A DNA stretch of 64,000 nucleotides from an uncultured Chloroflexia bacterium (GCA_963720755.1 CAVRGP010000008.1:1-64000), one strand, 5' to 3'; positions 1-64,000 are shown, counted from the stretch's first letter. Program-made: numbers and translations. Notes: a model not told the origin generated them from the sequence alone.

Positions 1-154
1 CGGGCATCCAGTCGGTCGCCTCGACCTTCGACCCGGCTGCGACATGGGCTTCGAACAGGGCGAACCGCTCGTCCTGCGGCAGGTCGTCGTTGAAACCGGG
101 ACGGCCCCGCTCCAGCGGACCGAGGATCGGCTCGAGGGCGCGCGGGTCGGTCAT
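1..154 (-). CDS. paaA: 1,2-phenylacetyl-CoA epoxidase subunit A, 5' part (runs off window)
   Basis: ATG at 154 overlaps the TetR stop (ATGA). Translates MTDPRALEPILG...FEAHVAAGSKVEATDWMP, matching the PaaA N-terminal K(I/V)E..DWMP motif. paa context. Confidence 0.8.
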   Translation of the reverse strand, partial: MTDPRALEPILGPLERGRPGFNDDLPQDERFALFEAHVAAGSKVEATDWMP

Positions 155-753
155 CGCTGGGTACCGCCCGCCTGGACCGCTCGCAGACTCAGGTCGGCGT
201 AGGCATCGGCGATCTCCCGAGCGGTCCACCGACCATCCGGTCGGTACCACGACACGAGGCCGTTGAGTGCCGTCAGGATGTACGCCGTCGTGACCGCCGG
301 ATCGACCAGCGCGAACGTGCCCGTCTCCACGCCAGTGGCGATGATCGTTCGGAACCGCTGCTCGTAGGCGTCGCGACGACGGGAGATCTCCTCGCGTCGG
401 TCGGTCTCGAGCGAACGCCATTCGTAGACGAACACACTGGCTCGCTCGATATCGTCGGTCACGACGCCGCAGTGGGCCTGGACCAGGGCGATGAGTTGGA
501 CACCGTGTCCGAACACGAGCCCGCCAGGGTCGGTCGCCTCGACCTGGTCGGCTGCGGTCTCGAAGCGGGATGCCATGCGCTCGATGATGGCCCACAGGAC
601 GTCCTGCTTCGAGGCCACGTGGGCGTACAGGCTGGCGCCCTGGATGTCCAGCGCCTTGGCGATATCACGAACGCTCGTGCCCGAGTACCCGTGTTCGTGG
701 AAGAGGGTGCTGGCAGCGTCTTCGATCTCGCGCCGCCGTCCGGTCTCGACCAT
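151..753 (-). CDS. paaR: TetR-family regulator, PaaR-like
   Basis: N-terminal TetR HTH (GYSGTSVRDIAKALDIQGASLYAH), C-terminal WYRPDG. Sits in the paa operon with a PaaR-type palindrome upstream. Confidence 0.8.
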   Translation of the reverse strand: MVETGRRREIEDAASTLFHEHGYSGTSVRDIAKALDIQGASLYAHVASKQDVLWAIIERMASRFETAADQVEATDPGGLVFGHGVQLIALVQAHCGVVTDDIERASVFVYEWRSLETDRREEISRRRDAYEQRFRTIIATGVETGTFALVDPAVTTAYILTALNGLVSWYRPDGRWTAREIADAYADLSLRAVQAGGTQR

Positions 754-770
754 GCCCGCATGGCCTCCTA

Positions 771-786
771 ACTAACGCTCGTTAGT
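771..786. promoter_or_regulatory. TetR/PaaR operator palindrome ACTAACG-CT-CGTTAGT
   Basis: Perfect 7-bp inverted repeat just upstream of the TetR start. Fits the CNAACGNNCGTTNG PaaR consensus I recall from Thermus. Confidence 0.75.
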
Positions 787-825
787 CTCGCAGACTACGT
801 TGCGTCGTCCCGAGCGTCAAGACCG

Positions 826-1629
826 TCACTCGCCGGTGAACCGCGGTGGCCGCTTCTCGACGAAGGCGGCCAGTCCCTCCGAGTGATCGGCCGTCGAGCC
901 GGAGATCCCCTGCCGGTACGCCTCGTCCTGCAGGGCGGCGTCGAGCGGGACGTCCCAGGATCGGGCCAGGGCATGTTTGGTCTGGGCGAGGGCAACCGGG
1001 GCCTGGGCCGCCAGGCGTGCGGCAACGGACCGGGCGACCGCGCCAAGTTCGTCGGCCGGGACGACCTGGGTGACCAACCCGATCCGCTCGGCTTCGGTCG
1101 CGGTCAGGGTTTCGCCGAGGAGGGCGAGCTCGGCGGCCCGCGACGGCCCGACGAGGCGAGGCAGGAACCACGTCGCACCAGTGTCGGGCACCAGGCCGAT
1201 CCGTCCGAAGGCAAGCGTGAACGTCGCCGTTTCGGCAGCGATGCGGATGTCGCAGGCGAGAGCCAGGGACGCACCGGCCCCGGCGGCCACGCCGTTGATC
1301 GCGCCGACGATCGGCTGGTCGAGGGCTCGCATCGCCAACACGATCGGGTTGTATCGCTCGCGCAGTTCGACGGCCAGTGGGGTCGCATCAGGCGCCAGCC
1401 GCTCCTTGAGATCCTGGCCCGCGCAGAACGCCCGGCCCGCACCGGTCAGGATGACGACGCGGACGGTTCGATCCCGGCCGATGGATCGGAGCGCGGACAG
1501 CAGCTCGGTCTTGAGCGGGATGGTCAGGGCGTTGAGGGCGGTCGGTCGGTCCAGGGTAAGCGTCGCGATCGAATCCGAGACCTCGTACCGCAGCGTCGTG
1601 GGCGTCTCGTCCGAACCGATCCCACCCAT
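826..1629 (-). CDS. paaG: Enoyl-CoA hydratase/isomerase (PaaG-like)
   Basis: Crotonase motifs AFCAGQDL, GVAAGAG, GLVPDTG; paa context. Confidence 0.75.
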   Translation of the reverse strand: MGGIGSDETPTTLRYEVSDSIATLTLDRPTALNALTIPLKTELLSALRSIGRDRTVRVVILTGAGRAFCAGQDLKERLAPDATPLAVELRERYNPIVLAMRALDQPIVGAINGVAAGAGASLALACDIRIAAETATFTLAFGRIGLVPDTGATWFLPRLVGPSRAAELALLGETLTATEAERIGLVTQVVPADELGAVARSVAARLAAQAPVALAQTKHALARSWDVPLDAALQDEAYRQGISGSTADHSEGLAAFVEKRPPRFTGE

Positions 1630-1637
1630 CGAGCTGC

Positions 1638-2429
1638 TCAGACGCCGCCGAACTCGACCAGGCGCCCGTCGACCAGCTCGAACACCCGCCGATCGATCGG
1701 CTCATCCGCGCCACCTGAATGCTCCAGGACGAAGTCGGCGAACAGACTGGCGAAGTCGTCGTCACCGGGTCGGAGCGATCCTGCGGTCAGCAGGTGGCGC
1801 TCCGGCAGACCCACCAGGATCCGGCCGACCGGTCCGAGTTCGGCCACGAGGTGGGCGACCACGTCCGGCAGGAGGATCCGCGCCGCGTCCCAGCCGTTGC
1901 CGGTGTCCGAGCTGATCAGCCGCCGGTCGCCGGATACCTCGTCAGTCCATGGCGCCGTCGCCGACCAGGAAGCCAGGTTCCGCAACGCCGCATCCTGGAT
2001 CTCGGAGGGCTCGACACCCCAGGACAGCAGATGGTCGCCGTTGACGACGATGTCATACGCCCCAGCGTCGATCGTGTACACGACCGGGAGTCCCACTGGC
2101 CCCTCGTCGATGAGCGGTTGGGCGTGACTCTGGGTGGGATGTCCGACGAGCGCCTCTCGGTCGAGCGCCGCGATCTCGAGACCCTGGGTCCCGACCGGGC
2201 GGAACGCCGGATAGAGCAGGGTCCTGGCGTTCGTCCAGTCGTGTTCGGGCGCCTCGGTGAGCGGCGTCGTCGCTGCGGGTGCCGGCGAGTGCCCGCTGAC
2301 GGGTGATTCGGCATCGATCGGAGCGAGATAGTCCGGTGGGCTGTCACGGTACGTGGGCGGCGGCTCGTCGCCGAGGTCTCGCCCTGGGTCCCGGCCGAAA
2401 TCACTCCCGCCGTCAGGATCTCGCTCCAT
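1638..2429 (-). CDS. Hypothetical protein, DUF1444/YtpQ-like C-terminal region
   Basis: GWDAARILLP...LVGLPERHLL resembles the DUF1444 GYDASRIL motif; strong SD (AAGGAGG). Confidence 0.55.
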   Translation of the reverse strand: MERDPDGGSDFGRDPGRDLGDEPPPTYRDSPPDYLAPIDAESPVSGHSPAPAATTPLTEAPEHDWTNARTLLYPAFRPVGTQGLEIAALDREALVGHPTQSHAQPLIDEGPVGLPVVYTIDAGAYDIVVNGDHLLSWGVEPSEIQDAALRNLASWSATAPWTDEVSGDRRLISSDTGNGWDAARILLPDVVAHLVAELGPVGRILVGLPERHLLTAGSLRPGDDDFASLFADFVLEHSGGADEPIDRRVFELVDGRLVEFGGV

Positions 2430-2456
2430 GGCGTCCTCCTTGCTGCGCGCTGGTGA

Positions 2457-3335
2457 TCATCGCCCGGACCATACCGGTGCTCGCTTCTCGGCGAACGCGG
2501 CCATGCCTTCGGATTGATCGTCGGTGTCGAAGAGCCGGAAGAACGCGGCCCGCTCGCGGGCCAGGCCGTCGGCCAGGCTGCCGGCGGCCGCGTCGAGGAT
2601 GGCTGCCTTCGCGGCCCGGACCGCCACGGGTGGCATCGAGGCGATCCGCCCGGCCAACTCCAGCGCGGCATCGACCGTCGCCGCCGCCGGAACGACACTG
2701 GTGACCAGACCATGCGCCTCGGCCTCGGTCGCGCTCATCGTCCGCCCGGTCAGGACCAGCTCCATGGCCTTGGCCTTGCCGATCGCCCGGGTGAGGCGCT
2801 GCGTCCCACCCGCTCCGGGCATGACCCCGATGCGGATCTCGGGCTGGCCGAACGTCGCATCATCGGCAGCCACGATCATGTCGCAGGTCATCGCCAGCTC
2901 ACAGCCACCGCCGAGCGCGAAGCCCCGGACCGCGGCGATGAGCGGCAGGCCGATGGCCGCCAGGCGGTCCCAGCTGTCGAATCGACCTCCGGCTGCCAGC
3001 GACGCCTGCGTCTGGGATGCAAGCTCGCGGATGTCGGCACCGGCCGCGAACGCACGCGTCCCGGCACCCGTGATGACGACCGCACGACAGACCCCACCGG
3101 CATCGAGGGCCTCCAGGGCGGAGGCGAGCTGCTCCAACAGCGCGAAGTCCAAGGCGTTGAGCGCTTCGGGTCGGTCCAGGGTGACGAGCGCGACACCGTC
3201 CAGCGTCATCTGGGGCGCCGCCGACGCGGGCGCAGGTGCCGGGAACGCGACCCGTACCGGGTCCCGGCGAGGCTGGCCGCCGGCAACAGGCGATCCAGTC
3301 ATCGTCGAGTCGTTCGGTTGGGCGGTGTTGGTCAC
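2457..3335 (-). CDS. paaF: Enoyl-CoA hydratase (PaaF-like)
   Basis: AFAAGADI, ALGGGCELA, FGQPEI, PGAGGTQRL motifs. Confidence 0.8.
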   Translation of the reverse strand: MTNTAQPNDSTMTGSPVAGGQPRRDPVRVAFPAPAPASAAPQMTLDGVALVTLDRPEALNALDFALLEQLASALEALDAGGVCRAVVITGAGTRAFAAGADIRELASQTQASLAAGGRFDSWDRLAAIGLPLIAAVRGFALGGGCELAMTCDMIVAADDATFGQPEIRIGVMPGAGGTQRLTRAIGKAKAMELVLTGRTMSATEAEAHGLVTSVVPAAATVDAALELAGRIASMPPVAVRAAKAAILDAAAGSLADGLARERAAFFRLFDTDDQSEGMAAFAEKRAPVWSGR

Positions 3336-3352
3336 GGCGTCCTCGCTGTCGT

Positions 3353-3706
3353 TCAGACAGTATCCACGCCCGGCAAGGCCGCGGTATCGAACTCGGGCAC
3401 GTCCTCGAGGACCAGCAGCGTGGACAGGCCGGGGGCGATCTCGCGCAGGTTGCGACCGGCCGATCGCATGGCGTCGGAGGTCAGGCCGGCATCCAGCGCC
3501 GCTCGGTCGACGAAACGCATCGACGTCGCCAGGATCAGGTCCGTCTCGGCGCCGAGGGCCTCACTGACCCGCTGCACCCGGGTCTCGAGCAGCCCGGGCG
3601 TGGCCGCGATGAGCGGCAAGTGCTCCGCAACGTAGCGGCGTTCGAAGGTGGCCAGGGCGTCGGCTCCGCCATCGGGTCGTCGGAACAGGGCAAGCAGCGT
3701 GGTCAT
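3353..3706 (-). CDS. EthD-family protein
   Basis: FERRYVAEHLPLIAATPGL pattern; EthD proteins are common in paa operons. Confidence 0.75.
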   Translation of the reverse strand: MTTLLALFRRPDGGADALATFERRYVAEHLPLIAATPGLLETRVQRVSEALGAETDLILATSMRFVDRAALDAGLTSDAMRSAGRNLREIAPGLSTLLVLEDVPEFDTAALPGVDTV

Positions 3707-4506
3707 CGGGCGACCTCCGGATGGACGTTGGCCCTGCGGCGGGCGATCGGCTCGGTCGAACGATAGAAGGCTGCGAGCGCCGCGTCGAGTTCCGGGACCG
3801 GGCCGGACACGATGTCATGCCCATGCCCGGGAACGATGAGGAGTCGCCCGTGGCGGACCTGCCGCGCGAGTCCCGCGACCTGAACGACTGGCGCGAACGG
3901 GTCTCGATCGCCGCTCGCGACAAGCGCGGGAGCGTCGATCCGGCGCACGTCGGCCGGCGAGTAGAGCGACTGCGCCGCGACGTCGGCGGCGATGGCCGGC
4001 AACAGCCGACGCCACGCCCCCGCACCCTGGACGGCGTCGTGGCGCTCGCTCAGGCGGCGCGCCCAGTCGGGATCCTCTCGCTCGATCCGCTCCGGGTCCA
4101 GCAGATGCCGGACGACCGATGCTCGCGGTTCGCGGGCCGTCGAGATGCCGGCGACGACCAGCGTCCGGACCCGCTCGGGGGATCGGGCGGCGAACCCGAG
4201 GGCCGTCATGCCCCCCATCGAGAACCCGACCAGGTGGAATGTCGTCAGGCCGAGGCCATCCGCGAACGCCTCGAGATCGTCCACGAGCGACTCCGCCTCG
4301 AACCCGCCGGACGCGACGTCCCACGCGGTCGTCGCATGGCCGCGAGCATCCGGCAGATGCACGGTGAAGGCGGAGTTGAACGACGGCAACAGGTCGGCGA
4401 ATTCGTCGCGTCCCGACATCGTCGCGCCATGGAGCGCGATCAGCGGCGGCCCGGCACCCGCGATGTCGTAGCCGATATCCAGTCCGTTCGCTCGAAGGTG
4501 TCGCAC
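3703..4506 (-). CDS. Alpha/beta hydrolase
   Basis: HG, DARGHA, GFSMGG nucleophile elbow, catalytic D/H. Confidence 0.85.
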   Translation of the reverse strand: MRHLRANGLDIGYDIAGAGPPLIALHGATMSGRDEFADLLPSFNSAFTVHLPDARGHATTAWDVASGGFEAESLVDDLEAFADGLGLTTFHLVGFSMGGMTALGFAARSPERVRTLVVAGISTAREPRASVVRHLLDPERIEREDPDWARRLSERHDAVQGAGAWRRLLPAIAADVAAQSLYSPADVRRIDAPALVASGDRDPFAPVVQVAGLARQVRHGRLLIVPGHGHDIVSGPVPELDAALAAFYRSTEPIARRRANVHPEVAR

Positions 4507-4544
4507 GGTCCGATGCTAGCGCCTGGCGACCGCCCCCGGGATGC

Positions 4545-5090
4545 CTAGCGTTCGGGCTTGCCTTCGATCTCGGCGCTCGCCGAACGCTCGATCCGAAGGT
4601 AGCGGCGGCGGTAATAGAGGAGCGGCATCGGGTGATGATGCTCGTTGGCAAGGGAGTCGACGCGTCCGATGAACAGGTCGTGGTCGCCCGCCGAGAACGT
4701 CTCGACGACGGTGCACTCGATCGTCGCGATCGCCCCATCGAGGAGCGGAAGTCCGGTCTGCCCGGGGCACCAGGCCGCTCCGCAGAACGCGTCCCGCCCG
4801 GGCACGACCGGGGCACCGGCGAAACAATCGGACAGCGCCTGCTGCTCCTCGGACAGGATGTTGACCGCGTATCGACCCGCTCGACGAACGATCGGCGTCA
4901 TGAATCGGCGGCGGTCGAGCGCGATCATCACGAGGGCCGGATCGAGCGACACCGAGCTCAGCGCGTTGACCGTGATCCCGCACGGCTGGTCCCCGTCCAG
5001 CGCGGTCACGACGGTCACGCCGGTCACAAAATGACCCATGACCCGGCGGAACGTCTCGGAGTCGATGATCGCCGTGCTCGAAGTGCTCAC
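4545..5090 (-). CDS. Flavin reductase (HpaC-like)
   Basis: FRRVMGHFVTGVTVVT, SVSLDP, GDHDLFIG motifs. Confidence 0.9.
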   Translation of the reverse strand: MSTSSTAIIDSETFRRVMGHFVTGVTVVTALDGDQPCGITVNALSSVSLDPALVMIALDRRRFMTPIVRRAGRYAVNILSEEQQALSDCFAGAPVVPGRDAFCGAAWCPGQTGLPLLDGAIATIECTVVETFSAGDHDLFIGRVDSLANEHHHPMPLLYYRRRYLRIERSASAEIEGKPER

Positions 5091-5165
5091 CTGCAGAGTC
5101 TAGGTGCCATTGAGCCCGACCGATACCGCGGCCGACAGTCCGGACCAGACCCGTACAATCCGACC

Positions 5166-6566
5166 ATGTCCGACACGATCCGACCCATGACCCGCCTCGA
5201 GCGCGACTCGATGGGCGAGATGGAAGTCCCGACCGATGCGCTGTACGGAGCCTCGACGCAGCGGGCCGTCCTCAACTTCCCGATCTCCGGCCAGGGCATG
5301 CCTCGCCGCTTCCTCCGAGCCCTCGCCCTGATCAAGCTGGCGGCGGCCGAAACCAACGGCGAGCTCGGGCTCCTCGATCCTGATCTGGCCGCGGCGATCG
5401 CGTCGGCGGCCGCGTCGGTGGCGGACGGCGACCACGATGACCAGTTCCCGATCGATATCTACCAGACCGGGTCGGGCACTTCGACGAATACGAACATGAA
5501 CGAGGTGATCGCCCACCTCGCGGCGTCCCGCCTCGGTGACAGCCGGACGGTCCACCCCAATGACCATGTCAATCGGTGCCAGAGCTCGAATGACACCATC
5601 CCGACCGCCCTGCAGCTGTCCGCCGCGGTCGCGCTCGAGGAGGCGCTGCTGCCCGCCCTCGAGCGACTGCGCTCCGCGTTGACCGTCAAGGCCGAGACGT
5701 TCTGGCCTGTCGTCAAGACCGGTCGGACCCACCTCCAGGATGCGACCCCGGTCCGACTAGGGCAGGAGTTCCGCGGCTATGCCGGTCAGCTCGAGCAGGC
5801 GATCCGGCGGGTGCGGGCCGCCCAGGCCGAGCTGCTCGAGGTGCCGCTCGGTGGGACGGCGGTCGGGACGGGCATCAATGCCCATCCCGACTACGCATCG
5901 GGTGCCTGTACCCGGCTCTCGAGACTCACCGGCCTGACCGTCCGCGAGACCGACAACCACTTCCACGCCCAGGCGACGCTCGACGCGGTCATCGCCGCCC
6001 ACGGTGCGATCCGGACGACCGCGCTCGGGCTGTGGAAGATCGCCTCCGACGTCCGGCTGATGGGGATGGGCCCGCGGGCCGGGATCGGGGAGCTGGCGCT
6101 TCCCGAAACCCAGCCGGGTTCCAGCATCATGCCGGGCAAGGTGAACCCGGTCATCGTCGAGAGCCTGACGATGGTCGTGGCCCGGGTGATCGGCAACGAC
6201 GCGACGATCGCGTTCGGCCAGACCGGCAGTTTCCTCGAACTCAACGTGATGCTGCCGGTCACGACGGCGGCGATGCTCGAATCGATCGAGCTGCTCGGGG
6301 CCGCGACCGGCAACTTCAGTGCCCGCTGCATCGAAGGGCTCACCGCGACCGAGCGGGGTCCCCGACTCGTGGAACAGGGGTTGATGCTTGCCACCGCGCT
6401 CGCCCCGTCGATCGGCTACGACGAGGCCGCCAGGCTGGCCAAGGACGCGTTCAAGTCCGGTCGGACGATCCGCGAGTTGGCGATCGAGCGCGGGATGGAC
6501 CCATCCGAGGTCGACCGTCTGATCGATCCGGCCGCGATGACCGAACCGGGTCTCGGCGGCGGCTAG
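5166..6566 (+). CDS. fumC: Class II fumarate hydratase
   Basis: QTGSGTSTN, KTGRTHLQDATP, GSSIMPGKVNP signature. Confidence 0.9.
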   Translation: MSDTIRPMTRLERDSMGEMEVPTDALYGASTQRAVLNFPISGQGMPRRFLRALALIKLAAAETNGELGLLDPDLAAAIASAAASVADGDHDDQFPIDIYQTGSGTSTNTNMNEVIAHLAASRLGDSRTVHPNDHVNRCQSSNDTIPTALQLSAAVALEEALLPALERLRSALTVKAETFWPVVKTGRTHLQDATPVRLGQEFRGYAGQLEQAIRRVRAAQAELLEVPLGGTAVGTGINAHPDYASGACTRLSRLTGLTVRETDNHFHAQATLDAVIAAHGAIRTTALGLWKIASDVRLMGMGPRAGIGELALPETQPGSSIMPGKVNPVIVESLTMVVARVIGNDATIAFGQTGSFLELNVMLPVTTAAMLESIELLGAATGNFSARCIEGLTATERGPRLVEQGLMLATALAPSIGYDEAARLAKDAFKSGRTIRELAIERGMDPSEVDRLIDPAAMTEPGLGGG

Positions 6567-6604
6567 GCCACGTCCACCCGGGCAAGGCGGCTACAATCCG
6601 CCCG

Positions 6605-7387
6605 ATGACCGACACCCGCCTCTGGGATCGCGCCGCGGCAGTGCCCGCCGTCCGGGATGGCCGCCGTCTGCCCGAAGTCTCGGCCCTGACCGAAGATCGG
6701 CCGAGCGTGACAGCCCTGTTCGATTTCATGCGCGATGCGGAGACGCGCTTCGGGTCGCTCCGGCTGCGGATCGTCGAGCGGGCCCAGGGCTCGCGAGGGG
6801 AAGCAGTCACGACGATGGACCTGCTGCTCCTGCATCCGGGTCACGCTCGCGTCACGACGAGTCGCGGCGGATCCGTGGCGGGTGGCGACTACGAGGTTTG
6901 GGTATCGGACGGTGAACTCGTTCGAACGTACTCGGGGGTCCACCGCCTGGGGACCCAGCGACCCGTTCGCAACCGGCCCCGCGGCCTGGCCGATCGTGAC
7001 TTCCCCGGCCCGTCACGGGTCTATGAGCCGGTCACGGCATTGCCGGCCGAGACCCTCGTCGACACATTCGTCCATCCTGCCGGGTATTGCCAGAACGTCC
7101 TCGCCACCGGCCAGTGCTTCATCGGCGGATCCGACGTCGTCAACGGCCGGGAGGCGGTCCTGCTCGAGTGCGCCCATCCGCGCACCACGCGGTCAACGGC
7201 CGACCGACCGGATTTCCACCTGTCGATCGCCGTCGATCGGGCGACCGGGGTCATCCTCCGCCTCGTGGAGTCGATCGGTGGCGCGGTGACGCGACAGGCC
7301 GACGTCGTGGACCTCATGCCGGATGCGAGGCTCCAGCCGAACGCGTTCGAGCTGGAGTTCCCGACCGGCACGACGATGCTGTACTGA
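6605..7387 (+). CDS. Hypothetical protein, LolA/MucB-like beta-sheet fold, no signal peptide
   Basis: Ordered protein-like ORF; WVSDGELVRTY and IAVDRATGVILRL...FELEFP recall the LolA-like fold. Confidence 0.55.
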   Translation: MTDTRLWDRAAAVPAVRDGRRLPEVSALTEDRPSVTALFDFMRDAETRFGSLRLRIVERAQGSRGEAVTTMDLLLLHPGHARVTTSRGGSVAGGDYEVWVSDGELVRTYSGVHRLGTQRPVRNRPRGLADRDFPGPSRVYEPVTALPAETLVDTFVHPAGYCQNVLATGQCFIGGSDVVNGREAVLLECAHPRTTRSTADRPDFHLSIAVDRATGVILRLVESIGGAVTRQADVVDLMPDARLQPNAFELEFPTGTTMLY

Positions 7388-7398
7388 GGACTCGACCG

Positions 7399-8808
7399 AT
7401 GCCCGACCACGATGGCGATGGTTCCGGGGCACGGCACCCGCGTCTGATCGAACTCGAGGAGATGGTCCGCGACGGTCAGATCGACACGATCGTCGTCGCT
7501 TTCGCCGACATGCAGGGCCGCCTGCTCGGCAAGCGGGTCCAGGGTCAGGCATTCCTCGACGGCGTCATCGACCACGGCGCCCACTTCTGCACGTACCTGC
7601 TCGGCACGGACATGGAGATGAGCACTCCGGACGGGTTCACCCTGATGAACTGGGAGACCGGATACGGGGATTGGGTCGCCGCGCCCATCTGGGACCAGCT
7701 CCGCATCCTGCCGTGGCTCCCAGGGACCGCGATGGTCCTCGCCGATGTCGTGGACGAGGAGACCGGCCTCGAGATCCCGGTCGCCCCGCGGACGATCCTC
7801 AAGCGCCAGGTGGAGCGCGCCGCGGCCGCGGGCTTTGAACTGAAGGCCGGCTCCGAATTCGAGTTCTACGTGCTCAAGGATTCCTGGGAAGAGCTCGCCG
7901 AGCGTGGCCACCCCGTTCCCCGGAGCTTCGGCCACTACAACGAGGATTACCACCTGCTTCAGGCCACCAAGGCCGAGCCCCTGTATCGGCTGCTCCGTAA
8001 CCAGATGACCGCCGCGGACGTACCGATCGAGTTCAGCAAGGGAGAAGCCGCCAGCGGTCAGCACGAGGTCAACATCCGCTACGACCATGTCCTCACGTCA
8101 GCCGATCGGAGCGTGGTGTTCAAGCACGGGGCCAAGGAGATCGCCTACCTCAATGGCTGGGGCATCACCTTCATGGCCAAGCCGGACCACCACTGGACCG
8201 GTTCGTCCGGCCACCTGCACATGAGTCTGTGGGACATCGCCACCGACCGGCCGCTGATGGCCGCAGCCGACGGCGAGCCGGCGGGTCCGTACGGCCTGTC
8301 CGAGGTCGGCCAGCAGTTCATGGCGGGGATGATGCACCTGTCGCGCGAACTGGCCATCTTCATCGCCCCGTTCATCAACTCGTACAAGCGTTACGCCTCA
8401 CTGTCGTGGGCGCCGGTCAATGTCGTCTGGGGCAGGGACAACCGGACGACCGGCTTCCGCCTGGTCGGTCGCGGCCCGGCGCTGCACGTCGAGGACCGAT
8501 TCCCCGGCGGAGACATGAACGCCTACCTGACCTACGCCGCGATGATGGGCGCCGGGCTGTACGGCATCGAGCACGGGCTGACCCTCGACGCCGAGTTCAA
8601 GGGGAACGGCTACCTGGCCAAGGGCGTCAGCCGGATGCCGCGGGCGCTGTACGAAGCGATCGCGGAACTGGAACGGTCCGAGGCCGCGGTCGAGATCCTC
8701 GGCCAGGATGTCGTCGACCATTACCTCAATGCCGCACGGGTCGAGCAGGCGACCTTCGACGCGGTCGTCCATCCGTGGGAACGCGAGCGCTACCTGGAGC
8801 GCGGCTAG
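7399..8808 (+). CDS. Glutamine synthetase-like gamma-glutamyl-amine ligase (GlnA4/PuuA-like)
   Basis: DMQGRLLGKR, EFEFY, GQHEVN, TFMAKP, GSSGHLH, WGRDNRT motifs. Confidence 0.9.
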   Translation: MPDHDGDGSGARHPRLIELEEMVRDGQIDTIVVAFADMQGRLLGKRVQGQAFLDGVIDHGAHFCTYLLGTDMEMSTPDGFTLMNWETGYGDWVAAPIWDQLRILPWLPGTAMVLADVVDEETGLEIPVAPRTILKRQVERAAAAGFELKAGSEFEFYVLKDSWEELAERGHPVPRSFGHYNEDYHLLQATKAEPLYRLLRNQMTAADVPIEFSKGEAASGQHEVNIRYDHVLTSADRSVVFKHGAKEIAYLNGWGITFMAKPDHHWTGSSGHLHMSLWDIATDRPLMAAADGEPAGPYGLSEVGQQFMAGMMHLSRELAIFIAPFINSYKRYASLSWAPVNVVWGRDNRTTGFRLVGRGPALHVEDRFPGGDMNAYLTYAAMMGAGLYGIEHGLTLDAEFKGNGYLAKGVSRMPRALYEAIAELERSEAAVEILGQDVVDHYLNAARVEQATFDAVVHPWERERYLERG

Positions 8809-8817
8809 CCGGATCGG

Positions 8818-9483
8818 TCAGGCTGACCCGACCTCGCGAAGGCGACGTGCGACGTCGACATGCCCGGCCGCTTCGGCGATGTCACCGGGCGTCGCGCCGG
8901 CGTCGGTCAGCGCGGTCGGATCGGCGCCGGCCGACAGGAACAGCTCGACCAGTTCCGTGTCGCCGTGCTGGGCGGCCGCGTGGAGCGGCGTGGATCCGTG
9001 CTGCTGGGTCCCATTGACATCGGCGCCCGAGGCGATCAACAGCCGGCAGACCTCATGGCTCCGACTCGCGGCTGCGCTGTGGAGGGGCTGGACCCGCATC
9101 TCATTGGTGGAGTAGACGTCGACCCCGGCACCGGCCGCGATGAGCGCACGGGCCGCCTCCGTCTTGCCGAAGAACGCCGCGAGATGCAACGCCGTGAACC
9201 CATCGCTGGAATAGGCCTTGGCCTGCCAGGGGTCGTCGAGCCGTTCGCGGAGACGGTCGAGATAGCCAAGGGCGGTCGCCTCGAAGACGTCGAGGTCCGG
9301 ATCGGCGGCGAGCAGCGCATCGGTCACCGCCCGGTCGGACCGATACCTGGCGAGCATCAGCGCCGAGACGCCATCCCGGTTTCGAGCCGAGGCAAGGGAG
9401 GGATCCGCGGCGACGAGTTCGGCGACCCGGGCCGCATCGTCGGCGGTCACGGCTTCGATCAGCTCAGCATCCGACGATCCCAT
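8818..9483 (-). CDS. Ankyrin repeat protein
   Basis: Repeats GFTALHLAA, QPLHSAA, GSTPLHAAA. Confidence 0.9.
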   Translation of the reverse strand: MGSSDAELIEAVTADDAARVAELVAADPSLASARNRDGVSALMLARYRSDRAVTDALLAADPDLDVFEATALGYLDRLRERLDDPWQAKAYSSDGFTALHLAAFFGKTEAARALIAAGAGVDVYSTNEMRVQPLHSAAASRSHEVCRLLIASGADVNGTQQHGSTPLHAAAQHGDTELVELFLSAGADPTALTDAGATPGDIAEAAGHVDVARRLREVGSA

Positions 9484-9612
9484 GGCCTCGCTCCTGCCTG
9501 ACGCCCGACATCGTACCCGGCTGCGCGATCGCCGATCGGACATGGTGGGATGCCCGGCGCCCCGGTGGGCTGGGCGGTACTCTGACCACGACCACCACGA
9601 AAGAGGAGTGCG

Positions 9613-10380
9613 ATGCGGCTCGAAGGCAAGGTTGCGATCATCACGGGAGGCGGCAGCGGGATGGGCCGGGTGGCGGCCCAGCTGTTCGCGGCGCAGGGGG
9701 CCCAGGTCGTGGTCGCTGAATACAGCGAACCTGCCGGGTCCGAGACGGTCGACCTCGTCCGGGCGGCCGGCGGCGAAGCCACGCTCGTCCGCGCGGACGT
9801 CTCGCAGGAGGCCGAGGCCAAGGCGATGGTTGATCACGCGGTCGCCACGTACGGGCGCCTCGACTGCCTCTACAACAACGCCGGGATCATGCCCGAGGCG
9901 GATCACTCCGTCGTCGACACGGACGTCACGACCTGGGATTCGGTCATGGCCGTCAACGTGCGGGGCGTCTACCTTGGCTGCAAGTACGCGATCCCGGCGA
10001 TGATCGCCGGCGGTGGCGGCTCGATCATCAACATCGCGAGTTTCGTCGCGATCGTCGGATGCAGCGTCCCACAGGATGCCTACACGGCGTCCAAGGGGGC
10101 TGTCCTGTCCCTCACCCGCAGCCTGGCCGTCCAGTTCGGACCGCAGGGTGTTCGCACCAATGCGATCTGCCCGGGGCCCGTCGAGACGCCACTCCTCATG
10201 GATTGGTTGCTGAAGGACGAGGCGGCCAAGCAGCTGCGCCTCGCCCGCAACCCGACCGGCCGATTCGGAAAGCCCGAAGAGATCGTCCAGATGGCGATCT
10301 ACCTGGCCTCGGACGAATCGCGCTGGACCAACGGCGCCTCGCTCGTGGTCGACGGCGGGATCAGCGTGAACTACTTCTGA
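9613..10380 (+). CDS. Short-chain dehydrogenase/reductase
   Basis: [17 protein letters not shown] motifs. Confidence 0.92.
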
Positions 10381-10420
10381 TCGGGACGAGGAGGGATCGA
10401 TGACGGAGGGAGCGTCCGAG

Positions 10421-11401
10421 ATGGCCACGGGGCGGATCGCGATCGGTGTCGACGTCGGGGGCAGCGGGATCAAGGCGGCCGTGGTGGACGTCGAGGCCGG
10501 GCGACTCCGATCCGAGCGCCTTCGCGTCGCCACGCCCAGCCCATCGACCCCGGAGGCCATCCTCGCATCGATCGTCCGGCTGACCAAGCGACTGGCCACA
10601 TCGGCGGGGCTGGGCGACTCGACCCCGATCGGCATCGGCCTGCCGGGCGTGACGATCGACGGTGTCGTGAAGTCGGCCGCCAACATCGACCCGTCCTGGG
10701 CCGATTTCGCCGTCATCGAGCGGATGTCCCGGTTGCTGTCCCGGCCCGTCTCGATCATCAACGACGCGGATGCGGCGGGGATCGCCGAGATGCGCTTCGG
10801 TGTCGGTCGGGATCAGCCTGGCGTCGTCATCTTCCTGACCCTCGGGACCGGGGTCGGATCGGGCGTCTTCGTCGACGGCAAGCTCGTGCCGAACACCGAA
10901 TTCGGACAGATGGAGATCCGCGGACGACCGGCGGAGCGTCGATCGGCGGCGGCGGCACGGATCAAGCGCGGGCTGTCCTGGAAGGCGTGGGCGAGCGATC
11001 TCGACGAGCACCTTGACCGGATCCAGCAACTCACCTGGCCGAATCTCATCATCCTCGGCGGTGGTGTCAGCAAGAGCGCCGACAAGTACGTGCCGCGGCT
11101 CACGGTGCGCTGCCCGGTGGTGCCGGCGGAGCTGCGCAACGATGCGGGCATCATCGGCGCCGCGATCGTCGCCGCGGAAGCTCCGTTGCCGGCTCCGGCC
11201 ACGGCTGAAGCCGAGATGGATGCGGTTCTCGCCGAAGTCGAAGCCGTCGAGGCCGAGCTCGAAGCCATCGAGGCCAAGGTCGGAGCGATCGGGGCAAAGT
11301 TCGAGGCGGCCCACGACGAGGCCACACGGATGGACGACGTCGCGACCGAAGTCGCCGGCCCTATCCAGATCGACGACGACCATCCGGCCGACGCGGGCTA
11401 G
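10421..11401 (+). CDS. ppgK: ROK-family polyphosphate glucokinase with acidic C-terminal extension
   Basis: [36 protein letters not shown] motifs. Confidence 0.8.
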
Positions 11402-12399
11402 ACCCGGCCGCGCAGCTCCCGAAGGATGTCCGCCGACCCGGACACGATGATGTTCTCGCCGGACCGCAGGTTGCGGTCCGCCGCGGGGTTGGGCTCGTAG
11501 TCGCGGTCGCCCCGGACCACCGCCAGCGCGAAGATCCCACGGTCGCGAAGCGCGCCCACGGTCTGCCCATCGAGGGGGCCACCGGGCCGAACGACCACCG
11601 CCTCGATGGCGAACGCGGGCTCGCCGTGGGACAGAGCGAAGTCGATGAAGTCGGCGACGCCTGGACGGACGGCCAGCTCGGCGATCTGCCGGCCGGCCCG
11701 CGTGTACGGTGAGACGACTCGCTGCGCTCCGGCGTGGGCAAGCTTCCCTTCCGAACCTTCCTGGTTCGCCCGCGCGACGACGAACAGGTCAGGGTTGAGC
11801 GACCGTGCGGACAGCGTGACGTAGACGTTGTTGGCATCGGAGTCGATCGTCGTGATCAGGCCGCGCGCCCGCTCGACGCCGGCCTCGAGCAGAACCGCGT
11901 CGATGGTCGCGTCGCCACCGACGACGAGGTGACCGTCGGCCCGGGCCGCGTCGAGCGAGGTCGGGTTGATGTCGACGACGACGAACCGCTCGCCGACATG
12001 TTCGAGTTCGCGGGCGACGGTGGACCCGACCCGGCCGTAGCCGCACAGGATCAGATGGCCCGTCAGGCCGTCGATGGTGTTCGACATCCGTTTTGCCTCC
12101 CGCCGTCCGCTGACCGCATCGGACAGGAACGCCTCCGCGACGATCCCGACCGACCCGAAGATGATCCCGACACCGGCGATCCCAAGGATGACGGTCCACG
12201 CCCGTCCGAGTCCGTCCAGTTCGCGGACTTCGCGGTAGCCCGTCGTCGTCAAGGTGATCCCGGTCATGTAGGCGGCGTCGCTGAGGTTCCAGCCCATCGC
12301 CATGTAGCCGGCCGTGCCGACGGCGGCGATGACGAGGACCGCCACGACCCAGAGCCGGACGTGGGTTCCGCGGAACGCATGGAGGAACGACGTCGTCAC
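11398..12399 (-). CDS. Potassium channel (2TM + RCK/TrkA domains)
   Basis: TLTTTGY pore, CGYGRVG Rossmann motif, TrkA-C. Confidence 0.85.
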
Positions 12400-12478
12400 G
12401 ACCCGATGCTAGCGCGCCCGGCGGGCACCCATCGCACGTATCATCGGTCTGGACATCCCCCTCGAGAGGCGCGATCCG

Positions 12479-13951
12479 ATGACGACCGAAGCGACGACCG
12501 ACGTGCTGACCACCAAGATGATCATCGGCGGCGAGCTGGTGGACGCGGCCGATGGCCAGACGTTCGACGTGGTCGACCCGGCGACCGGCAAGGTCATGGC
12601 GACGGCCCCGCTCGGCGGCCCGGCCGAGGTCGACCAGGCCGTCCGCGCCGCACGCAGCGCATTCGACGATCGCAAGGGCTGGGCGAACTGGGCCGCCGGC
12701 AAACGTGGCCGGACGCTGGCCAAGTTCGCGGCACTCATCAAGAGCCATACGGAGGAGCTCAGCCAGCTGGAGAGCCGCAACATCGGCAAGCCCATCTCCA
12801 GCGCCCGCGGCGAGATCACGGGCGTCAGCCTCGTCTTCGACTACTACGCCGGCGCCGCCAACAAGGTGTTCGGGCAGACGATCCCCGTGTCGAAGCCCGG
12901 GCTGGACCTGACCTTGCGAGAACCGATCGGTGTGGTCGGGCTCATCGTGCCCTGGAACTTCCCGCTGCTGATGGCGTCGTGGAAAGTCGCGCCGGCCCTG
13001 GCCGCTGGCAATACCGCGATCCTCAAGCCCGCCAGCTACTCGCCGCTGACCGCGCTACGGCTCGGTGAGCTCGCTCTCGAGGCTGGCATCCCGGCCGGTG
13101 TGCTCAATGTGGTGACCGGGCCAGGGGGCTCGGCCGGTGCTGCGATCGCCGCGCACCCCGGGATTGGCAAGGTCGCCTTCACCGGTGAGACGACGACGGG
13201 CCAGGAGATCATGCGCCTGGCCGCCGGCAACGTGAAGAAGATCTCGCTCGAACTCGGCGGCAAGAGCCCCAACATCGTGTTCGCCGACGCGGACCTCGAG
13301 AAGTTCGCCCGAGAGTCGCCGTACTCGGTCTTCGACAACGCCGGTCAGGACTGCTGTGCGCGGAGCCGGATCCTGGTCGAGCGGTCCGCGCAGGAGCAGG
13401 TCGTCGAGCTGTTCGCCGCCGCGACCCGGAACCTCACGGTCGGCCTGCCGTCCGAGGATGCCACGGAGGTCGGGACGTTGGTCAGCTTCAAGCAGCGCGA
13501 TCGGGTCCGCGACTACATCGAGATCGGACTCAAGGAGGGTGCGACGCTGGTGGTCGGGGGGGACGCGCCGACCGACGCCGCGCTCTCCGATGGCGCCTAT
13601 CTGATGCCGACGGTCTTCGATGGCGTGTCGAACGACATGACGATCGCTCGCGAGGAGATCTTCGGACCGGTGGTGTCGATCATCCCGTTCGACACCGAGG
13701 AGGAGGCGCTCCGCCTGGCGAACGCCACCCCGTATGGCCTGTCGGGTTCGATCTGGAGCCGCGACATCGGCAAGGCCCTGCGGGCAGCCAAGGCCCTCCA
13801 GGCTGGTGTGATCAGCGTCAACTCGAACAGCTCGGTCCACACCGAGGCGCCATTCGGTGGCTACAAGATGTCGGGCATCGGGCGCGAACTCGGGATGTCG
13901 GCACTGGAGTTGTACACGGAGACGAAGAACGTCTTCATCGACCTGACCTGA
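12479..13951 (+). CDS. Aldehyde dehydrogenase (AldC/PuuC-like)
   Basis: PWNFP, LELGGKSP, catalytic Cys in GQDCCA, EEIFGP. Confidence 0.92.
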   Translation: MTTEATTDVLTTKMIIGGELVDAADGQTFDVVDPATGKVMATAPLGGPAEVDQAVRAARSAFDDRKGWANWAAGKRGRTLAKFAALIKSHTEELSQLESRNIGKPISSARGEITGVSLVFDYYAGAANKVFGQTIPVSKPGLDLTLREPIGVVGLIVPWNFPLLMASWKVAPALAAGNTAILKPASYSPLTALRLGELALEAGIPAGVLNVVTGPGGSAGAAIAAHPGIGKVAFTGETTTGQEIMRLAAGNVKKISLELGGKSPNIVFADADLEKFARESPYSVFDNAGQDCCARSRILVERSAQEQVVELFAAATRNLTVGLPSEDATEVGTLVSFKQRDRVRDYIEIGLKEGATLVVGGDAPTDAALSDGAYLMPTVFDGVSNDMTIAREEIFGPVVSIIPFDTEEEALRLANATPYGLSGSIWSRDIGKALRAAKALQAGVISVNSNSSVHTEAPFGGYKMSGIGRELGMSALELYTETKNVFIDLT

Positions 13952-14555
13952 CGTCGGGGGGCTCGAGGTCCGGACGTCGCTTCGCCAACCAGTCGCGGAG
14001 CGCCCAGATCGTCGTCGAGAAGGCGATCCCCGGCCACGGGATGTCCTCCGGCGCGTAGGCCCTGACCTCGGTCGCCTCGACGGTCGGACCGGGCGTCCCG
14101 CCGACGATGGTGGCCTCGAAGGCGATCGTGACCACACTCGCCTCGAGACGGGTGTAGAGGCCGATGATCTCTCCCGGAGCGACCAGCAGACCGGTCTCCT
14201 CCATCGTCTCGCGGATGGCGGCCTGGTGCACCGTCTCGTCGATCTCGAGGAATCCGCCTGGCTGCGCCCACGAACCGCGGCCCGGTTCGATGCCCCGTCG
14301 GATGAGCACCAGCTCGCCAGCCTCCGTGACCGGGAAGGTCGTGACGACGAGCCGCGGGTTGACGTAGGTGATGTGCCCGCAGGACAGGCACGCGAGGCGA
14401 TCGCGGTCCTCCCCTTCGACGGCGCCGAAGCGCATCCGGGAACCGCACCTGGAGCAGTAGTTGAGCGAGGCGGCGAGCCATGGTGGCGCGCCCTGGCCGG
14501 ATGGGAGGTCGGAGGAACGACCATCCGGCCCTCGCGCGAACCGGTCGTCGCTCAC
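13935..14555 (-). CDS. NUDIX hydrolase with N-terminal zinc ribbon
   Basis: CSRCG...CLSCG ribbon; Nudix box GGFLEIDETVHQAAIRETMEETG. Confidence 0.9.
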   Translation of the reverse strand: MSDDRFARGPDGRSSDLPSGQGAPPWLAASLNYCSRCGSRMRFGAVEGEDRDRLACLSCGHITYVNPRLVVTTFPVTEAGELVLIRRGIEPGRGSWAQPGGFLEIDETVHQAAIRETMEETGLLVAPGEIIGLYTRLEASVVTIAFEATIVGGTPGPTVEATEVRAYAPEDIPWPGIAFSTTIWALRDWLAKRRPDLEPPDVRSGR

Positions 14556-14571
14556 CGGCCGTACCGCCGGG

Positions 14572-15021
14572 TCACGCCAGGACCACCAGGACGGAGGCGC
14601 CGATGAGCGCCGCGAGCCCGACCAGGCTGACGAGGACCCAGGCCAGTCGGAACAGGCCCTTGCCCCGGTCGACCGGCATCCAGGCCCAGGCCGACCGCCA
14701 GATCCGGAGGACGGCGTCGGCGGTCGTGAGCACCAGTAACGGCGCAGCGATGATCACGCACATCTTGACCAGAGGACTGCCAAGCGCGGCCCCGAGTTCC
14801 AGCGCGGAGATCGCGATCGCGCCGCAGATGAGGACGATGACGCTGAGGTTGATGTAGTGGCGCTGGAGCGGGGTGGGGGCGACCTCCGGCACCGACCTCG
14901 GCGGCAGCCCTTGCAGGCTCGGTGGCACGCCTGCTGGCGCGGGTCGCGCTCCGGCCGGCCCGACCGCCTGGCGGTCGAGGATGGGCATCCCTGGCTCCCA
15001 GCGCTCGTCGTCCATCGCCAC
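14572..15021 (-). CDS. Hypothetical membrane protein
   Basis: Three hydrophobic helices after a Pro-rich N-terminus. Confidence 0.65.
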   Translation of the reverse strand: MAMDDERWEPGMPILDRQAVGPAGARPAPAGVPPSLQGLPPRSVPEVAPTPLQRHYINLSVIVLICGAIAISALELGAALGSPLVKMCVIIAAPLLVLTTADAVLRIWRSAWAWMPVDRGKGLFRLAWVLVSLVGLAALIGASVLVVLA

Positions 15022-15054
15022 CCGAGTGTAGCCCCAGGATGGCGCGACCAGCGA

Positions 15055-15540
15055 TCAGACCGTCCGGATCCCCTCGGCCTCGCGCCCGTGGACGCCGATA
15101 TCGCACGTCGGGCAATACCAGCGAGCCTCGAGCGGCGTGCCGCATCGGGCATGGCGCATCGGCGACGGCGACAGGCCATCCGCATCGGGCAAGCGCCGTG
15201 CCCCCCAGTCGGACAGCATCCGAAGCGCAGACGCCAGGTCGCGTCCGTCGGTCGTGAGCGCATACGACATCCGCGGCGGGCGTTGCTGGTATGGGGTGGA
15301 GACGACGATCCGCTCTCGCTCCAGGCGACGCAGGCGGTCGGACAGGATGTTCGGGGCGATGCCGGGGATCGACTCACCGAGCCCCTTGAACCGAAGTGGA
15401 CCATCCAGGAGGGCTTCGACGACGAGAAGGCTCCATCGATCCCCCACCCGCTCGAGCGCGGCGGCAAGTGGGGATGTCTCACGGGCGGACGCGGGATCGA
15501 CCATGCGGTCGATGGTAGGTGTCGGCTCGGGGCTTGTCAC
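15055..15540 (-). CDS. HxlR-family winged-helix regulator with C-terminal H/C zinc-binding motif
   Basis: GDRWSLL, LSDRLRRLE, YALT; HARCG...CPTC. Confidence 0.85.
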   Translation of the reverse strand: MTSPEPTPTIDRMVDPASARETSPLAAALERVGDRWSLLVVEALLDGPLRFKGLGESIPGIAPNILSDRLRRLERERIVVSTPYQQRPPRMSYALTTDGRDLASALRMLSDWGARRLPDADGLSPSPMRHARCGTPLEARWYCPTCDIGVHGREAEGIRTV

Positions 15541-15606
15541 GATGACCAGTCAGTAGTAGATTGCAAGTCACAAGTCTATTCGTGTCATCCGTGAGGTTCA
15601 AGCTTG

Positions 15607-16506
15607 ATGAGCGCCATCGAAGAACTCCAGACCGCAGTCGCCTCGATCGCCGAGACGACCGGCCCCGCCATCGTCGGCATCGGCCGCGGCACCCGCGGCT
15701 CCGGGATCGTCATCGCCGCGGGAAAGGTCCTGACCAACGCCCACAATCTCCGCGGCGACGAGGTGACCGTCGCTTTCGCGGATGGTCGGCGGATCCGAGG
15801 GAGCGTGGCCGGCTGGGACGGCGACGGAGATCTCGCGGTCATCGATGTCGACACCGCGGACATCGCTCCCGTCACCTGGGCCGCCGACCCGGACCTGAGC
15901 GTTGGGACCGCCGTGTTCGGCGCGAGTGCCAGTCATGGCGGAGGCACCCGGGTCACGTTCGGGCTGGTGTCCGCGGTCGCCCGGGCGTTCCGCGGTCCGG
16001 GCGGGCGGCGCATCGACGGCAGCGTCGAGCACACCGCCCCGCTTGCCTCGGGTTCGTCGGGCGGTGCCCTGGTCAACGCGGCCGGGGAGCTGGTCGGCGT
16101 CAACACGAATCGGATCGGCGAGGGCTTCTACCTTGCCTTGCCGGCTGATGCCGCCCTGCACAGCCGGGTCGACGCCCTGGCTCGCGGCGAGTCCCCGGTG
16201 CGGCCGCGCCTCGGTGTGGCCGTCGCGCCGGCGCACGTGGCCCGTCGGCTGCGCCGTTCGGTCGGGCTGCCTGAGCTCGATGGTGTCCTGGTGCGCGGGG
16301 TCGAGGACGACAGCCTGGCGGCAACCGCCGGGATCGAAGCTGGCGACTTGATCGTCGAGGCCGCCGGGCGGGCCATCGTGGACGCTGACGACCTGCATGC
16401 CGCGCTCGGCACCGCCGAGTTCCCGTTCGAGATCAAGCTCGTGCGAGGCACCGATGAGCGAACGGTCGAGGTCGGCGCGCCGACTCGAACGCCGGGCGAT
16501 GCATAG
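15607..16506 (+). CDS. S1C trypsin-like serine protease with PDZ domain, no signal peptide
   Basis: LTNAH, DLAVI, GSSGG triad; C-terminal PDZ (AGIEAGDLI). Confidence 0.88.
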   Translation: MSAIEELQTAVASIAETTGPAIVGIGRGTRGSGIVIAAGKVLTNAHNLRGDEVTVAFADGRRIRGSVAGWDGDGDLAVIDVDTADIAPVTWAADPDLSVGTAVFGASASHGGGTRVTFGLVSAVARAFRGPGGRRIDGSVEHTAPLASGSSGGALVNAAGELVGVNTNRIGEGFYLALPADAALHSRVDALARGESPVRPRLGVAVAPAHVARRLRRSVGLPELDGVLVRGVEDDSLAATAGIEAGDLIVEAAGRAIVDADDLHAALGTAEFPFEIKLVRGTDERTVEVGAPTRTPGDA

Positions 16507-16548
16507 AGCACGGAGCCTGATACCGACCGGGCTGCCCCCGAGGACGCG

Positions 16549-17040
16549 CTAGACCCCGGCATCCACCGGTGGGTCGGGAGGACCCTCGCCGAGGAGGGCC
16601 GTGATGAGTTCGGGCAGGCGTCGCGGGGCGAACGGCTCCGTCGCGGTCGCCAGTTCATCCCGGGTCCACCACCGGATCCCGGTCACGTACTCGAGACGGA
16701 GCTCCTCCTCGGAGAATCGCGGCAGCGGCTCGAATGCCGCCGTCCTGACCAGGTAGAAGCGCTCGGTCTGCCCGTCCCAGCGACCGCCGGCCATCGGGAA
16801 CACGTGTTCGCGAACCCAGATACACGGGCCGATGTCCACGCCGGTCAGCCCCGTCTCCTCGGCGAGTTCCCGCTCGATCGCGGCCGCGTCGGTCTCGTCG
16901 GGCTCGATCCCGCCGCCCGGGCAGGCCCACACGATCCGGTCGGGCTCGTCGTCAGGGAAACTGAACCGGACGAGCAGGACCCGGTCGGCCTCGTCGAGGA
17001 TGGCGGCGCGGACGGCGCGTCGTAGACGGAGTGGCGGCAT
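16549..17040 (-). CDS. NUDIX hydrolase
   Basis: PGGGIEPDETDAAAIERELAEETG Nudix box. Confidence 0.88.
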   Translation of the reverse strand: MPPLRLRRAVRAAILDEADRVLLVRFSFPDDEPDRIVWACPGGGIEPDETDAAAIERELAEETGLTGVDIGPCIWVREHVFPMAGGRWDGQTERFYLVRTAAFEPLPRFSEEELRLEYVTGIRWWTRDELATATEPFAPRRLPELITALLGEGPPDPPVDAGV

Positions 17041-17067
17041 CGCGGAGATGGTAGCGTCTGGACCGGG

Positions 17068-17280
17068 ATGGAACGCCTGATCGCCTGGTACCGGATCGGA
17101 TCGTCGGTCGGCGCGGTCGTCGCTCTGGTGGTCGCGATCGCCTTCACCGGCGCGCCCACGGCCGCCGTGCTCGTGCTGGTCGTGCTCAAGACCGCGCTCG
17201 ATGTCGGCTTCCACCTGGCCGAACATCGGGCAGGCCCGAACGTGTCGCTGATCACGGCCAGCGAAGGCGCGTCCAGATGA
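17068..17280 (+). CDS. Small membrane protein, possibly a C-terminal remnant of a DUF6498-like gene
   Basis: Two TM helices ending LKTALDVGFHLAEH; stop overlaps the next ATG. Confidence 0.4.
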   Translation: MERLIAWYRIGSSVGAVVALVVAIAFTGAPTAAVLVLVVLKTALDVGFHLAEHRAGPNVSLITASEGASR

Positions 17281-18218
17281 CCGAGCCCGATCGACCGCGC
17301 GTGCGGCGGATCGTGCATGACCCTCGCTTCGATCGGCTCGTGCCGCCCGACGCCCGGCTGGATCGTCTCGCCGACGGCGCTCGCTGGGCGGAGGGACCGG
17401 CCTACCTGCCCGATGAGCAGGCCGTCATCTGGAGTGACGTCCGCGGCAACGTGGTCCGGCGCTGGTCAGCGTCCGATGGCGCTCGCGACCTGCACCGGCC
17501 ATCTGATTTCGCGAATGGGCACACGCTGGACCATGACGGCCGCGTCCTCGCCTGTGAGCACGGGCGCCGGCGCGTGTCGCGATACGAGCGGGACGGGAGC
17601 CGGACGACGGTCGTCGACCGGTTCGAAGGTCGACGCCTCAATTCGCCAAACGATGTTGTCGTCGCGTCAGACGGCGCGATCTGGTTCACCGATCCGCCGT
17701 ATGGCATCCTCGACGACACCGAGGGCCACGCTGCCGCGTCGGAACTCGGCGGCTGCTTCGTGTTCCGATTCGATCGGGCGACCGGGGAACTGGTCATCGC
17801 GACGGACTTCCTGGTCCACCCCAACGGCCTGGCGTTCTCGCCCGATGAACGGACGCTGTACGTCTCGGATACGTCGGTCGCCCGGATCGAGCATGGCAAT
17901 CACCATATCGTCGCCTTCGATGTCGTCGGCGGCCGCCGTCTGACCACGCCGCGCATCTTCGCGGTGATCGATCCCGGCGTGTCCGATGGCCTCCGGGTCG
18001 ACGTCGACGGGAACGTCTGGACGTCGGCCGGCGACGGGATCCACGTCCTCGATCCGGGCGGCGCGGAGTTGGGCCGGTTGCTGCTCCCCCAGGAGGTCAG
18101 CAACTGCACGTTCGGTGGGCCGGACGGACGCCGGCTGTTCATCACGGCCACGTCGACGCTCTGGTCCATCGATGTCGGGATCCGAGGGGCCTCCACACCG
18201 TGGGTGGACGCACCATGA
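17277..18218 (+). CDS. SMP-30/gluconolactonase family
   Basis: WAEGP, LNSPND, WFTDPPYG, PNGLAFSPDE, DGLRVD motifs. Confidence 0.92.
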   Translation: MTEPDRPRVRRIVHDPRFDRLVPPDARLDRLADGARWAEGPAYLPDEQAVIWSDVRGNVVRRWSASDGARDLHRPSDFANGHTLDHDGRVLACEHGRRRVSRYERDGSRTTVVDRFEGRRLNSPNDVVVASDGAIWFTDPPYGILDDTEGHAAASELGGCFVFRFDRATGELVIATDFLVHPNGLAFSPDERTLYVSDTSVARIEHGNHHIVAFDVVGGRRLTTPRIFAVIDPGVSDGLRVDVDGNVWTSAGDGIHVLDPGGAELGRLLLPQEVSNCTFGGPDGRRLFITATSTLWSIDVGIRGASTPWVDAP

Positions 18219-18223
18219 CCGCG

Positions 18224-18724
18224 TCAGCCGGGCGACGAGCCTGCATCGTCGAGCACGGCCTGGGTCTGTCGCGCCCGCCAGGCGGCAAGGCGACCCGCGA
18301 GCCCATCATCGGACAGCGCCAGGATCGCGGCCGCCAGTAGGCCTGCGTTCATGGCGTTGCCGATCGCGACCGTGGCGACCGGGACCCCGCGCGGCATCTG
18401 GACGATGGACAGGAGCGAATCCAGGCCCCCGAGGTGCTCGGTCGGGATCGGCACGCCGATGACCGGCAGGGCGGTCTTTGCGGCGAGCATCCCGGGCAGA
18501 TGGGCGGCCCCGCCGGCTCCGGCGATGATCACCCGGATGCCTCGGGCGGCCGCTTCCTCCGCGTAGCCGAACAGGCGATCCGGGGTCCGGTGCGCGGACA
18601 CGACGCTGAGTTCCGCCGGCACCCCGAGTTCGGTGAGGATCGTCACGGCTTTCTCGAGGATCGGGAAGTCGGAGCGACTCCCGCCGACGATGCCGACGAT
18701 CGGGGCCGGGGTCGTGTCGCTCAT
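18224..18724 (-). CDS. purE: N5-CAIR mutase
   Basis: [31 protein letters not shown]. Confidence 0.95.
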
Positions 18725-19908
18725 CGATCCTCCTTCGCCGTCGGGTCGTCGGCCCACCACAGCGCATCGAGCGCTGCCTGTGCCCTGGCAAGGGCCGTAT
18801 CCGGATCGGCGCCGAGCGCGGTGACATGGCCCATCTTGCGGCGTTCGAACACGTCACGCTTATCGTAGAGGTGAAGGTGCACCGCCGGATCGGCCAGGGC
18901 GGCAGTGACCCCGCGCAATCGCGCCTCGCGTCGCGTACCCGTTCCCAGCAGGTTGACCATCGCGACCGGGCCGGACGCGGCCGGCGACCCGAGGCCGAGC
19001 CCGCAGATCGCCCGGATGTGCTGTTCGAACTGCGATGTCTCGGCCCCCTCGATCGTCCAGTGCCCCGAGTTGTGGACGCGTGGCGCGAGCTCGTTCACGA
19101 CCAGCGATCCATCCGGCAGGTGGAACAACTCCGCCGTCAGCGTGCCACGCAGGTCCATCGCGAGCGCGAGTGTCGTGCCGATCGCAGCCGCTCCCTCGGC
19201 GACATCCGCCGGCACGGGCGCCGGTGCGATCGATTCGACGAGGATGCCGCCATCGTGGCGGTTCCGGGCGATCGGGAACGTCGCGATCGAACCATCCAGC
19301 CCGCGGGCCACGACGACCGACAGCTCCGCCACGAACGCAAGTTCCCGTTCGGCGAGGAGCGGGGCACCGGCCGGGCGGCCGAGCCGATCCCACGCATCGT
19401 CAAGCTCGGAAGCATCCGCGATCCGGAGCTGGCCGCGCCCGTCATACCCGCCGATCGGCAGCTTCAGCCGAACGGGCAGGCCCAGTTCGGTCACCGCTGC
19501 TCGGGCCTCGGCCACCGTCCGGACCTCACGCCAGGGCGCGACCGCCGCCCCGGCACCCTCCACGAACCGACGCTCGGCCAGGCGATCCTGGGTGACGATC
19601 AGCGGTCCGTGTCCAGGCCGAACAGGGACGACCGCTTCGATCGTGGCCACGACGTCGGCCGCGATGTGCTCCAGTTCGTAGGTGACCACGTCGCTGAGGC
19701 TCGCCAATCGCTCGGCGGCGGCGACATCGTCGTAGGCGCCGATGACGACGCGATCGGCGACCGCCGCCGCCGGACACGACGGATCCGGATCGAGGATCGC
19801 GATCCGATAGCCCATCGCTCGAGCGGCGCCCGCCAGCATCCGTCCCAGCTGGCCGCCACCGAGGATGCCGATGACGGCGGGCGGCGATACGGGCGAAGGA
19901 GCGTCCAC
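18721..19908 (-). CDS. purK: N5-CAIR synthase
   Basis: [33 protein letters not shown]. Confidence 0.95.
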
Positions 19909-19992
19909 GACGGGAGTGTAGAGGGCCGGGCCGTGGCGAGGCCGTTCCGCGGGGACGCGAGGTCGGCGCCGGAGTCCGATACGCTATCGGCG

Positions 19993-21606
19993 ATGGACGC
20001 CTCGGGCCTTGCCCTGCCCCGCCACATCGTGATCACCGGCCTGATGGGGGTCGGCAAGACGACGGTCGGTCGGAAGCTCGCCAATCGACTCGGCATCGCG
20101 TGGCGTGATTCCGATGTCGATATCGAGGCGCAGACGGGACGGACCGTCCGCGAGCTGCGCGCCCAGGAGGGCGTCGACGCCATGCATGCCCGCGAGGCGG
20201 CACAGCTCATCGATGCCATCTCGTCACCGAAGCCGGTGATCGTCAGCGCGGCGGCGAGCGTCATCGACGCACCCGCCTGTCGCGAGGCGATGGCGGCTCC
20301 GGATGTCTTCGTCATCTGGCTGCACGCACGCCCCGACAACCTGGCCGATCGGTTCGAGTCTGACGACAAGCACCGTCCGACCTACGGCGACACGCCCGAG
20401 ACCTTCCTCGCCGCCCAGGCGGCGCGACGGGAGCCACTCCTGGCGAGCGTCGGTGCGCACGTGATCGATACGGACGGTCGATCGGCCGATGAGGTCGTCG
20501 ATCGCGCCGAGCGGCTCCTACGCGGCCAGCCGACGACGCCCGAGCGGCTCCGCCTCATCCTCGACGTCGATACCGGCATCGACGACAGCCTCGCCCTGCT
20601 CTACGCGGTGGCCTCGGCCGAGGCCGACATCGTGGCAGCGACCTGCGTGTCGGGCAACGTCGACGCCCGGCAGGTCGCGGTCAATACACGGGCCGTCCTG
20701 GAACTGGCCGGAAGGGCGGACATCGAGGTCGCGCTCGGCCGAGAGATCCCGCTCGTGCGAGCGCTCGAGACATCGCCCGAAACGCACGGGCCGCAGGGCC
20801 TCGGCCACGCCGAACTCCCGGAGCCATCGCGACCACTGTCGGACCGGCATGCCGCGGATCTCATCGTCGACGAGGCGCGGAGCCAGCCAGGCGAGATCAC
20901 CCTCGTGACCCTGGGACCGTTGACGAATTTGGCCATCGCCGTCCTCCGTGAACCCGCCCTGCCCCGGTTGCTCAAGGGCTACACCTTGATGGGTGGCGCG
21001 TTCGGCGCCTCCGGGAACACGACGCCGACGACCGAGTGGAACATCTACTGCGACCCCGATGCAGCTCGGATCGTCTTCCGAGCGTGGGCCGACGCTCGGG
21101 CCATCGACCCGACGATCCCGCGACCCCTGGCGCTCGGCCTCGACGTGACCGAACAGGCCCGGATCTTCCCCGATCACGTCGTCCAGCTCGCCCGTCGCGC
21201 CGGGAGCACGCCCGACGACTCGATCGTGCTGTCACGCGGCGAGGATCCGATGCAGGCCACCCGTTCCGTCGCCAGCAACCCGATCGTCAGGTACGTCGCC
21301 GACGCCCTCCGCTTCTACATGGAATTCCACGCTCGGTACGACGGCTTCTATGGCGCCTTCATCCATGACCCGCTGGCCGTCGCCGCGACGCTGGACCGCA
21401 GCCTGGTCACGACCCAACCCCTGTACGTGGACGTCGAGACCCACGGGGAACTGACGACCGGGATGACGGTCGTCGACCGACGGCGACTCACGGGCAAGGA
21501 ACCGAATCTCGATGTTGCGGTCAGCGTGGATGTGGCCGAGTTCCTCGACCGACTGGTCGAACGCGTCGGGGGACTGGCGGCAAACCACTCGGACGTGTCA
21601 GGCTAG
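19993..21606 (+). CDS. Fusion of shikimate-kinase-like P-loop domain and IU-type nucleoside hydrolase
   Basis: GLMGVGKTT...DSD (SK family), followed in frame by DVDTGIDD, LGPLTN, EWNIYCDP, IHDPLA (nucleoside hydrolase). Confidence 0.85.
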   Translation: MDASGLALPRHIVITGLMGVGKTTVGRKLANRLGIAWRDSDVDIEAQTGRTVRELRAQEGVDAMHAREAAQLIDAISSPKPVIVSAAASVIDAPACREAMAAPDVFVIWLHARPDNLADRFESDDKHRPTYGDTPETFLAAQAARREPLLASVGAHVIDTDGRSADEVVDRAERLLRGQPTTPERLRLILDVDTGIDDSLALLYAVASAEADIVAATCVSGNVDARQVAVNTRAVLELAGRADIEVALGREIPLVRALETSPETHGPQGLGHAELPEPSRPLSDRHAADLIVDEARSQPGEITLVTLGPLTNLAIAVLREPALPRLLKGYTLMGGAFGASGNTTPTTEWNIYCDPDAARIVFRAWADARAIDPTIPRPLALGLDVTEQARIFPDHVVQLARRAGSTPDDSIVLSRGEDPMQATRSVASNPIVRYVADALRFYMEFHARYDGFYGAFIHDPLAVAATLDRSLVTTQPLYVDVETHGELTTGMTVVDRRRLTGKEPNLDVAVSVDVAEFLDRLVERVGGLAANHSDVSG

Positions 21607-21665
21607 GGCCGGAGGACGGCCAGCCCACCCTATCGGGCCGTCGGACGAGGGAGGCAACGGACGCG

Positions 21666-22523
21666 ATGATGGGCTTGAGCTGGGGCCGATTCGACACCCG
21701 GACCGTCGTTCTCATCCCGATCGCGATGGCGATCAATATCGTCCTCGGACAGACTGTTGCGTCCGTCCTCAAGGTCCCGATCTACATGGATTCGATCGGG
21801 ACGATCCTGGTCGGCGTCCTTGCCGGGCCGCTACCCGGGCTGGTCACCGGCGTCCTGACCAATCTCGTCTGGACGTACGTCATCCCAGCTCCATTCCACT
21901 CCGACTTCGCGGCACCGTTCGCGATCGTGGCTGCCTGGATCGGCCTGTTCTCCGGGCTCGTTGCGCAGTGGGGTTTCTTCCGCAGCCGACCGAACGCATC
22001 GTGGGCCAAGGTCGCCGGGGCCGCCCTGCTGGTGATCCTCGTCCTCGGCGGGATCGGCTACTACGGCTTCCTGCCGTTCTACACGGACGGCACGTTCACC
22101 TTCTTCGGCGACACGACGGGGGCGGACCCGATCTTCATCCTGCTCGGGTACGTGGTGGCGATCGGGATCATCGCGGCGATCGTGGGTCTCATCGCCCTGC
22201 TCGTGGTCCGACGCGACATCGGGGTCGCCTGGGTGGCCATCGCCGGGTTGATCTGCGGCATCGTCTCAGCGCTCATCTCCGCACCGATCGCCGCCGTCGT
22301 CTTCGGCGGCGTCACCGGTTCCGGGACGGACCTGCTGGTGGCCGCATTCCAGCAGGCCGGCTCCGATCTCCAGGAGGCGGTCCTCAAGCAGGGCCTGATC
22401 TCCGACCCGATCGACAAGACCGTGACCTTCTTCATCGTCTTCGTCCTGCTGCAGACGCTTTCCCGCCGGTTCGTGGCTCGCTTCCCGCAAGGCGAGAAGG
22501 CGCTCGGACTGGAGGAGGCGTAG
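21666..22523 (+). CDS. ECF transporter S component (enlarged)
   Basis: IAINIVLG...PIYMDSIGTIL..LAGP and SDPIDK motifs; followed by T and A components. Confidence 0.85.
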   Translation: MMGLSWGRFDTRTVVLIPIAMAINIVLGQTVASVLKVPIYMDSIGTILVGVLAGPLPGLVTGVLTNLVWTYVIPAPFHSDFAAPFAIVAAWIGLFSGLVAQWGFFRSRPNASWAKVAGAALLVILVLGGIGYYGFLPFYTDGTFTFFGDTTGADPIFILLGYVVAIGIIAAIVGLIALLVVRRDIGVAWVAIAGLICGIVSALISAPIAAVVFGGVTGSGTDLLVAAFQQAGSDLQEAVLKQGLISDPIDKTVTFFIVFVLLQTLSRRFVARFPQGEKALGLEEA

Positions 22524-22597
22524 ACCCGTCAGCGTCGGCCCGGGCGGTCCTGGCCGGCGATCTGGAGGCGGACGATGTCGCGCTCATCGCCCGGCTC

Positions 22598-23353
22598 GTG
22601 CCAGCCACACCCAGCCCGTATCACCGCCTGAACCCGCTGACCAAGGCGATCATCGCGACCGTGGCCTCGGTCGGGGCGTTCGTGCTCGGCGGCTACCTCG
22701 GACCGGCCGTGATCATCCTGATCATGCTGGCACTGGCCGCGCTGGCCGGCGTCGGCCGCCGCCTCACGCGCGCGTCGTTCCTGCTGACCCTGCCGATCGC
22801 CGTCTCGGTGGTCCTCGTCAGCGTCTTCACTCGCGCGGGGACCACGGTGATCTTCCAGATCGGACCGTTCGACGCGACCGTCGAGGGGGTGGACTTCGCG
22901 GTCCAGACGGTCATCCGCCTGTTCGCCATCTCGACCTCGATCGGCCTGTTCATCCTGACCACCGATCCGCACGCGTTCGTCCTGGACCTCGAGCGACGTG
23001 GCGTATCGCCGCGGGCCGCATTCGTGGCGGTCGCCACGATCGAAGCGGTCCCGACCCTGGTCGAGCGAGCCGCGGTCATCGGCGAGAGTCAGCGGGCCCG
23101 CGGGCTGGACACCGAGGGAAGCGTCCGGGCCCGGATCCGGGGCCTCCTGCCGATGGTCGTGCCGGTCATCCTCACCTCCCTGACCGACGTCGAGGAGCGC
23201 AGCCTCGCCCTTGAAACGCGCGCGTTCAGCCGCCCCGGGACCCGCCACCTGCTCTGGGCGATGCCGGACACCGGCTGGGAACGCGGGCTGCGGTGGGTCC
23301 TCGTCGCGGCATTCGTGGCCCTCGTCGCGATCCGCCTGCTCGCGCTGGCGTAG
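22598..23353 (+). CDS. ECF transporter T component (start uncertain)
   Basis: HRLNPLTK, SQRARG, ALETRAF motifs. Confidence 0.85.
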   Translation: MPATPSPYHRLNPLTKAIIATVASVGAFVLGGYLGPAVIILIMLALAALAGVGRRLTRASFLLTLPIAVSVVLVSVFTRAGTTVIFQIGPFDATVEGVDFAVQTVIRLFAISTSIGLFILTTDPHAFVLDLERRGVSPRAAFVAVATIEAVPTLVERAAVIGESQRARGLDTEGSVRARIRGLLPMVVPVILTSLTDVEERSLALETRAFSRPGTRHLLWAMPDTGWERGLRWVLVAAFVALVAIRLLALA

Positions 23354-23361
23354 GCGGAGAC

Positions 23362-24174
23362 GTGCTGCAGCTCGAACGCGTGTCGTACCGCTATGCGGGG
23401 TACGCACGACCCGTCCTGCACGACATCGACCTGACCCTGGCCGATGGCGAGATCGTCGGGGTGGTCGGCGCCAACGAGGCCGGGAAGTCGACCCTTTGTC
23501 TGGTCGCCTCCGGATTGGCCCCCGGATCCATCGGCGGCGGTCTCACCGGTGACGTGCGGATCGACGGGATCTCGATGGCCGGGCAACCGCTTCACGCCTT
23601 TGCCACGAGGGTCGGGATCGGATTCCAGAACCCGGCCACCCAACTGTCGGGCGTGACGGGCTCGGTATTCGAGGAAGTGGCGCTCGGCCCGATGAACCTC
23701 GGCCTGCCCGCCCGGGAGACCGTCGCCCGGTCCAGGACCGCACTCGAGGTCCTCGGCATCACCGACCTCGCCGAACGTGAGCCGCGCCGCCTGTCCGGTG
23801 GCCAGGCCCAGCTGGTCGTCATCGCGTCGCTGCTCGCGATGCGGCCCGCTCACCTCGTCCTCGATGAACCCACCGCCCAACTCGACCCGGAAGGGACGCG
23901 GCTGGTCGGCGAGGCCCTGCGAGGGCTTGCGTCCACCGGCACGGCTCTGTTGATCGTGGAGCACAAGACGGACCTGCTCGACGGCCTGTGCGACCGGGTC
24001 GTTGTCGTCGATGACGGTCGGATCGTGCTCGATGGAGCCGCAGGAGACGTCCTTGCCGACGCTCGCCTGGACGATGTGGGTGTCGAGCCGCCATCGCGGG
24101 TCCGGCTGGGTCGGGACCTGGCGTCGCGAGGACTCGATCCCGGCCTCCTCGCCATGTCCGGCGGTGCCCGGTGA
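23362..24174 (+). CDS. ECF ATPase A1
   Basis: GANEAGKS, FQNP, LSGGQ, LDEP. Confidence 0.9.
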   Translation: MLQLERVSYRYAGYARPVLHDIDLTLADGEIVGVVGANEAGKSTLCLVASGLAPGSIGGGLTGDVRIDGISMAGQPLHAFATRVGIGFQNPATQLSGVTGSVFEEVALGPMNLGLPARETVARSRTALEVLGITDLAEREPRRLSGGQAQLVVIASLLAMRPAHLVLDEPTAQLDPEGTRLVGEALRGLASTGTALLIVEHKTDLLDGLCDRVVVVDDGRIVLDGAAGDVLADARLDDVGVEPPSRVRLGRDLASRGLDPGLLAMSGGAR

Positions 24175-24983
24175 CCGCGATCGCGCTGAACGGACTCGGG
24201 TTCGTGTACCCGGACGGGACGCGCGCTCTCTCGTCGGTCGATCTGACCATCGAGCCCGGCGAGGGTGTCGCGATCGTCGGCCAGAACGGCAGTGGCAAGT
24301 CGACCATGATCCGCCACCTCAACGGTCTGTTGCGCCCGACGGAGGGCCGGGTCCTCCTCGACGGCGACGACATCGTCGACACCCGGGTCGCGACGCTCGC
24401 GGGCCGGGTCGGGATCGTCTTCCAGAACCCGGATCGGCAGATCTTTGCGGGCAAGGTTCGAGCCGAGGTCGCATTCGGGCCGCGGATCCTCGGGCGGACC
24501 GCCACCGAGAGCTCGGCAGCGACTGACGCAGCCCTGGCCGCCGTCGGGCTGACCGGACTGGGCGAGACCAACCCATACGATCTGGGCTACTCGCGCCGGA
24601 AGCTGCTGACCCTGGCGTCGATCCTGGCGATGGAGACCTCGGTCGTCGTCCTGGACGAGCCGACCACGGGCCAGGACGCCCGCGGTCTCGCCCGCGTGCA
24701 GCAGGTCATCGAGGGCCTGATCGCGTCGGGCAGGACCGTGATCGCGATCAGCCATGACATGCGTTTCGTCGCCGAGACATTCGACCGGGTGGTCGTCATG
24801 GGCGGCGGTCGGATCCTCCTCGACGGGTCCCCCGACATCGTCTTCGCCGAGTCAGCCTGGCCGACCCTGGCGTCGACATACCTCGAGCCGACGCTGGCGG
24901 CCCGCGTCGGGGCGAGACTCGGTCTCGGGTCGACACCGCGGACGTCGTCGCTCATCGACGCGCTCGAGGCTCGTGGGGGCTGA
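24171..24983 (+). CDS. ECF ATPase A2
   Basis: GQNGSGKS, FQNPD, LDEPTTGQD. Confidence 0.9.
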   Translation: MTAIALNGLGFVYPDGTRALSSVDLTIEPGEGVAIVGQNGSGKSTMIRHLNGLLRPTEGRVLLDGDDIVDTRVATLAGRVGIVFQNPDRQIFAGKVRAEVAFGPRILGRTATESSAATDAALAAVGLTGLGETNPYDLGYSRRKLLTLASILAMETSVVVLDEPTTGQDARGLARVQQVIEGLIASGRTVIAISHDMRFVAETFDRVVVMGGGRILLDGSPDIVFAESAWPTLASTYLEPTLAARVGARLGLGSTPRTSSLIDALEARGG

Positions 24984-25086
24984 CTCGCCCGCCGTGGCGA
25001 CCACTGTACCCGCCGATTCAGGCCATCGGGCACGTCCCTGAGACGGGCGCGCGGCGCAGGCTCTCCTTCTGAAGGAGGGTCTCCCC

Positions 25087-25977
25087 GTGCGCATCCTGCT
25101 AGCGATCGATGGGTCATTCGCAGCCGATCGTGCGCGTGACCTGGTCGCCGCCCTGCCGTGGCGAAAGGGCGATCGAGTCCAGATCGTGAGTGTCATCCCG
25201 GTCCACGCCGAGGTCGTCGGCGGACCCTGGTCGATGGCCGCGACGCCGGCCGAGGCCGGGGCGGAGCCAGGCATCGTCGCGATCCATCGCGATGCCATCC
25301 GGCGAGCCGAGCACGAGATCAGATCCACCCGATCGGACCTGATGATCGAGTCGACCCTGCTGCACGGCCGTGCCGCCAGCATGATCGTGGACGAGGCCCG
25401 CAAGATGCCGGCCGATCTCATCGTCGTCGGTCACCGTGGCGCTGGCCGCTGGGAGACGATGCTGCTCGGCTCCGTTTCGGCAGAGGTCGTGGACCAGGCA
25501 CCCTGTCCGGTCCTGGTGGCACGCGACGAGAACCTCGGACCGCTGATCCTCGCCGACGATCGCTCACTCCATGCCCGGTCGGCCGAGGCGATGCTCATGG
25601 ACTGGCCCCTGTTCGCCGGGCTGGAGATCACGGTGCTCACCGTGGCCGAATCGGGCGCCCCGTCGGCGTCGGTCGAGGCCGAGTGTGAAGCCGTCGCCGG
25701 CCGCCTCAGCGAGGCGGGCCTGGACGCAAGGTTCGAGTTGCGGTCCGGTAATCCGGCTCGGGAGATCATCGCTTCAGCGACCGCGCACCGGGCCAACCTG
25801 ATCGTGATGGGCACGCGCGGACAGACCGGGTTGCGCCGACTGATGGTCGGCAGCGTCGCCCGCAACGTCCTGCTGAACGCACCCTGTTCCGTCCTCGTCG
25901 TCCGGGGTGGGATCGGGGTGACGGCCCCGGTCCACGACACGACCCGCGAACGAGAGTTGATCAGTCCGTTCGGCTGA
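25087..25977 (+). CDS. Tandem universal stress protein
   Basis: Two Usp domains (IVVGHRG...GSVS; IVMGTRG...GSVA). Confidence 0.9.
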   Translation: MRILLAIDGSFAADRARDLVAALPWRKGDRVQIVSVIPVHAEVVGGPWSMAATPAEAGAEPGIVAIHRDAIRRAEHEIRSTRSDLMIESTLLHGRAASMIVDEARKMPADLIVVGHRGAGRWETMLLGSVSAEVVDQAPCPVLVARDENLGPLILADDRSLHARSAEAMLMDWPLFAGLEITVLTVAESGAPSASVEAECEAVAGRLSEAGLDARFELRSGNPAREIIASATAHRANLIVMGTRGQTGLRRLMVGSVARNVLLNAPCSVLVVRGGIGVTAPVHDTTRERELISPFG

Positions 25978-26368
25978 TCGGCCCGGCCGCAACGACGAGC
26001 AACAGGAAGGACGTCTCGACGACGTCGATCCCGCCGATCACGATGGCAACGACGATCGGTAGCGCCGCGCCCAGCAGCCAGCCGGCTGCCGCGGCAAGAG
26101 CGGCGAGCGCCAGGAAGACCAAGCGGACCCCGCGTACCAGACCGGGCACATCATCCGTTCCCCCGGCCAACCGCGTGAGTCCCCGGGTCATGAGCACGAC
26201 GGCAAGGGTCACACATCCGCCGACGAGCGCCGCTCGGACGATGTCCGGCGGGTGAACGACGGCATCGAGGAGGTCGGGGCTCGCACCGATGAGCGTCACG
26301 GCCACGATCGCGGCACCCCCGGCGGCCAGCGCTCCGAGCGCGCCGAGCACTCCTCGTCGGCGGGTCAC
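25961..26368 (-). CDS. Hypothetical membrane protein
   Basis: About four TM helices; last gene of the cysM operon. Confidence 0.6.
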   Translation of the reverse strand: MTRRRGVLGALGALAAGGAAIVAVTLIGASPDLLDAVVHPPDIVRAALVGGCVTLAVVLMTRGLTRLAGGTDDVPGLVRGVRLVFLALAALAAAAGWLLGAALPIVVAIVIGGIDVVETSFLLLVVAAGPISRTD

Positions 26369-26375
26369 CGCCCGG

Positions 26376-26831
26376 TCATCGCAAGGCCACCTCGTGGACC
26401 TCGCCGTCGAGGATCCGCCAGGCGCGCAGACTCGGGACGCCGGTGGTGGGATCGGCTTCGTCGTCGCTGAGCGAGACGAGCAGGTAGAGGGGATCGCGAT
26501 AGATCGTGGCCAGGCCGATGTCGGTCGGCGACGGGCGAGCGGGCGTATGGGTATGGGAATGGACGATGCCCCAGAAGACCTCGTCCGCGTCGTCGGTCTC
26601 GAGGGTGAGACGGAAGAGATCATCCGGATGGATCCGGTAGCGCGACGGGGAGGCCGCCTCGTTCCGGGTGGGCACATAGCGGATGGCGACACCGCCGTCA
26701 GCGGCATTCCGGTCACCGACGATGAGACCGCATGCCTCGTTCGGGTATTCCGCACGAGCCTGGGCGACGATCGCCTCCCGGATCCGGGCAGGCAGTTCGA
26801 CGGCGGTCGGCCCCGGGTGTGGTCTTACCAC
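26376..26831 (-). CDS. mec: JAB/M67 metalloprotease (Mec-like, CysO-cysteine peptidase)
   Basis: PNEACG, HSHTHTPARPSPTD JAMM motif; cysO/cysM context. Confidence 0.85.
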   Translation of the reverse strand: MVRPHPGPTAVELPARIREAIVAQARAEYPNEACGLIVGDRNAADGGVAIRYVPTRNEAASPSRYRIHPDDLFRLTLETDDADEVFWGIVHSHTHTPARPSPTDIGLATIYRDPLYLLVSLSDDEADPTTGVPSLRAWRILDGEVHEVALR

Positions 26832-27838
26832 CAGTTGACGCCACCCTCGAGCGCTTCTTCCATGGCATCGAGGTCGGTCGAGAACGTCCCCGCCGACAGG
26901 TACTTCCAGCCACCGTCCGGGAGGAGGGCGACGATCGTGCCGCCGGTCATCTCCGACGCGACCCGGGCCGCCGCGACAAGGACGGCGCCACAGGACGGCC
27001 CGGCGAAGATCCCCTCGCGGAACACGAGATCGCGCAGGGCGGCGATGGCGTCGCGATTCGAGACGAGGTATTTCGCGTCGATCAGCGTCGGGTCGAGGAT
27101 CTCCGGGATGAACCCGTCGTCGAGCGAACGCAGGCCCTGGACCAACTCCCCGGGCAGCGGCTCGACGGCCACGATCCGAACGCCCGGTCGGTGCTCGCGC
27201 AGGTACCGTGACACGCCCATCAGGGTGCCGCCCGTCCCAAGGCCGGCGACGAAGACGTCGACCTCCGGGCAATCGGCGAGGATCTCCGGGCCCGTCGTCT
27301 CGTAATGCGCCCGGGGGTTCGCCGGGTTGCCGTACTGGTAGGGCATGACGAACCGTTCGTCCTTGCTGACCAGGTGCTTGGCCAGGGTGATCGCCCCGTT
27401 GGAGCCCTGCGCTCCGGGCGAGTCGATGACCTCGGCGCCGTACAGGGCGGCCATCTGCCGTCGCTCATTGGTGACGTTGTCCGGCATGACCAGCGCGACA
27501 CGGTATCCCTTCCGCCGGCCGATCATGGCCAGGGCGATCCCGGTGTTCCCGGACGTCGGTTCCAGGATGATCGAATCGTCGTGGAGCAGCCCGCGCCGCT
27601 CGAGGTCCTCGATCAGGTACCGGGCGACCCGGTCCTTGACCGACCCGGTCGGGTTGAGCATCTCCAGCTTGGCGAAGATCCGGACCGCCGGGTTCGGCGA
27701 CATCCGGGGGATCTCCACGAGCGGGGTGTGACCGATCGCCTGCAGGATGTCGTCGTACCGTCCGCCATGCGGGACGACCGCCTCGTGCGCGTGCGCGTGT
27801 TCGTGGTCGGCGTCATCGAGCCGCCGCAGGACGGCCAT
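26825..27838 (-). CDS. cysM: PLP-dependent cysteine synthase, CysO-thiocarboxylate type (CysM-like)
   Basis: NPTGSVKDR, TSGNTG, GLGTGGT, DGGWKYLS. Confidence 0.88.
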   Translation of the reverse strand: MAVLRRLDDADHEHAHAHEAVVPHGGRYDDILQAIGHTPLVEIPRMSPNPAVRIFAKLEMLNPTGSVKDRVARYLIEDLERRGLLHDDSIILEPTSGNTGIALAMIGRRKGYRVALVMPDNVTNERRQMAALYGAEVIDSPGAQGSNGAITLAKHLVSKDERFVMPYQYGNPANPRAHYETTGPEILADCPEVDVFVAGLGTGGTLMGVSRYLREHRPGVRIVAVEPLPGELVQGLRSLDDGFIPEILDPTLIDAKYLVSNRDAIAALRDLVFREGIFAGPSCGAVLVAAARVASEMTGGTIVALLPDGGWKYLSAGTFSTDLDAMEEALEGGVNWW

Positions 27839-27841
27839 CGG

Positions 27842-28114
27842 TCAGCCTCCGGCCATCGCCGGCAGGAGGCGAACCTCATCGGCCGGAGCGACCGGGGTCT
27901 CGAGACCGGCCAGGTACCGAACGTCCTGGCCGTTGACGTAGACGTTGACGAACCGGTTCAGATCGCCGTCCTGGGTCAGCAGTTGCGACTCCAGCGAGGG
28001 ATGCTCGGCGACGAGGGCATCGACCACCGCGCGGATCGAGTCGCCATCGAGTTGGAGCGATTTCGCGCCACCGACGCTCGCTCGCAACACCGACGGGATG
28101 TAGACGGTACTCAT
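27842..28114 (-). CDS. cysO: Ubiquitin-like sulfur carrier (MoaD/ThiS family, CysO-like)
   Basis: FVNVYVNGQDVR and C-terminal AMAGG. Confidence 0.88.
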   Translation of the reverse strand: MSTVYIPSVLRASVGGAKSLQLDGDSIRAVVDALVAEHPSLESQLLTQDGDLNRFVNVYVNGQDVRYLAGLETPVAPADEVRLLPAMAGG

Positions 28115-29265
28115 GCCGGGATCGCCAGCGGCCGGCCCTCGGCACGCGCCTTGACGGCGGCGTCGGAGCAGACCGGGCAGGCCGGGTCGCGGCGCAGCCT
28201 GAGCTCGGTGAATTCCGTCTCGAGGGCGTCGAACAGGAGCAACCGGCCGGCGAGGGTCTGGCCGATCCCGAGCAGGACCTTGAGCGCCTCGGTCGCCTGG
28301 AGCAGTCCGAGGATGCCCGGGACAACACCCAGGACGCCGGCCACGGAGCAACCCGGCGCCAGTTCAGGTGGCGGCGGTGTCGGATACAGGCAGCGGTAGC
28401 ACGGTCCCTCGTACGGGATGAAGGTCGTGAGCTGCCCCTCAAAGCGGAACACGCTGGCGTGGATCACCGGGATCCCGGCCGCCACGGCGGCATCGTTGAG
28501 CGTGTAGCGGGTCTCGAACGTATCCGTCCCGTCGAGGATGACGTCGTACCCGGCGATGATCCGATCAACGTTGTCGGCGGCGAGCATCTCCTCGTGGGCG
28601 ATGACCTTGATATCCGGGTTCAACGCGTTGATCGACTTCCGCGCCGACTCGACCTTGCGTTCACCGACGCGGTCGGTCGTGTGGACGATCTGGCGTTGGA
28701 GGTTGCTGATGTCGACGACGTCGAAGTCGACGATGCCGATCGTCCCGACGCCGGCCGCCGCCAGATAGAGCGCCGCCGGGGAGCCCAGGCCACCGGCACC
28801 GATGAGCAGGGCCTTCGACTCCAGGAGCCTTGCCTGTCCGGCTGCACCGACCTCCGGGATCAGAAGGTGCCGGCTGTAGCGCTGCTTCTGCTCGGCGGTC
28901 AGGACGACCGGCGTCTCGAAGTCGAGACCGGCTCCCTTCCAGGACTGGAACCCGCCGGACATCGAGGCGACGTTCGTGTAGCCCATGTCCATCATCGTCT
29001 GGGCAGCGAACAGCGAACGGATCCCACCGGCGCAGTACAGGATGACCGGGGCGTCCCGGTCGGGGACGACCCCTTCGATCTCCTGCTCGATGTAGGACTT
29101 CGAGATGTGACGGGCGCCGGGAAGGTGACCCTGCTCCCATTCGGACGCCTCACGGACGTCGACGATCGCTGCGCCACCCGCGGGCAGGGCGTCGACCTCC
29201 TGCGGGCTGACTTCCCGGATCTGGGCGCGCGCCTCACGAAGGAGGTCGGCGTAGGACTTCGGCAT
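28111..29265 (-). CDS. moeZ: Rhodanese-MoeB (E1-like) fusion, MoeZ-like
   Basis: N-terminal rhodanese (YCAGGIRS); RYSRHL, GAGGLG, SNLQRQ, CYRC, CPVC. Confidence 0.9.
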   Translation of the reverse strand: MPKSYADLLREARAQIREVSPQEVDALPAGGAAIVDVREASEWEQGHLPGARHISKSYIEQEIEGVVPDRDAPVILYCAGGIRSLFAAQTMMDMGYTNVASMSGGFQSWKGAGLDFETPVVLTAEQKQRYSRHLLIPEVGAAGQARLLESKALLIGAGGLGSPAALYLAAAGVGTIGIVDFDVVDISNLQRQIVHTTDRVGERKVESARKSINALNPDIKVIAHEEMLAADNVDRIIAGYDVILDGTDTFETRYTLNDAAVAAGIPVIHASVFRFEGQLTTFIPYEGPCYRCLYPTPPPPELAPGCSVAGVLGVVPGILGLLQATEALKVLLGIGQTLAGRLLLFDALETEFTELRLRRDPACPVCSDAAVKARAEGRPLAIPA

Positions 29266-29318
29266 GTGGATCGGTAGACTCCGATGGTCGACGGGCTGGC
29301 GCCGGTAACGCCAGGGCG

Positions 29319-29350
29319 ATGAGGACGCTCCCCCCAGGATCCGTCCTCAT
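29319..29350. promoter_or_regulatory. Stem-loop in the moeZ leader (ATGAGGACG...CGTCCTCAT)
   Basis: Perfect 9-bp inverted repeat with no U-tract. Confidence 0.5.
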
Positions 29351-29393
29351 GGTGTGGTTCGGTAGGGCGGAGGGGCTGGATGTCGGCCGGCGG

Positions 29394-29447
29394 TCAGGCC
29401 GGCTGACGACACCTGCAGCGGCGCTCGTTCGGGACGGTGTCGATCAT
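29394..29447 (-). CDS. Candidate 17-aa Cys-containing leader peptide MIDTVPNERRCRCRQPA
   Basis: ATG overlaps the sufU stop (ATGA); two Cys codons; lies upstream of the cysteine synthesis operon. Confidence 0.4.
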   Translation of the reverse strand: MIDTVPNERRCRCRQPA

Positions 29448-29842
29448 GTCTTCGCCTCGGCGGATGTGGCGGTGGCGCCGACGTCGTCGAGCACGTGTTG
29501 GAGCGCATCGTGGCTGAGCATGGCGCACTTGAGTCGAGCCGGGCTGATGTCGATGCCGAGCAGGTCCAGGAGATCGTCCGCCCGGATGGCGGCGACCTCG
29601 TCGATCGACTTGCCCTTGATCTCATCCGTCAGGAGGCTGGCACTGGCCTGGCTGATCGCACAGCCGCGGCCGGTGAACGCGACCCGGTCGACGATGCCGT
29701 CCTTGACCCCGAGCATGAGGGTGATCCGGTCGCCACACAGCGGATTGGCACCTTCGTAGGATGCGTCGGCATCCTCGATGACCCCGAAGTTATGGGGCCG
29801 CCGATAGTGCTCCAGGATGTAGTCGCGGTAGAGATCGTCCAT
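29444..29842 (-). CDS. sufU: SufU/NifU-like Fe-S assembly protein
   Basis: ILEHYRRPHN, NPLCGD, GCAISQAS, RLKCA. Confidence 0.92.
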   Translation of the reverse strand: MDDLYRDYILEHYRRPHNFGVIEDADASYEGANPLCGDRITLMLGVKDGIVDRVAFTGRGCAISQASASLLTDEIKGKSIDEVAAIRADDLLDLLGIDISPARLKCAMLSHDALQHVLDDVGATATSAEAKT

Positions 29843-29918
29843 CGACTCGAAGTCTAGCGCGATTGTCCAATCCCGACCAGCGAGGTCGGGATTGATCGCG
29901 GACCAGAACCTGCGAGCG

Positions 29919-30398
29919 TCAGGGCCGGTCAGCGCTCGCTGGAGGCGCCGGGGTCTCGGGATCGCCGGCCTCAGCCTCGAGCGCGACCGCGATCGGTTCG
30001 AGCAGTCCGGTGAGGTCGCCCCGACCCCGGATGTCACGCAGCGCGGCGCGGATCATCGCCCGGCGATCGTCGACGATCGACTCACGGGCGGCGAGCCCGG
30101 CTTCGGTCAGCCGTGCTCTTGTCACCCGTCGATCGTTCGGGTCGCTCGCAAGGGTCACCAGACCGCGTCGCTCGAGCCGACGGAGCTGTCGGCCGGTCGC
30201 CGGCAGGGTCACCGCGATGAGCCGGGAGATCTCACCGACGGGATGTCCCTCTGGCGCGTCACCGAGGACGACCATCATCCGCCACTGCTGGAGACTCAGG
30301 TCGAGGTTCGGCCTGGCCCGCCCGAGCGCTTCGTTGGTCATCGCCACCCCGGCGACGATGATCCGCTCGATGGCATCCAGGAGTTCCGGATCGTTCAC
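29919..30398 (-). CDS. MarR-family regulator
   Basis: LSLQQWR...RLERRGLV...DRRVTRARLTEAG. Confidence 0.88.
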   Translation of the reverse strand: MNDPELLDAIERIIVAGVAMTNEALGRARPNLDLSLQQWRMMVVLGDAPEGHPVGEISRLIAVTLPATGRQLRRLERRGLVTLASDPNDRRVTRARLTEAGLAARESIVDDRRAMIRAALRDIRGRGDLTGLLEPIAVALEAEAGDPETPAPPASADRP

Positions 30399-30442
30399 GC
30401 GATGTGGCCCCTCGATTGCCTGGATCGTTTGGGTCTGGTCAA

Positions 30443-30464
30443 ATACTTGCCAGTAGGCTACTAT
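30443..30464. promoter_or_regulatory. Probable MarR operator ATACTTGCC-AGTA-GGCTACTAT
   Basis: Imperfect (7/9) palindrome in the AT-rich spacer between divergent genes. Confidence 0.5.
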
Positions 30465-30488
30465 ATATGCCTAGCTGGAGGTTCGCCG

Positions 30489-30815
30489 ATGCTTCGTTTC
30501 ACGCCGCAAGCCAGGGATCACCTGATCCGAGTCCGACGCCAGAAGGGTCTGGAGAGTGATTCGGTCCCGAGATTCATCCGGCGTGCCGGTCGATTGGTGC
30601 TGACCTTCGTCCGGAAGCCGGTCGCAAGCGACCGCGTCGTCGATGACGGACGGCTATCGACGCTGGTGGCTGCCAGCGCGGCGGACCTCCTGTCCGACGC
30701 CACGATCGACGTCGCGACGAATGATGGCAAGGCCTCGCTCGTCGTCCACCGCGATTCGCGAGCGAAGCGGACCGCGGGCGCGACCCGCCAGCGCGCCGCA
30801 CGAGCCACCGGCTAG
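30489..30815 (+). CDS. Small HesB/IscA-like-fold protein lacking cysteines
   Basis: SD GGAGG; MLRFTPQA...LLSDATID resembles the HesB-like fold. Confidence 0.5.
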   Translation: MLRFTPQARDHLIRVRRQKGLESDSVPRFIRRAGRLVLTFVRKPVASDRVVDDGRLSTLVAASAADLLSDATIDVATNDGKASLVVHRDSRAKRTAGATRQRAARATG

Positions 30816-30894
30816 GCTCAGGACCGGAAACGGCGCGCGGAGCGGTCGTCTCGCGGACCGTGCATCCCGGGATGTCCCGCACCGGGCGATCGCA

Positions 30895-32151
30895 TCAGCC
30901 GTTGAAGACGCGCTGGACTTCCTTCAGGCCCGTCGCCAGGGCGTCGATATCGTCGCGAGTGGAGTAGACGCTGAAGCTCGCCCGGGCGGTCGCCGTCAGG
31001 TCGAGCCGCTCGTGGAGTGGCATCGTGCAGTGGTGCCCTGCCCGGACGGCGATCCCGGATCGGTCGAGGACCTGGGCCACGTCATGGGGATGGATGCCCG
31101 GCAGATTGAACGGGACGACGCCGCCGCGGAGGTCGGGGTCGAGCGGGCCATACAACTCGATCCCGGGGACGTCACGAGGGAGCGCCTCGAGCGCGTAGGC
31201 GACAAGGTCTCGCTCGTGGGCCCGCACCGCGGCCATGCCCAGGCCGGACAGGTAGTCGGCGGCCACGCCGAGACCGATCGCGTCGCCGACCGCCGGGGTG
31301 CCTGCCTCGAACTTCCAGGGGATCTCGTTGAATTCGCTCCGGCGGAGGTGGACCTCGCGGATCATCTCGCCACCGGTCAGGAACGGCGGCATCGCCTCGA
31401 GCAGGTCGCGTCGCCCCCAGAGCACGCCCGAACCCATCGGCCCGAGCATCTTGTGCCCGGAGAATGCGTAGAAGTCGGCCCCGAGCGCGTGGACATCCAC
31501 CGGCATGTGCGGGACGGCCTGGGCTCCGTCGACGAGGACGAGCGCCCCGGCCGCGTGGGCCATGTCGATCATCTCCCGGACCGGATTGATCGTCCCCAGG
31601 GTGTTCGAGACGTGGGTGAAGGCGACCAGCTTGGGCTTGAGGCGCAGGAGCACTTCGAGGACGTCCAGCCGGAGGATCCCGTCATCGGTGATCGGGATGA
31701 ACTCGAGGTCGCCGTCGCGCTCCTGGACGAGGATCTGCCACGGGACGAGGTTCGCGTGGTGTTCCATCTCGGTCAGGACGATCGCGTCGCCGCGGTCGAT
31801 GTTTCGACGGCCCCAGGCGTAGGCGACGAGGTTGATCGCCTCCGTCGCGTTGCGGGTGAAGATGACCTCGCCGGTGTCCGACGCACCGATGAACCGGGCG
31901 ACGCGGGCGCGAGCGGCCTCGTAGGCGGCGGTCGCCTGTTCGCCGATGGTGTAGATGCCCCGATGGACGTTGGCGTTGTAGTCGCGGTAGTACGTAGTGA
32001 CGGCGTCGATCACGACGGCAGGTTTCTGGCTCGTCGACGCCGAATTGAGGAAGACGAGCGGGTGTCCGTTGATCTCCTGGCGGAGGATCGGGAAATCCGC
32101 CCGGATGACCTGTGGATCGAGAGCGCCGACCGGATCCTGGGCGATGGCCAT
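30895..32151 (-). CDS. sufS: Cysteine desulfurase SufS
   Basis: SASTSQKP, NVHRG, HHANL, SGHKMLGP, RAGHHC. Confidence 0.95.
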   Translation of the reverse strand: MAIAQDPVGALDPQVIRADFPILRQEINGHPLVFLNSASTSQKPAVVIDAVTTYYRDYNANVHRGIYTIGEQATAAYEAARARVARFIGASDTGEVIFTRNATEAINLVAYAWGRRNIDRGDAIVLTEMEHHANLVPWQILVQERDGDLEFIPITDDGILRLDVLEVLLRLKPKLVAFTHVSNTLGTINPVREMIDMAHAAGALVLVDGAQAVPHMPVDVHALGADFYAFSGHKMLGPMGSGVLWGRRDLLEAMPPFLTGGEMIREVHLRRSEFNEIPWKFEAGTPAVGDAIGLGVAADYLSGLGMAAVRAHERDLVAYALEALPRDVPGIELYGPLDPDLRGGVVPFNLPGIHPHDVAQVLDRSGIAVRAGHHCTMPLHERLDLTATARASFSVYSTRDDIDALATGLKEVQRVFNG

Positions 32152-32167
32152 GGGTCTCGATGCCCGC

Positions 32168-33064
32168 CTAGCGGGCCACCTCGACGGGATCGAGATCGGC
32201 GTCGGCCGGTCCGGCGGGAACGAGCAATGCCTCGTCGGGCAGGTCGGTCGTGTAGCCAGCTTCGCGCAGGACCGGGCCGTACCCCTCGTCCTCCAGGCGG
32301 AGGGCGAGATCCTTGCCGCCGGACGTGATGATCCGGCCCTGGGCGAGGACGTGGACGACGTCCGGGGTGATGTAGTTGAGCAGCCGCTGGTAGTGGGTGA
32401 TCAGCAGCACGCCGAGTTCCGGGCTGAGCATCGCGTTGACACCTTCGGCGACGATCCGGAGAGCATCGATGTCGAGACCGGAGTCGGTCTCGTCGAGGAT
32501 CGCCATCTCCGGCTCGAGGACCGCCATCTGGAGCATCTCGAGTCGCTTCTTCTCGCCTCCGGAGAAGCCGTCGTTGACGTACCGGCTGGCGAAGCCCTCG
32601 TCCATCCGGAGCAGGGCCATCTTCTCGCGCATCTTGTTGCGGAAGTCGCGCATGGAGATCCCGCCCTTGACCGCGTCGGTCGGGTCGATGTCCGGGTCCT
32701 TGTCGATCCCCTGGAGCTTGGCGTTGAGCGCGGAACGGATGAAGCTGGCCACGCTCAGGCCGGGGATGGCGGTCGGGTATTGGAAGGCGAGGAAGAGACC
32801 GAGCCTGGCCCGCTTGTCGGGCGACAATGCAAGGATGTCGCGGCCTTTCCAGATGACTTCGCCACCCTTGACGATGTACGCAGGGTGCCCCATGAGCGCG
32901 TAGGCGAGGGTCGTCTTGCCGGAGCCGTTCGGGCCCATGATGGCGTGGACCTCGCCTTTCCCGACGGTCAGGTCGATCCCCTGGAGGATCTCGTGGTCGG
33001 GCGCGGCGGCCGGCGCGACCCGCAGGCCGCGGACGATGAGTTGCTGATCGGTGTCGGTGGTCAC
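32168..33064 (-). CDS. sufC: Fe-S assembly ATPase SufC
   Basis: [40 protein letters not shown]. Confidence 0.95.
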
Positions 33065-33582
33065 GGGTGGGTCAGGGCTCCCTGCTGGACGGTGGGTTGG
33101 TCGACGTCGATGGGGCTTGGTCGGGGTGGGACGAGATCGGCGAGGGTCATCGAATGGAGAGCGCCGGCCACGGCGTCGCGAACGCGAACCCACAGGACAT
33201 TGACCGTGCAACTGGACGAACGATCGCACAAGGTGGCGTGCTCGGGATCGTCGCTGGCACACAGCATCGGGGCGATCGGGCCCTCGAGCGCGCGGAGGAC
33301 CTCGGCCATGGAGATGGTCTCTGCCGGGCGGGCGAGTTCGTAGCCGCCGCGGGCGCCGCGGGTGCTGGTGACCAGCCCCGCCTCGCGAAGGCTCACGACG
33401 AGCTGTTCGAGATAGGCCCGCGGGAGGTCTTCCTCGGCCGCGATCTCGGCGAGGCTTGCCGGACCGGAGCCGCGATGCCGGCCGAGCTGGACCATCAGCC
33501 GAACGCCGTACTCGCCCTTCGTCGAGAAGGCGATGGCGCCGCTGCCGTGATACGCAAGACGAGGAGTGGCCGTGGCAGTCAG
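33061..33582 (-). CDS. Rrf2-family regulator (IscR/CymR/SufR-like); start probably non-canonical
   Basis: [12 protein letters not shown]...YLEQL...RGARGGY, three Cys. The conserved N-terminus lies upstream of the first ATG (33495). Confidence 0.85.
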
Positions 33583-33595
33583 GAGATGGTCCTCG

Positions 33596-33620
33596 ATATC
33601 CGAGTGAATTCGTCGGATAT
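33596..33620. promoter_or_regulatory. Rrf2/IscR type-1-like operator ATATCCGAGTGAATTCGTCGGATAT
   Basis: 25-bp site with 8-bp perfect arms; 21/25 match to the recalled IscR type-1 consensus. Confidence 0.75.
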
Positions 33621-33729
33621 GAGTCTACGGCGACCGCCGCGGAGCGTCAATCGGAGCGGGGGGGTAGAGGACGGGAGGAGTCGACGCTGGCGAGATTCCC
33701 ACCACCGGCACAGCGGGCCCGCTCCGCCC

Positions 33730-34083
33730 CTATCGAGGTCCAGGTACCTCCTGACCGGTGCTTCCATCGATGACGGTCCGGCCCTCGAGCGGCTCGCCGA
33801 GGTATACGGGAACGTAGAGCCGGGTAGCGACAGATGTGCCGGGGCCGAGTTGCAGGGTGATGGCATTCACGGTGATCGTGACGGTCGAATCCGTCTCGGT
33901 GACGCTGGTCACGCGGGGCCACGAATAGGGTGCGCCATATCCCATCACGGCTACGGTCTCATCATCGAGGGCTTGATATGACTCGAGCCGGAGCGGCTGG
34001 TCCAGCAGCCGGATCGCGATCAGGGCCAGGATCACAACGACCCCGAGGACGAACCAGCGCCGACGGATCGTGGGGATCTTCAC
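33730..34083 (-). CDS. Hypothetical membrane-anchored protein
   Basis: N-terminal TM, beta-rich body ending LGEPLEGRTVIDG. Confidence 0.6.
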   Translation of the reverse strand: MKIPTIRRRWFVLGVVVILALIAIRLLDQPLRLESYQALDDETVAVMGYGAPYSWPRVTSVTETDSTVTITVNAITLQLGPGTSVATRLYVPVYLGEPLEGRTVIDGSTGQEVPGPR

Positions 34084-34397
34084 GCGGCCGTGTGGCCATC
34101 GAGAGCCATTCTGGGGACGGAAGTTGGCGACATTCTCACCCGTGGACCGCTACGCCACGTTTCTTTGCTTTGATCGAGTGCCGCCGAAGCCGAACCACCT
34201 CTCCCGGTGGCTCACCTACGCTCAGGAACGACCAGATCCTCTCGCACGGAGCCTCGATCGAGGTCCTCCCACCCCATCCACCCGACATCGCGGTCTCCCG
34301 GTGAACATCTTGCCGCCATCCTGAGCACAGGGCCCAGCGATGCGCGATCAAGTGGATCGAACCTACCGCGGGCGACTGCAGTACGATCGTTGGCGCG

Positions 34398-34676
34398 ATG
34401 CCTCTCCGTGACGTGTCCAACGCTGAGCAACAGTACCTTGCACGCGTCGTGGCCGATTGCGCTGAGTTGCTCGGCCCCGGGATCGAGCCCGACGACCTGG
34501 AACTGGAGGTCGCCGGCGAGGTCGCCCTCCGCCTGCGGTACCGGCTCGGGGCCGCGACCTGGACGAGCCTCGGCGTGGGCGAGACCTTGATCGCCGCGCA
34601 CGCCGCCCTCCGGGAGCAACTGGTGATCGACCGGATCCGCCTCGGTTTCACGCTACTCGTCGACGAGCCAGGATAG
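34398..34676 (+). CDS. Hypothetical protein
   Basis: Ordered, protein-like 92-aa ORF. Confidence 0.55.
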   Translation: MPLRDVSNAEQQYLARVVADCAELLGPGIEPDDLELEVAGEVALRLRYRLGAATWTSLGVGETLIAAHAALREQLVIDRIRLGFTLLVDEPG

Positions 34677-34720
34677 GGCGACCCGGCCCTCGCCCATCGG
34701 GTGCTTGTCGCCGGGTTTCG

Positions 34721-34954
34721 CTAGCGCCGCAGGATCCGATCGAGGAAGCTTCGCCGCGCGCGCTCCGTCGGTTGCGGTTCGTCCTGTCCGGCCGGGTCGT
34801 GGTAGTACAGGTCGTGCTCCAGCTCACGAATTTCGGCCGCGTCCAGGGCGGCCTGGGTGTCGCTCACTCGCCGGCCGGTTGCCGAGGCGACCTGGTCGGC
34901 CCCCAGCGCCTTTCGGATGGCCTCGCCTGCGATCGAGGGGTTCGGTCCATGCAT
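34721..34954 (-). CDS. Small hypothetical protein
   Basis: SD-like GGAG upstream; basic amphipathic C-terminus RRSFLDRILRR. Confidence 0.5.
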   Translation of the reverse strand: MHGPNPSIAGEAIRKALGADQVASATGRRVSDTQAALDAAEIRELEHDLYYHDPAGQDEPQPTERARRSFLDRILRR

Positions 34955-34985
34955 CGTGCGACCTTGCTCCGTGACCGAATGGATG

Positions 34986-35186
34986 TCAATCGTTGTGAGC
35001 GGAACTCGGCCGGCGAACCAGGCCCGGAACGTCAAGGTGTCCGGACGCTTCCAGTTCGGTCTTGTGCAGGGCCCGAACGGAGCCACGAGGGCTGGCGCGG
35101 AGGCGTTGCTGGATCGCCAGCGTGAGATCCGTCTCGCCCTCGATGGCCCGGGCGCTACTGGGTCGACTGACGAGTGCCTTCGGCAT
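34986..35186 (-). CDS. Possible small hypothetical protein (MPKALVSR...)
   Basis: AAGGAG SD just upstream, directly after the upstream gene's stop; no recognisable family. Confidence 0.3.
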   Translation of the reverse strand: MPKALVSRPSSARAIEGETDLTLAIQQRLRASPRGSVRALHKTELEASGHLDVPGLVRRPSSAHND

Positions 35187-35197
35187 GACCGACTCCT

Positions 35198-35977
35198 TCA
35201 GTCCAGCACGAACCAGGACACGACTGCCTTCGTGGCCAGGCTGGTGTTGAGGTAGATGGTGAACTTGCCCGAGGCCGGGACGACCGCCCGGACCCACCGA
35301 CCGGGTTCGCTCGTCGCCAGGACGGCGAAGACCTTGCTGGTCGTCGTCGTGCCGGGAAGCGTGACGGTCCTTGTGCTCGTGTGCTTGGCCATGGATTGGC
35401 GGCCGGACCGGCTCAACTTGACCTTGCCGATGACTCGCAACGCGGTCGAGTAGTCCGCGGCGGCCTGGGCTCGGACGCCCTCTGTGCCGGGCGCATCGAA
35501 GGCATTGCCGAGGACGCCGATCCCGCCGTCACCCCAGACGCCCCAGCCGCCGCTGCCGTAGACCCCGACGTCGTAGCTGTCGCCCCACACGCCGGCGCTG
35601 AAGACGTTCGGATCCGGGTAGGTCGGGGCGGACCCGAAGACGCCCGTGTACTGGGTGTAGGTCGGGTCGAACCAGGACGGATCCGGTGCCTCGACACTCC
35701 AGCCGACGACCCCGCCGCCGCCGAGGCTCGTGCCGAGTACGCCGTAACCCGCACCGGTGCCGGTGGCATTGCCGGCCAGGGCGGTGCTGTCCGTCCCGGA
35801 GTCGGTGATCGAGGTCGTGGCGGTGGTCGGGTTGTCGACGCCCATCACGACGTCGTTCGGGTCGGCGGCGGCAACGGTGAGTGGGAGGGCCGCCGAGGCC
35901 GCCAGGGCTGCGGCCGTTCCCGCAGCGGCTGCGAGGAGTGTCCGACGAGACCGAAGAGCGTTGGGATCCGACTCCAT
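35198..35977 (-). CDS. Tat-exported Gly-rich repeat protein
   Basis: SRRTLL twin-arginine signal; repeated GV(L/V/F/W/Y)G units; basic beta-rich C-terminal domain. Confidence 0.7.
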   Translation of the reverse strand: MESDPNALRSRRTLLAAAAGTAAALAASAALPLTVAAADPNDVVMGVDNPTTATTSITDSGTDSTALAGNATGTGAGYGVLGTSLGGGGVVGWSVEAPDPSWFDPTYTQYTGVFGSAPTYPDPNVFSAGVWGDSYDVGVYGSGGWGVWGDGGIGVLGNAFDAPGTEGVRAQAAADYSTALRVIGKVKLSRSGRQSMAKHTSTRTVTLPGTTTTSKVFAVLATSEPGRWVRAVVPASGKFTIYLNTSLATKAVVSWFVLD

Positions 35978-36070
35978 GATGAGCCTCCGATGATCGCCCG
36001 GTCCGGCCTGGACGGCCGTGTCAGATCATCGTACGCCGCGGATCTGGGCCCGACACATCGATCTTCGTCG

Positions 36071-36946
36071 CTAGGTGGCGGCGGGCAGCGCGCCTTGCTC
36101 CGTCAGGAAGCCTTCGACGATCGAACGGACCTCGTTCGCACGCTCGATCCACGGATAGTGGCCGGCTCGATCGACGATCCGGACCTGGGCTCCGGGGATC
36201 AGGGCAGCCGTCTGCTCCGTCGCGTGCAGCGGCAGGGGATCGCCCTCCCCATGGATGAGCAGGGCCGGTACCCGAAGGTGCGGCAGGCCGCGCTCCAGCG
36301 TGCCGGTCTCGAAGTGGCGCTGGATCGATGCCAGCGTGTCCGGCCCACCATCGTCGAGCGGGTGCTCGAGACGCATCGACACGGGCGGGAGCACGTTGCC
36401 GTGCTTGTACGAGTACGACGGCCAGAGGGCCATCTGGATCTTGGTCATCAGCGCCCCGTCGTCGTCGCCCGCGGCCTGCCGGGCCATGAGCTCGTCCAGG
36501 TTCGCGCGTTCCTCTGGCGTCAGGCGGGCCACCAGGTTCTCCACGAGTTCGGTGCTTCCGCCATCCGGGACGGCACCGAGCGTCTCCATGAGGATCATGC
36601 CGGCGACCCGCTCGGGGTGGGCGACAGCGAGATGCATCGCGAGGTGGGCGCCCCAGGCGTGCCCGATGAGCCAGGCCCGTGCCCATTCGAGATGGTCGAG
36701 CACGGCGATCGTATCGGCGACATGCGTCTCGACGTCGCGCGGTCCTTCGAGCGTGCTCGGTGCCAGGCCGCGCTGTTGGGGCAGGACGCCATCGACCAGG
36801 CCATCGAGGACCTCAACGACTCCGACCATGTACTCGGCACCGATCCCGGGACCGCCGTGCAGGTACAGGGCGGGCGGTCCCGATCCCCGTCGTGTGGCGA
36901 AGATCTCGCCGCCGGGGACGGCGACGGTCAATGTCTCGAACCCCAT
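36071..36946 (-). CDS. Alpha/beta hydrolase fold protein (proline iminopeptidase-like)
   Basis: HGGPG, QRG, GHAWG, GEGD, AGHYPW. Confidence 0.8.
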   Translation of the reverse strand: MGFETLTVAVPGGEIFATRRGSGPPALYLHGGPGIGAEYMVGVVEVLDGLVDGVLPQQRGLAPSTLEGPRDVETHVADTIAVLDHLEWARAWLIGHAWGAHLAMHLAVAHPERVAGMILMETLGAVPDGGSTELVENLVARLTPEERANLDELMARQAAGDDDGALMTKIQMALWPSYSYKHGNVLPPVSMRLEHPLDDGGPDTLASIQRHFETGTLERGLPHLRVPALLIHGEGDPLPLHATEQTAALIPGAQVRIVDRAGHYPWIERANEVRSIVEGFLTEQGALPAAT

Positions 36947-37020
36947 GGATCCCTCCGAGCGATGCTGACGTCCTCGGCACGATAGCCGACGGCCACGGAC
37001 TCGACACTGGCCGCCCGGTC

Positions 37021-37078
37021 CAGAAACGAAAGCGACCGAGGCACCCAGCCGACGGATCGGCTGAGCGCCCCGGTCACA
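37021..37078 (-). terminator. Strong intrinsic terminator
   Basis: Minus strand GACCGGGGCGCTCAGCCGA-TCCG-TCGGCTGGGTGCCTCGGTC (19 bp including GU pairs), followed by GCTTTCGTTTCT. Confidence 0.75.
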
Positions 37079-37289
37079 CGTCGCTCGGGGTCGCGACGCA
37101 TCATTGGGGGAGTCGAAGTCGACGGTTCCCCGCAACGGATCTCATCCTGCCGTGGGGTCCTGGGTTTGACCAGTACCTTTGGCTGGGCCGGGTACTGCAG
37201 TGGACCGCACTGGACCGGACCGGACCACGCCCAAGTCCACCGACGCCGTCGCCGAAAGCGGTGCGTCGAGGCACACGCTGGAGCGTCCC

Positions 37290-37724
37290 CTAGGGGAGCC
37301 GCTCGATCCCGCCCAGGTGGTCCTCGTCGTGGTCGACCGCGAGTCGGATCAGGCCCTCGACGTCGAGCACGCCGTACGTGGCGTGGACGCCGGAGCGGGC
37401 CCAACCCGCGTCGTCGAGCGCCGCGAGGATCGCCACGGTCGCCGCCCTGGCCACAGCGAACGCCGCCAGGATGTCGTCGAGCGGCGCGCCGTCGAACCCG
37501 GGCACCAGCCCCGGTTCGGTCCACGGCCAATGCGGATCGTCGTCGACCGCGACCCGGGCGAGACGTGCCTGCCAGACCTCGACCTCCACGGCGATGAGGT
37601 GCCTGGAGATCTCCGCGGGCCCCCATTCGCCGATCGGGACCGGCCGGCCGGCGCCGGAATGGGCCGCGGACGCGAGCCGCTGAGGAAAGTCGGCAAACGC
37701 GGTGACGAGGTCGTCCCGATTCAC
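37290..37724 (-). CDS. DinB-family protein
   Basis: EWGPAEISRHL...HDEDH metal-binding pattern. Confidence 0.8.
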   Translation of the reverse strand: MNRDDLVTAFADFPQRLASAAHSGAGRPVPIGEWGPAEISRHLIAVEVEVWQARLARVAVDDDPHWPWTEPGLVPGFDGAPLDDILAAFAVARAATVAILAALDDAGWARSGVHATYGVLDVEGLIRLAVDHDEDHLGGIERLP

Positions 37725-38590
37725 AGATGCTTTTCGAGCATCGACTGGCGCCAGGCCTCGGTGGCCTCGACCGCGTTGAACGTGTATAGATGCAGACCGG
37801 TCACGCGTGCCGCCGGGTCGGACAGCAATGGGCCGAGATCCTCGACGAACCCGGTCGGCTTGTAGAAGCCTCCGGACCGGGCCATGCCGGTCACGAACCG
37901 GACGTTCTTGACCAGGAATCGCTTTGCATCGGTGACCCCGATCCGGGCGGCGATCGACAACAGCTTCTGGGGATCGGCGACCCCCGGGACCCCGATCACG
38001 ACATCGGGCGCGAAGCCCTCGGCTCGGCGGTCACGCACCCAGGACGCGATCGCCTTCGTGTCGAAATCCATCTGGGTCGTGACGTGGGCGATATACGGCG
38101 ACTTGTCCCGGAGCGCCGCCGCCAGGGCGTCGTCCGGGATATCGGGATGCCCCTTCGGGTAGCCCGGACAGCCGATCGACTCGAACGGGTGTCCGAGGTC
38201 GGTCATCGCCTGGAGCAGGGACAGCCCATCGAGGTACTCGCCCGGCTCGTCGGCGTCGCCACCGACGACGAAAGCGTGGCGCAGGCCGGCGTCACGGGCT
38301 CGATCGAGCAGTCCGGCGAGCGTCGCCCGATCGGCGATCATCCGGGCCGACAGGTGCGGGATGGCCCGGAAGCCGTCGGTCTGGAGGCGAACCGCCCAGT
38401 CGAGCGTGGCGTCGATCCCCTTGGCGGGCGACGCGGTCACCGACACGCGGGCCCCGGGCGGCAGATGCGGGATCTGGTCGGGTAGGCTCTTGAGTGGGAG
38501 CAGCTCGAAGATCGGATCCGCGAGGACCCCTCGCAACGCAGCCCGGGCGTCATCGTCGAGTCCGCGCCGACGCGACAGCAGTGGGGCCAT
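37721..38590 (-). CDS. metF: Methylenetetrahydrofolate reductase
   Basis: PHLSAR, FVVGGD, GYPKGHP, TQMDFD, GLHLYTFN. Confidence 0.85.
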   Translation of the reverse strand: MAPLLSRRRGLDDDARAALRGVLADPIFELLPLKSLPDQIPHLPPGARVSVTASPAKGIDATLDWAVRLQTDGFRAIPHLSARMIADRATLAGLLDRARDAGLRHAFVVGGDADEPGEYLDGLSLLQAMTDLGHPFESIGCPGYPKGHPDIPDDALAAALRDKSPYIAHVTTQMDFDTKAIASWVRDRRAEGFAPDVVIGVPGVADPQKLLSIAARIGVTDAKRFLVKNVRFVTGMARSGGFYKPTGFVEDLGPLLSDPAARVTGLHLYTFNAVEATEAWRQSMLEKHL

Positions 38591-40129
38591 CAGACCTCCG
38601 AATCCGGCATCGACGCCTTGCGCCGGGCGATGAAGTCGAGGAGCGCCTCATCGATGGCGGGGTCGATCGGGGGCGCCTCGTACTCAGCGAGCATCTGCTT
38701 CCAGATCGCGTTGGCCCGCTGTGCCGCGTCGAGCGATCCGTCCTCCTGCCACTGCTCGAAGCTGTTGTTGTCGGTCACGTCCGAGCGGTAGAAGGCGGTC
38801 TCGAAGTTGGCCAGTGTGTGGGCACTCCCGAGGTAGTGCGTGCCCGGCTCGTTCGCCCGGATCGCGTCGAGCGCCTGCCCGTTCTCGGACATGTCGACGC
38901 CGTCGACGAAGACGGCCATCATCCCGCACTGGTCGGCATCGAGGATGAACTTCTCGTAGCCGACGGTCAGCCCACCCTCCAGCCAGCCCGCCGCGTGGAG
39001 CACGAAGTTGACCCCGCCGAGGACGGTCGGTTGGAGCGTGGCCGCCGACTCGTAGGCGGCTTGCGCGTCTGCGACTTTCGATCCGCACAGCGAGCCGCCA
39101 GATCGGAACGGGACGCCGAGCCGCCGAGCCAGCGATGCCATCACGTAGAGCACGAGTGCCGGCTCCGGGGTGCCGAACGTCGGCGCCCCCGACTGCATCG
39201 ACATCGAACTGGCGAAGCTTCCCAGGACGACCGGAGCGCCTGGTCGGGTCAGCTGGACGAAGGTCATCCCGGCCAGGGCCTCGGCGAGGGTCTGGGCACA
39301 CACCCCGGCCGCGGTGACCGGGGCCATCGCGCCGGCCAGGATGAACGGCGTGAGCAGGGTCGCCTGGTTGGCTTCGGCGTAGGCGCGGGCCGCGCCGACC
39401 ATCACCGAGTCCCAGACGAGTGGCGAGTTCGCATTGATCAGCGACAGGATCGACCGGATGGTCTTCGAGGTAGTCGGAGCCGAAGGTGAGGCGCGCCAGG
39501 TCGACTGTGTCCCGCGCTCGCTCCGGCGCGGTGACCGAGCCCATGAACGGCTTGTCGCTGTAGCGGATATGGCTGTAGACCATGTCGAGGTGACGCTTGT
39601 TGACCGGCACGTCCACCGGCTCGCAGACGGTCCCGCCCGAATGGTGGAGATAGGGCGAGGCGTAGGCAAGCTTCACGAAATTCCGGAAGTCCTCGATCGT
39701 GCCGTAGCGCCGACCGCCGTCGAGGTCGCGGACGAACGGCGAGCCGTAGTTCGGGGCGAAGACCGTGTGCATCCCGCCGATCTCAACGTTCCGGAGGGGG
39801 TTTCGGGCGTACTGGGTGAACTGTCGAGGCGCCGTCGCCTGGACGATCTGCCGGCACATCCCGCGTGGGAAGCGAACACGCGTCCCGTCCACGTCGGCTC
39901 CGGCGTCGTGGAGGAGGCGGAGCGCCTCGGCGTCACCGCGGAACTCGACCCCGACCTCCTCGAGGATCGTGTCGGCGTTCTCCTCGATCAGCGCCAGACC
40001 TTCTTCGCCGAGAACCTCGAACGGGGCGAGCTTGCGAGTCAGGAACGGGACGTGCTCCGCATGGGCGGCCAGGCGGAGGGCCTGGCGCGCCGCCCGGCCG
40101 CCGGATCGTCGTCTGGCTGGGCCGTCCAT
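38590..40129 (-). pseudogene. Non-pyrrolysine trimethylamine methyltransferase (MttB/MtgB family) split by a +1 frameshift near 39451
   Basis: N-half in ORF 38684-40129 and C-half in ORF 38590-39669. Removing one base joins YLEDHPV to ILSLINANSPL. Confidence 0.85.
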
Positions 40130-42195
40130 CAGTCGCTCTCCCTCGATCCGGTCGTCACAACGCGCCGTCGACGCCGCTCTCCGCGCGCGCCCGACCCATC
40201 CGCGCCGGCCGACCCGGCCCGACCGGCGGCACGCTCGGGGAGGACGACGACCGTTGCCAGGTTCGGGAAGGCGGCTGTCTTGTGCGGGAACGCCATCGCC
40301 TCCACGAAGTGCTCCTGGAAGCGCGGCTCCACGGCCGTCTCGATCTTCTCGACCTGCCGAACGACCTCTTCGATCTCGCGCCGCGCCGCACGGGACAACA
40401 GGGCGATGAGCGCTCCCGTCCCGGCCGCGTTGCCCGCGGACCGGACATGCTCGAGGTCGCAGTCGGGGATCAGGCCGAGGATCATCGCGTGGATCGGGTC
40501 GATCTGGCTGCCGAACGCCCCGGCCAGGCGGATCTCGTCGAGCTCATCGATGCCGAGCTGATCCATCAGCAGGCGGACGCCGGCATACAGGGCGGCCTTG
40601 GCCAGCTGGATGGCCCGGACGTCATTCTGGGTGATCGCGATCCGGGGGCTGGATCCTGCGTCGTCGCCCGCATGGAGGATGTAGCTGAAGGTCCGCCCGT
40701 CGGGTACGACCCTGCCGGTTCGGGCCGCCAGCCCGCCATCGATGACGCCGTCCTCGGTGACGATCCCGGCCAGGAACATCTCGGCGACGACCTCGATGAT
40801 CCCCGATCCGCAGATCCCGCTGATCCCGGTCTCGGCGATGCCATCGGCGAAGCCCGGCTCGTCGGACCAGGCGTCGACGCCGATGACCCGGAACCGCGGC
40901 TCCAGCGTCGCCGGGTCGATCCGGACGCGCTCGATGGCACCCGGGGCCGCTCGCTGCCCGCCGCTGATCTGGGCCCCCTCGAAGGCCGGCCCGGTCGGGC
41001 TGGACGCGGCAAGCAGGCGCCGCTTGTCCCCCAGCACGATCTCGGCGTTCGTGCCGACGTCGACGACGAGCGTCATCCGATCGGCTCGATGGGGCTCCTC
41101 GGCCAGGATCACTCCGGCGGTATCGGCGCCGACGTGGCCGGCGATGCAGGGGAGGACGTAGACACGCGCGCCCGGATTGGCCCGCAGGCCGAGTTCCGCG
41201 GCGGTCGTCCGGACCGCTCGGTCGGTGGCCAGCGCGAACGGCGCGCCGCCGAGTGGCGTCGGGTCGATACCCAGGAGGAGGTGATGCATGATCGGATTGC
41301 CAACGATCGCCAGCTCGAGGATCTCGACCCGCTTGATCCCGGCCCGCATCGCCAACGAGGCGATCAGCCCATCGAGGGCCTTGCGAACCGCGGTCGTCAT
41401 CTCGCCGGCACCCTCGGGATGCATCATCGCGTACGAGACCCGGCTCATCAGATCCTCACCGAACCGGATCTGCGGGTTCATCACGCCATTGCTCGCGAGG
41501 ACGGCCCCATCGGCGAGATCGGTGAGGTGGCCGGCGATCGTGGTCGAGCCGACGTCGATGGCTACCCCGTAGGCCTTCTCATGGAGTCCCGGCCAGACCG
41601 CGATGACGTTCCGGCCCTCGTGGACGGCGACCGTGACCCTGTACGATCCGGCGTTGAGCGCGGGCTGGAGCGCCCGGATGACGCCGAGGTCCGCCTCGAG
41701 GCCGGTCAGCTGCCACTCTCGCTCAAGGGCCTCGAACAGCCTGGCCAGATCGCCGGATGGCGATGCGAGTTCCGGCGGCGTCACCTCGACGTAGTGCAGG
41801 CGGACGACCGGATCGACCGTGAACGTGCGCACGTCCAGGCCCTTGCGCACGACCTGGCGGTGGACCTGGCTCTCGGGTGGGACGTCGATGAGGACATCGC
41901 CGCAAACCGTCGCGGTACAGGACAACCGTCGGTCCCTGGCGAGGCCCTTGTCCGCCCGGTAGGCCGACTCCAGGTCCGTGAACGCCGACAGGTGGCCCAC
42001 CTCGGAAACGATGCCGTGCTTCGGGAACTCGCCGAGCCCCTGGCTGACCTGGCACCGGCCGCAGATACCGCGGCCGCCGCACACGGAATCGATATCGACG
42101 CCGAGCGAGCGGGCCGCGTCCAGGACCGTGGTGCCCACGTCGAACCGGCCACGCCGGCCGGACGGGGTGAAGATGACGAGCGCTTCGTCGGGCAC
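40129..42195 (-). CDS. Reductive activator of corrinoid proteins (RACo; 2Fe-2S ferredoxin + ASKHA ATPase)
   Basis: CGGRGICGRC, DVGSTT, DVGTNAE, GPAFEG, GICGSG. Confidence 0.9.
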   Translation of the reverse strand: MPDEALVIFTPSGRRGRFDVGTTVLDAARSLGVDIDSVCGGRGICGRCQVSQGLGEFPKHGIVSEVGHLSAFTDLESAYRADKGLARDRRLSCTATVCGDVLIDVPPESQVHRQVVRKGLDVRTFTVDPVVRLHYVEVTPPELASPSGDLARLFEALEREWQLTGLEADLGVIRALQPALNAGSYRVTVAVHEGRNVIAVWPGLHEKAYGVAIDVGSTTIAGHLTDLADGAVLASNGVMNPQIRFGEDLMSRVSYAMMHPEGAGEMTTAVRKALDGLIASLAMRAGIKRVEILELAIVGNPIMHHLLLGIDPTPLGGAPFALATDRAVRTTAAELGLRANPGARVYVLPCIAGHVGADTAGVILAEEPHRADRMTLVVDVGTNAEIVLGDKRRLLAASSPTGPAFEGAQISGGQRAAPGAIERVRIDPATLEPRFRVIGVDAWSDEPGFADGIAETGISGICGSGIIEVVAEMFLAGIVTEDGVIDGGLAARTGRVVPDGRTFSYILHAGDDAGSSPRIAITQNDVRAIQLAKAALYAGVRLLMDQLGIDELDEIRLAGAFGSQIDPIHAMILGLIPDCDLEHVRSAGNAAGTGALIALLSRAARREIEEVVRQVEKIETAVEPRFQEHFVEAMAFPHKTAAFPNLATVVVLPERAAGRAGSAGADGSGARGERRRRRVVTTGSRESD

Positions 42196-42207
42196 CGATG
42201 TGGCCCG

Positions 42208-43110
42208 CTAGCCGATCGGGACGGCGCGTCGATTGACCCGCCGGCGACTGACCTCACCTTCGGGCGTCGGCGTCCGGTGGGCCGTGATCCAGCGCCCGCA
42301 ATCGGGGTCGTGGCCCATCAGGACGTCGGCCGCCATGACCGCCTCCTTGACATCGGCCATCAGCGGGTTGGTGATCGCCGACGTCATCCCCGCGGCGATC
42401 GCCATCGGCAGGAACGCCCCGTTGATCCGTTCGCGGTCGGGCAGGCCGAAGCTGACGTTCGAGGCGCCGCAGGTCGTGTTGACCTTGAGCTCCTCCCGCA
42501 AACGCCGGACCAGCGCGAACACCTGCTGGCCCGCCTGGGCGAGGGCCCCGATGGGCATGACCAGCGGGTCGACGACGATGTCCGACGCGGGGATGCCGTG
42601 ATCCGCCGCCCGTTCCACGATCCGCTTGGCGACGGCGAACCGGACGTCCGGGTCCATGCTGATCCCGGTGTCGTCGTTGCTGATGGCGACGACGGCCGCG
42701 CCGTACTTGCGGACGAGCGGGAGGACCCGCTCCAGGCGTTCCTCCTCACCGGTCACCGAGTTGAGGAGGGGCTTGCCCTGGTAGACCTGCAGGCCGGCCT
42801 CGAGCGCCTCGACGATCGACGAGTCGATCGACAGCGGCAGGTCGGTCAAGCTCTGCACGAGTTGGATGGTCCGGGCGAGGATCGCCGGCTCATCGGCCAG
42901 CGGGATGCCGGCATTGACGTCGAGCATGTGGGCTCCGGCTTCCACCTGGGCAAGGACGTCACGCTCGACCCGGCTGAAATCCCCGGCCTTCATCTCCTCG
43001 GCGAGGAGCTTGCGACCGGTCGGGTTGATCCGCTCGCCGATGATCACGAACGGGCGGTCGAACCCGATGGCGACCTCGCGCGTGGCGGAGGAGAGGACGG
43101 TATCGGTCAT
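42208..43110 (-). CDS. Methylcorrinoid:tetrahydrofolate methyltransferase (pterin-binding TIM barrel, AcsE/MeTr-like)
   Basis: IGERINPTGRK, LSIDS, LNSV, GASNVSFGLP. Confidence 0.9.
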   Translation of the reverse strand: MTDTVLSSATREVAIGFDRPFVIIGERINPTGRKLLAEEMKAGDFSRVERDVLAQVEAGAHMLDVNAGIPLADEPAILARTIQLVQSLTDLPLSIDSSIVEALEAGLQVYQGKPLLNSVTGEEERLERVLPLVRKYGAAVVAISNDDTGISMDPDVRFAVAKRIVERAADHGIPASDIVVDPLVMPIGALAQAGQQVFALVRRLREELKVNTTCGASNVSFGLPDRERINGAFLPMAIAAGMTSAITNPLMADVKEAVMAADVLMGHDPDCGRWITAHRTPTPEGEVSRRRVNRRAVPIG

Positions 43111-43448
43111 GTCGCGGAGGTCTCCGATGTCGTGGCCGGCGGCAGGACCGGTCCGCCGGCGACACCGCCGGTCTGGATCAGTTCCGCCAGGTGGTGCTTG
43201 GCGTAGTCGGTCTCGAGGCGTTCCGCCTCGGCCCGGACCTCGGCCTCGATGTCCTCACCGCACGGTCGATGGGTCTTGCGCCATTCCTCGATGTAGCTGT
43301 TGTACTCACGTTTCCCGGCCCGGTTGGCCGCCTTGTCGATGGCGACCTGGAACCGGGGGTGCAGGACGATCTTGCTCGACCGGCGACCATCCTTGCCCAC
43401 GACCTGGGCCGGGATGTCACGCCACCAGATGATCGACAGGGTGGCCAT
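43107..43448 (-). CDS. Small 'Virulence factor' (PF13769-like) domain protein associated with corrinoid clusters
   Basis: WRDIPAQV...RFQVAIDKAA...YIEEWRK motif. Confidence 0.75.
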   Translation of the reverse strand: MATLSIIWWRDIPAQVVGKDGRRSSKIVLHPRFQVAIDKAANRAGKREYNSYIEEWRKTHRPCGEDIEAEVRAEAERLETDYAKHHLAELIQTGGVAGGPVLPPATTSETSAT

Positions 43449-43449
43449 G

Positions 43450-44086
43450 TCAGGCGACCTCGGCTGCGGCGACGATGGATGACTCGAGCTCGCCGTATCC
43501 GGTCCTTCGATGCTCGAAGGCCAGGCCGAGGCGCCGTGCGGCGCGACGTGCGGCCACGACGAGCCCCGGATCGTCGGTCTGGGCGAGGTAGACGAGCCGG
43601 TGATAGTTCCCGAAGTAGACCGGCAGCAGTTCCGGGTGCCGGTCGAGCCCGAGTCCGCGGATGACCAGCCGGTCGAAGTTCCGGGCCAGGAAATCGGTCA
43701 GGAAGAAGGTCGCCGGATCGTCGTCGGCGATCGCGTCGAAAGCGGACTTCCCGGCGTAGAACTGGTAGCAGTGGGCCCCTGGCAGTCGCTCGACGCCCTC
43801 CGCGGCCAGCATCACATCGAGCAGGCCGCCGGTCCCACAATCCGCGTAGGCGACGAAGATGTGCTCGTAGGCCGGTCGTGCCTCGTGGATCCTGGCCCGC
43901 ACGAGCGCCGGGATCCCGCCGGGCCGGTTGTGGAGGGTGGCCGGCAGGCAGGTCAGATCGACGTTGTCCAGGCCGGCCTGATCGATGACGGCAACGAGTT
44001 CATTGGCCAGGGCGCCGCAGCCGATGATCAGCACCCGCGAGGGATCCGGCGGGCTCGAGGCGCGAGCGGTCGGAGAATAGGCTCGC

Positions 44087-44097
<11 letters not shown>
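43450..44097 (-). CDS. DUF1638 family protein
   Basis: IGCGAL, LHNRP, YADCGTGG, HCY, FFLTDFL. Confidence 0.85.
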
Positions 44098-44788
<691 letters not shown>

Positions 44789-44806
44789 CGCTGCCTTCTC
44801 CTGGAG

Positions 44807-44842
44807 GGTTCCACGATGTGGAACCGTACCGTATGATGGAAC
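44807..44842. promoter_or_regulatory. IclR operator(s): GGTTCCAC-GAT-GTGGAACC plus an adjacent degenerate copy
   Basis: Perfect 8-bp inverted repeat between the divergent corrinoid operon and IclR; GTACCGTATGATGGAAC follows. Confidence 0.7.
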
Positions 44843-44877
44843 TCCCTGAGGGGCGAATCTAGACCACACGAGGCACG

Positions 44878-45630
44878 ATGTCCAGAGTCCAGTCCATCGA
44901 GCGGGCCTTTGCCGTCCTCGGCGCTCTTGCCGATGGACCGATCGGTGTGACTGACCTGGCGGACCGGGTCGGCCTTCCCAAGTCGACGGCCGCTCGATTG
45001 CTCGCCTCGTTGGGCCATGAAGGCGTCGTCGAGCAGGTCCCAGGGGACACGCGCTACCGCCTTGGCCCGCGTCTGGTCACCCTCGCCGCCCGGATCCGCC
45101 CGGCGCGCTCGTTGGCCGCCCTCGCCCGGCCTTCACTCGAGGAGCTCGCCGTCGCCACGGGGGAGGCCGCGGGGCTCAGCGTCGCCGACGGGCTGATGGT
45201 CCACTACATCGATCAAGTGGGCGGTCGCAACCCGGTCTCCGTGCGGGACTGGACCGGCTCGAGGATCCCGCTGCACGCCGTCCCGTCCGGCCAGGTCCTG
45301 CTCGCCCACGCCCGGCCGGCGTTCGTCCAGCGGTATCTCGGCCGGCCGATGGAGCGGTTCACGGACCGGACGCTGACGACGGCCGAGGCGCTGCTCGAGC
45401 GGATGCGAGCGATCCGACGCGACGGCTTCGCGTGGGCGCTCGAGGAATTCGACGAAGGGATCGCGTCCGTCGCGGCGCCGGTCGCCGATGGCTCCGGTGA
45501 GGTCGTGGCGGCCATCCATCTGCACGGCCCGTCGTACCGGTTCCCATCGGCCGGGATGGAGGCCGAGCTCGCGAGTCAGGTCGTCGCCGCAGCGGCGAAC
45601 ATCGCCGGGAACCTGCGCCAGACGGGCTGA
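44878..45630 (+). CDS. IclR-family regulator
   Basis: VQSIERAF...LPKSTAARLL HTH; C-terminal effector domain. Confidence 0.92.
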   Translation: MSRVQSIERAFAVLGALADGPIGVTDLADRVGLPKSTAARLLASLGHEGVVEQVPGDTRYRLGPRLVTLAARIRPARSLAALARPSLEELAVATGEAAGLSVADGLMVHYIDQVGGRNPVSVRDWTGSRIPLHAVPSGQVLLAHARPAFVQRYLGRPMERFTDRTLTTAEALLERMRAIRRDGFAWALEEFDEGIASVAAPVADGSGEVVAAIHLHGPSYRFPSAGMEAELASQVVAAAANIAGNLRQTG

Positions 45631-45774
45631 GACCGGCCGGGACGTCACACGACGGTCATCGACGGTTCACGGAATGGTCACGCCATCGACATCCCCACGA
45701 GACCGTCAGTCGCGAGTCTGGACGGCAGGTCGGGATGGACCCGACCGGACGCGACAGACCCGGAGGACCCGCCC

Positions 45775-46911
45775 ATGCGACGACGATCCACTCTTCTCAC
45801 GCTTGGAGCCAGCGCGCTCCTTGCGATCAGCGCGACCGGCTCGGTGTCGGCTGCGGGAGCCTCAGCCCCGAGCGGTCCCGCAGGCCGCCCCGGGACCGTG
45901 TACACACTCTCCAACCTTGCCGGCGGCAACGCAGTCATCGCCTTCGACCGCGGGGGCGACGGGGCATTGACCCCCGTTGCGACCTATCCGACCGGGGGCC
46001 TCGGTGGGGGCAGTGGGCTTGGCTCGCAGGGCGCCGTGGTCCTCAGCGACGATGGCCGCCTGCTGCTTGCGGTCGATGCCGGGAGCGACGAGATCACGTC
46101 GTTCCGGGTCACCCGCGACGGCTCGCTCCAGTGGGCCGATCGCGTCCCCTCGGGCGGCGACCATCCGATCAGCGTCACGATCCACCACCGGCTCGTCTAC
46201 ATCCTCGACGACGGCGGCGCCGGCAACATCGCCGGCTTCCGGATCGATCGGCGCGGGCATCTCGACGCGATCCCCGGATCGTCTCGTCCGCTCAGCGGGG
46301 CCGGTACCGGGCCCGCCCAGATCGAGTTCACCCCCCAGGGTGATGCGCTCGTCGTCACCGAGAAGGCGACCAACCAGGTCCTGGCCTACCGCGTGGGTCG
46401 TGATGGGACCACGGTCGGTCCCTCGGTCGTGGCATCCGCCGGCGCGACGCCGTTCGGGTTCGCGTTCGACCGAGCGGGCCACGCGATCGTGTCCGAGGCG
46501 ACCGGCGGGGCTCCGGGTGCGAGCACCGTGACGTCCTACGGGATCTCCGGGCGAGCCGCCATCCGGGTCGTCGACGGGCCGCTCGCGACCGGTCAGGGTG
46601 CAGCATGCTGGGTGGCGACGACGCCGAACGGCCGGTTCGCCTACGTCGCCAACACCGGGAGCGCCACGGTCACCGGACTGGCCGTTCGCGGCAACGGGCA
46701 TCTGGAACTGCTCGACGCCGATGGGGCGACCGGGCAGACCGGCGCCGGCCCGACCGACCTGGCAACGACCGCCAACGGGGCGTTCCTGTACGTCCTCAAT
46801 GGTGCCGGTGACTCGATCAGCGCGTTCCGGATCGCCGCCGACGGCAGCCTCGGCTCGCTTCCGGGCGTGACCGGATTGCCGGCCCCCGGGGTCGGGCTCG
46901 CCGTGCGCTGA
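45775..46911 (+). CDS. Secreted lactonase-like 7-bladed beta-propeller
   Basis: Signal peptide MRRRSTLL...; LGSQGA, ACWV, SISAFRI repeats. Confidence 0.8.
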   Translation: MRRRSTLLTLGASALLAISATGSVSAAGASAPSGPAGRPGTVYTLSNLAGGNAVIAFDRGGDGALTPVATYPTGGLGGGSGLGSQGAVVLSDDGRLLLAVDAGSDEITSFRVTRDGSLQWADRVPSGGDHPISVTIHHRLVYILDDGGAGNIAGFRIDRRGHLDAIPGSSRPLSGAGTGPAQIEFTPQGDALVVTEKATNQVLAYRVGRDGTTVGPSVVASAGATPFGFAFDRAGHAIVSEATGGAPGASTVTSYGISGRAAIRVVDGPLATGQGAACWVATTPNGRFAYVANTGSATVTGLAVRGNGHLELLDADGATGQTGAGPTDLATTANGAFLYVLNGAGDSISAFRIAADGSLGSLPGVTGLPAPGVGLAVR

Positions 46912-46932
46912 CCGTCGGTCTCCTCTCCCTCA

Positions 46933-46962
46933 CCCGGAAGCCCGGCCAGTGCCGGGCTTCCG
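46933..46962. terminator. 13-bp perfect hairpin after the propeller gene
   Basis: CCGGAAGCCCGGC-CAGT-GCCGGGCTTCCGG. Confidence 0.6.
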
Positions 46963-47080
46963 GCCATCCATCGCGCCCGCGCGAGTCCGACCATCGGTTG
47001 GACCGCCGGCCGGGCCGCATCCTTGACGCCCGGTCGCCGGTCGGGGCAAGCTCGGCCTCGAAGTCAGCAGCGAGGTTCCC

Positions 47081-48550
47081 GTGCCCAGTCTGTTCATCGA
47101 TGGTTCCTGGATCGCCTCGGGCGACGGCACGTGCAGCCCGGTCGTCAACCCGTCGGACGCCACGGTCGTCACCGAGGTGGACGTCGCCACGGACGACCAG
47201 GTCCGAGGGGCGATCGGTGCCGCTCGGCGCGCGTTCGACGACGGTGACTGGCCGCGACGGCCGGCCGCGGAACGGGGCGCTCTCCTGGATCGTGTCGCCG
47301 GGCTGATCGACCGGGATCTCGAGGAGATGGCCCGGCTCGAGACCCTGAACACCGGCAAGGCGATGCGCGAGAGCCGCTGGGACATGAGCGATGTCGCGCG
47401 TGTGTTCCGCTACTACGCCGACCTCGCCGACAAGGATGCGGGTCGCCTGGTGGACACCGGCTCCCCGAACGCCATCAGTCGCATCGTCCACGAGCCGGTC
47501 GGTGTGTGCGCTCTGATCGGGCCATGGAACTACCCACTGCTCCAGATGAGCTGGAAGATCGCGCCGGCGCTGGCGGCCGGCAATACCGCGGTCATGAAGC
47601 CCGCCCAGCTCACACCGCTGACCACGATCCACCTGACGCGCCTCCTCGAGGAGGCCGGTATCCCCGCGGGCGTGGTCAACCTCGTCCTGGGTCCGGGCGG
47701 CCGGGTCGGCCAGGCGCTGGCCGACAGCCCGGACGTCGACCTGATCTCACTCACCGGTGGACTCGAGGCGGGCCGCGCCCTGCTGCACGCCTCCACCGTC
47801 AACCTCAAGCGTGTGGCGCTCGAGATGGGCGGCAAGAGCCCGAACATCGTGTTCGACGACGCCGACTTCGAGACCGCAGTGGACAACGCCTTGACGGCGG
47901 CCTTCACCCACTCCGGCCAGGTCTGCTCGGCCGGCTGCCGGGCGATCGTCCAGGACACGATCTACGATCGGTTCGTCGAGGCGGTCGCGGAACGAGCCGA
48001 CCGGATCCGACTCGGCGTCGGGCTCGACGACGCGACCGAAACCGGCGCACTGATCTCAGCCGACCATCGGGCCAAGGTCGAGGCCCATGTCGCCGGTGCG
48101 CTTGCGGAGGGTGCCCGGCTGGTGGCCGGAGGTCGTCGTCCGGATGAACCTGAGCTCCAGGCCGGCTACTTCTACCGTCCGACCGTGTTCGCCGACGTCT
48201 CGGCCGACATGCGGATCATCCGGGAGGAGGTCTTCGGCCCGGTCCTGACGATCGAACGGTTCACGACGGAGGACGAGGCGATCGCCCTGGGCAACGACAC
48301 GACCTACGGGCTGGCCGGCGCCGTCTGGACCGCCGATGCCGGTCGCGCCGAGCGAGTGGCCGCCCGCCTGCGCCATGGCACGGTCTGGATCAACGACTAC
48401 AACACGTATCTCCCGCAGGCCGAGTGGGGCGGCTACAAGCAGTCCGGGATCGGCCGGGAGTTGGGTCCTTCCGGGCTCGACGAGTACCGCGAGGCGAAGC
48501 ACATCTGGCGGAACACCTCGCCAGGGCCGACCGGCTGGTTCGGCGGCTGA
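47081..48550 (+). CDS. Aldehyde dehydrogenase (betaine-aldehyde/aminoaldehyde DH-like)
   Basis: PWNYPLLQ, EMGGKSP, GQVCSAG, EEVFGP, AEWGGYKQSG. Confidence 0.88.
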   Translation: MPSLFIDGSWIASGDGTCSPVVNPSDATVVTEVDVATDDQVRGAIGAARRAFDDGDWPRRPAAERGALLDRVAGLIDRDLEEMARLETLNTGKAMRESRWDMSDVARVFRYYADLADKDAGRLVDTGSPNAISRIVHEPVGVCALIGPWNYPLLQMSWKIAPALAAGNTAVMKPAQLTPLTTIHLTRLLEEAGIPAGVVNLVLGPGGRVGQALADSPDVDLISLTGGLEAGRALLHASTVNLKRVALEMGGKSPNIVFDDADFETAVDNALTAAFTHSGQVCSAGCRAIVQDTIYDRFVEAVAERADRIRLGVGLDDATETGALISADHRAKVEAHVAGALAEGARLVAGGRRPDEPELQAGYFYRPTVFADVSADMRIIREEVFGPVLTIERFTTEDEAIALGNDTTYGLAGAVWTADAGRAERVAARLRHGTVWINDYNTYLPQAEWGGYKQSGIGRELGPSGLDEYREAKHIWRNTSPGPTGWFGG

Positions 48551-48574
48551 CCGCGGGGAGCGGAGCCTGACGTA

Positions 48575-48607
48575 GAACGGCGCCCCGGGGGACCCGAGGC
48601 GCCGTTC
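48575..48607. terminator. Hairpin between convergent genes
   Basis: GAACGGCGCC...GGCGCCGTTC 10-bp arms. Confidence 0.6.
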
Positions 48608-48628
48608 CGGTTACCAGCGTGACCGGCG

Positions 48629-50425
48629 CTACTCGGCCGGGATCTCCGAGTGGATGGCATCCAGGTCGACGCCCTGGGAGCGCCGATAGAGCCGCGCGAC
48701 GACATACAGGATGGCCGCCGCGCCGTAGACCACGCCCAGGAAGATGATCGAGTTGGCGTTCCCAACCCCGATCCCGTAGAGCGGATCCGACAACCACAGG
48801 TAGATGACCCAGGCGAGGATGATCGAGGTGATCAAGCCTGCCCCGCTGATGACCACCTTCAGGTGGGCGACCGGCGAGTTGTCGAAGATCGCCGGCTTGT
48901 GCCACGGGAGGATCGTCGCAGCCACGGTGCTGCCCAGGAACGTGACGGCGATGACCAGCGTCGCGTCCAGGGTCAACGCAGCGAAGTCCGTCGAATAAGC
49001 GTAGATCGCGCTGACGATGATCGACGGGATCATGATGAAGAGCAAAGCGATGATCGGGACGGCGCGGCGTTCCGAGACGCGGGCGGCACTCTCGGGCAGG
49101 ATCCGATCGAATGCCGCCGCGAAGATCATCCGGGTGGATGACAGGAACAGCGTCCCGGACCAGCCCAGGAACCAGACCGCGAACAGGACGATCATCCCCA
49201 TCTGGAACAGTGTGTTGTCGATGAGATACGAGGCGAGGAGCGGCGGGTAACTCCAGATCGGGACCGTCGGATCGGTCGTCGTGTAGCCGTAGAACCAGTC
49301 GATGAAGTTGACGTTCGTGGCGTTGAAGAACAGCCAGCCGAACGTATTGGCGGCGAGGAGCACGAAGACGATGGCCAGGCCGGCCGTGACCCAGATGCCA
49401 CCGAGCATGCCGCGCAGGACCTTGCGGAAGTCGCCGGAACCGCGGACTTCGCCGTACAGGGTCGATCCCCAGTTCGGATAGAGGATCCAGAACAGCATGA
49501 ACGGGATCATGGCGAGGGTGGCTGTGAGCGTCGCACCGAGATCGTCACCGAGCGCCAGCGGGTCGAGCGAGCCGGTGAAGCCATCGTTCGCCGCGGCGTC
49601 CGCGATCGTCTGGCTGTAGGCCCCGGAGACCCCGAACAGCGAGTTCGAGGCACGATCGAATGCAGCCTGGAAGTCAGCTTGCGACGAGATGAGCATGAGG
49701 GCGAACATGATGGCCAGCCCGATCAGCCCGGCGTACAGGCACCAGCGCTGGATCCGGGCGTACCCGGCCATGCCCAGGGCGACCAGGCCCGACGTCAGGA
49801 CGATGACGATGATCGATACCGTCAGGGTGCCTTCGGGGGTCGCGAAGAAGTTGACCCCGTCCGTGGACCCGAGCAGGGCCGCCAGGGGCTGGAAGAACTC
49901 GATCTTGAGGATCGCGCCGTAGATCGGCGCCCACAGCGCGAGGATGAACCACCATCCGCTGGCGGCGAGGACGAAACCGATCCCGCCCTTCAGCCGGCCG
50001 ATGAATCCACCGACGATGAGCCCGAGCACCCCCGCCCCGAGCGCGACGGTGCTGTCGAGCCCGACCGCCTGGGCGACCAGGTAGCCGGCGACCGCGCCGA
50101 CGATGGCGCCGACCGCGGTGCCGGGCAGCCCGTCGAGAACGCGGCTCTGCCAGATGTAGTCGCCGCCGGCGCGCGGCATGGCCGCGATGAGGCCGGAATA
50201 GGCGACCGCCAGGAAGGTCACGGCGATCGCCGCGAGGACGATCGAGAGCACCGGCGACGCATCCGGGACGTAGGCGAAGACCGCCAGGCTGTAGAACATG
50301 CCCAGCGTGACGAGGTTGACGGACATGAACGAGTACGTGAACGCGTCGAAGCCGGACCAGCCCTTGACCAGTCCGGTTGCGTTCCTCAGGAACAGTGATG
50401 GCGCCGAAGCCGATTGCGAGGCCAT
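48629..50425 (-). CDS. APC-superfamily amino acid/amine permease
   Basis: FLRNATGLV, MPRAGGDYIW, GEVR, RMIFAAAFDRILP; about 14 TM. Confidence 0.88.
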   Translation of the reverse strand: MASQSASAPSLFLRNATGLVKGWSGFDAFTYSFMSVNLVTLGMFYSLAVFAYVPDASPVLSIVLAAIAVTFLAVAYSGLIAAMPRAGGDYIWQSRVLDGLPGTAVGAIVGAVAGYLVAQAVGLDSTVALGAGVLGLIVGGFIGRLKGGIGFVLAASGWWFILALWAPIYGAILKIEFFQPLAALLGSTDGVNFFATPEGTLTVSIIVIVLTSGLVALGMAGYARIQRWCLYAGLIGLAIMFALMLISSQADFQAAFDRASNSLFGVSGAYSQTIADAAANDGFTGSLDPLALGDDLGATLTATLAMIPFMLFWILYPNWGSTLYGEVRGSGDFRKVLRGMLGGIWVTAGLAIVFVLLAANTFGWLFFNATNVNFIDWFYGYTTTDPTVPIWSYPPLLASYLIDNTLFQMGMIVLFAVWFLGWSGTLFLSSTRMIFAAAFDRILPESAARVSERRAVPIIALLFIMIPSIIVSAIYAYSTDFAALTLDATLVIAVTFLGSTVAATILPWHKPAIFDNSPVAHLKVVISGAGLITSIILAWVIYLWLSDPLYGIGVGNANSIIFLGVVYGAAAILYVVARLYRRSQGVDLDAIHSEIPAE

Positions 50426-50456
50426 GCTTCCCTCCTCACCCCCAAGTCCGTGGTCC

Positions 50457-51395
50457 TTAGCCGTTGATCAGCAGATAGCGCTTCACCTCGCCTTTCTTGA
50501 CATCGAGATCGACGATCGCAGCCTGGAGTACGCCGTCCTCGTACGAACTGCCGGGGTTCACCGCCAGGGTCCGGCCGAGCTTGACCGCTCCCTTGCCTTC
50601 ATGGATGTGGCCGTGCAGCGAAAGCGGCGGCCCGTACGCCAGGATGGACTCGCGTACGGCGCGTGATCCCACCGGGATGAGCGCCTGGCCGCCGGACACG
50701 TAGTTCATGTCGGCATCGAGCTTCGGGGCGCTGTCGAGGTTCGAGCCGTAGGGCGGGGCGTGGAAGTTGAAGATCGCCCGGTGGGGATCGGCGGCCTGGC
50801 TCACCAGCCCGTCGATCCGCTCCCGAAGTTCGGGTTCGGGCAGCTCCCGGAACGTGTTCCAGGGCGTCGGGTTGGCGTAGCCGGTCGAGACGAGGGTGAA
50901 CCCATCCAGCTCGATGGTGTTTCCCTCGCCCAGCTCCAGATGTCTCGCCTGCTCGATGATCGGATCCAGTTCGAAGATGTCGTCATTCGCCGGCGAGACG
51001 ATGCAGCGGATGCCGGTCCCGGTCAGTCGCTCATCGCCGAGCGCCATCCAGCGCTCGACGTTGGCCAGCATCTCCGACTTGAACCGGGTATCGACGAGAT
51101 CCGCATCTGCCGACCAGGCGTCCACCTCGTCGCGGGTCAACCGGACCGGGTAGTAGCCCCGATCGCTGATCCGCTTCTCCATCGCCCGCAGCTCGTCGTC
51201 CGTGGTCAGGACGTAGGACTGGCCCTGCAACTCCAGTTCCCAGTCCGAGCCGTTTGCGACGATGGGGACCATGGCCTTGCCGGTCATGTCGCCGCCCATG
51301 ATCAGGACGTCCGCCTTGTGGAACTTGCCGGCGTTGATGAACTTGCGCCAGCAGATCTCGGAACCGTGGATATCGGTGGCGAAGAAGATCCTCAC
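50457..51395 (-). CDS. Calcineurin-like metallophosphoesterase
   Basis: TDIHGS, GGDMTGK, PANDD, FHAPPY, HGHIHE, NPGS; GTG overlaps the upstream stop. Confidence 0.88.
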   Translation of the reverse strand: MRIFFATDIHGSEICWRKFINAGKFHKADVLIMGGDMTGKAMVPIVANGSDWELELQGQSYVLTTDDELRAMEKRISDRGYYPVRLTRDEVDAWSADADLVDTRFKSEMLANVERWMALGDERLTGTGIRCIVSPANDDIFELDPIIEQARHLELGEGNTIELDGFTLVSTGYANPTPWNTFRELPEPELRERIDGLVSQAADPHRAIFNFHAPPYGSNLDSAPKLDADMNYVSGGQALIPVGSRAVRESILAYGPPLSLHGHIHEGKGAVKLGRTLAVNPGSSYEDGVLQAAIVDLDVKKGEVKRYLLING

Positions 51396-52225
51396 GTCGT
51401 CCCGTGTCCCATCTCCTCCGGATCCTGGTACCAGGTCGCCCGTTCGCCGACCCGGGCGCGCAGCCGCCATTTCGTCGACTTGGGCGCGTCGTCGATCGCC
51501 TTCCGGAGGGCGGCGATCTGGTCGCCCGGATCGAACAGGTACGGCCGTCCGTTGGCCAGATCGAGGTCGTCCGGCTCGAGGTCGGTGGCGAGGTACTGGA
51601 CGAGCTTGTCGAGGTTGCCGGTGACGGTCCGCCACCAACCCCAGTCGTTGGACGTGAACTTGAGGATCCTGGGCACGTTGATCGAGCCCAGCCCGTGCCG
51701 CGAGTCAGGCGCACCATCGTTCGGTCCGAGCGGGTGCTCGACCAGGAGGACGAGCGCGTCGAGCACATCCTTCCGGTTGATCTTGACGACCTGGAGCTTG
51801 GACAGGAGGAGTTCGGCCAGCGGGAGGGTCGGGCTGGACACCTCCAGGCGGTCGCTGAAGTCGAAGCGGTGGCACATCTCGAGGCTGTCGACCAGGACGT
51901 CCACGGGACGCTGGCGGGGCACGTCCACGAAGTACGCCTGCTTGCCGCCGAAGAGCGCGTTGTGGCGCTTGTCGGGCGTGTAGCCCTCCGCGCTGAGGAG
52001 CGCGTAGAAGGCCGCGCGGTCCTTGGAGCGAGTCGCGAAGTCGAGATCCACCTCGACGCGGCGCGTTCTTGCGGGCCAGTCCGGGGCGTGGGCACGGATG
52101 GCCATCCCGCCCATGAGTCGGACGAGGAGTCCCTTGCTCTCCGCGACATCGACGACGCGCAACGACTCGGCCAACGGATCCTGCAGCGTCGGCAGATCGC
52201 CGGGGTCGCCAGGGCCAGCAGTCAT
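51392..52225 (-). CDS. Hypothetical nucleotidyltransferase-fold protein
   Basis: LMGGMA...DLD...VDV acidic triad and LLSKL...RKDVLD, a Pol-beta/AbiEii-like NTase layout. Confidence 0.7.
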   Translation of the reverse strand: MTAGPGDPGDLPTLQDPLAESLRVVDVAESKGLLVRLMGGMAIRAHAPDWPARTRRVEVDLDFATRSKDRAAFYALLSAEGYTPDKRHNALFGGKQAYFVDVPRQRPVDVLVDSLEMCHRFDFSDRLEVSSPTLPLAELLLSKLQVVKINRKDVLDALVLLVEHPLGPNDGAPDSRHGLGSINVPRILKFTSNDWGWWRTVTGNLDKLVQYLATDLEPDDLDLANGRPYLFDPGDQIAALRKAIDDAPKSTKWRLRARVGERATWYQDPEEMGHGTT

Positions 52226-52374
52226 CGCCCGTCCCTTCCATCGAGCACCGGTGATGCGATCGGATGCCCGATGGTCAGGGAGTATAGGGCTGCGACGAGC
52301 GTGCGCGGGCGCCCATACGGCGGGGTTCGGAGGTCCGCGTGGGGCGACACCGGTCGTCCTCCACGTTCACCGAC

Positions 52375-52403
52375 TTGACGCCCGGCCGCTGCGGCTGTCC
52401 AAT
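52375..52403 (+). promoter_or_regulatory. Putative sigma70 promoter TTGACG-N17-TCCAAT for the ABC operon
   Basis: Canonical 17-nt spacing in the intergenic region. Confidence 0.45.
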
Positions 52404-52530
52404 GCGCGCGACGACCGCACGGCTGGCCGTGCCGTCAGCCACAATGTCAGCCGGCGGCACGGGATCTCGGGAGACGAGGAGGTCTTTCGATCGCGAACCG
52501 CTGGTCATGAACGTCATCGGAGGACAGGAT

Positions 52531-53667
52531 TTGACTACGCATCGCAAGGTGACCCGGATCGCCGGGCTCCTGGTAGGCGCGAGCTTCGTGTTCGCGGCCT
52601 GCTCGTCATCCGGCTCGACGACGGCCGCCCCTGGCGCGTCCGGCGGCACCGGTTCCATGGACGCCCTCGTCACGGCCGCCAAGGCCGAGGGTGGCCTCAA
52701 CACCATCGCGCTGCCGCGCGACTGGTGCAACTACGGCGCGCTCATCGACGGCTTCACCGCCAAGTACGGGATCCCGATCAACGGGCTCAACCCGGGTGGC
52801 GGATCCAAGGACGAGCTCGAAGCCATCAAGGCCAACAAGGACAACCCCGGCCCACAGGCACCTGACGTAGTCGACGTCGGCCTGTCGTACGGTCCCCAGG
52901 GCGTGACCGAAGACCTGTACGCGCCGTACAAGGTCTCGACCTGGGACACGATTCCGGATTCGGCCAAGTCCGCGGACGGCGCCTGGTATGGCGACTATTA
53001 CGGTGTCCTCGCATTCGAAGTGAATACCCAGGTCGTGACCAACGTCCCGAAGGACTGGTCGGACCTGCTCAAGCCGGAATACAAGAACATGGTCGCCCTC
53101 GCCGGTGACCCGACCGCCTCCAACCAGGCGACCTCGAGCGTGTGGGCCTCGGCCTTCTCGCAGCCGGACGGCGGACTCGACAATGCCGCGCCCGGTCTCG
53201 ACTACTTCAAGCAGCTCAACGATGCCGGCAACTTCGTGCCGGTCATCGGCAATGCCACGACGGTCGCCTCGGGTGAGACCCCGATCCGGATCGCGTGGAC
53301 CTACAACGCGCTTGCCGACAAGGACTCGCTGGCCGGCAATCCCCCGATCGAGGTCGTCGTTCCGGCGACCGGCCAATTCGGCGGGATGTACGTCCAGGCG
53401 ATCAGCAAGTACGCACCGCATCCGAACGCGGCCAAGCTGTGGATGGAGTATCTCTACTCCGACGAGGGCCAGAACCTCTGGCTCGCGGGCTACTGCAACC
53501 CGATCCGCTATGACGACATGGTCGCCAAGGGGACCGTGGACAAGACCGCCCAGGCCAAGCTCCCGGACACCGCCGGGACCAACCTGCCGACCCTTGACCA
53601 GATCACGAAGGCTGCCGACGTGATCACAACGGGCTGGCCGACCGTGGTCGGGGTGACCGTTCAGTAG
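52531..53667 (+). CDS. ABC substrate-binding lipoprotein (PotD/AfuA-like)
   Basis: Lipobox FAAC; TIALPRDWCNYG, APDVVDVG, APHPNAAKLW; TTG start with SD. Confidence 0.88.
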   Translation: MTTHRKVTRIAGLLVGASFVFAACSSSGSTTAAPGASGGTGSMDALVTAAKAEGGLNTIALPRDWCNYGALIDGFTAKYGIPINGLNPGGGSKDELEAIKANKDNPGPQAPDVVDVGLSYGPQGVTEDLYAPYKVSTWDTIPDSAKSADGAWYGDYYGVLAFEVNTQVVTNVPKDWSDLLKPEYKNMVALAGDPTASNQATSSVWASAFSQPDGGLDNAAPGLDYFKQLNDAGNFVPVIGNATTVASGETPIRIAWTYNALADKDSLAGNPPIEVVVPATGQFGGMYVQAISKYAPHPNAAKLWMEYLYSDEGQNLWLAGYCNPIRYDDMVAKGTVDKTAQAKLPDTAGTNLPTLDQITKAADVITTGWPTVVGVTVQ

Positions 53668-53701
53668 TGAGGGACCTGCCCGTGCCGACTCCGGTCGTAC
53701 G

Positions 53702-54595
53702 GTGACAGCAACGACGGCTCGGGGCGCGCCAGCGGCGCGCCCCGTCCGGCGCCGCCTGGGCTGGTCATGGCTCGGGCTCGTTCCGTTCCTCCTCTTCGCC
53801 ACGGCCTTCCTCCTCGTGCCGACCTTCGGTCTCGTCGTCGGCAGCTTCCAGGATCCGGCCGGACAACCCACCCTCCAGAACTACGCAGATCTGTCCCAGC
53901 CGGGGATCGTCAGCGCATACGTCACCAGCATCGAGATCAGCCTGGTCACGGCCCTCCTCGGAGGGCTGTTCGGTTTCCTGCTCGCCTATGCAGTCATCTC
54001 CGGCGGCCTGCCCGGACCGTTCCGGGGCGGACTCATGACCTTCTCCGGCGTGGCCTCCAACTTCGCGGGCGTCCCGTTGGCCCTGGCATTCACCTTCACC
54101 CTGGGCCGCCTCGGGTTCATGACCGTCTTCCTCAAGGACATTCTCGGGATCGACATCTACGGGAATGGGTTCACCATCTACTCCAAGCTCGGGCTGGAGA
54201 TCGTGTACCTCTACTTCCAGTTCCCGCTCATGGTCCTGATCATCGCCCCGGCCATCGACGGTCTCCGCCAGGAATGGCGCGAAGCGTCCGAGAACATGGG
54301 GGCGAGTTCCTTCCAGTACTGGCGTCATATCGCCCTGCCGATCCTCACGCCGACCCTGCTCGGGACGATGATCCTGTTGTTCGGGAACTCGTTCGGCGCG
54401 CAGGCGACCGCCTATCAGCTGACCGGCGGACAACTCAACATCGTGACCCTGCTCATCACCCGCCAGATCCGCGGCGATGTGCTGAACAACCTGGGTCTCG
54501 GCTACGCGGTCGCGATGGGGATGGTCGCCATCATGGGCGCGACGATCCTGATCTACGTTTGGCTGCAGCGTCGAGCGGAACGGTGGCAACGATGA
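53702..54595 (+). CDS. ABC permease
   Basis: EAA loop WREASENMGA. Confidence 0.9.
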   Translation: MTATTARGAPAARPVRRRLGWSWLGLVPFLLFATAFLLVPTFGLVVGSFQDPAGQPTLQNYADLSQPGIVSAYVTSIEISLVTALLGGLFGFLLAYAVISGGLPGPFRGGLMTFSGVASNFAGVPLALAFTFTLGRLGFMTVFLKDILGIDIYGNGFTIYSKLGLEIVYLYFQFPLMVLIIAPAIDGLRQEWREASENMGASSFQYWRHIALPILTPTLLGTMILLFGNSFGAQATAYQLTGGQLNIVTLLITRQIRGDVLNNLGLGYAVAMGMVAIMGATILIYVWLQRRAERWQR

Positions 54596-55398
54596 AGCTG
54601 ACGAGACTCTGGTGGTGGGTCGTCTTCATCATCGGGTTCCTGTACTTCTTCCTGCCGTTGCTCGGAACGTTCGAGTTCTCGCTCGGCCACCCGCTCGGGC
54701 CGGTCCACGCTCCGGCGACCTTCGACTTCTACCGGGAGGTCATCAGCAGCCCAGCCTTCTGGCAGAGCCTCGGGTACTCGTTCATCGTCGGCGTCATCAC
54801 GATCGTGGTCAGCATCGCGCTGATCATGCCCACCGCATTCTGGGTCCGGCTCCGGGTCCCCAAGGCTCGACCACTGGTCGAGTTCATCACCCTGATGCCA
54901 TTCGTGATCCCGCCGATCGTGCTGGTCTTCGGCCTTCTCAAGACGTACAGCAAGCCGCCGTTCCCGTTCACCTACACGGACCTCGGCAGCACCGCCCTCC
55001 TCGTCTTCGCGTACGTCATCCTGTCGTTCCCGTACATGTACCGGGCGGTCGATACGGGGCTCCAGGCCATTGACATCCGGACCCTCACCGAGGCAGCCCA
55101 GAGCCTGGGGGCAGGCTGGACACGGATCATCCTGCGAGTCATCCTCCCGAACGTCCGGGTCGCCCTGCTGAGTGGTGCCTTCCTGACCCTGGCCATCGTC
55201 ATCGGTGAGTTCACCATCGCCATCTTCCTGGCCCGGCCGGCATTCGGACCGTATCTCTCTTTGCTCGGGCAGAACAAAGCGTACGAACCGGCGGCGGTCT
55301 CGATCATCAGCTTCGGCCTGACCTGGCTGGCCATGATCCTCATCGCCTTCATCGGCCGTGGGTCGCGCACCGGGGTCACCCTCGGCGGTGCCCGCTAG
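54592..55398 (+). CDS. ABC permease
   Basis: EAA loop LTEAAQSLGA. Confidence 0.9.
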   Translation: MKLTRLWWWVVFIIGFLYFFLPLLGTFEFSLGHPLGPVHAPATFDFYREVISSPAFWQSLGYSFIVGVITIVVSIALIMPTAFWVRLRVPKARPLVEFITLMPFVIPPIVLVFGLLKTYSKPPFPFTYTDLGSTALLVFAYVILSFPYMYRAVDTGLQAIDIRTLTEAAQSLGAGWTRIILRVILPNVRVALLSGAFLTLAIVIGEFTIAIFLARPAFGPYLSLLGQNKAYEPAAVSIISFGLTWLAMILIAFIGRGSRTGVTLGGAR

Positions 55399-55416
55399 GA
55401 TGGACGAGGAGGCCCG

Positions 55417-56544
55417 ATGTCGTTCCTGACCCTGACAGGGATCCAGAAGCAGTTCCCCGGTGGCGTCGTCGCCGTGGCCGACTTCAATCTCGAAGCGGTC
55501 CGAGGTGAGTTCGTGTCGTTCCTGGGGCCGTCCGGGTGCGGCAAGACGACGACCCTCCGGATGATCGCCGGGTTCGAGAGGCCGACCGCCGGCACGATCG
55601 TCGTCGACGGGACCGACATCACCTATCAGGCCCCCAACCAGCGCAACGTCGGGATGGTCTTCCAGTCCTACGCGCTGTTCCCCAACATGAACGTGGCCGA
55701 CAACATCGGCTTCGGGCTCAAGGTCCGCAAGCGACCCAAGGCCGAGATCGCCCGGAAGGTCGCCGAGCTGATCGAGATGATGCATCTGGACGGTCGCGCC
55801 GACCGGTTCCCGTGGCAGATGTCGGGTGGCCAGCAACAGCGGGTCGCGCTGGCCCGCGCGCTGGCGATCGAGCCGCAGGTGCTCCTGCTCGACGAACCAC
55901 TGTCTGCGCTCGACGCGAAGATCCGGATCGTCCTTCGCTCGGAGATCCGGTCGATCCAACGCCAGCTCGGGATCACGACCGTCTACGTCACCCACGATCA
56001 GGAAGAGGCCCTCTCGCTGTCGGATCGGGTGGTCGTCATGAGCGACGGTCACGTGGAGCAGATCGGCACACCGTCGGAGATCTATAACTTCCCGAGTACG
56101 GCCTTCGTCGCGTCCTTCGTGGGGACGCTCAACCTGGTCAACGCGGGTGTCATCGACGTCGAATCCGGCCGGCTCTCGATCGACGGGCAGGAAGTCCGGA
56201 CGAGCAAGACGATCACAGGTGTCGGTGCGGGCGGTCGCGTGACTCTTGCCGTCCGGCCCGAAGGGATCAGTCTCGGTGACGGCGAAACCGGCGTGAACCG
56301 GGTAAAGGGCACCCTCCAGGACATCAACTTCCTCGGGTCGATCGTCCGGCTCCGGGTGCGGCTCGATGCCGACACGAGCGGCAGCGGACGCACCGTCGTC
56401 GCGCTCGACACCTTCAACGAGCCACACCTCGCGCTCCCGGCCGTCGGGGAATCGATCGCCATCTCGTTCCCGCCTGAGGCCTGTTTCGTCCTCGGGGCCG
56501 CCCGTGACGAAGCGTCGGGTGCGGAGGCCGGCTCCGAGGTATGA
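55417..56544 (+). CDS. ABC ATPase (PotA-like, TOBE domain)
   Basis: GPSGCGKT, FQSYALFP, SGGQQQR, DEP. Confidence 0.92.
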   Translation: MSFLTLTGIQKQFPGGVVAVADFNLEAVRGEFVSFLGPSGCGKTTTLRMIAGFERPTAGTIVVDGTDITYQAPNQRNVGMVFQSYALFPNMNVADNIGFGLKVRKRPKAEIARKVAELIEMMHLDGRADRFPWQMSGGQQQRVALARALAIEPQVLLLDEPLSALDAKIRIVLRSEIRSIQRQLGITTVYVTHDQEEALSLSDRVVVMSDGHVEQIGTPSEIYNFPSTAFVASFVGTLNLVNAGVIDVESGRLSIDGQEVRTSKTITGVGAGGRVTLAVRPEGISLGDGETGVNRVKGTLQDINFLGSIVRLRVRLDADTSGSGRTVVALDTFNEPHLALPAVGESIAISFPPEACFVLGAARDEASGAEAGSEV

Positions 56545-57296
56545 CCGCCGGGCCGGCTGGCCTGGACCTCCGCGCAGTCGACCTGGTCATCTTCGACAAG
56601 GACGGCACGCTTATCGACTTCGAGTCGATGTGGAGCCCGTGGGCAGTCGCCCTGGCCCAGGCGCTCCGGTCGGCGACTGGCCGCGCCATCGACGGCCCCC
56701 TCTTCGAGATGCTGGGCTACGACGCCGCGACGGGCACGGTCCGGCCCGGCGGCGGACTGGCCGCGACGCCGATGGCCCGCCTACGGGAACGAACGCGTGA
56801 CGTGCTGATCGAGGCGGGGGTGCCCGAAGACGATGCCGACCGTGCTGTCGAGGCAGCATGGCACGCCCCGGACCCGGTCGGGCTCGTCCACCCGCTCGTG
56901 GATCTTGCCGGGCTGTTCGGCCGGCTGCACGCAGCCGGGATCGCGGTCGCCATCGCCACCAGCGACGACCGCAGCCCCACGGAACGGACGCTCGCGGCCC
57001 TCGGCCTATCCGGCGTCATCGACGCGATGGTCTGTGCCGACGACGGTGTCCCACTCAAGCCGCAGCCGGACATGGTCCTGCGGCTGTGCGGCGAGGTCGG
57101 CGTGTCGCCGACACGCACGGCCGTCGTGGGCGATGCGCCGGCGGATGTGCAGATGGGCCGCTCCGCGGGCGCCGGGCTCGTGGTCGGGGTCCTGACCGGC
57201 GTCGGGACGCGAGCCGACCTGGAGTCGCTGGCCGATGTCGTGATCGACTCGATCGACGACCTGATGGCGAGGACCGGGGGCGTCCGCCCGTTCTAG
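56541..57296 (+). CDS. HAD-superfamily hydrolase
   Basis: FDKDGTL, ATSD, KP, VGDAPAD. Confidence 0.9.
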   Translation: MTAGPAGLDLRAVDLVIFDKDGTLIDFESMWSPWAVALAQALRSATGRAIDGPLFEMLGYDAATGTVRPGGGLAATPMARLRERTRDVLIEAGVPEDDADRAVEAAWHAPDPVGLVHPLVDLAGLFGRLHAAGIAVAIATSDDRSPTERTLAALGLSGVIDAMVCADDGVPLKPQPDMVLRLCGEVGVSPTRTAVVGDAPADVQMGRSAGAGLVVGVLTGVGTRADLESLADVVIDSIDDLMARTGGVRPF

Positions 57297-58051
57297 GCGC
57301 GACCGCCCATGAGGCGGAGCATGAACAGGAACAGGTTGATGAAGTCGAGGTAGAGGCGGAGTGCGCCGATGACGGCCGCCTTCTCCATGGAGCCCGTCTG
57401 CGCGGCCAGGTCACCCGACTGGATCCGCTGGACGTCATAGGCGGTCAGTGCGGTGAACAGGACGACCCCGATGACCGAGATGAGCCACGTGATCGGCGTG
57501 CTCTGGAGGAACAGGTTCAGGACCATCGCCACGAGCAGTCCGATGACGCCCATGAACATGAGCCCGCCCATCTTGGCCAGCGAGCGCTTGGTGACCGCGC
57601 CGTAGATCGCAGCCGCCCCGAACATCGCCGACGCGCTGAGAAAGGCCGTGACCACGGAACCGGTCGTGTAGCTGGCCACGATCAGGCCGATGGTGATGCC
57701 GAGCGAAGCCGCATAAACGAAGAACAAACCGAGCGCGGCCGTGGCACTGATCTTGTTGATGCCGGCGCTGATGACGACGACGAGTCCAAGCTGGGCCATG
57801 AACAGGATGAAGAAGCTGCCACTCGCGAAGTTCAGCAGGGCATCGTTACTCTGGACCGCGTAGGCGACGATCGCGGTCGCCAGCAGGCCGGCGAACATCC
57901 ACAAGAAGGCCTGGGACAGGAATGCAGCCTGCAGCCGCGCATCGGGCTTGACGCCCAGGGCCGACGGCGTGGCTCCCGGCGTGTGCGCGATCCCAGAGGC
58001 GGGGACGGCTGGCGGGGCGGAGTATCGAGTCGGGTTCTGGTTCTGTGTCAT
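57293..58051 (-). CDS. Bax inhibitor-1/YccA family membrane protein
   Basis: 7 TM; AYDVQRI, ALRLYLDFINLF. Confidence 0.92.
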   Translation of the reverse strand: MTQNQNPTRYSAPPAVPASGIAHTPGATPSALGVKPDARLQAAFLSQAFLWMFAGLLATAIVAYAVQSNDALLNFASGSFFILFMAQLGLVVVISAGINKISATAALGLFFVYAASLGITIGLIVASYTTGSVVTAFLSASAMFGAAAIYGAVTKRSLAKMGGLMFMGVIGLLVAMVLNLFLQSTPITWLISVIGVVLFTALTAYDVQRIQSGDLAAQTGSMEKAAVIGALRLYLDFINLFLFMLRLMGGRA

Positions 58052-58076
58052 CGCAGGTTCTCCTGGATCCTCTCGG

Positions 58077-58427
58077 TCACCACATCAGGCCGGCGTCGCG
58101 CGGATCCCAGCGCTCCGCCAGCAGGGTCACTTTCACGTCGTGCTCGACCACGGTCTCGGTCTGCTCCTTGACCTGGGCGATCATCGACCCGGCGTACGGA
58201 CAGAACGGCGTGGTGAGGATCATCTTGACTTCGGTCGAGTCGGGTCCGAGCACGATCTGCTTGATCAGCGCGAGCTCGACGACGTTCATCCCGATCTCCG
58301 GGTCGACCACCGCCCGCAGGGCATCGAGGATCGCGAGCTCCGTGGCGCGGCGCTCGGGATCGAACGGGGATGGCTCGCTGACCGGGGTCGGATCCTGGTC
58401 GGCCGTCTCGGCGATGCTGTCGGTCAT
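58077..58427 (-). CDS. DUF59/SufT-like Fe-S assembly factor
   Basis: VVDPEIGMNVVEL, LTTPFCP. Confidence 0.88.
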   Translation of the reverse strand: MTDSIAETADQDPTPVSEPSPFDPERRATELAILDALRAVVDPEIGMNVVELALIKQIVLGPDSTEVKMILTTPFCPYAGSMIAQVKEQTETVVEHDVKVTLLAERWDPRDAGLMW

Positions 58428-58499
58428 GGACGTCTCCGCATGGTCGCAAGAGGGTACCATCCAGCCGCCAGGATGCCTTTCCGCGTGATGGTTCCCTGG

Positions 58500-58829
58500 T
58501 CAGGCCGCGGACGCGCCACCCTTGACCACGATGCCCGGAACCCGGTACTGGGCGGGCAGGGCCGCTGCCTCCGCCTCCGTGTAGCCGGGGCCGCGTAGCG
58601 AGCCGTCGGGCTCGAAGAAGTCCGCGTAGCGCGCCCGGTTCGCGTCCGCATACACGTACGCCGCGGCGACCCCGAGAACGCGCAGTTCCGGATGGTCCTT
58701 GAGGATGTTGACCAGGTCGTAGCCGTTCGACCGTAGCTCGAGCAACTGCCGGACGGTTAGGCGCGATCCATAGCAGAACGGTTCGCCGTTGAGGACGAGC
58801 GGATCCTGCTGGACCCATTTGATGGTCAT
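58500..58829 (-). CDS. DUF433 family protein
   Basis: VLNGEPFCYGSRLTVRQLL...ILKDHPEL. Confidence 0.75.
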   Translation of the reverse strand: MTIKWVQQDPLVLNGEPFCYGSRLTVRQLLELRSNGYDLVNILKDHPELRVLGVAAAYVYADANRARYADFFEPDGSLRGPGYTEAEAAALPAQYRVPGIVVKGGASAA

Positions 58830-58832
58830 GGA

Positions 58833-59315
58833 TCAGGCGCCCTTGTAGAGCAGCTGCAGGAAGGCATTCTTGCGGCGCGCGTCGCCGGCGATCCGCCGGT
58901 GCCAGCGATAGGCCGCGATGGCCGCGTCGAGGGCTTCGGAAGCGGCGTCCATCTCGGGCGGGGCAAGCACGGTCGGCATGGCCGCTCGGAGGCCCTCGCA
59001 CAGGGCGATCACGTCGTCCATCGGGGTCTGGCGCCGGCGATAGACGACAGCGGTCCACTCGGCATAATCGTGCGCCGGCCGTGGGTCGCCGATCGAGATG
59101 CACAGGGCGACCCGTTCGGCAAGGAGCTCGGCGTCGCGCAGGAGGTGACGCAGGCCGGCTTCGTCGTATCGAGCCCCGATCGTCGTGTCGGCGTCCATCG
59201 CGAAGGCCAGGGCACGACCGGCAAGGCGGGGGATGTCCTGGCGGAGGCGCGTGGCGGCCGCCGGATATCCAGCGGTTTGGTCGGGTGGCGGAAGGCCAAG
59301 ACTGGGGTGGCTCAC
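58833..59315 (-). CDS. All-helical globin/phycobiliprotein-like fold protein
   Basis: LLRDAELLAERVALCISIGD...YAEW...YRRRQTP resembles the globin-like helix pattern of phycobiliproteins. Confidence 0.5.
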   Translation of the reverse strand: MSHPSLGLPPPDQTAGYPAAATRLRQDIPRLAGRALAFAMDADTTIGARYDEAGLRHLLRDAELLAERVALCISIGDPRPAHDYAEWTAVVYRRRQTPMDDVIALCEGLRAAMPTVLAPPEMDAASEALDAAIAAYRWHRRIAGDARRKNAFLQLLYKGA

Positions 59316-59404
59316 GATGGCTGGAGTCTAGCGTGGAGACCGGGGCCCTGCCACGCGCCGTGGTACCGGGGCCGTCAGGTCCCATCGGCGGCTACGATGG
59401 CCGC

Positions 59405-59932
59405 ATGAGCGATCCGACGCCAGCGCCCGGTTCGTCCGAGCCCGGGACCGGACAGGTCCCGGTGAGTCCTGGGGAGCGGCGCCTCGCCCGGCCGCCGTCC
59501 GACCGGTATCGTGCGGCCGAGGCGCGGGCCGCCGCAGCCGCGGCCATGACCCCGGATCCGAGGGCCTCGCTCGCTCGTGGCATCTCGCTCGCCCTCGTCG
59601 CAGCGCTCCTCGGCGCGGGCGCGATCGTCATCGTGGGCGGCGTCATGGCCTGGACGAACGGTCTGCTGGCGATCGCCGGGCTGACCGGGCTGGCGATCGG
59701 GGCGGGCCTTGCCTTCGGTGCGTCGGACCACCTGATGGGTCGGCGGCGGGTCCTCCTCGCGATCGGCCTGGCGCTCGGAGCGGTCGCCCTCGGCCAGCTC
59801 GGTCTGTGGCAGTTCGGGCGCTCCGAAGGCGGGGTCCTCTCGCTCATCGACTACCTCGCCCAGGTGTACGGTCTGCTCGTCGTTGCCGAATTCGTCGCCG
59901 CAGCGACCATCGCAGGCGTCGCGGCACGATGA
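59405..59932 (+). CDS. Hypothetical membrane protein
   Basis: About four TM helices after RRLARPPSDRY. Confidence 0.65.
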   Translation: MSDPTPAPGSSEPGTGQVPVSPGERRLARPPSDRYRAAEARAAAAAAMTPDPRASLARGISLALVAALLGAGAIVIVGGVMAWTNGLLAIAGLTGLAIGAGLAFGASDHLMGRRRVLLAIGLALGAVALGQLGLWQFGRSEGGVLSLIDYLAQVYGLLVVAEFVAAATIAGVAAR

Positions 59933-60435
59933 CCGGCCGGCCCACGACCGATCGGCTCCGGTTCCGACGACCGACCGAGGCCGATCACACCCGCCTCGTC
60001 GGGCAGGTCGACGAATGGTGGGGTGGCCGCAGGATCCACCCATTGCTCCCCCGCCTGTGGTTCCAGCACTTCACCGGGACGTCCTGGCTGGCCGAGGACG
60101 ACACAGGGCGACCGGTCGGGTTCCTGATCGGCTTCATCAGCCCGGACGATCCCGCCCAGGCCTATGTCCACATGGTCGGGACCAGCCCCAATCACCGCCG
60201 GTCCGGGCTTGGCCGCGAACTGTACGAGCGCTTCTTCGGCGACGCCGCAGGCCGCGGGGCACGTCGGGTGACCGCGATCACCTGGCCCGGCAACCAGGGC
60301 TCGGTCGCATTCCATCGCGCCCTGGGGTTCACGATCGTGGATGAGCCCGGGACGCAGAATCTGTACGGCAATCGAGCCATACCCGACTACGACGCCGATG
60401 GCGACGACCGGGTCGTGTTCAGCCGGGGACTGTGA
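59929..60435 (+). CDS. GNAT acetyltransferase
   Basis: DEWWGGR, HRRSGLGRELY, NQGSVAFHRALGF. Confidence 0.88.
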   Translation: MTGRPTTDRLRFRRPTEADHTRLVGQVDEWWGGRRIHPLLPRLWFQHFTGTSWLAEDDTGRPVGFLIGFISPDDPAQAYVHMVGTSPNHRRSGLGRELYERFFGDAAGRGARRVTAITWPGNQGSVAFHRALGFTIVDEPGTQNLYGNRAIPDYDADGDDRVVFSRGL

Positions 60436-61696
60436 CCGCCGCGGGGGTCAGTTGCTCGTGGAGCAGGCGTCCGAACCGCTCGGCCCGGGCAGACTCCGGG
60501 ACGGACGCCAGCCATCGGTCCAGGAGCGCCTCGCCCTCCGCATAGACGAAGACGTACGTCCGCCACAGCGGGTGCTCGATGAACCCCAGCCGCTTGGCGG
60601 CGAGCGCCGGATCGGCGCGACCGACCTCGATCAGGAACGACAGGACCTCGTCGTGGGACGAGCCGTCGGCGTGACGACGGATCGCGGCATCGCCGGCGAT
60701 CGTCCCGAGCGTGGCGCGAGGTGGACCGATCGCGACGGCCAGTTCGGCGGCGTCGCGACAGGCGACCGGGTCGCTCGCGAACGGCAGACCGGCTCGCTCG
60801 AACAGTTCGACCAACAGGTCGGCTCGCTCCGAGGGCGGTGACACGAACCGGACGCCAAGGTCGGCGAGGCCTTCGCTGATCAGGCATTCGGGAGTGTTGA
60901 TGAGCAGGATGGACGACTCGAGGCGGGCCTGGCGGTCGACCAGGTCCGCCTCCTTCCAGGCGTGCTCGAGGTGGTGTCCCGGGTAGGCCTCGTGGGCGAC
61001 CAACCCGACCAGGGCGGGGACGCGGACCGGGAGGTCCGTGTTGATATCGACCCGGGACCGGCGGCCGCCGTCGTACCAGTTGTACGCGCTCCAGGGCTGG
61101 CCGGTCACGCGACTCACCCGGAGGTGCTCCCCGTCCGGCAGCCCGAACCGTCCGGCCGCGGTCGTCCTGAACCGTGCGACCAGCCACTCGACGGTCGCGA
61201 CGAGCCGATCCGTCGGGATCTCGAATCGCGCGTCCCAGGCCGCCAGGCGAACCGCCAGCGGTGCGGAGCCGGGAAGCAGGGCGTCGACGTCCGCGGCTGC
61301 CGCCTCGAAGATCGCGGGGTCATGGCGAGCCGGCCGGTAGGCGAAGCAGCGCTCCACGTGGTCGAGGTATGGCAGCGGCTCACCGGCGAGGGCGGCGGCC
61401 TGCGTCTCGAGGGCGATCAGCTGCACGTCCAGCCACGACCGTCGATCGGGCTCGGTGACGTCGGTGGTGAGCCGGGCGCGCAACGCGGTCGCATCGTCGC
61501 GCAGCCGAGCCGGCGACGGTAGCGGCTCCATGTCGACCCGCGCCTTGAGGTCGGCCGGGCCGAAATAGCCGTCGACCAGACCCGGGATGTGCTGGTCGAG
61601 GCGGAGGGCCAGGAGGAGGTAGTCGCGGGCCACGGGATCCGGCGCCGGGACCGTTCGCGTACCCCCGATCGCCGGGACGTGCCCGTCACCGGTCAT
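60419..61696 (-). CDS. DUF885-like putative metallopeptidase
   Basis: AHEAYPGHH and SEG motifs. Confidence 0.75.
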   Translation of the reverse strand: MTGDGHVPAIGGTRTVPAPDPVARDYLLLALRLDQHIPGLVDGYFGPADLKARVDMEPLPSPARLRDDATALRARLTTDVTEPDRRSWLDVQLIALETQAAALAGEPLPYLDHVERCFAYRPARHDPAIFEAAAADVDALLPGSAPLAVRLAAWDARFEIPTDRLVATVEWLVARFRTTAAGRFGLPDGEHLRVSRVTGQPWSAYNWYDGGRRSRVDINTDLPVRVPALVGLVAHEAYPGHHLEHAWKEADLVDRQARLESSILLINTPECLISEGLADLGVRFVSPPSERADLLVELFERAGLPFASDPVACRDAAELAVAIGPPRATLGTIAGDAAIRRHADGSSHDEVLSFLIEVGRADPALAAKRLGFIEHPLWRTYVFVYAEGEALLDRWLASVPESARAERFGRLLHEQLTPAAVTVPG

Positions 61697-62178
61697 CGCT
61701 GCATCCGGTCCGGGCGGGGCGCTCGTGGGGCGTCGTGGTCGAGGTGGTCTTCCGCCCGGCGACGGGCCTCGGCCAGGCGCTCGGCCAGGGCCGGGTCGAC
61801 CGGCAGGCCGGCGCGGTCGGGGGCGCGGTCCGGCGACCGATCGCCGTCGACGCCGCCGGACTGACCGACGAACGGCATCCCCTGGCGCTCGACCGCGTCC
61901 AGGCTCATCCGCAGGGCGGCCGTCTTCTGCTCCGCGACCTCACGGACATAGGCCGACTCCTCGTCGGTCGTCATCGGACGACCGCGGACGATGCCCTTGG
62001 GCTTGCCGACCATCAACCATGCCAGGTGGTACCGATCCATGCTCCCCCAGGCAGTCGAGAGCAGGTCGTCCGAGCGCTGGAGCCAGACCCGCAGCGAGCC
62101 GAGCGAAGGGTCCGCACGCAACCGGTCACCTTCCTCGATGAGCTGGCGGGTCCCGGCGATCAGTTCGTCCCGGGTCAC
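61693..62178 (-). CDS. Hypothetical protein
   Basis: Translationally coupled on both sides; WGSMDRYHLAWL. Confidence 0.65.
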   Translation of the reverse strand: MTRDELIAGTRQLIEEGDRLRADPSLGSLRVWLQRSDDLLSTAWGSMDRYHLAWLMVGKPKGIVRGRPMTTDEESAYVREVAEQKTAALRMSLDAVERQGMPFVGQSGGVDGDRSPDRAPDRAGLPVDPALAERLAEARRRAEDHLDHDAPRAPRPDRMQR

Positions 62179-63104
62179 GGAGCGATCTCGGTCTGGACGA
62201 TCATGGCGTCTCGATCCGCGCGCGCTCGCATCGTCCAGGGTCCGGGCCGGCCGTCCCCGACCGGTTCCCCGGCGAACCGTGTGACCGGCAGGACACCGGC
62301 GACGCTGGACGACAGGAAGGCTTCATCAGCCGCGACCAGGTCTGCGGGAAGGAGCGATCCCTCGAACGACCGGAGCCCGACCCGGGCGCCCCAGCCGAGG
62401 AGCCACGATCGGGTCGTGCCGGGCAGGATCGCGCAGTCGAGGGACGGTGTCGCGAGTTCCTGGCCACCAGCGGTCCGTCGGACGAGGAAAAGGTTCGCCG
62501 AGGTCCCTTCCGACAGGCGCCCATCGATCGTCAGGAACAGGGCATCGTCGGCACCGGCGCGACGCGCTTCGAGCCGGGCGTAGACATAGTCGGCGCGAGA
62601 GGTCGTCTTGAGCGCGGCGAGCGGGCTGGCCGGATCGCGCCTGACCGACGAGGCGACGAGGTGGAGCCCGCGCTCGAGGTGATCTGCGGGCGGCGGTGTG
62701 ACTGGCCAGGCCTGGATGACGACGGTCGGGGCGACCACCTCCGCGGCCGGCAGCAGACCACGGGTCCGATATGGGCCGCGGGACACGGTCACTCGGACCG
62801 ACGCGTCGCCGGTCGGGCCGTCGAGGCCGGCGGCCGTGAGCAGCTCGGCGATCCCGTCCGCCAGGCGAGGGCCGATGTCGTCGGGAAGATGGATCTCCAG
62901 GCCATCAGCAGATGTGCGAAGCCGAGCGACGTGCTGATCCAGCTCGATCGAGCGTCCAGCGCGAGCCCGCAACGTCTCGAAGATCCCGTCGCCCAACTGG
63001 AAACCGCGGTCGAAGGCGGACAGGTGGGTCCCGTCCGCGGGAACGACCCGGCCGTCGACCCAGACGTGATCGGATCGGGGGCCATTCGCCTGCCGCTCAG
63101 TCAC
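62175..63104 (-). CDS. pabC: Class IV aminotransferase / 4-amino-4-deoxychorismate lyase
   Basis: DRGFQLGDGIFET, LKT, EGTSAN, ILPGTTR; coupled to pabB. Confidence 0.8.
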   Translation of the reverse strand: MTERQANGPRSDHVWVDGRVVPADGTHLSAFDRGFQLGDGIFETLRARAGRSIELDQHVARLRTSADGLEIHLPDDIGPRLADGIAELLTAAGLDGPTGDASVRVTVSRGPYRTRGLLPAAEVVAPTVVIQAWPVTPPPADHLERGLHLVASSVRRDPASPLAALKTTSRADYVYARLEARRAGADDALFLTIDGRLSEGTSANLFLVRRTAGGQELATPSLDCAILPGTTRSWLLGWGARVGLRSFEGSLLPADLVAADEAFLSSSVAGVLPVTRFAGEPVGDGRPGPWTMRARADRDAMIVQTEIAP

Positions 63105-64000
63105 GAGATCTCGACCCCACCGATCGCCTCGAGTGGCCCGCGTGCCTTGGTGACCGTCTCCTCCCATTCGGCGGCCGGGTCGCTCTTCCAGGTGATCCCG
63201 CCACCGACGTGCAGGGTCAGCCGCTCGCCATCGGCGACGAAGGTCCGGATGACGATACTCGTCTGCATCGCACCGTCGGGTCCGATCCAGCCGATGGCTC
63301 CCGTGTACGGCCCGCGTCGGACCGGCTCCATGGCCTCGAGGATCTCCATCGCCCGGATCTTGGGGGCACCGGTGATCGAGCCGCCCGGGAAGGCGGCCGC
63401 CAGCAGGTCGAAGGCGTCCCGGCCCTCGGCCAGGACCCCGGTCACGGTCGAGACCAGGTGCTGCACGGCCGCCGTCCGTTCCAGCCGGCACAGACGCGGG
63501 ACGCGGACGCTCCCCGGTCGACAGACGCGCCCGAGATCGTTGCGCAGGACGTCGACGATCATCACGTTCTCCGCTCGATCCTTGCTCGAGGCGAGCAGTT
63601 CGCGGGCGAGGGCGCGGTCAGCGGCTGCATCGCGACCGCGCGGGCGAGTGCCCTTGATCGGGTCCGCCGTGACCCGGCCCGCGGTGTCGATCGCCAGGAA
63701 TGGCTCGGGCGAGGCCGACAGCAGGGCGCGGGGCCGTCCCGTGAGCTGCCCGGGCCCAAGGTCGAGGTACGCCGAGAAGAGGGACGGGTCACCCGTTCGC
63801 AGGCGACGGTAGATCGGCCATGGGTCGCCGTCGAAGGCCGTCGCCAGGCGACGGGTCAGGTTGGCCTGATAGATGTCACCGCTGGCGATGTGCGCTCGCA
63901 CGGTCTCGACGCCCATCTCGTACGTGTCCCGGTCAAGGCTGGAGGTGAACCGGAGCGGCCCGGTCGGTCCGGGATCGACCTCCGGGTCGGGTCGGGCCGT
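63101..64000 (-). CDS. pabB: Aminodeoxychorismate synthase component I (5' end outside window)
   Basis: GDIYQAN, SPEPF, PIKGTRPR, KDRAENVMIVD, FPGGSITGAPK. Confidence 0.88.
   Translation of the reverse strand, partial: TARPDPEVDPGPTGPLRFTSSLDRDTYEMGVETVRAHIASGDIYQANLTRRLATAFDGDPWPIYRRLRTGDPSLFSAYLDLGPGQLTGRPRALLSASPEPFLAIDTAGRVTADPIKGTRPRGRDAAADRALARELLASSKDRAENVMIVDVLRNDLGRVCRPGSVRVPRLCRLERTAAVQHLVSTVTGVLAEGRDAFDLLAAAFPGGSITGAPKIRAMEILEAMEPVRRGPYTGAIGWIGPDGAMQTSIVIRTFVADGERLTLHVGGGITWKSDPAAEWEETVTKARGPLEAIGGVEIS

Follow-up and report, generated by a model that had tools for sequence, protein, structure and literature searches.

An undescribed conserved module of a predicted nucleotidyltransferase, a metallophosphoesterase and an APC-superfamily permease

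The three genes and their signals

We analyzed a 64,000-nt stretch of DNA from an uncultured Chloroflexia bacterium, here called the window, in which three co-oriented genes lie on the minus strand. The first, NT (51392..52225, ATG start, 277 aa), was defined by its open reading frame and translation and encodes a soluble protein with a predicted Pol-beta-type nucleotidyltransferase fold, of an unnamed family. The second, MPE (50457..51395, GTG start, 312 aa), encodes a cytoplasmic binuclear metallophosphoesterase, recognized by its Pfam match, metal ligands and structural model. The third, APC (48629..50425, ATG start, 598 aa, 14 hydrophobic segments), encodes an APC-superfamily secondary permease, probably an importer of the choline type.

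The stop codon of NT (TGA, 51392-51394) shares bases with the start codon of MPE (GTG, 51393-51395), and the resulting GTGA overlap (51392..51395, minus strand) points to translational coupling. After the MPE stop codon (TAA, 50457-50459) comes a spacer of 31 nt, and a GAGGAGG ribosome-binding site (50431..50437, minus strand) is placed 5 nt 5' of the APC ATG. In the gap that separates APC from the convergent ALDH gene we found a perfect, G+C-rich 14-bp hairpin with a 3-nt loop (48576..48606, no strand assigned). With its flanks, 81 nt in all, it folds at -46 kcal/mol (z = -3.1), and 0 of 200 shuffles were equally stable. The hairpin carries no T tract and a consensus terminator scan returned 0 sites; it is likely a terminator of a kind that lacks the T tract. 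A preliminary description of this locus had listed the three co-oriented genes, the GTGA overlap, the 31-nt gap, the GAGGAGG sequence and the closing hairpin, and all of them were read again from the sequence.

Upstream of the trio, a TATACT box (52281..52286, minus strand) lies inside the conserved CCTATACTC at a distance of 56 nt from the NT ATG, and is a candidate -10 element for the operon. Its TATAC columns were at least 90% conserved in aligned upstream regions (n = 13, the window and 12 type-A loci); a consensus promoter scan found none. A longer MPE reading frame can be drawn mechanically from a TTG at 51638, a start that finds no support, as homologues begin at MRIFFATD. The next gene upstream is divergent and encodes a solute-binding protein, and there was no antitoxin-like gene among the window neighbours of the trio, in line with the earlier remark that no type IV antitoxin is adjacent. 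On the other side, the convergent neighbour is a BADH-like ALDH gene (47081..48550, plus strand, NCBIfam TIGR01804) that belongs to the conserved context.

Protein families and folds

Homologues of NT fell into 1990 clusters (50% identity, E<=1e-3), and the best 120 database homologues were 81-97% identical. The layout reported earlier, GG-x-A...DxD...D followed by KL...KD..D, is present at G38-G39-x-A41, D60-x-D62, D109, K143-L144, K152-D153 and D156, and is conserved across 84 diverse homologues. Among these, G39, D60, D62, H119, K143, Q145, D156, W195, G196, K249, W253, R256, G260 and W265 were invariant, and D109 and D153 were at least 90% conserved. An AF2 model (pLDDT 91.5, pTM 0.90) places G38-G39 where E35-38 meets H39-46, D60/D62 at strand E61-65 and D109 within strand E106-112, so that in the model the hG[GS] turn, the [DE]x[DE] motif and the third carboxylate fall on the elements expected of a Pol-beta-like nucleotidyltransferase. 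The fold check proposed at the outset, a Foldseek search with 51392-52225, gave best matches that were all nucleotidyltransferases (MenT1, CdnE, JHP933, LnuA, ANT(2'')-Ia).

Against Pfam, NT scored 15.4 bits with NTP_transf_5 (PF14907; E 0.014, gathering cutoff 31.2) and 14 bits with Aminoglyc_resit (cutoff 21). NTP_transf_5 was matched by 54 of the 84 homologues at E<=0.01 (best 5e-8); NT itself lies below the cutoff, and we treat it as a distant relative and not as a member. No hydrophobic segment was found in the protein. From sequence and model together, NT is predicted to be a catalytically intact Pol-beta-fold nucleotidyltransferase whose family is unnamed.

MPE scored 27.7 bits with Pfam Metallophos (PF00149; cutoff 21.5). 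Its motifs are D8-x-H10, G35-D36-M-T, A136-N137-D138-D139, H212 and H261-G-H263, and all seven metal ligands (D8, H10, D36, N137, H212, H261, H263) were invariant in 58 sequences. The preliminary description was right to call these motifs calcineurin-like with an atypical GDMT and ANDD: GNH is replaced by (A/G)NDD, with the invariant Asp138 in place of the His. An insert of ~90 residues separates motifs II and III, and there is no hydrophobic segment in the protein. The AF2 model (pLDDT 95.1) had its best Foldseek matches in aq_1956 (2yvt, 5e-12) and TT1561 (1uf3, 3e-10), then in Mre11, MPPED2, GpdQ and LpxH. By gathering score, ligands and fold, MPE is a calcineurin-like metallophosphoesterase. 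PPP-type protein Ser/Thr phosphatases carry the signatures GDxHG, GDxVDRG and GNHE; MPE has DIHG, GGDMTGK and ANDD, and with no PPP among its Pfam and NCBIfam matches we rejected that assignment. 

The permease scored 33.3 bits with Pfam AA_permease_2 (PF13520; cutoff 27), and its profile matched GkApcT (6f34, 4.9e-19) first in the PDB, then LAT2, xCT, CAT and AdiC. The hallmark of the APC superfamily is a 12-TM core of the LeuT type with a G[ST]G-like motif in TM1 and a G-E motif in TM6. In the homologues position 17 was always S or T, and G18, G325 and E326 were invariant, which places the protein in this superfamily. The aromatic residues around the TM1 and TM6 motifs are subfamily-specific. 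No conserved Ser, Thr or Tyr stands out beyond the ordinary transport motifs, and we saw only APC motifs, with no nucleotide-binding receptor domain.

Recurrence of the trio, its two subfamilies and the choline context

To count partners, we took the best 80 related loci and scored a gene as a partner if it lay within 6 kb of NT. Both MPE and APC were near NT in 62 of the 80. MPE occurred without APC in 4, where the contig ends 306-1230 nt beyond NT (in L038, only past a complete MPE), and APC alone stood beside NT in 6. The remaining 8 had neither partner; in one of these the contig ends just beyond NT and in another at 270 nt upstream, and 5 of the 8 carry an Amidohydro_3 gene instead. Complete trios showed six gene orders, with that of the window in 39 loci, and their hosts were Chloroflexota, Actinomycetota and one haloarchaeal plasmid, that of Halobellus limi (NZ_CP031312.1). 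A search of PLSDB with MPE and with APC gave the same 2 of 72,556 records. The trio recurs in soil bacteria and in a halophilic archaeon, and choline-oxidising genes are often its neighbours.

The genes also show signs of coupling. Of 41 NT>MPE junctions, 21 were stop/start overlaps, of 4 nt in 9 cases and of 1 nt in 12. We found a single in-frame NT-MPE fusion (P0403) and a single in-frame MPE-APC fusion (P0398), both singletons from unassembled or short contigs; most other apparent fusions were rejected as frameshift read-throughs or chimeras. Thermomicrobium roseum has an APC>MPE pair with NT absent within 10 kb and from that plasmid. The co-occurrence that the preliminary description had put up for checking was borne out, and the trio is no chance neighbourhood. 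We found no paper on it in the literature, which agrees with the earlier statement that no characterized pathway with this trio is known. We regard the trio as a conserved module that has so far gone undescribed.

The three genes do not share one history. In 50 complete trios, pairwise identities correlated at 0.91 for APC-MPE, 0.77 for MPE-NT and 0.60 for APC-NT. The tree groups that follow were named after identities already seen. In the NT tree, Actinomycetota formed one clade (support 100) and a constraint grouping the subfamily-1 NTs was rejected (p-AU 0.0145). The MPE tree instead had subfamily 1 as one clade (97.8), and here a constraint grouping Actinomycetota was rejected (p-AU 1.5e-5). 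MPE and APC have diversified together into two subfamilies, each of which crosses phylum borders, and NT follows the host phylum and can pair with either subfamily. At one locus, L054, an NT 58% identical to that of the window stands beside MPE and APC that are 79-81% identical. Columns that discriminate the subfamilies number 40 of 598 in APC, some adjoining the TM1 and TM6 motifs, and 6 of 312 in MPE, where every active-site motif is unchanged.

The preliminary description had suggested the imported amine or amino acid as one target of nucleotidylation. The tight MPE-APC pair and an NT that tracks the phylum speak against this, and the target of NT is probably not the cargo.

The window's subfamily accompanies choline-to-betaine oxidation genes in three phyla, and because of this setting we regard the permease as probably an importer of choline or a close quaternary amine. 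The window ALDH scored 615.5 bits with the BADH model TIGR01804, below its cutoff of 668.6; an ALDH at least 74% identical is found at this convergent position in 21 of the 80 loci. A choline dehydrogenase was not found in the window. Such a gene is present at L077, which represents 4 loci and carries a BetA equivalog (TIGR01810, 831, above the curated cutoff of 732), and Halobellus has a GbsB-like Fe-ADH (303, below 550) with a BADH-like ALDH (472, below 669). The trio of the window, which is Limnocylindria-like, adjoins a corrinoid-dependent quaternary-amine demethylation cluster; the corrinoid/MttB/RACo genes occur in the window and at L075. It is flanked as well by a divergently oriented ABC transporter resembling PhnS, accompanied by a HAD hydrolase resembling PhnX, and the solute-binding-protein gene of this transporter is present in 25 of the 80 loci. 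In operons of subfamily 2 the accompanying genes encode amidohydrolases, amidases and caprolactamase-like HyuAB, and no phosphate chemistry is evident there.

Possible mechanisms and known systems

We tentatively propose a two-tier uptake module, as a possible reading and one held with low confidence. The core tier would be the APC secondary permease with a dedicated cytoplasmic binuclear MPE, the two evolving together; the third part would be the soluble NT, which follows the host phylum and joins either subfamily. The pathway around the window's module would be the oxidation of choline through betaine aldehyde to glycine betaine. NT would use NTP to place a nucleotidyl phosphodiester on a constant target other than the cargo, which might be the assembly of permease and MPE or a small signalling nucleotide, and MPE, at the cytoplasmic face of the permease, would hydrolyse this mark, by which uptake might be tuned to the state of the cell. 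The writer/eraser cycle is plausible but speculative, and the preliminary interpretation as a whole is partly supported. A mark on the permease predicts that both enzymes track the permease, and MPE alone does. Nor is NT near the APC-MPE pair obligatory, as T. roseum and the 8 partnerless NT loci indicate, and metallophosphoesterases are not known to remove nucleotides from proteins.

A metabolic role of MPE is a serious rival, although we give it a limited chance. Here a phosphoester or nucleotide-linked amine (phosphocholine, glycerophosphocholine or CDP-choline) would be imported or held by the cell, MPE would release the free alcohol for oxidation by choline dehydrogenase and BADH, and NT would make or recycle a nucleotide-linked intermediate. 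Operons commonly pair a transporter with the enzyme that acts first on its cargo, and the co-diversification of MPE and APC would follow from a substrate common to both just as simply as from a writer/eraser cycle. In subfamily 1, alcohol and aldehyde oxidisers come next, drawn from two unrelated families (GMC BetA, GbsB-like Fe-ADH), the PhnS-like transporter and PhnX-like hydrolase flank the window trio, and the fold neighbours of MPE include the glycerophosphodiesterase GpdQ, the UDP-sugar pyrophosphatase LpxH and 5'-nucleotidases. Against this, the MPE active-site motifs do not change between the subfamilies and the permease pocket does, the subfamily-2 operons need no phosphoesterase, and NT does not co-diversify with the pair. 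Known APC permeases carry amines and amino acids, not phosphoesters, and the known phosphocholine cytidylyltransferases have a fold other than that of NT.

By analogy with the control of osmolyte uptake by c-di-AMP, NT might instead make a linear or cyclic nucleotide that gates the permease, with MPE as its phosphodiesterase. An NT that is not subfamily-specific and tracks the host would suit such a signal, as would the constant MPE active site, the NT-MPE fusion, which recalls synthetase-hydrolase fusions, and the MPE matches to the cyclic-nucleotide and 2',3'-cNMP phosphodiesterases Rv0805, MPPED2 and YmdB. The fold of NT does match the CD-NTase CdnE (6wt9, E 8e-4), but with a TM-score of 0.28 only. 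A diffusing signal leaves the tracking of the permease subfamily by MPE unexplained, no receptor domain for a nucleotide is seen on the permease, and we consider this reading unlikely. A CBASS/CD-NTase system proper was rejected on the same TM-score, the absence of a PADLOC match for NT and the absence of an effector gene.

It is decidedly unlikely that APC and MPE cooperate alone and that NT is a separate housekeeping enzyme held nearby by shared regulation or inherited synteny. The T. roseum pair, the NT loci without partners, the NT phylogeny and the identities at L054 are what one would expect of such an arrangement; yet adjacency has been kept through six gene orders, three phyla and two domains, about half of the junctions overlap, and one NT is fused in frame to MPE. 

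Finally, a MenT/AbiEii-like NT toxin neutralised by MPE is highly improbable: the best solved-structure match of NT is indeed the MenT1 toxin (8an4_B, E 6e-4), followed by MenT3, MenT4 and JHP933, and the MPE C-terminus matches the PADLOC candidate PDC-S10, but query-based TM-scores are only 0.25-0.38 and concern the nucleotidyltransferase core alone, NT and APC have no PADLOC match, viral structure matches at E<=1e-3 are absent, the surroundings are catabolic, and the high identity and phylum-following descent of NT are the opposite of patchy, fast-evolving toxin-antitoxin or defence genes. The earlier Pol-beta/AbiEii/MenT label therefore keeps its nucleotidyltransferase fold and loses its toxin class (type IV-VII TA), given no adjacent antitoxin, a Pfam AbiEii match in 1 of 84 homologues and a distribution that follows phylum.

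The proposed writer/eraser module is best set beside GlnD/GlnE and RelA/SpoT-type pairs, in which a writer of nucleotidyltransferase fold and a phosphohydrolase eraser, sometimes fused, are tied to the uptake or assimilation of nitrogen compounds. Overlapping NT and MPE genes and the one fusion resemble these; the hydrolase here, however, is a calcineurin-like metallophosphoesterase and not an HD or second nucleotidyltransferase domain. The earlier comparison with a split GlnD holds as an analogy only, as the trio lacks HD, ACT and PII components and has no sequence relationship beyond the fold.

Among single proteins, the MenT1/MenT3/MenT4, AbiEii (DUF1814) and JHP933 group gives the best solved-structure matches of the NT core, and shares with it what we take to be common motifs, namely hG[GS], DxD, a third Asp and the K...KD..D helix motif of the C-terminal part. 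These proteins resemble NT little (TMq 0.25-0.38, 12-17% identity), and NT differs in its catabolic context without an antitoxin gene, its vertical conservation and a larger helical C-domain with its own invariants (W195-G196, K249, W253, R256, W265). ANT(2'')-Ia and LnuA/LinB, which nucleotidylate hydroxyls on amine-rich small molecules, align by profile with the N-terminal GG...DxD of NT (4xje, E 0.006; 4wh5, 0.07) and also by fold (4fo1, TMt 0.62); they are ~160-185 aa long and lack the C-terminal helical domain of NT, which for its part has no resistance context. 

The structures closest to MPE, aq_1956 and TT1561 (TMt ~0.7), share its fold and metal ligands, with GpdQ, LpxH, Rv0805, MPPED2 and Mre11 more distant. 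Both have only non-functional titles in the PDB listing, and we know of no function assigned to either. MPE differs from them in the ~90-residue insert described above, in NDD for NH[DE] and in always adjoining an APC permease.

The bet/gbs clusters (BetT/BetA/BetB/BetI; GbsA/GbsB) hold the genes that turn choline into glycine betaine. There, a regulator, a choline dehydrogenase (GMC or Fe-ADH), a betaine-aldehyde dehydrogenase and a transporter are clustered, a layout that the surroundings of the present module may share. The transporter of the present module is an APC permease instead of a BCCT or ABC transporter, and NT and MPE come as two additional enzymes for which bet/gbs clusters have no known equivalent.

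Gene layout and encoded proteins

The genes for the nucleotidyltransferase-fold protein (NT, 51392-52225, a 277-aa ORF), the metallophosphoesterase (MPE, 50457-51395, a 312-aa ORF with a GTG start) and the APC-superfamily permease (APC, 48629-50425, a 598-aa ORF) all lie on the reverse strand of the window, the G+C content of which is about 69%. The NT stop overlaps the MPE start in GTGA, and the 31 nt after the MPE stop contain GAGGAGG, 5 nt ahead of the permease ATG. Between the permease gene and a convergent aldehyde dehydrogenase (ALDH) gene is a hairpin with a perfect 14-bp stem (48576-48606). The preliminary description had listed three co-oriented genes, this overlap, the 31-nt gap with its GAGGAGG and a closing hairpin, and all of these read as described. 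We placed the MPE start at the GTG because 312-aa homologues open with MRIFFATD; a longer ORF from TTG 51638 was discarded as mechanical. None of 200 shuffles was as stable as the hairpin (z = -3.1), which had no T tract and was missed by a consensus terminator scan. Consensus scanning of 48300-52600 gave no sigma-70-like promoter and no T-tract terminator, and an Rfam search of 43000-58000 at E<=1 gave no riboswitch and no other RNA. A CCTATACTC box 56 nt 5' of the NT start was kept across 13 aligned upstream regions.

NT matched Pfam only below threshold (NTP_transf_5, 15.4 bits against a cutoff of 31.2, and Aminoglyc_resit), and NCBIfam and PADLOC returned nothing for it. The family is large, with 3706 matches among 8000 candidates scored. 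Clustering at 50% identity gave about 2000 groups (1990 with E<=1e-3, 329 of these at E<=1e-30), and the family has no model of its own. In 84 diverse full-length homologues, residues G39, D60, D62, H119, K143, Q145, D156, W195, G196, K249, W253, R256, G260 and W265 were invariant and D109 and D153 at least 90% conserved, and 54 of the 84 matched NTP_transf_5 at E<=0.01. The AlphaFold model of NT was confident (pLDDT 91.5, pTM 0.90) and placed the G-G turn, the DxD and a third Asp on the canonical strand and helix elements, followed by a helical C-domain. Foldseek against the PDB retrieved nucleotidyltransferases exclusively, namely MenT1 (6e-4), CdnE, JHP933, LnuA, MenT4, CCA-adding enzymes, MenT3/TglT and ANT(2'')-Ia, with low TM-scores on the query of 0.2-0.43. 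The nucleotidyltransferase fold claimed from sequence thus held up in the model, and the NT core is, on this modelling, a nucleotidyltransferase within a protein that as a whole has no close solved relative. The single NT sequence matched nothing in the PDB at E<=10, an NT profile gave weak matches to the N-terminal part only, and viral structure models gave no match at E<=1e-3. A stored homologue carries automatic 'nucleotidyltransferase family' names only; of ten longer homologues, one carries a MarR/IclR-type wHTH at its N-terminus, the other nine being uninformative. NT is a member of the Pol-beta nucleotidyltransferase superfamily that lies outside the PF14907, AbiEii/MenT and ANT/Lnu families.

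MPE scored above the Pfam Metallophos cutoff and is a member of PF00149. Across 58 sequences its seven canonical metal ligands were invariant, with an insert, likewise conserved and about 90 residues long, between motifs II and III. The preliminary description had noted an atypical replacement of GNH, and the His position is indeed an invariant Asp in the 58 sequences. The nearest structures to the MPE model (pLDDT 95.1) were aq_1956 and TT1561, two entries with PDB titles that give no function, and further matches were Mre11, MPPED2, GpdQ, LpxH, SbcD, YmdB and 5'-nucleotidases. Against PADLOC, MPE gave a generic C-terminal match and otherwise no defence assignment.

The permease, a remote APC member, scored above the Pfam AA_permease_2 cutoff, and its profile found GkApcT, LAT2, xCT, CAT and AdiC. 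In the permease 14 hydrophobic segments were counted, and in NT and MPE none, so the latter two are cytoplasmic. A search of the permease for modifiable conserved Ser/Thr/Tyr returned conserved residues that coincide with ordinary APC transport motifs. At about residues 100-148 (window 49982-50128, reverse strand), the permease has an insert, rich in glycine and about 48 residues long, that forms two extra hydrophobic segments (14 vs 12) and weakly matches a Gly-zipper Pfam family; it is missing in P0398, a related MPE-APC fusion protein.

Linkage and descent of the three genes

A pattern scan with 15 NT sequences, taking one genome per species, confirmed at least 586 NT relatives, of which the best 80 loci were kept. 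Most were from Chloroflexota, largely Limnocylindria, and nine from Actinomycetota. MPE and APC were scored with HMMs made from the loci's own ORFs, and loci from long-read bins with matches split over frames (e.g. L005, L033, L035, L040) were scored as present. Both partners lay within 6 kb of NT in 62 of these best 80 of at least 586, and together with a Halobellus limi megaplasmid these loci bear out the co-occurrence that the preliminary description had named as a check. MPE was found without APC in 4/80 loci, where the contig ends 306-1230 nt past NT, and APC without MPE in 6/80, divergent from NT every time. Neither was found in the remaining 8/80; one of these contigs ends just past NT and another 270 nt upstream. 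In five loci lacking both partners nearby (L044, L046, L050, L052 and L071), an Amidohydro_3 gene occupies the divergent place that APC has in other loci. In two loci (L078, 9517-10485; L079, from Actinomycetota, 9702-10667) APC is directly followed by another MPE, a divergent paralogue with 35-37% identity to the window MPE.

The complete trio occurred in six gene orders: NT>MPE>APC 39 times, MPE<APC< divergent from NT> 14 times, and others including APC>MPE>NT, MPE>APC>NT and APC<MPE< divergent from NT>. That the trio is retained through six orders speaks for linkage being under selection and against inherited synteny. Among 72,556 plasmids searched by tblastn, NT matched once, on the Halobellus megaplasmid, where the annotation reads IclR, iron-containing alcohol dehydrogenase, aldehyde dehydrogenase, metallophosphoesterase, hypothetical (NT) and APC permease. 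With MPE or with APC as query, two records matched, in both cases those of Halobellus and Thermomicrobium roseum; the latter has the order APC>MPE>nitrilase-like hydrolase and no NT within 10 kb of the pair. A full-text literature search found no description of the trio in the portions of text it returned, and the one mention of PF14907 there concerned a phosphonate cluster (PMC8942020).

The NT stop and MPE start overlapped at 21 of 41 NT>MPE junctions, by 4 nt in 9 and by 1 nt in 12. Among 14 longer database proteins that contain MPE, only two look like genuine fusions from their sequences, each a singleton: P0403 (588 aa), which runs in frame from NT into MPE, and P0398 (860 aa), which does so from MPE into APC. 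These verdicts are based on eight sequences read, six of which were discarded. The apparent NT-MPE or GCV_T-MPE fusions P0393, P0400 and P0401, from high-G+C contigs, had alternative-frame stretches between domains and are frameshift read-throughs, and P0397, P0399 and P0402 had truncated junctions and are probably assembly chimeras.

Pairwise identities in 50 complete trios correlated most closely between APC and MPE (r = 0.91), followed by MPE and NT (0.77) and APC and NT (0.60). The permeases fell into two subfamilies, subfamily 1, with at least 40% identity to the window permease, and subfamily 2, with about 20-30%. Maximum-likelihood trees were built from 47 rows, excluding L066, L079 and L081 (long branches or paralogue). 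Subfamily 1 formed a single clade in the MPE tree (support 97.8), and in the NT tree Actinomycetota formed a single clade (support 100) regardless of the neighbouring subfamily. Uniting the Actinomycetota MPEs was rejected (p-AU 1.5e-5), as was uniting the subfamily-1 NTs (p-AU 0.0145), p-values that are only indicative because the identities and a first tree were already known when the groups were named. At locus L054, an NT 58% identical to that of the window sits next to an MPE and APC that are 79-81% identical. The correlations and trees together make MPE and APC a co-evolving pair and NT a host-lineage component serving either subfamily.

Genomic context and likely cargo

On one side the trio is flanked by a divergent operon (52339-57296, forward strand) encoding a PhnS-like solute-binding protein, a double-length ABC permease, a PhnT2-like ATPase and a PhnX-like HAD hydrolase, all matching their families below curated cutoffs; the solute-binding protein gene is present in 25/80 related loci. 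The shared intergenic region holds conserved CATTGGACA and GGGCGTCAAGAGGATG blocks, and their conservation suggests that this gene may start later than the mechanical ORF.

On the other side lie the convergent BADH-like ALDH gene (615.5 bits against a cutoff of 668.6), found in the identical place in 21/80 loci, an IclR regulator and a corrinoid cluster. A lactonase gene (45775-46911) beside the ALDH was rejected as trio context, being not conserved in related loci. The corrinoid genes (37721-44869, reverse strand) encode MTHFR-like, MttB-family, RACo activase and pterin-binding methyltransferase proteins, a small 'Virulence_fact' (PF13769) ORF, DUF1638 and an MtgC-like corrinoid protein, and form a complete-looking cluster for corrinoid-dependent quaternary-amine demethylation. 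Genes for IclR, corrinoid protein, RACo, MTHFR-like, NT, MPE, APC and ALDH recur in L075, a locus from Acidimicrobiales, so that the demethylation gene set adjoins the trio there also. The MttB-family gene (38590-40129, reverse strand) is split over two frames with a junction near 39450, MTTB Pfam positions 1-218 lying in the frame of ORF 38684-40129 and 219-500 in that of ORF 38590-39669; a sequencing error, a pseudogene or a programmed shift could each account for the split. Elsewhere in the window we noted two unusual ORFs, one of 647 aa with C-terminal ankyrin repeats (8818-10761, reverse strand) and one of 926 aa in which a shikimate-kinase-like domain is combined with an inosine-uridine nucleoside hydrolase (18826-21606, forward strand).

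A GMC oxidoreductase adjoined the trio in four loci, three of them Actinomycetota, and the one tested was a BetA choline dehydrogenase (831 against a curated cutoff of 732). Eleven loci had a dimethylglycine/sarcosine-dehydrogenase-like protein, and the Halobellus alcohol and aldehyde dehydrogenases best matched GbsB and BADH, both under cutoff. With two unrelated kinds of choline-oxidising enzyme beside subfamily 1 in three phyla, choline or a close quaternary amine is the likeliest cargo of its permeases. Conserved aromatics are an expected feature of a quaternary-ammonium site, and the extra ones beside the TM1/TM6 motifs of subfamily 1 (W23, W313, Y316, Y324) would fit such a site, though as weak evidence. 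Subfamily-2 operons run APC, then Amidohydro_3/amidase or caprolactamase-like HyuAB, then MPE, with NT divergent and a CN-hydrolase often next; some loci have creatinase/ectoine-hydrolase-like, acetylpolyamine-amidohydrolase-like or uricase-pathway genes.

Possible modes of action

NT and MPE both look active, by prediction. Columns that discriminate the subfamilies number 40/598 in the permease, several beside transport motifs, and 6/312 in MPE, where 35 invariant positions include every active-site motif. Since the permease varies by subfamily while the MPE active site stays constant, since phosphate chemistry is not evident in the cargo pathways of subfamily 2, and since NT does not follow cargo at all, action on the cargo is disfavoured, and these points favour a control cycle. 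We favour this cycle tentatively, as possible rather than probable. NT would write a nucleotidyl phosphodiester on a constant target, putatively the permease/MPE assembly or else a small nucleotide, and the permease-associated MPE would hydrolyse it. The cycle is weakened because the permease is tracked by MPE only and because NT is dispensable nearby in some genomes. A further weak point is that we know of no MPE that removes nucleotides from proteins. In a fuller form that we consider unlikely, NT and MPE would be a reversible nucleotidylation switch on the permease or on permease-bound MPE, turning nutrient-amine uptake on and off post-translationally with a MenT/ANT-like writer and a calcineurin-fold phosphodiesterase as eraser. 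Such a switch would be widely distributed among Chloroflexota and Actinomycetota of soil and would occur in haloarchaea too.

The best-surviving alternative, itself doubtful, is a metabolic module in which MPE would free choline from a phospho- or nucleotide-ester; the choline-oxidation setting of subfamily 1 speaks for it, and the three points against action on the cargo speak against it. It is quite unlikely that NT and MPE form a second-messenger pair; the constant MPE active site speaks for this reading, the close tracking of the permease by MPE against it. That APC and MPE work as a pair to which NT is unrelated appears improbable; T. roseum, with no NT within 10 kb of the pair, speaks for it, and the linkage of all three genes through six orders against it. 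A MenT-like toxin system, suggested by the MenT matches to NT, is highly improbable given the strong conservation and vertical descent of NT, the catabolic gene context, and the lack of an antitoxin or PADLOC match.

The trio probably serves uptake for the catabolism of choline, glycine betaine and methylated amines, so its function would bear on osmolyte and one-carbon/nitrogen turnover, and its carriers are abundant soil and freshwater Chloroflexota (Limnocylindria), Actinomycetota and one haloarchaeon. Control of the permease by NT and MPE would be a new mode of regulation for a secondary transporter, and a metabolic role of the two enzymes would define a new route from amines linked to phosphate or to a nucleotide. 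GlnD, GlnE and RelA/SpoT are switch pairs of nucleotidyltransferase and hydrolase, and by analogy they would be closest in working to the pairing of NT and MPE under the control cycle. The trio differs from them in that its hydrolase comes from a different superfamily and it has none of their partner domains, and it is thus not a member of that group.
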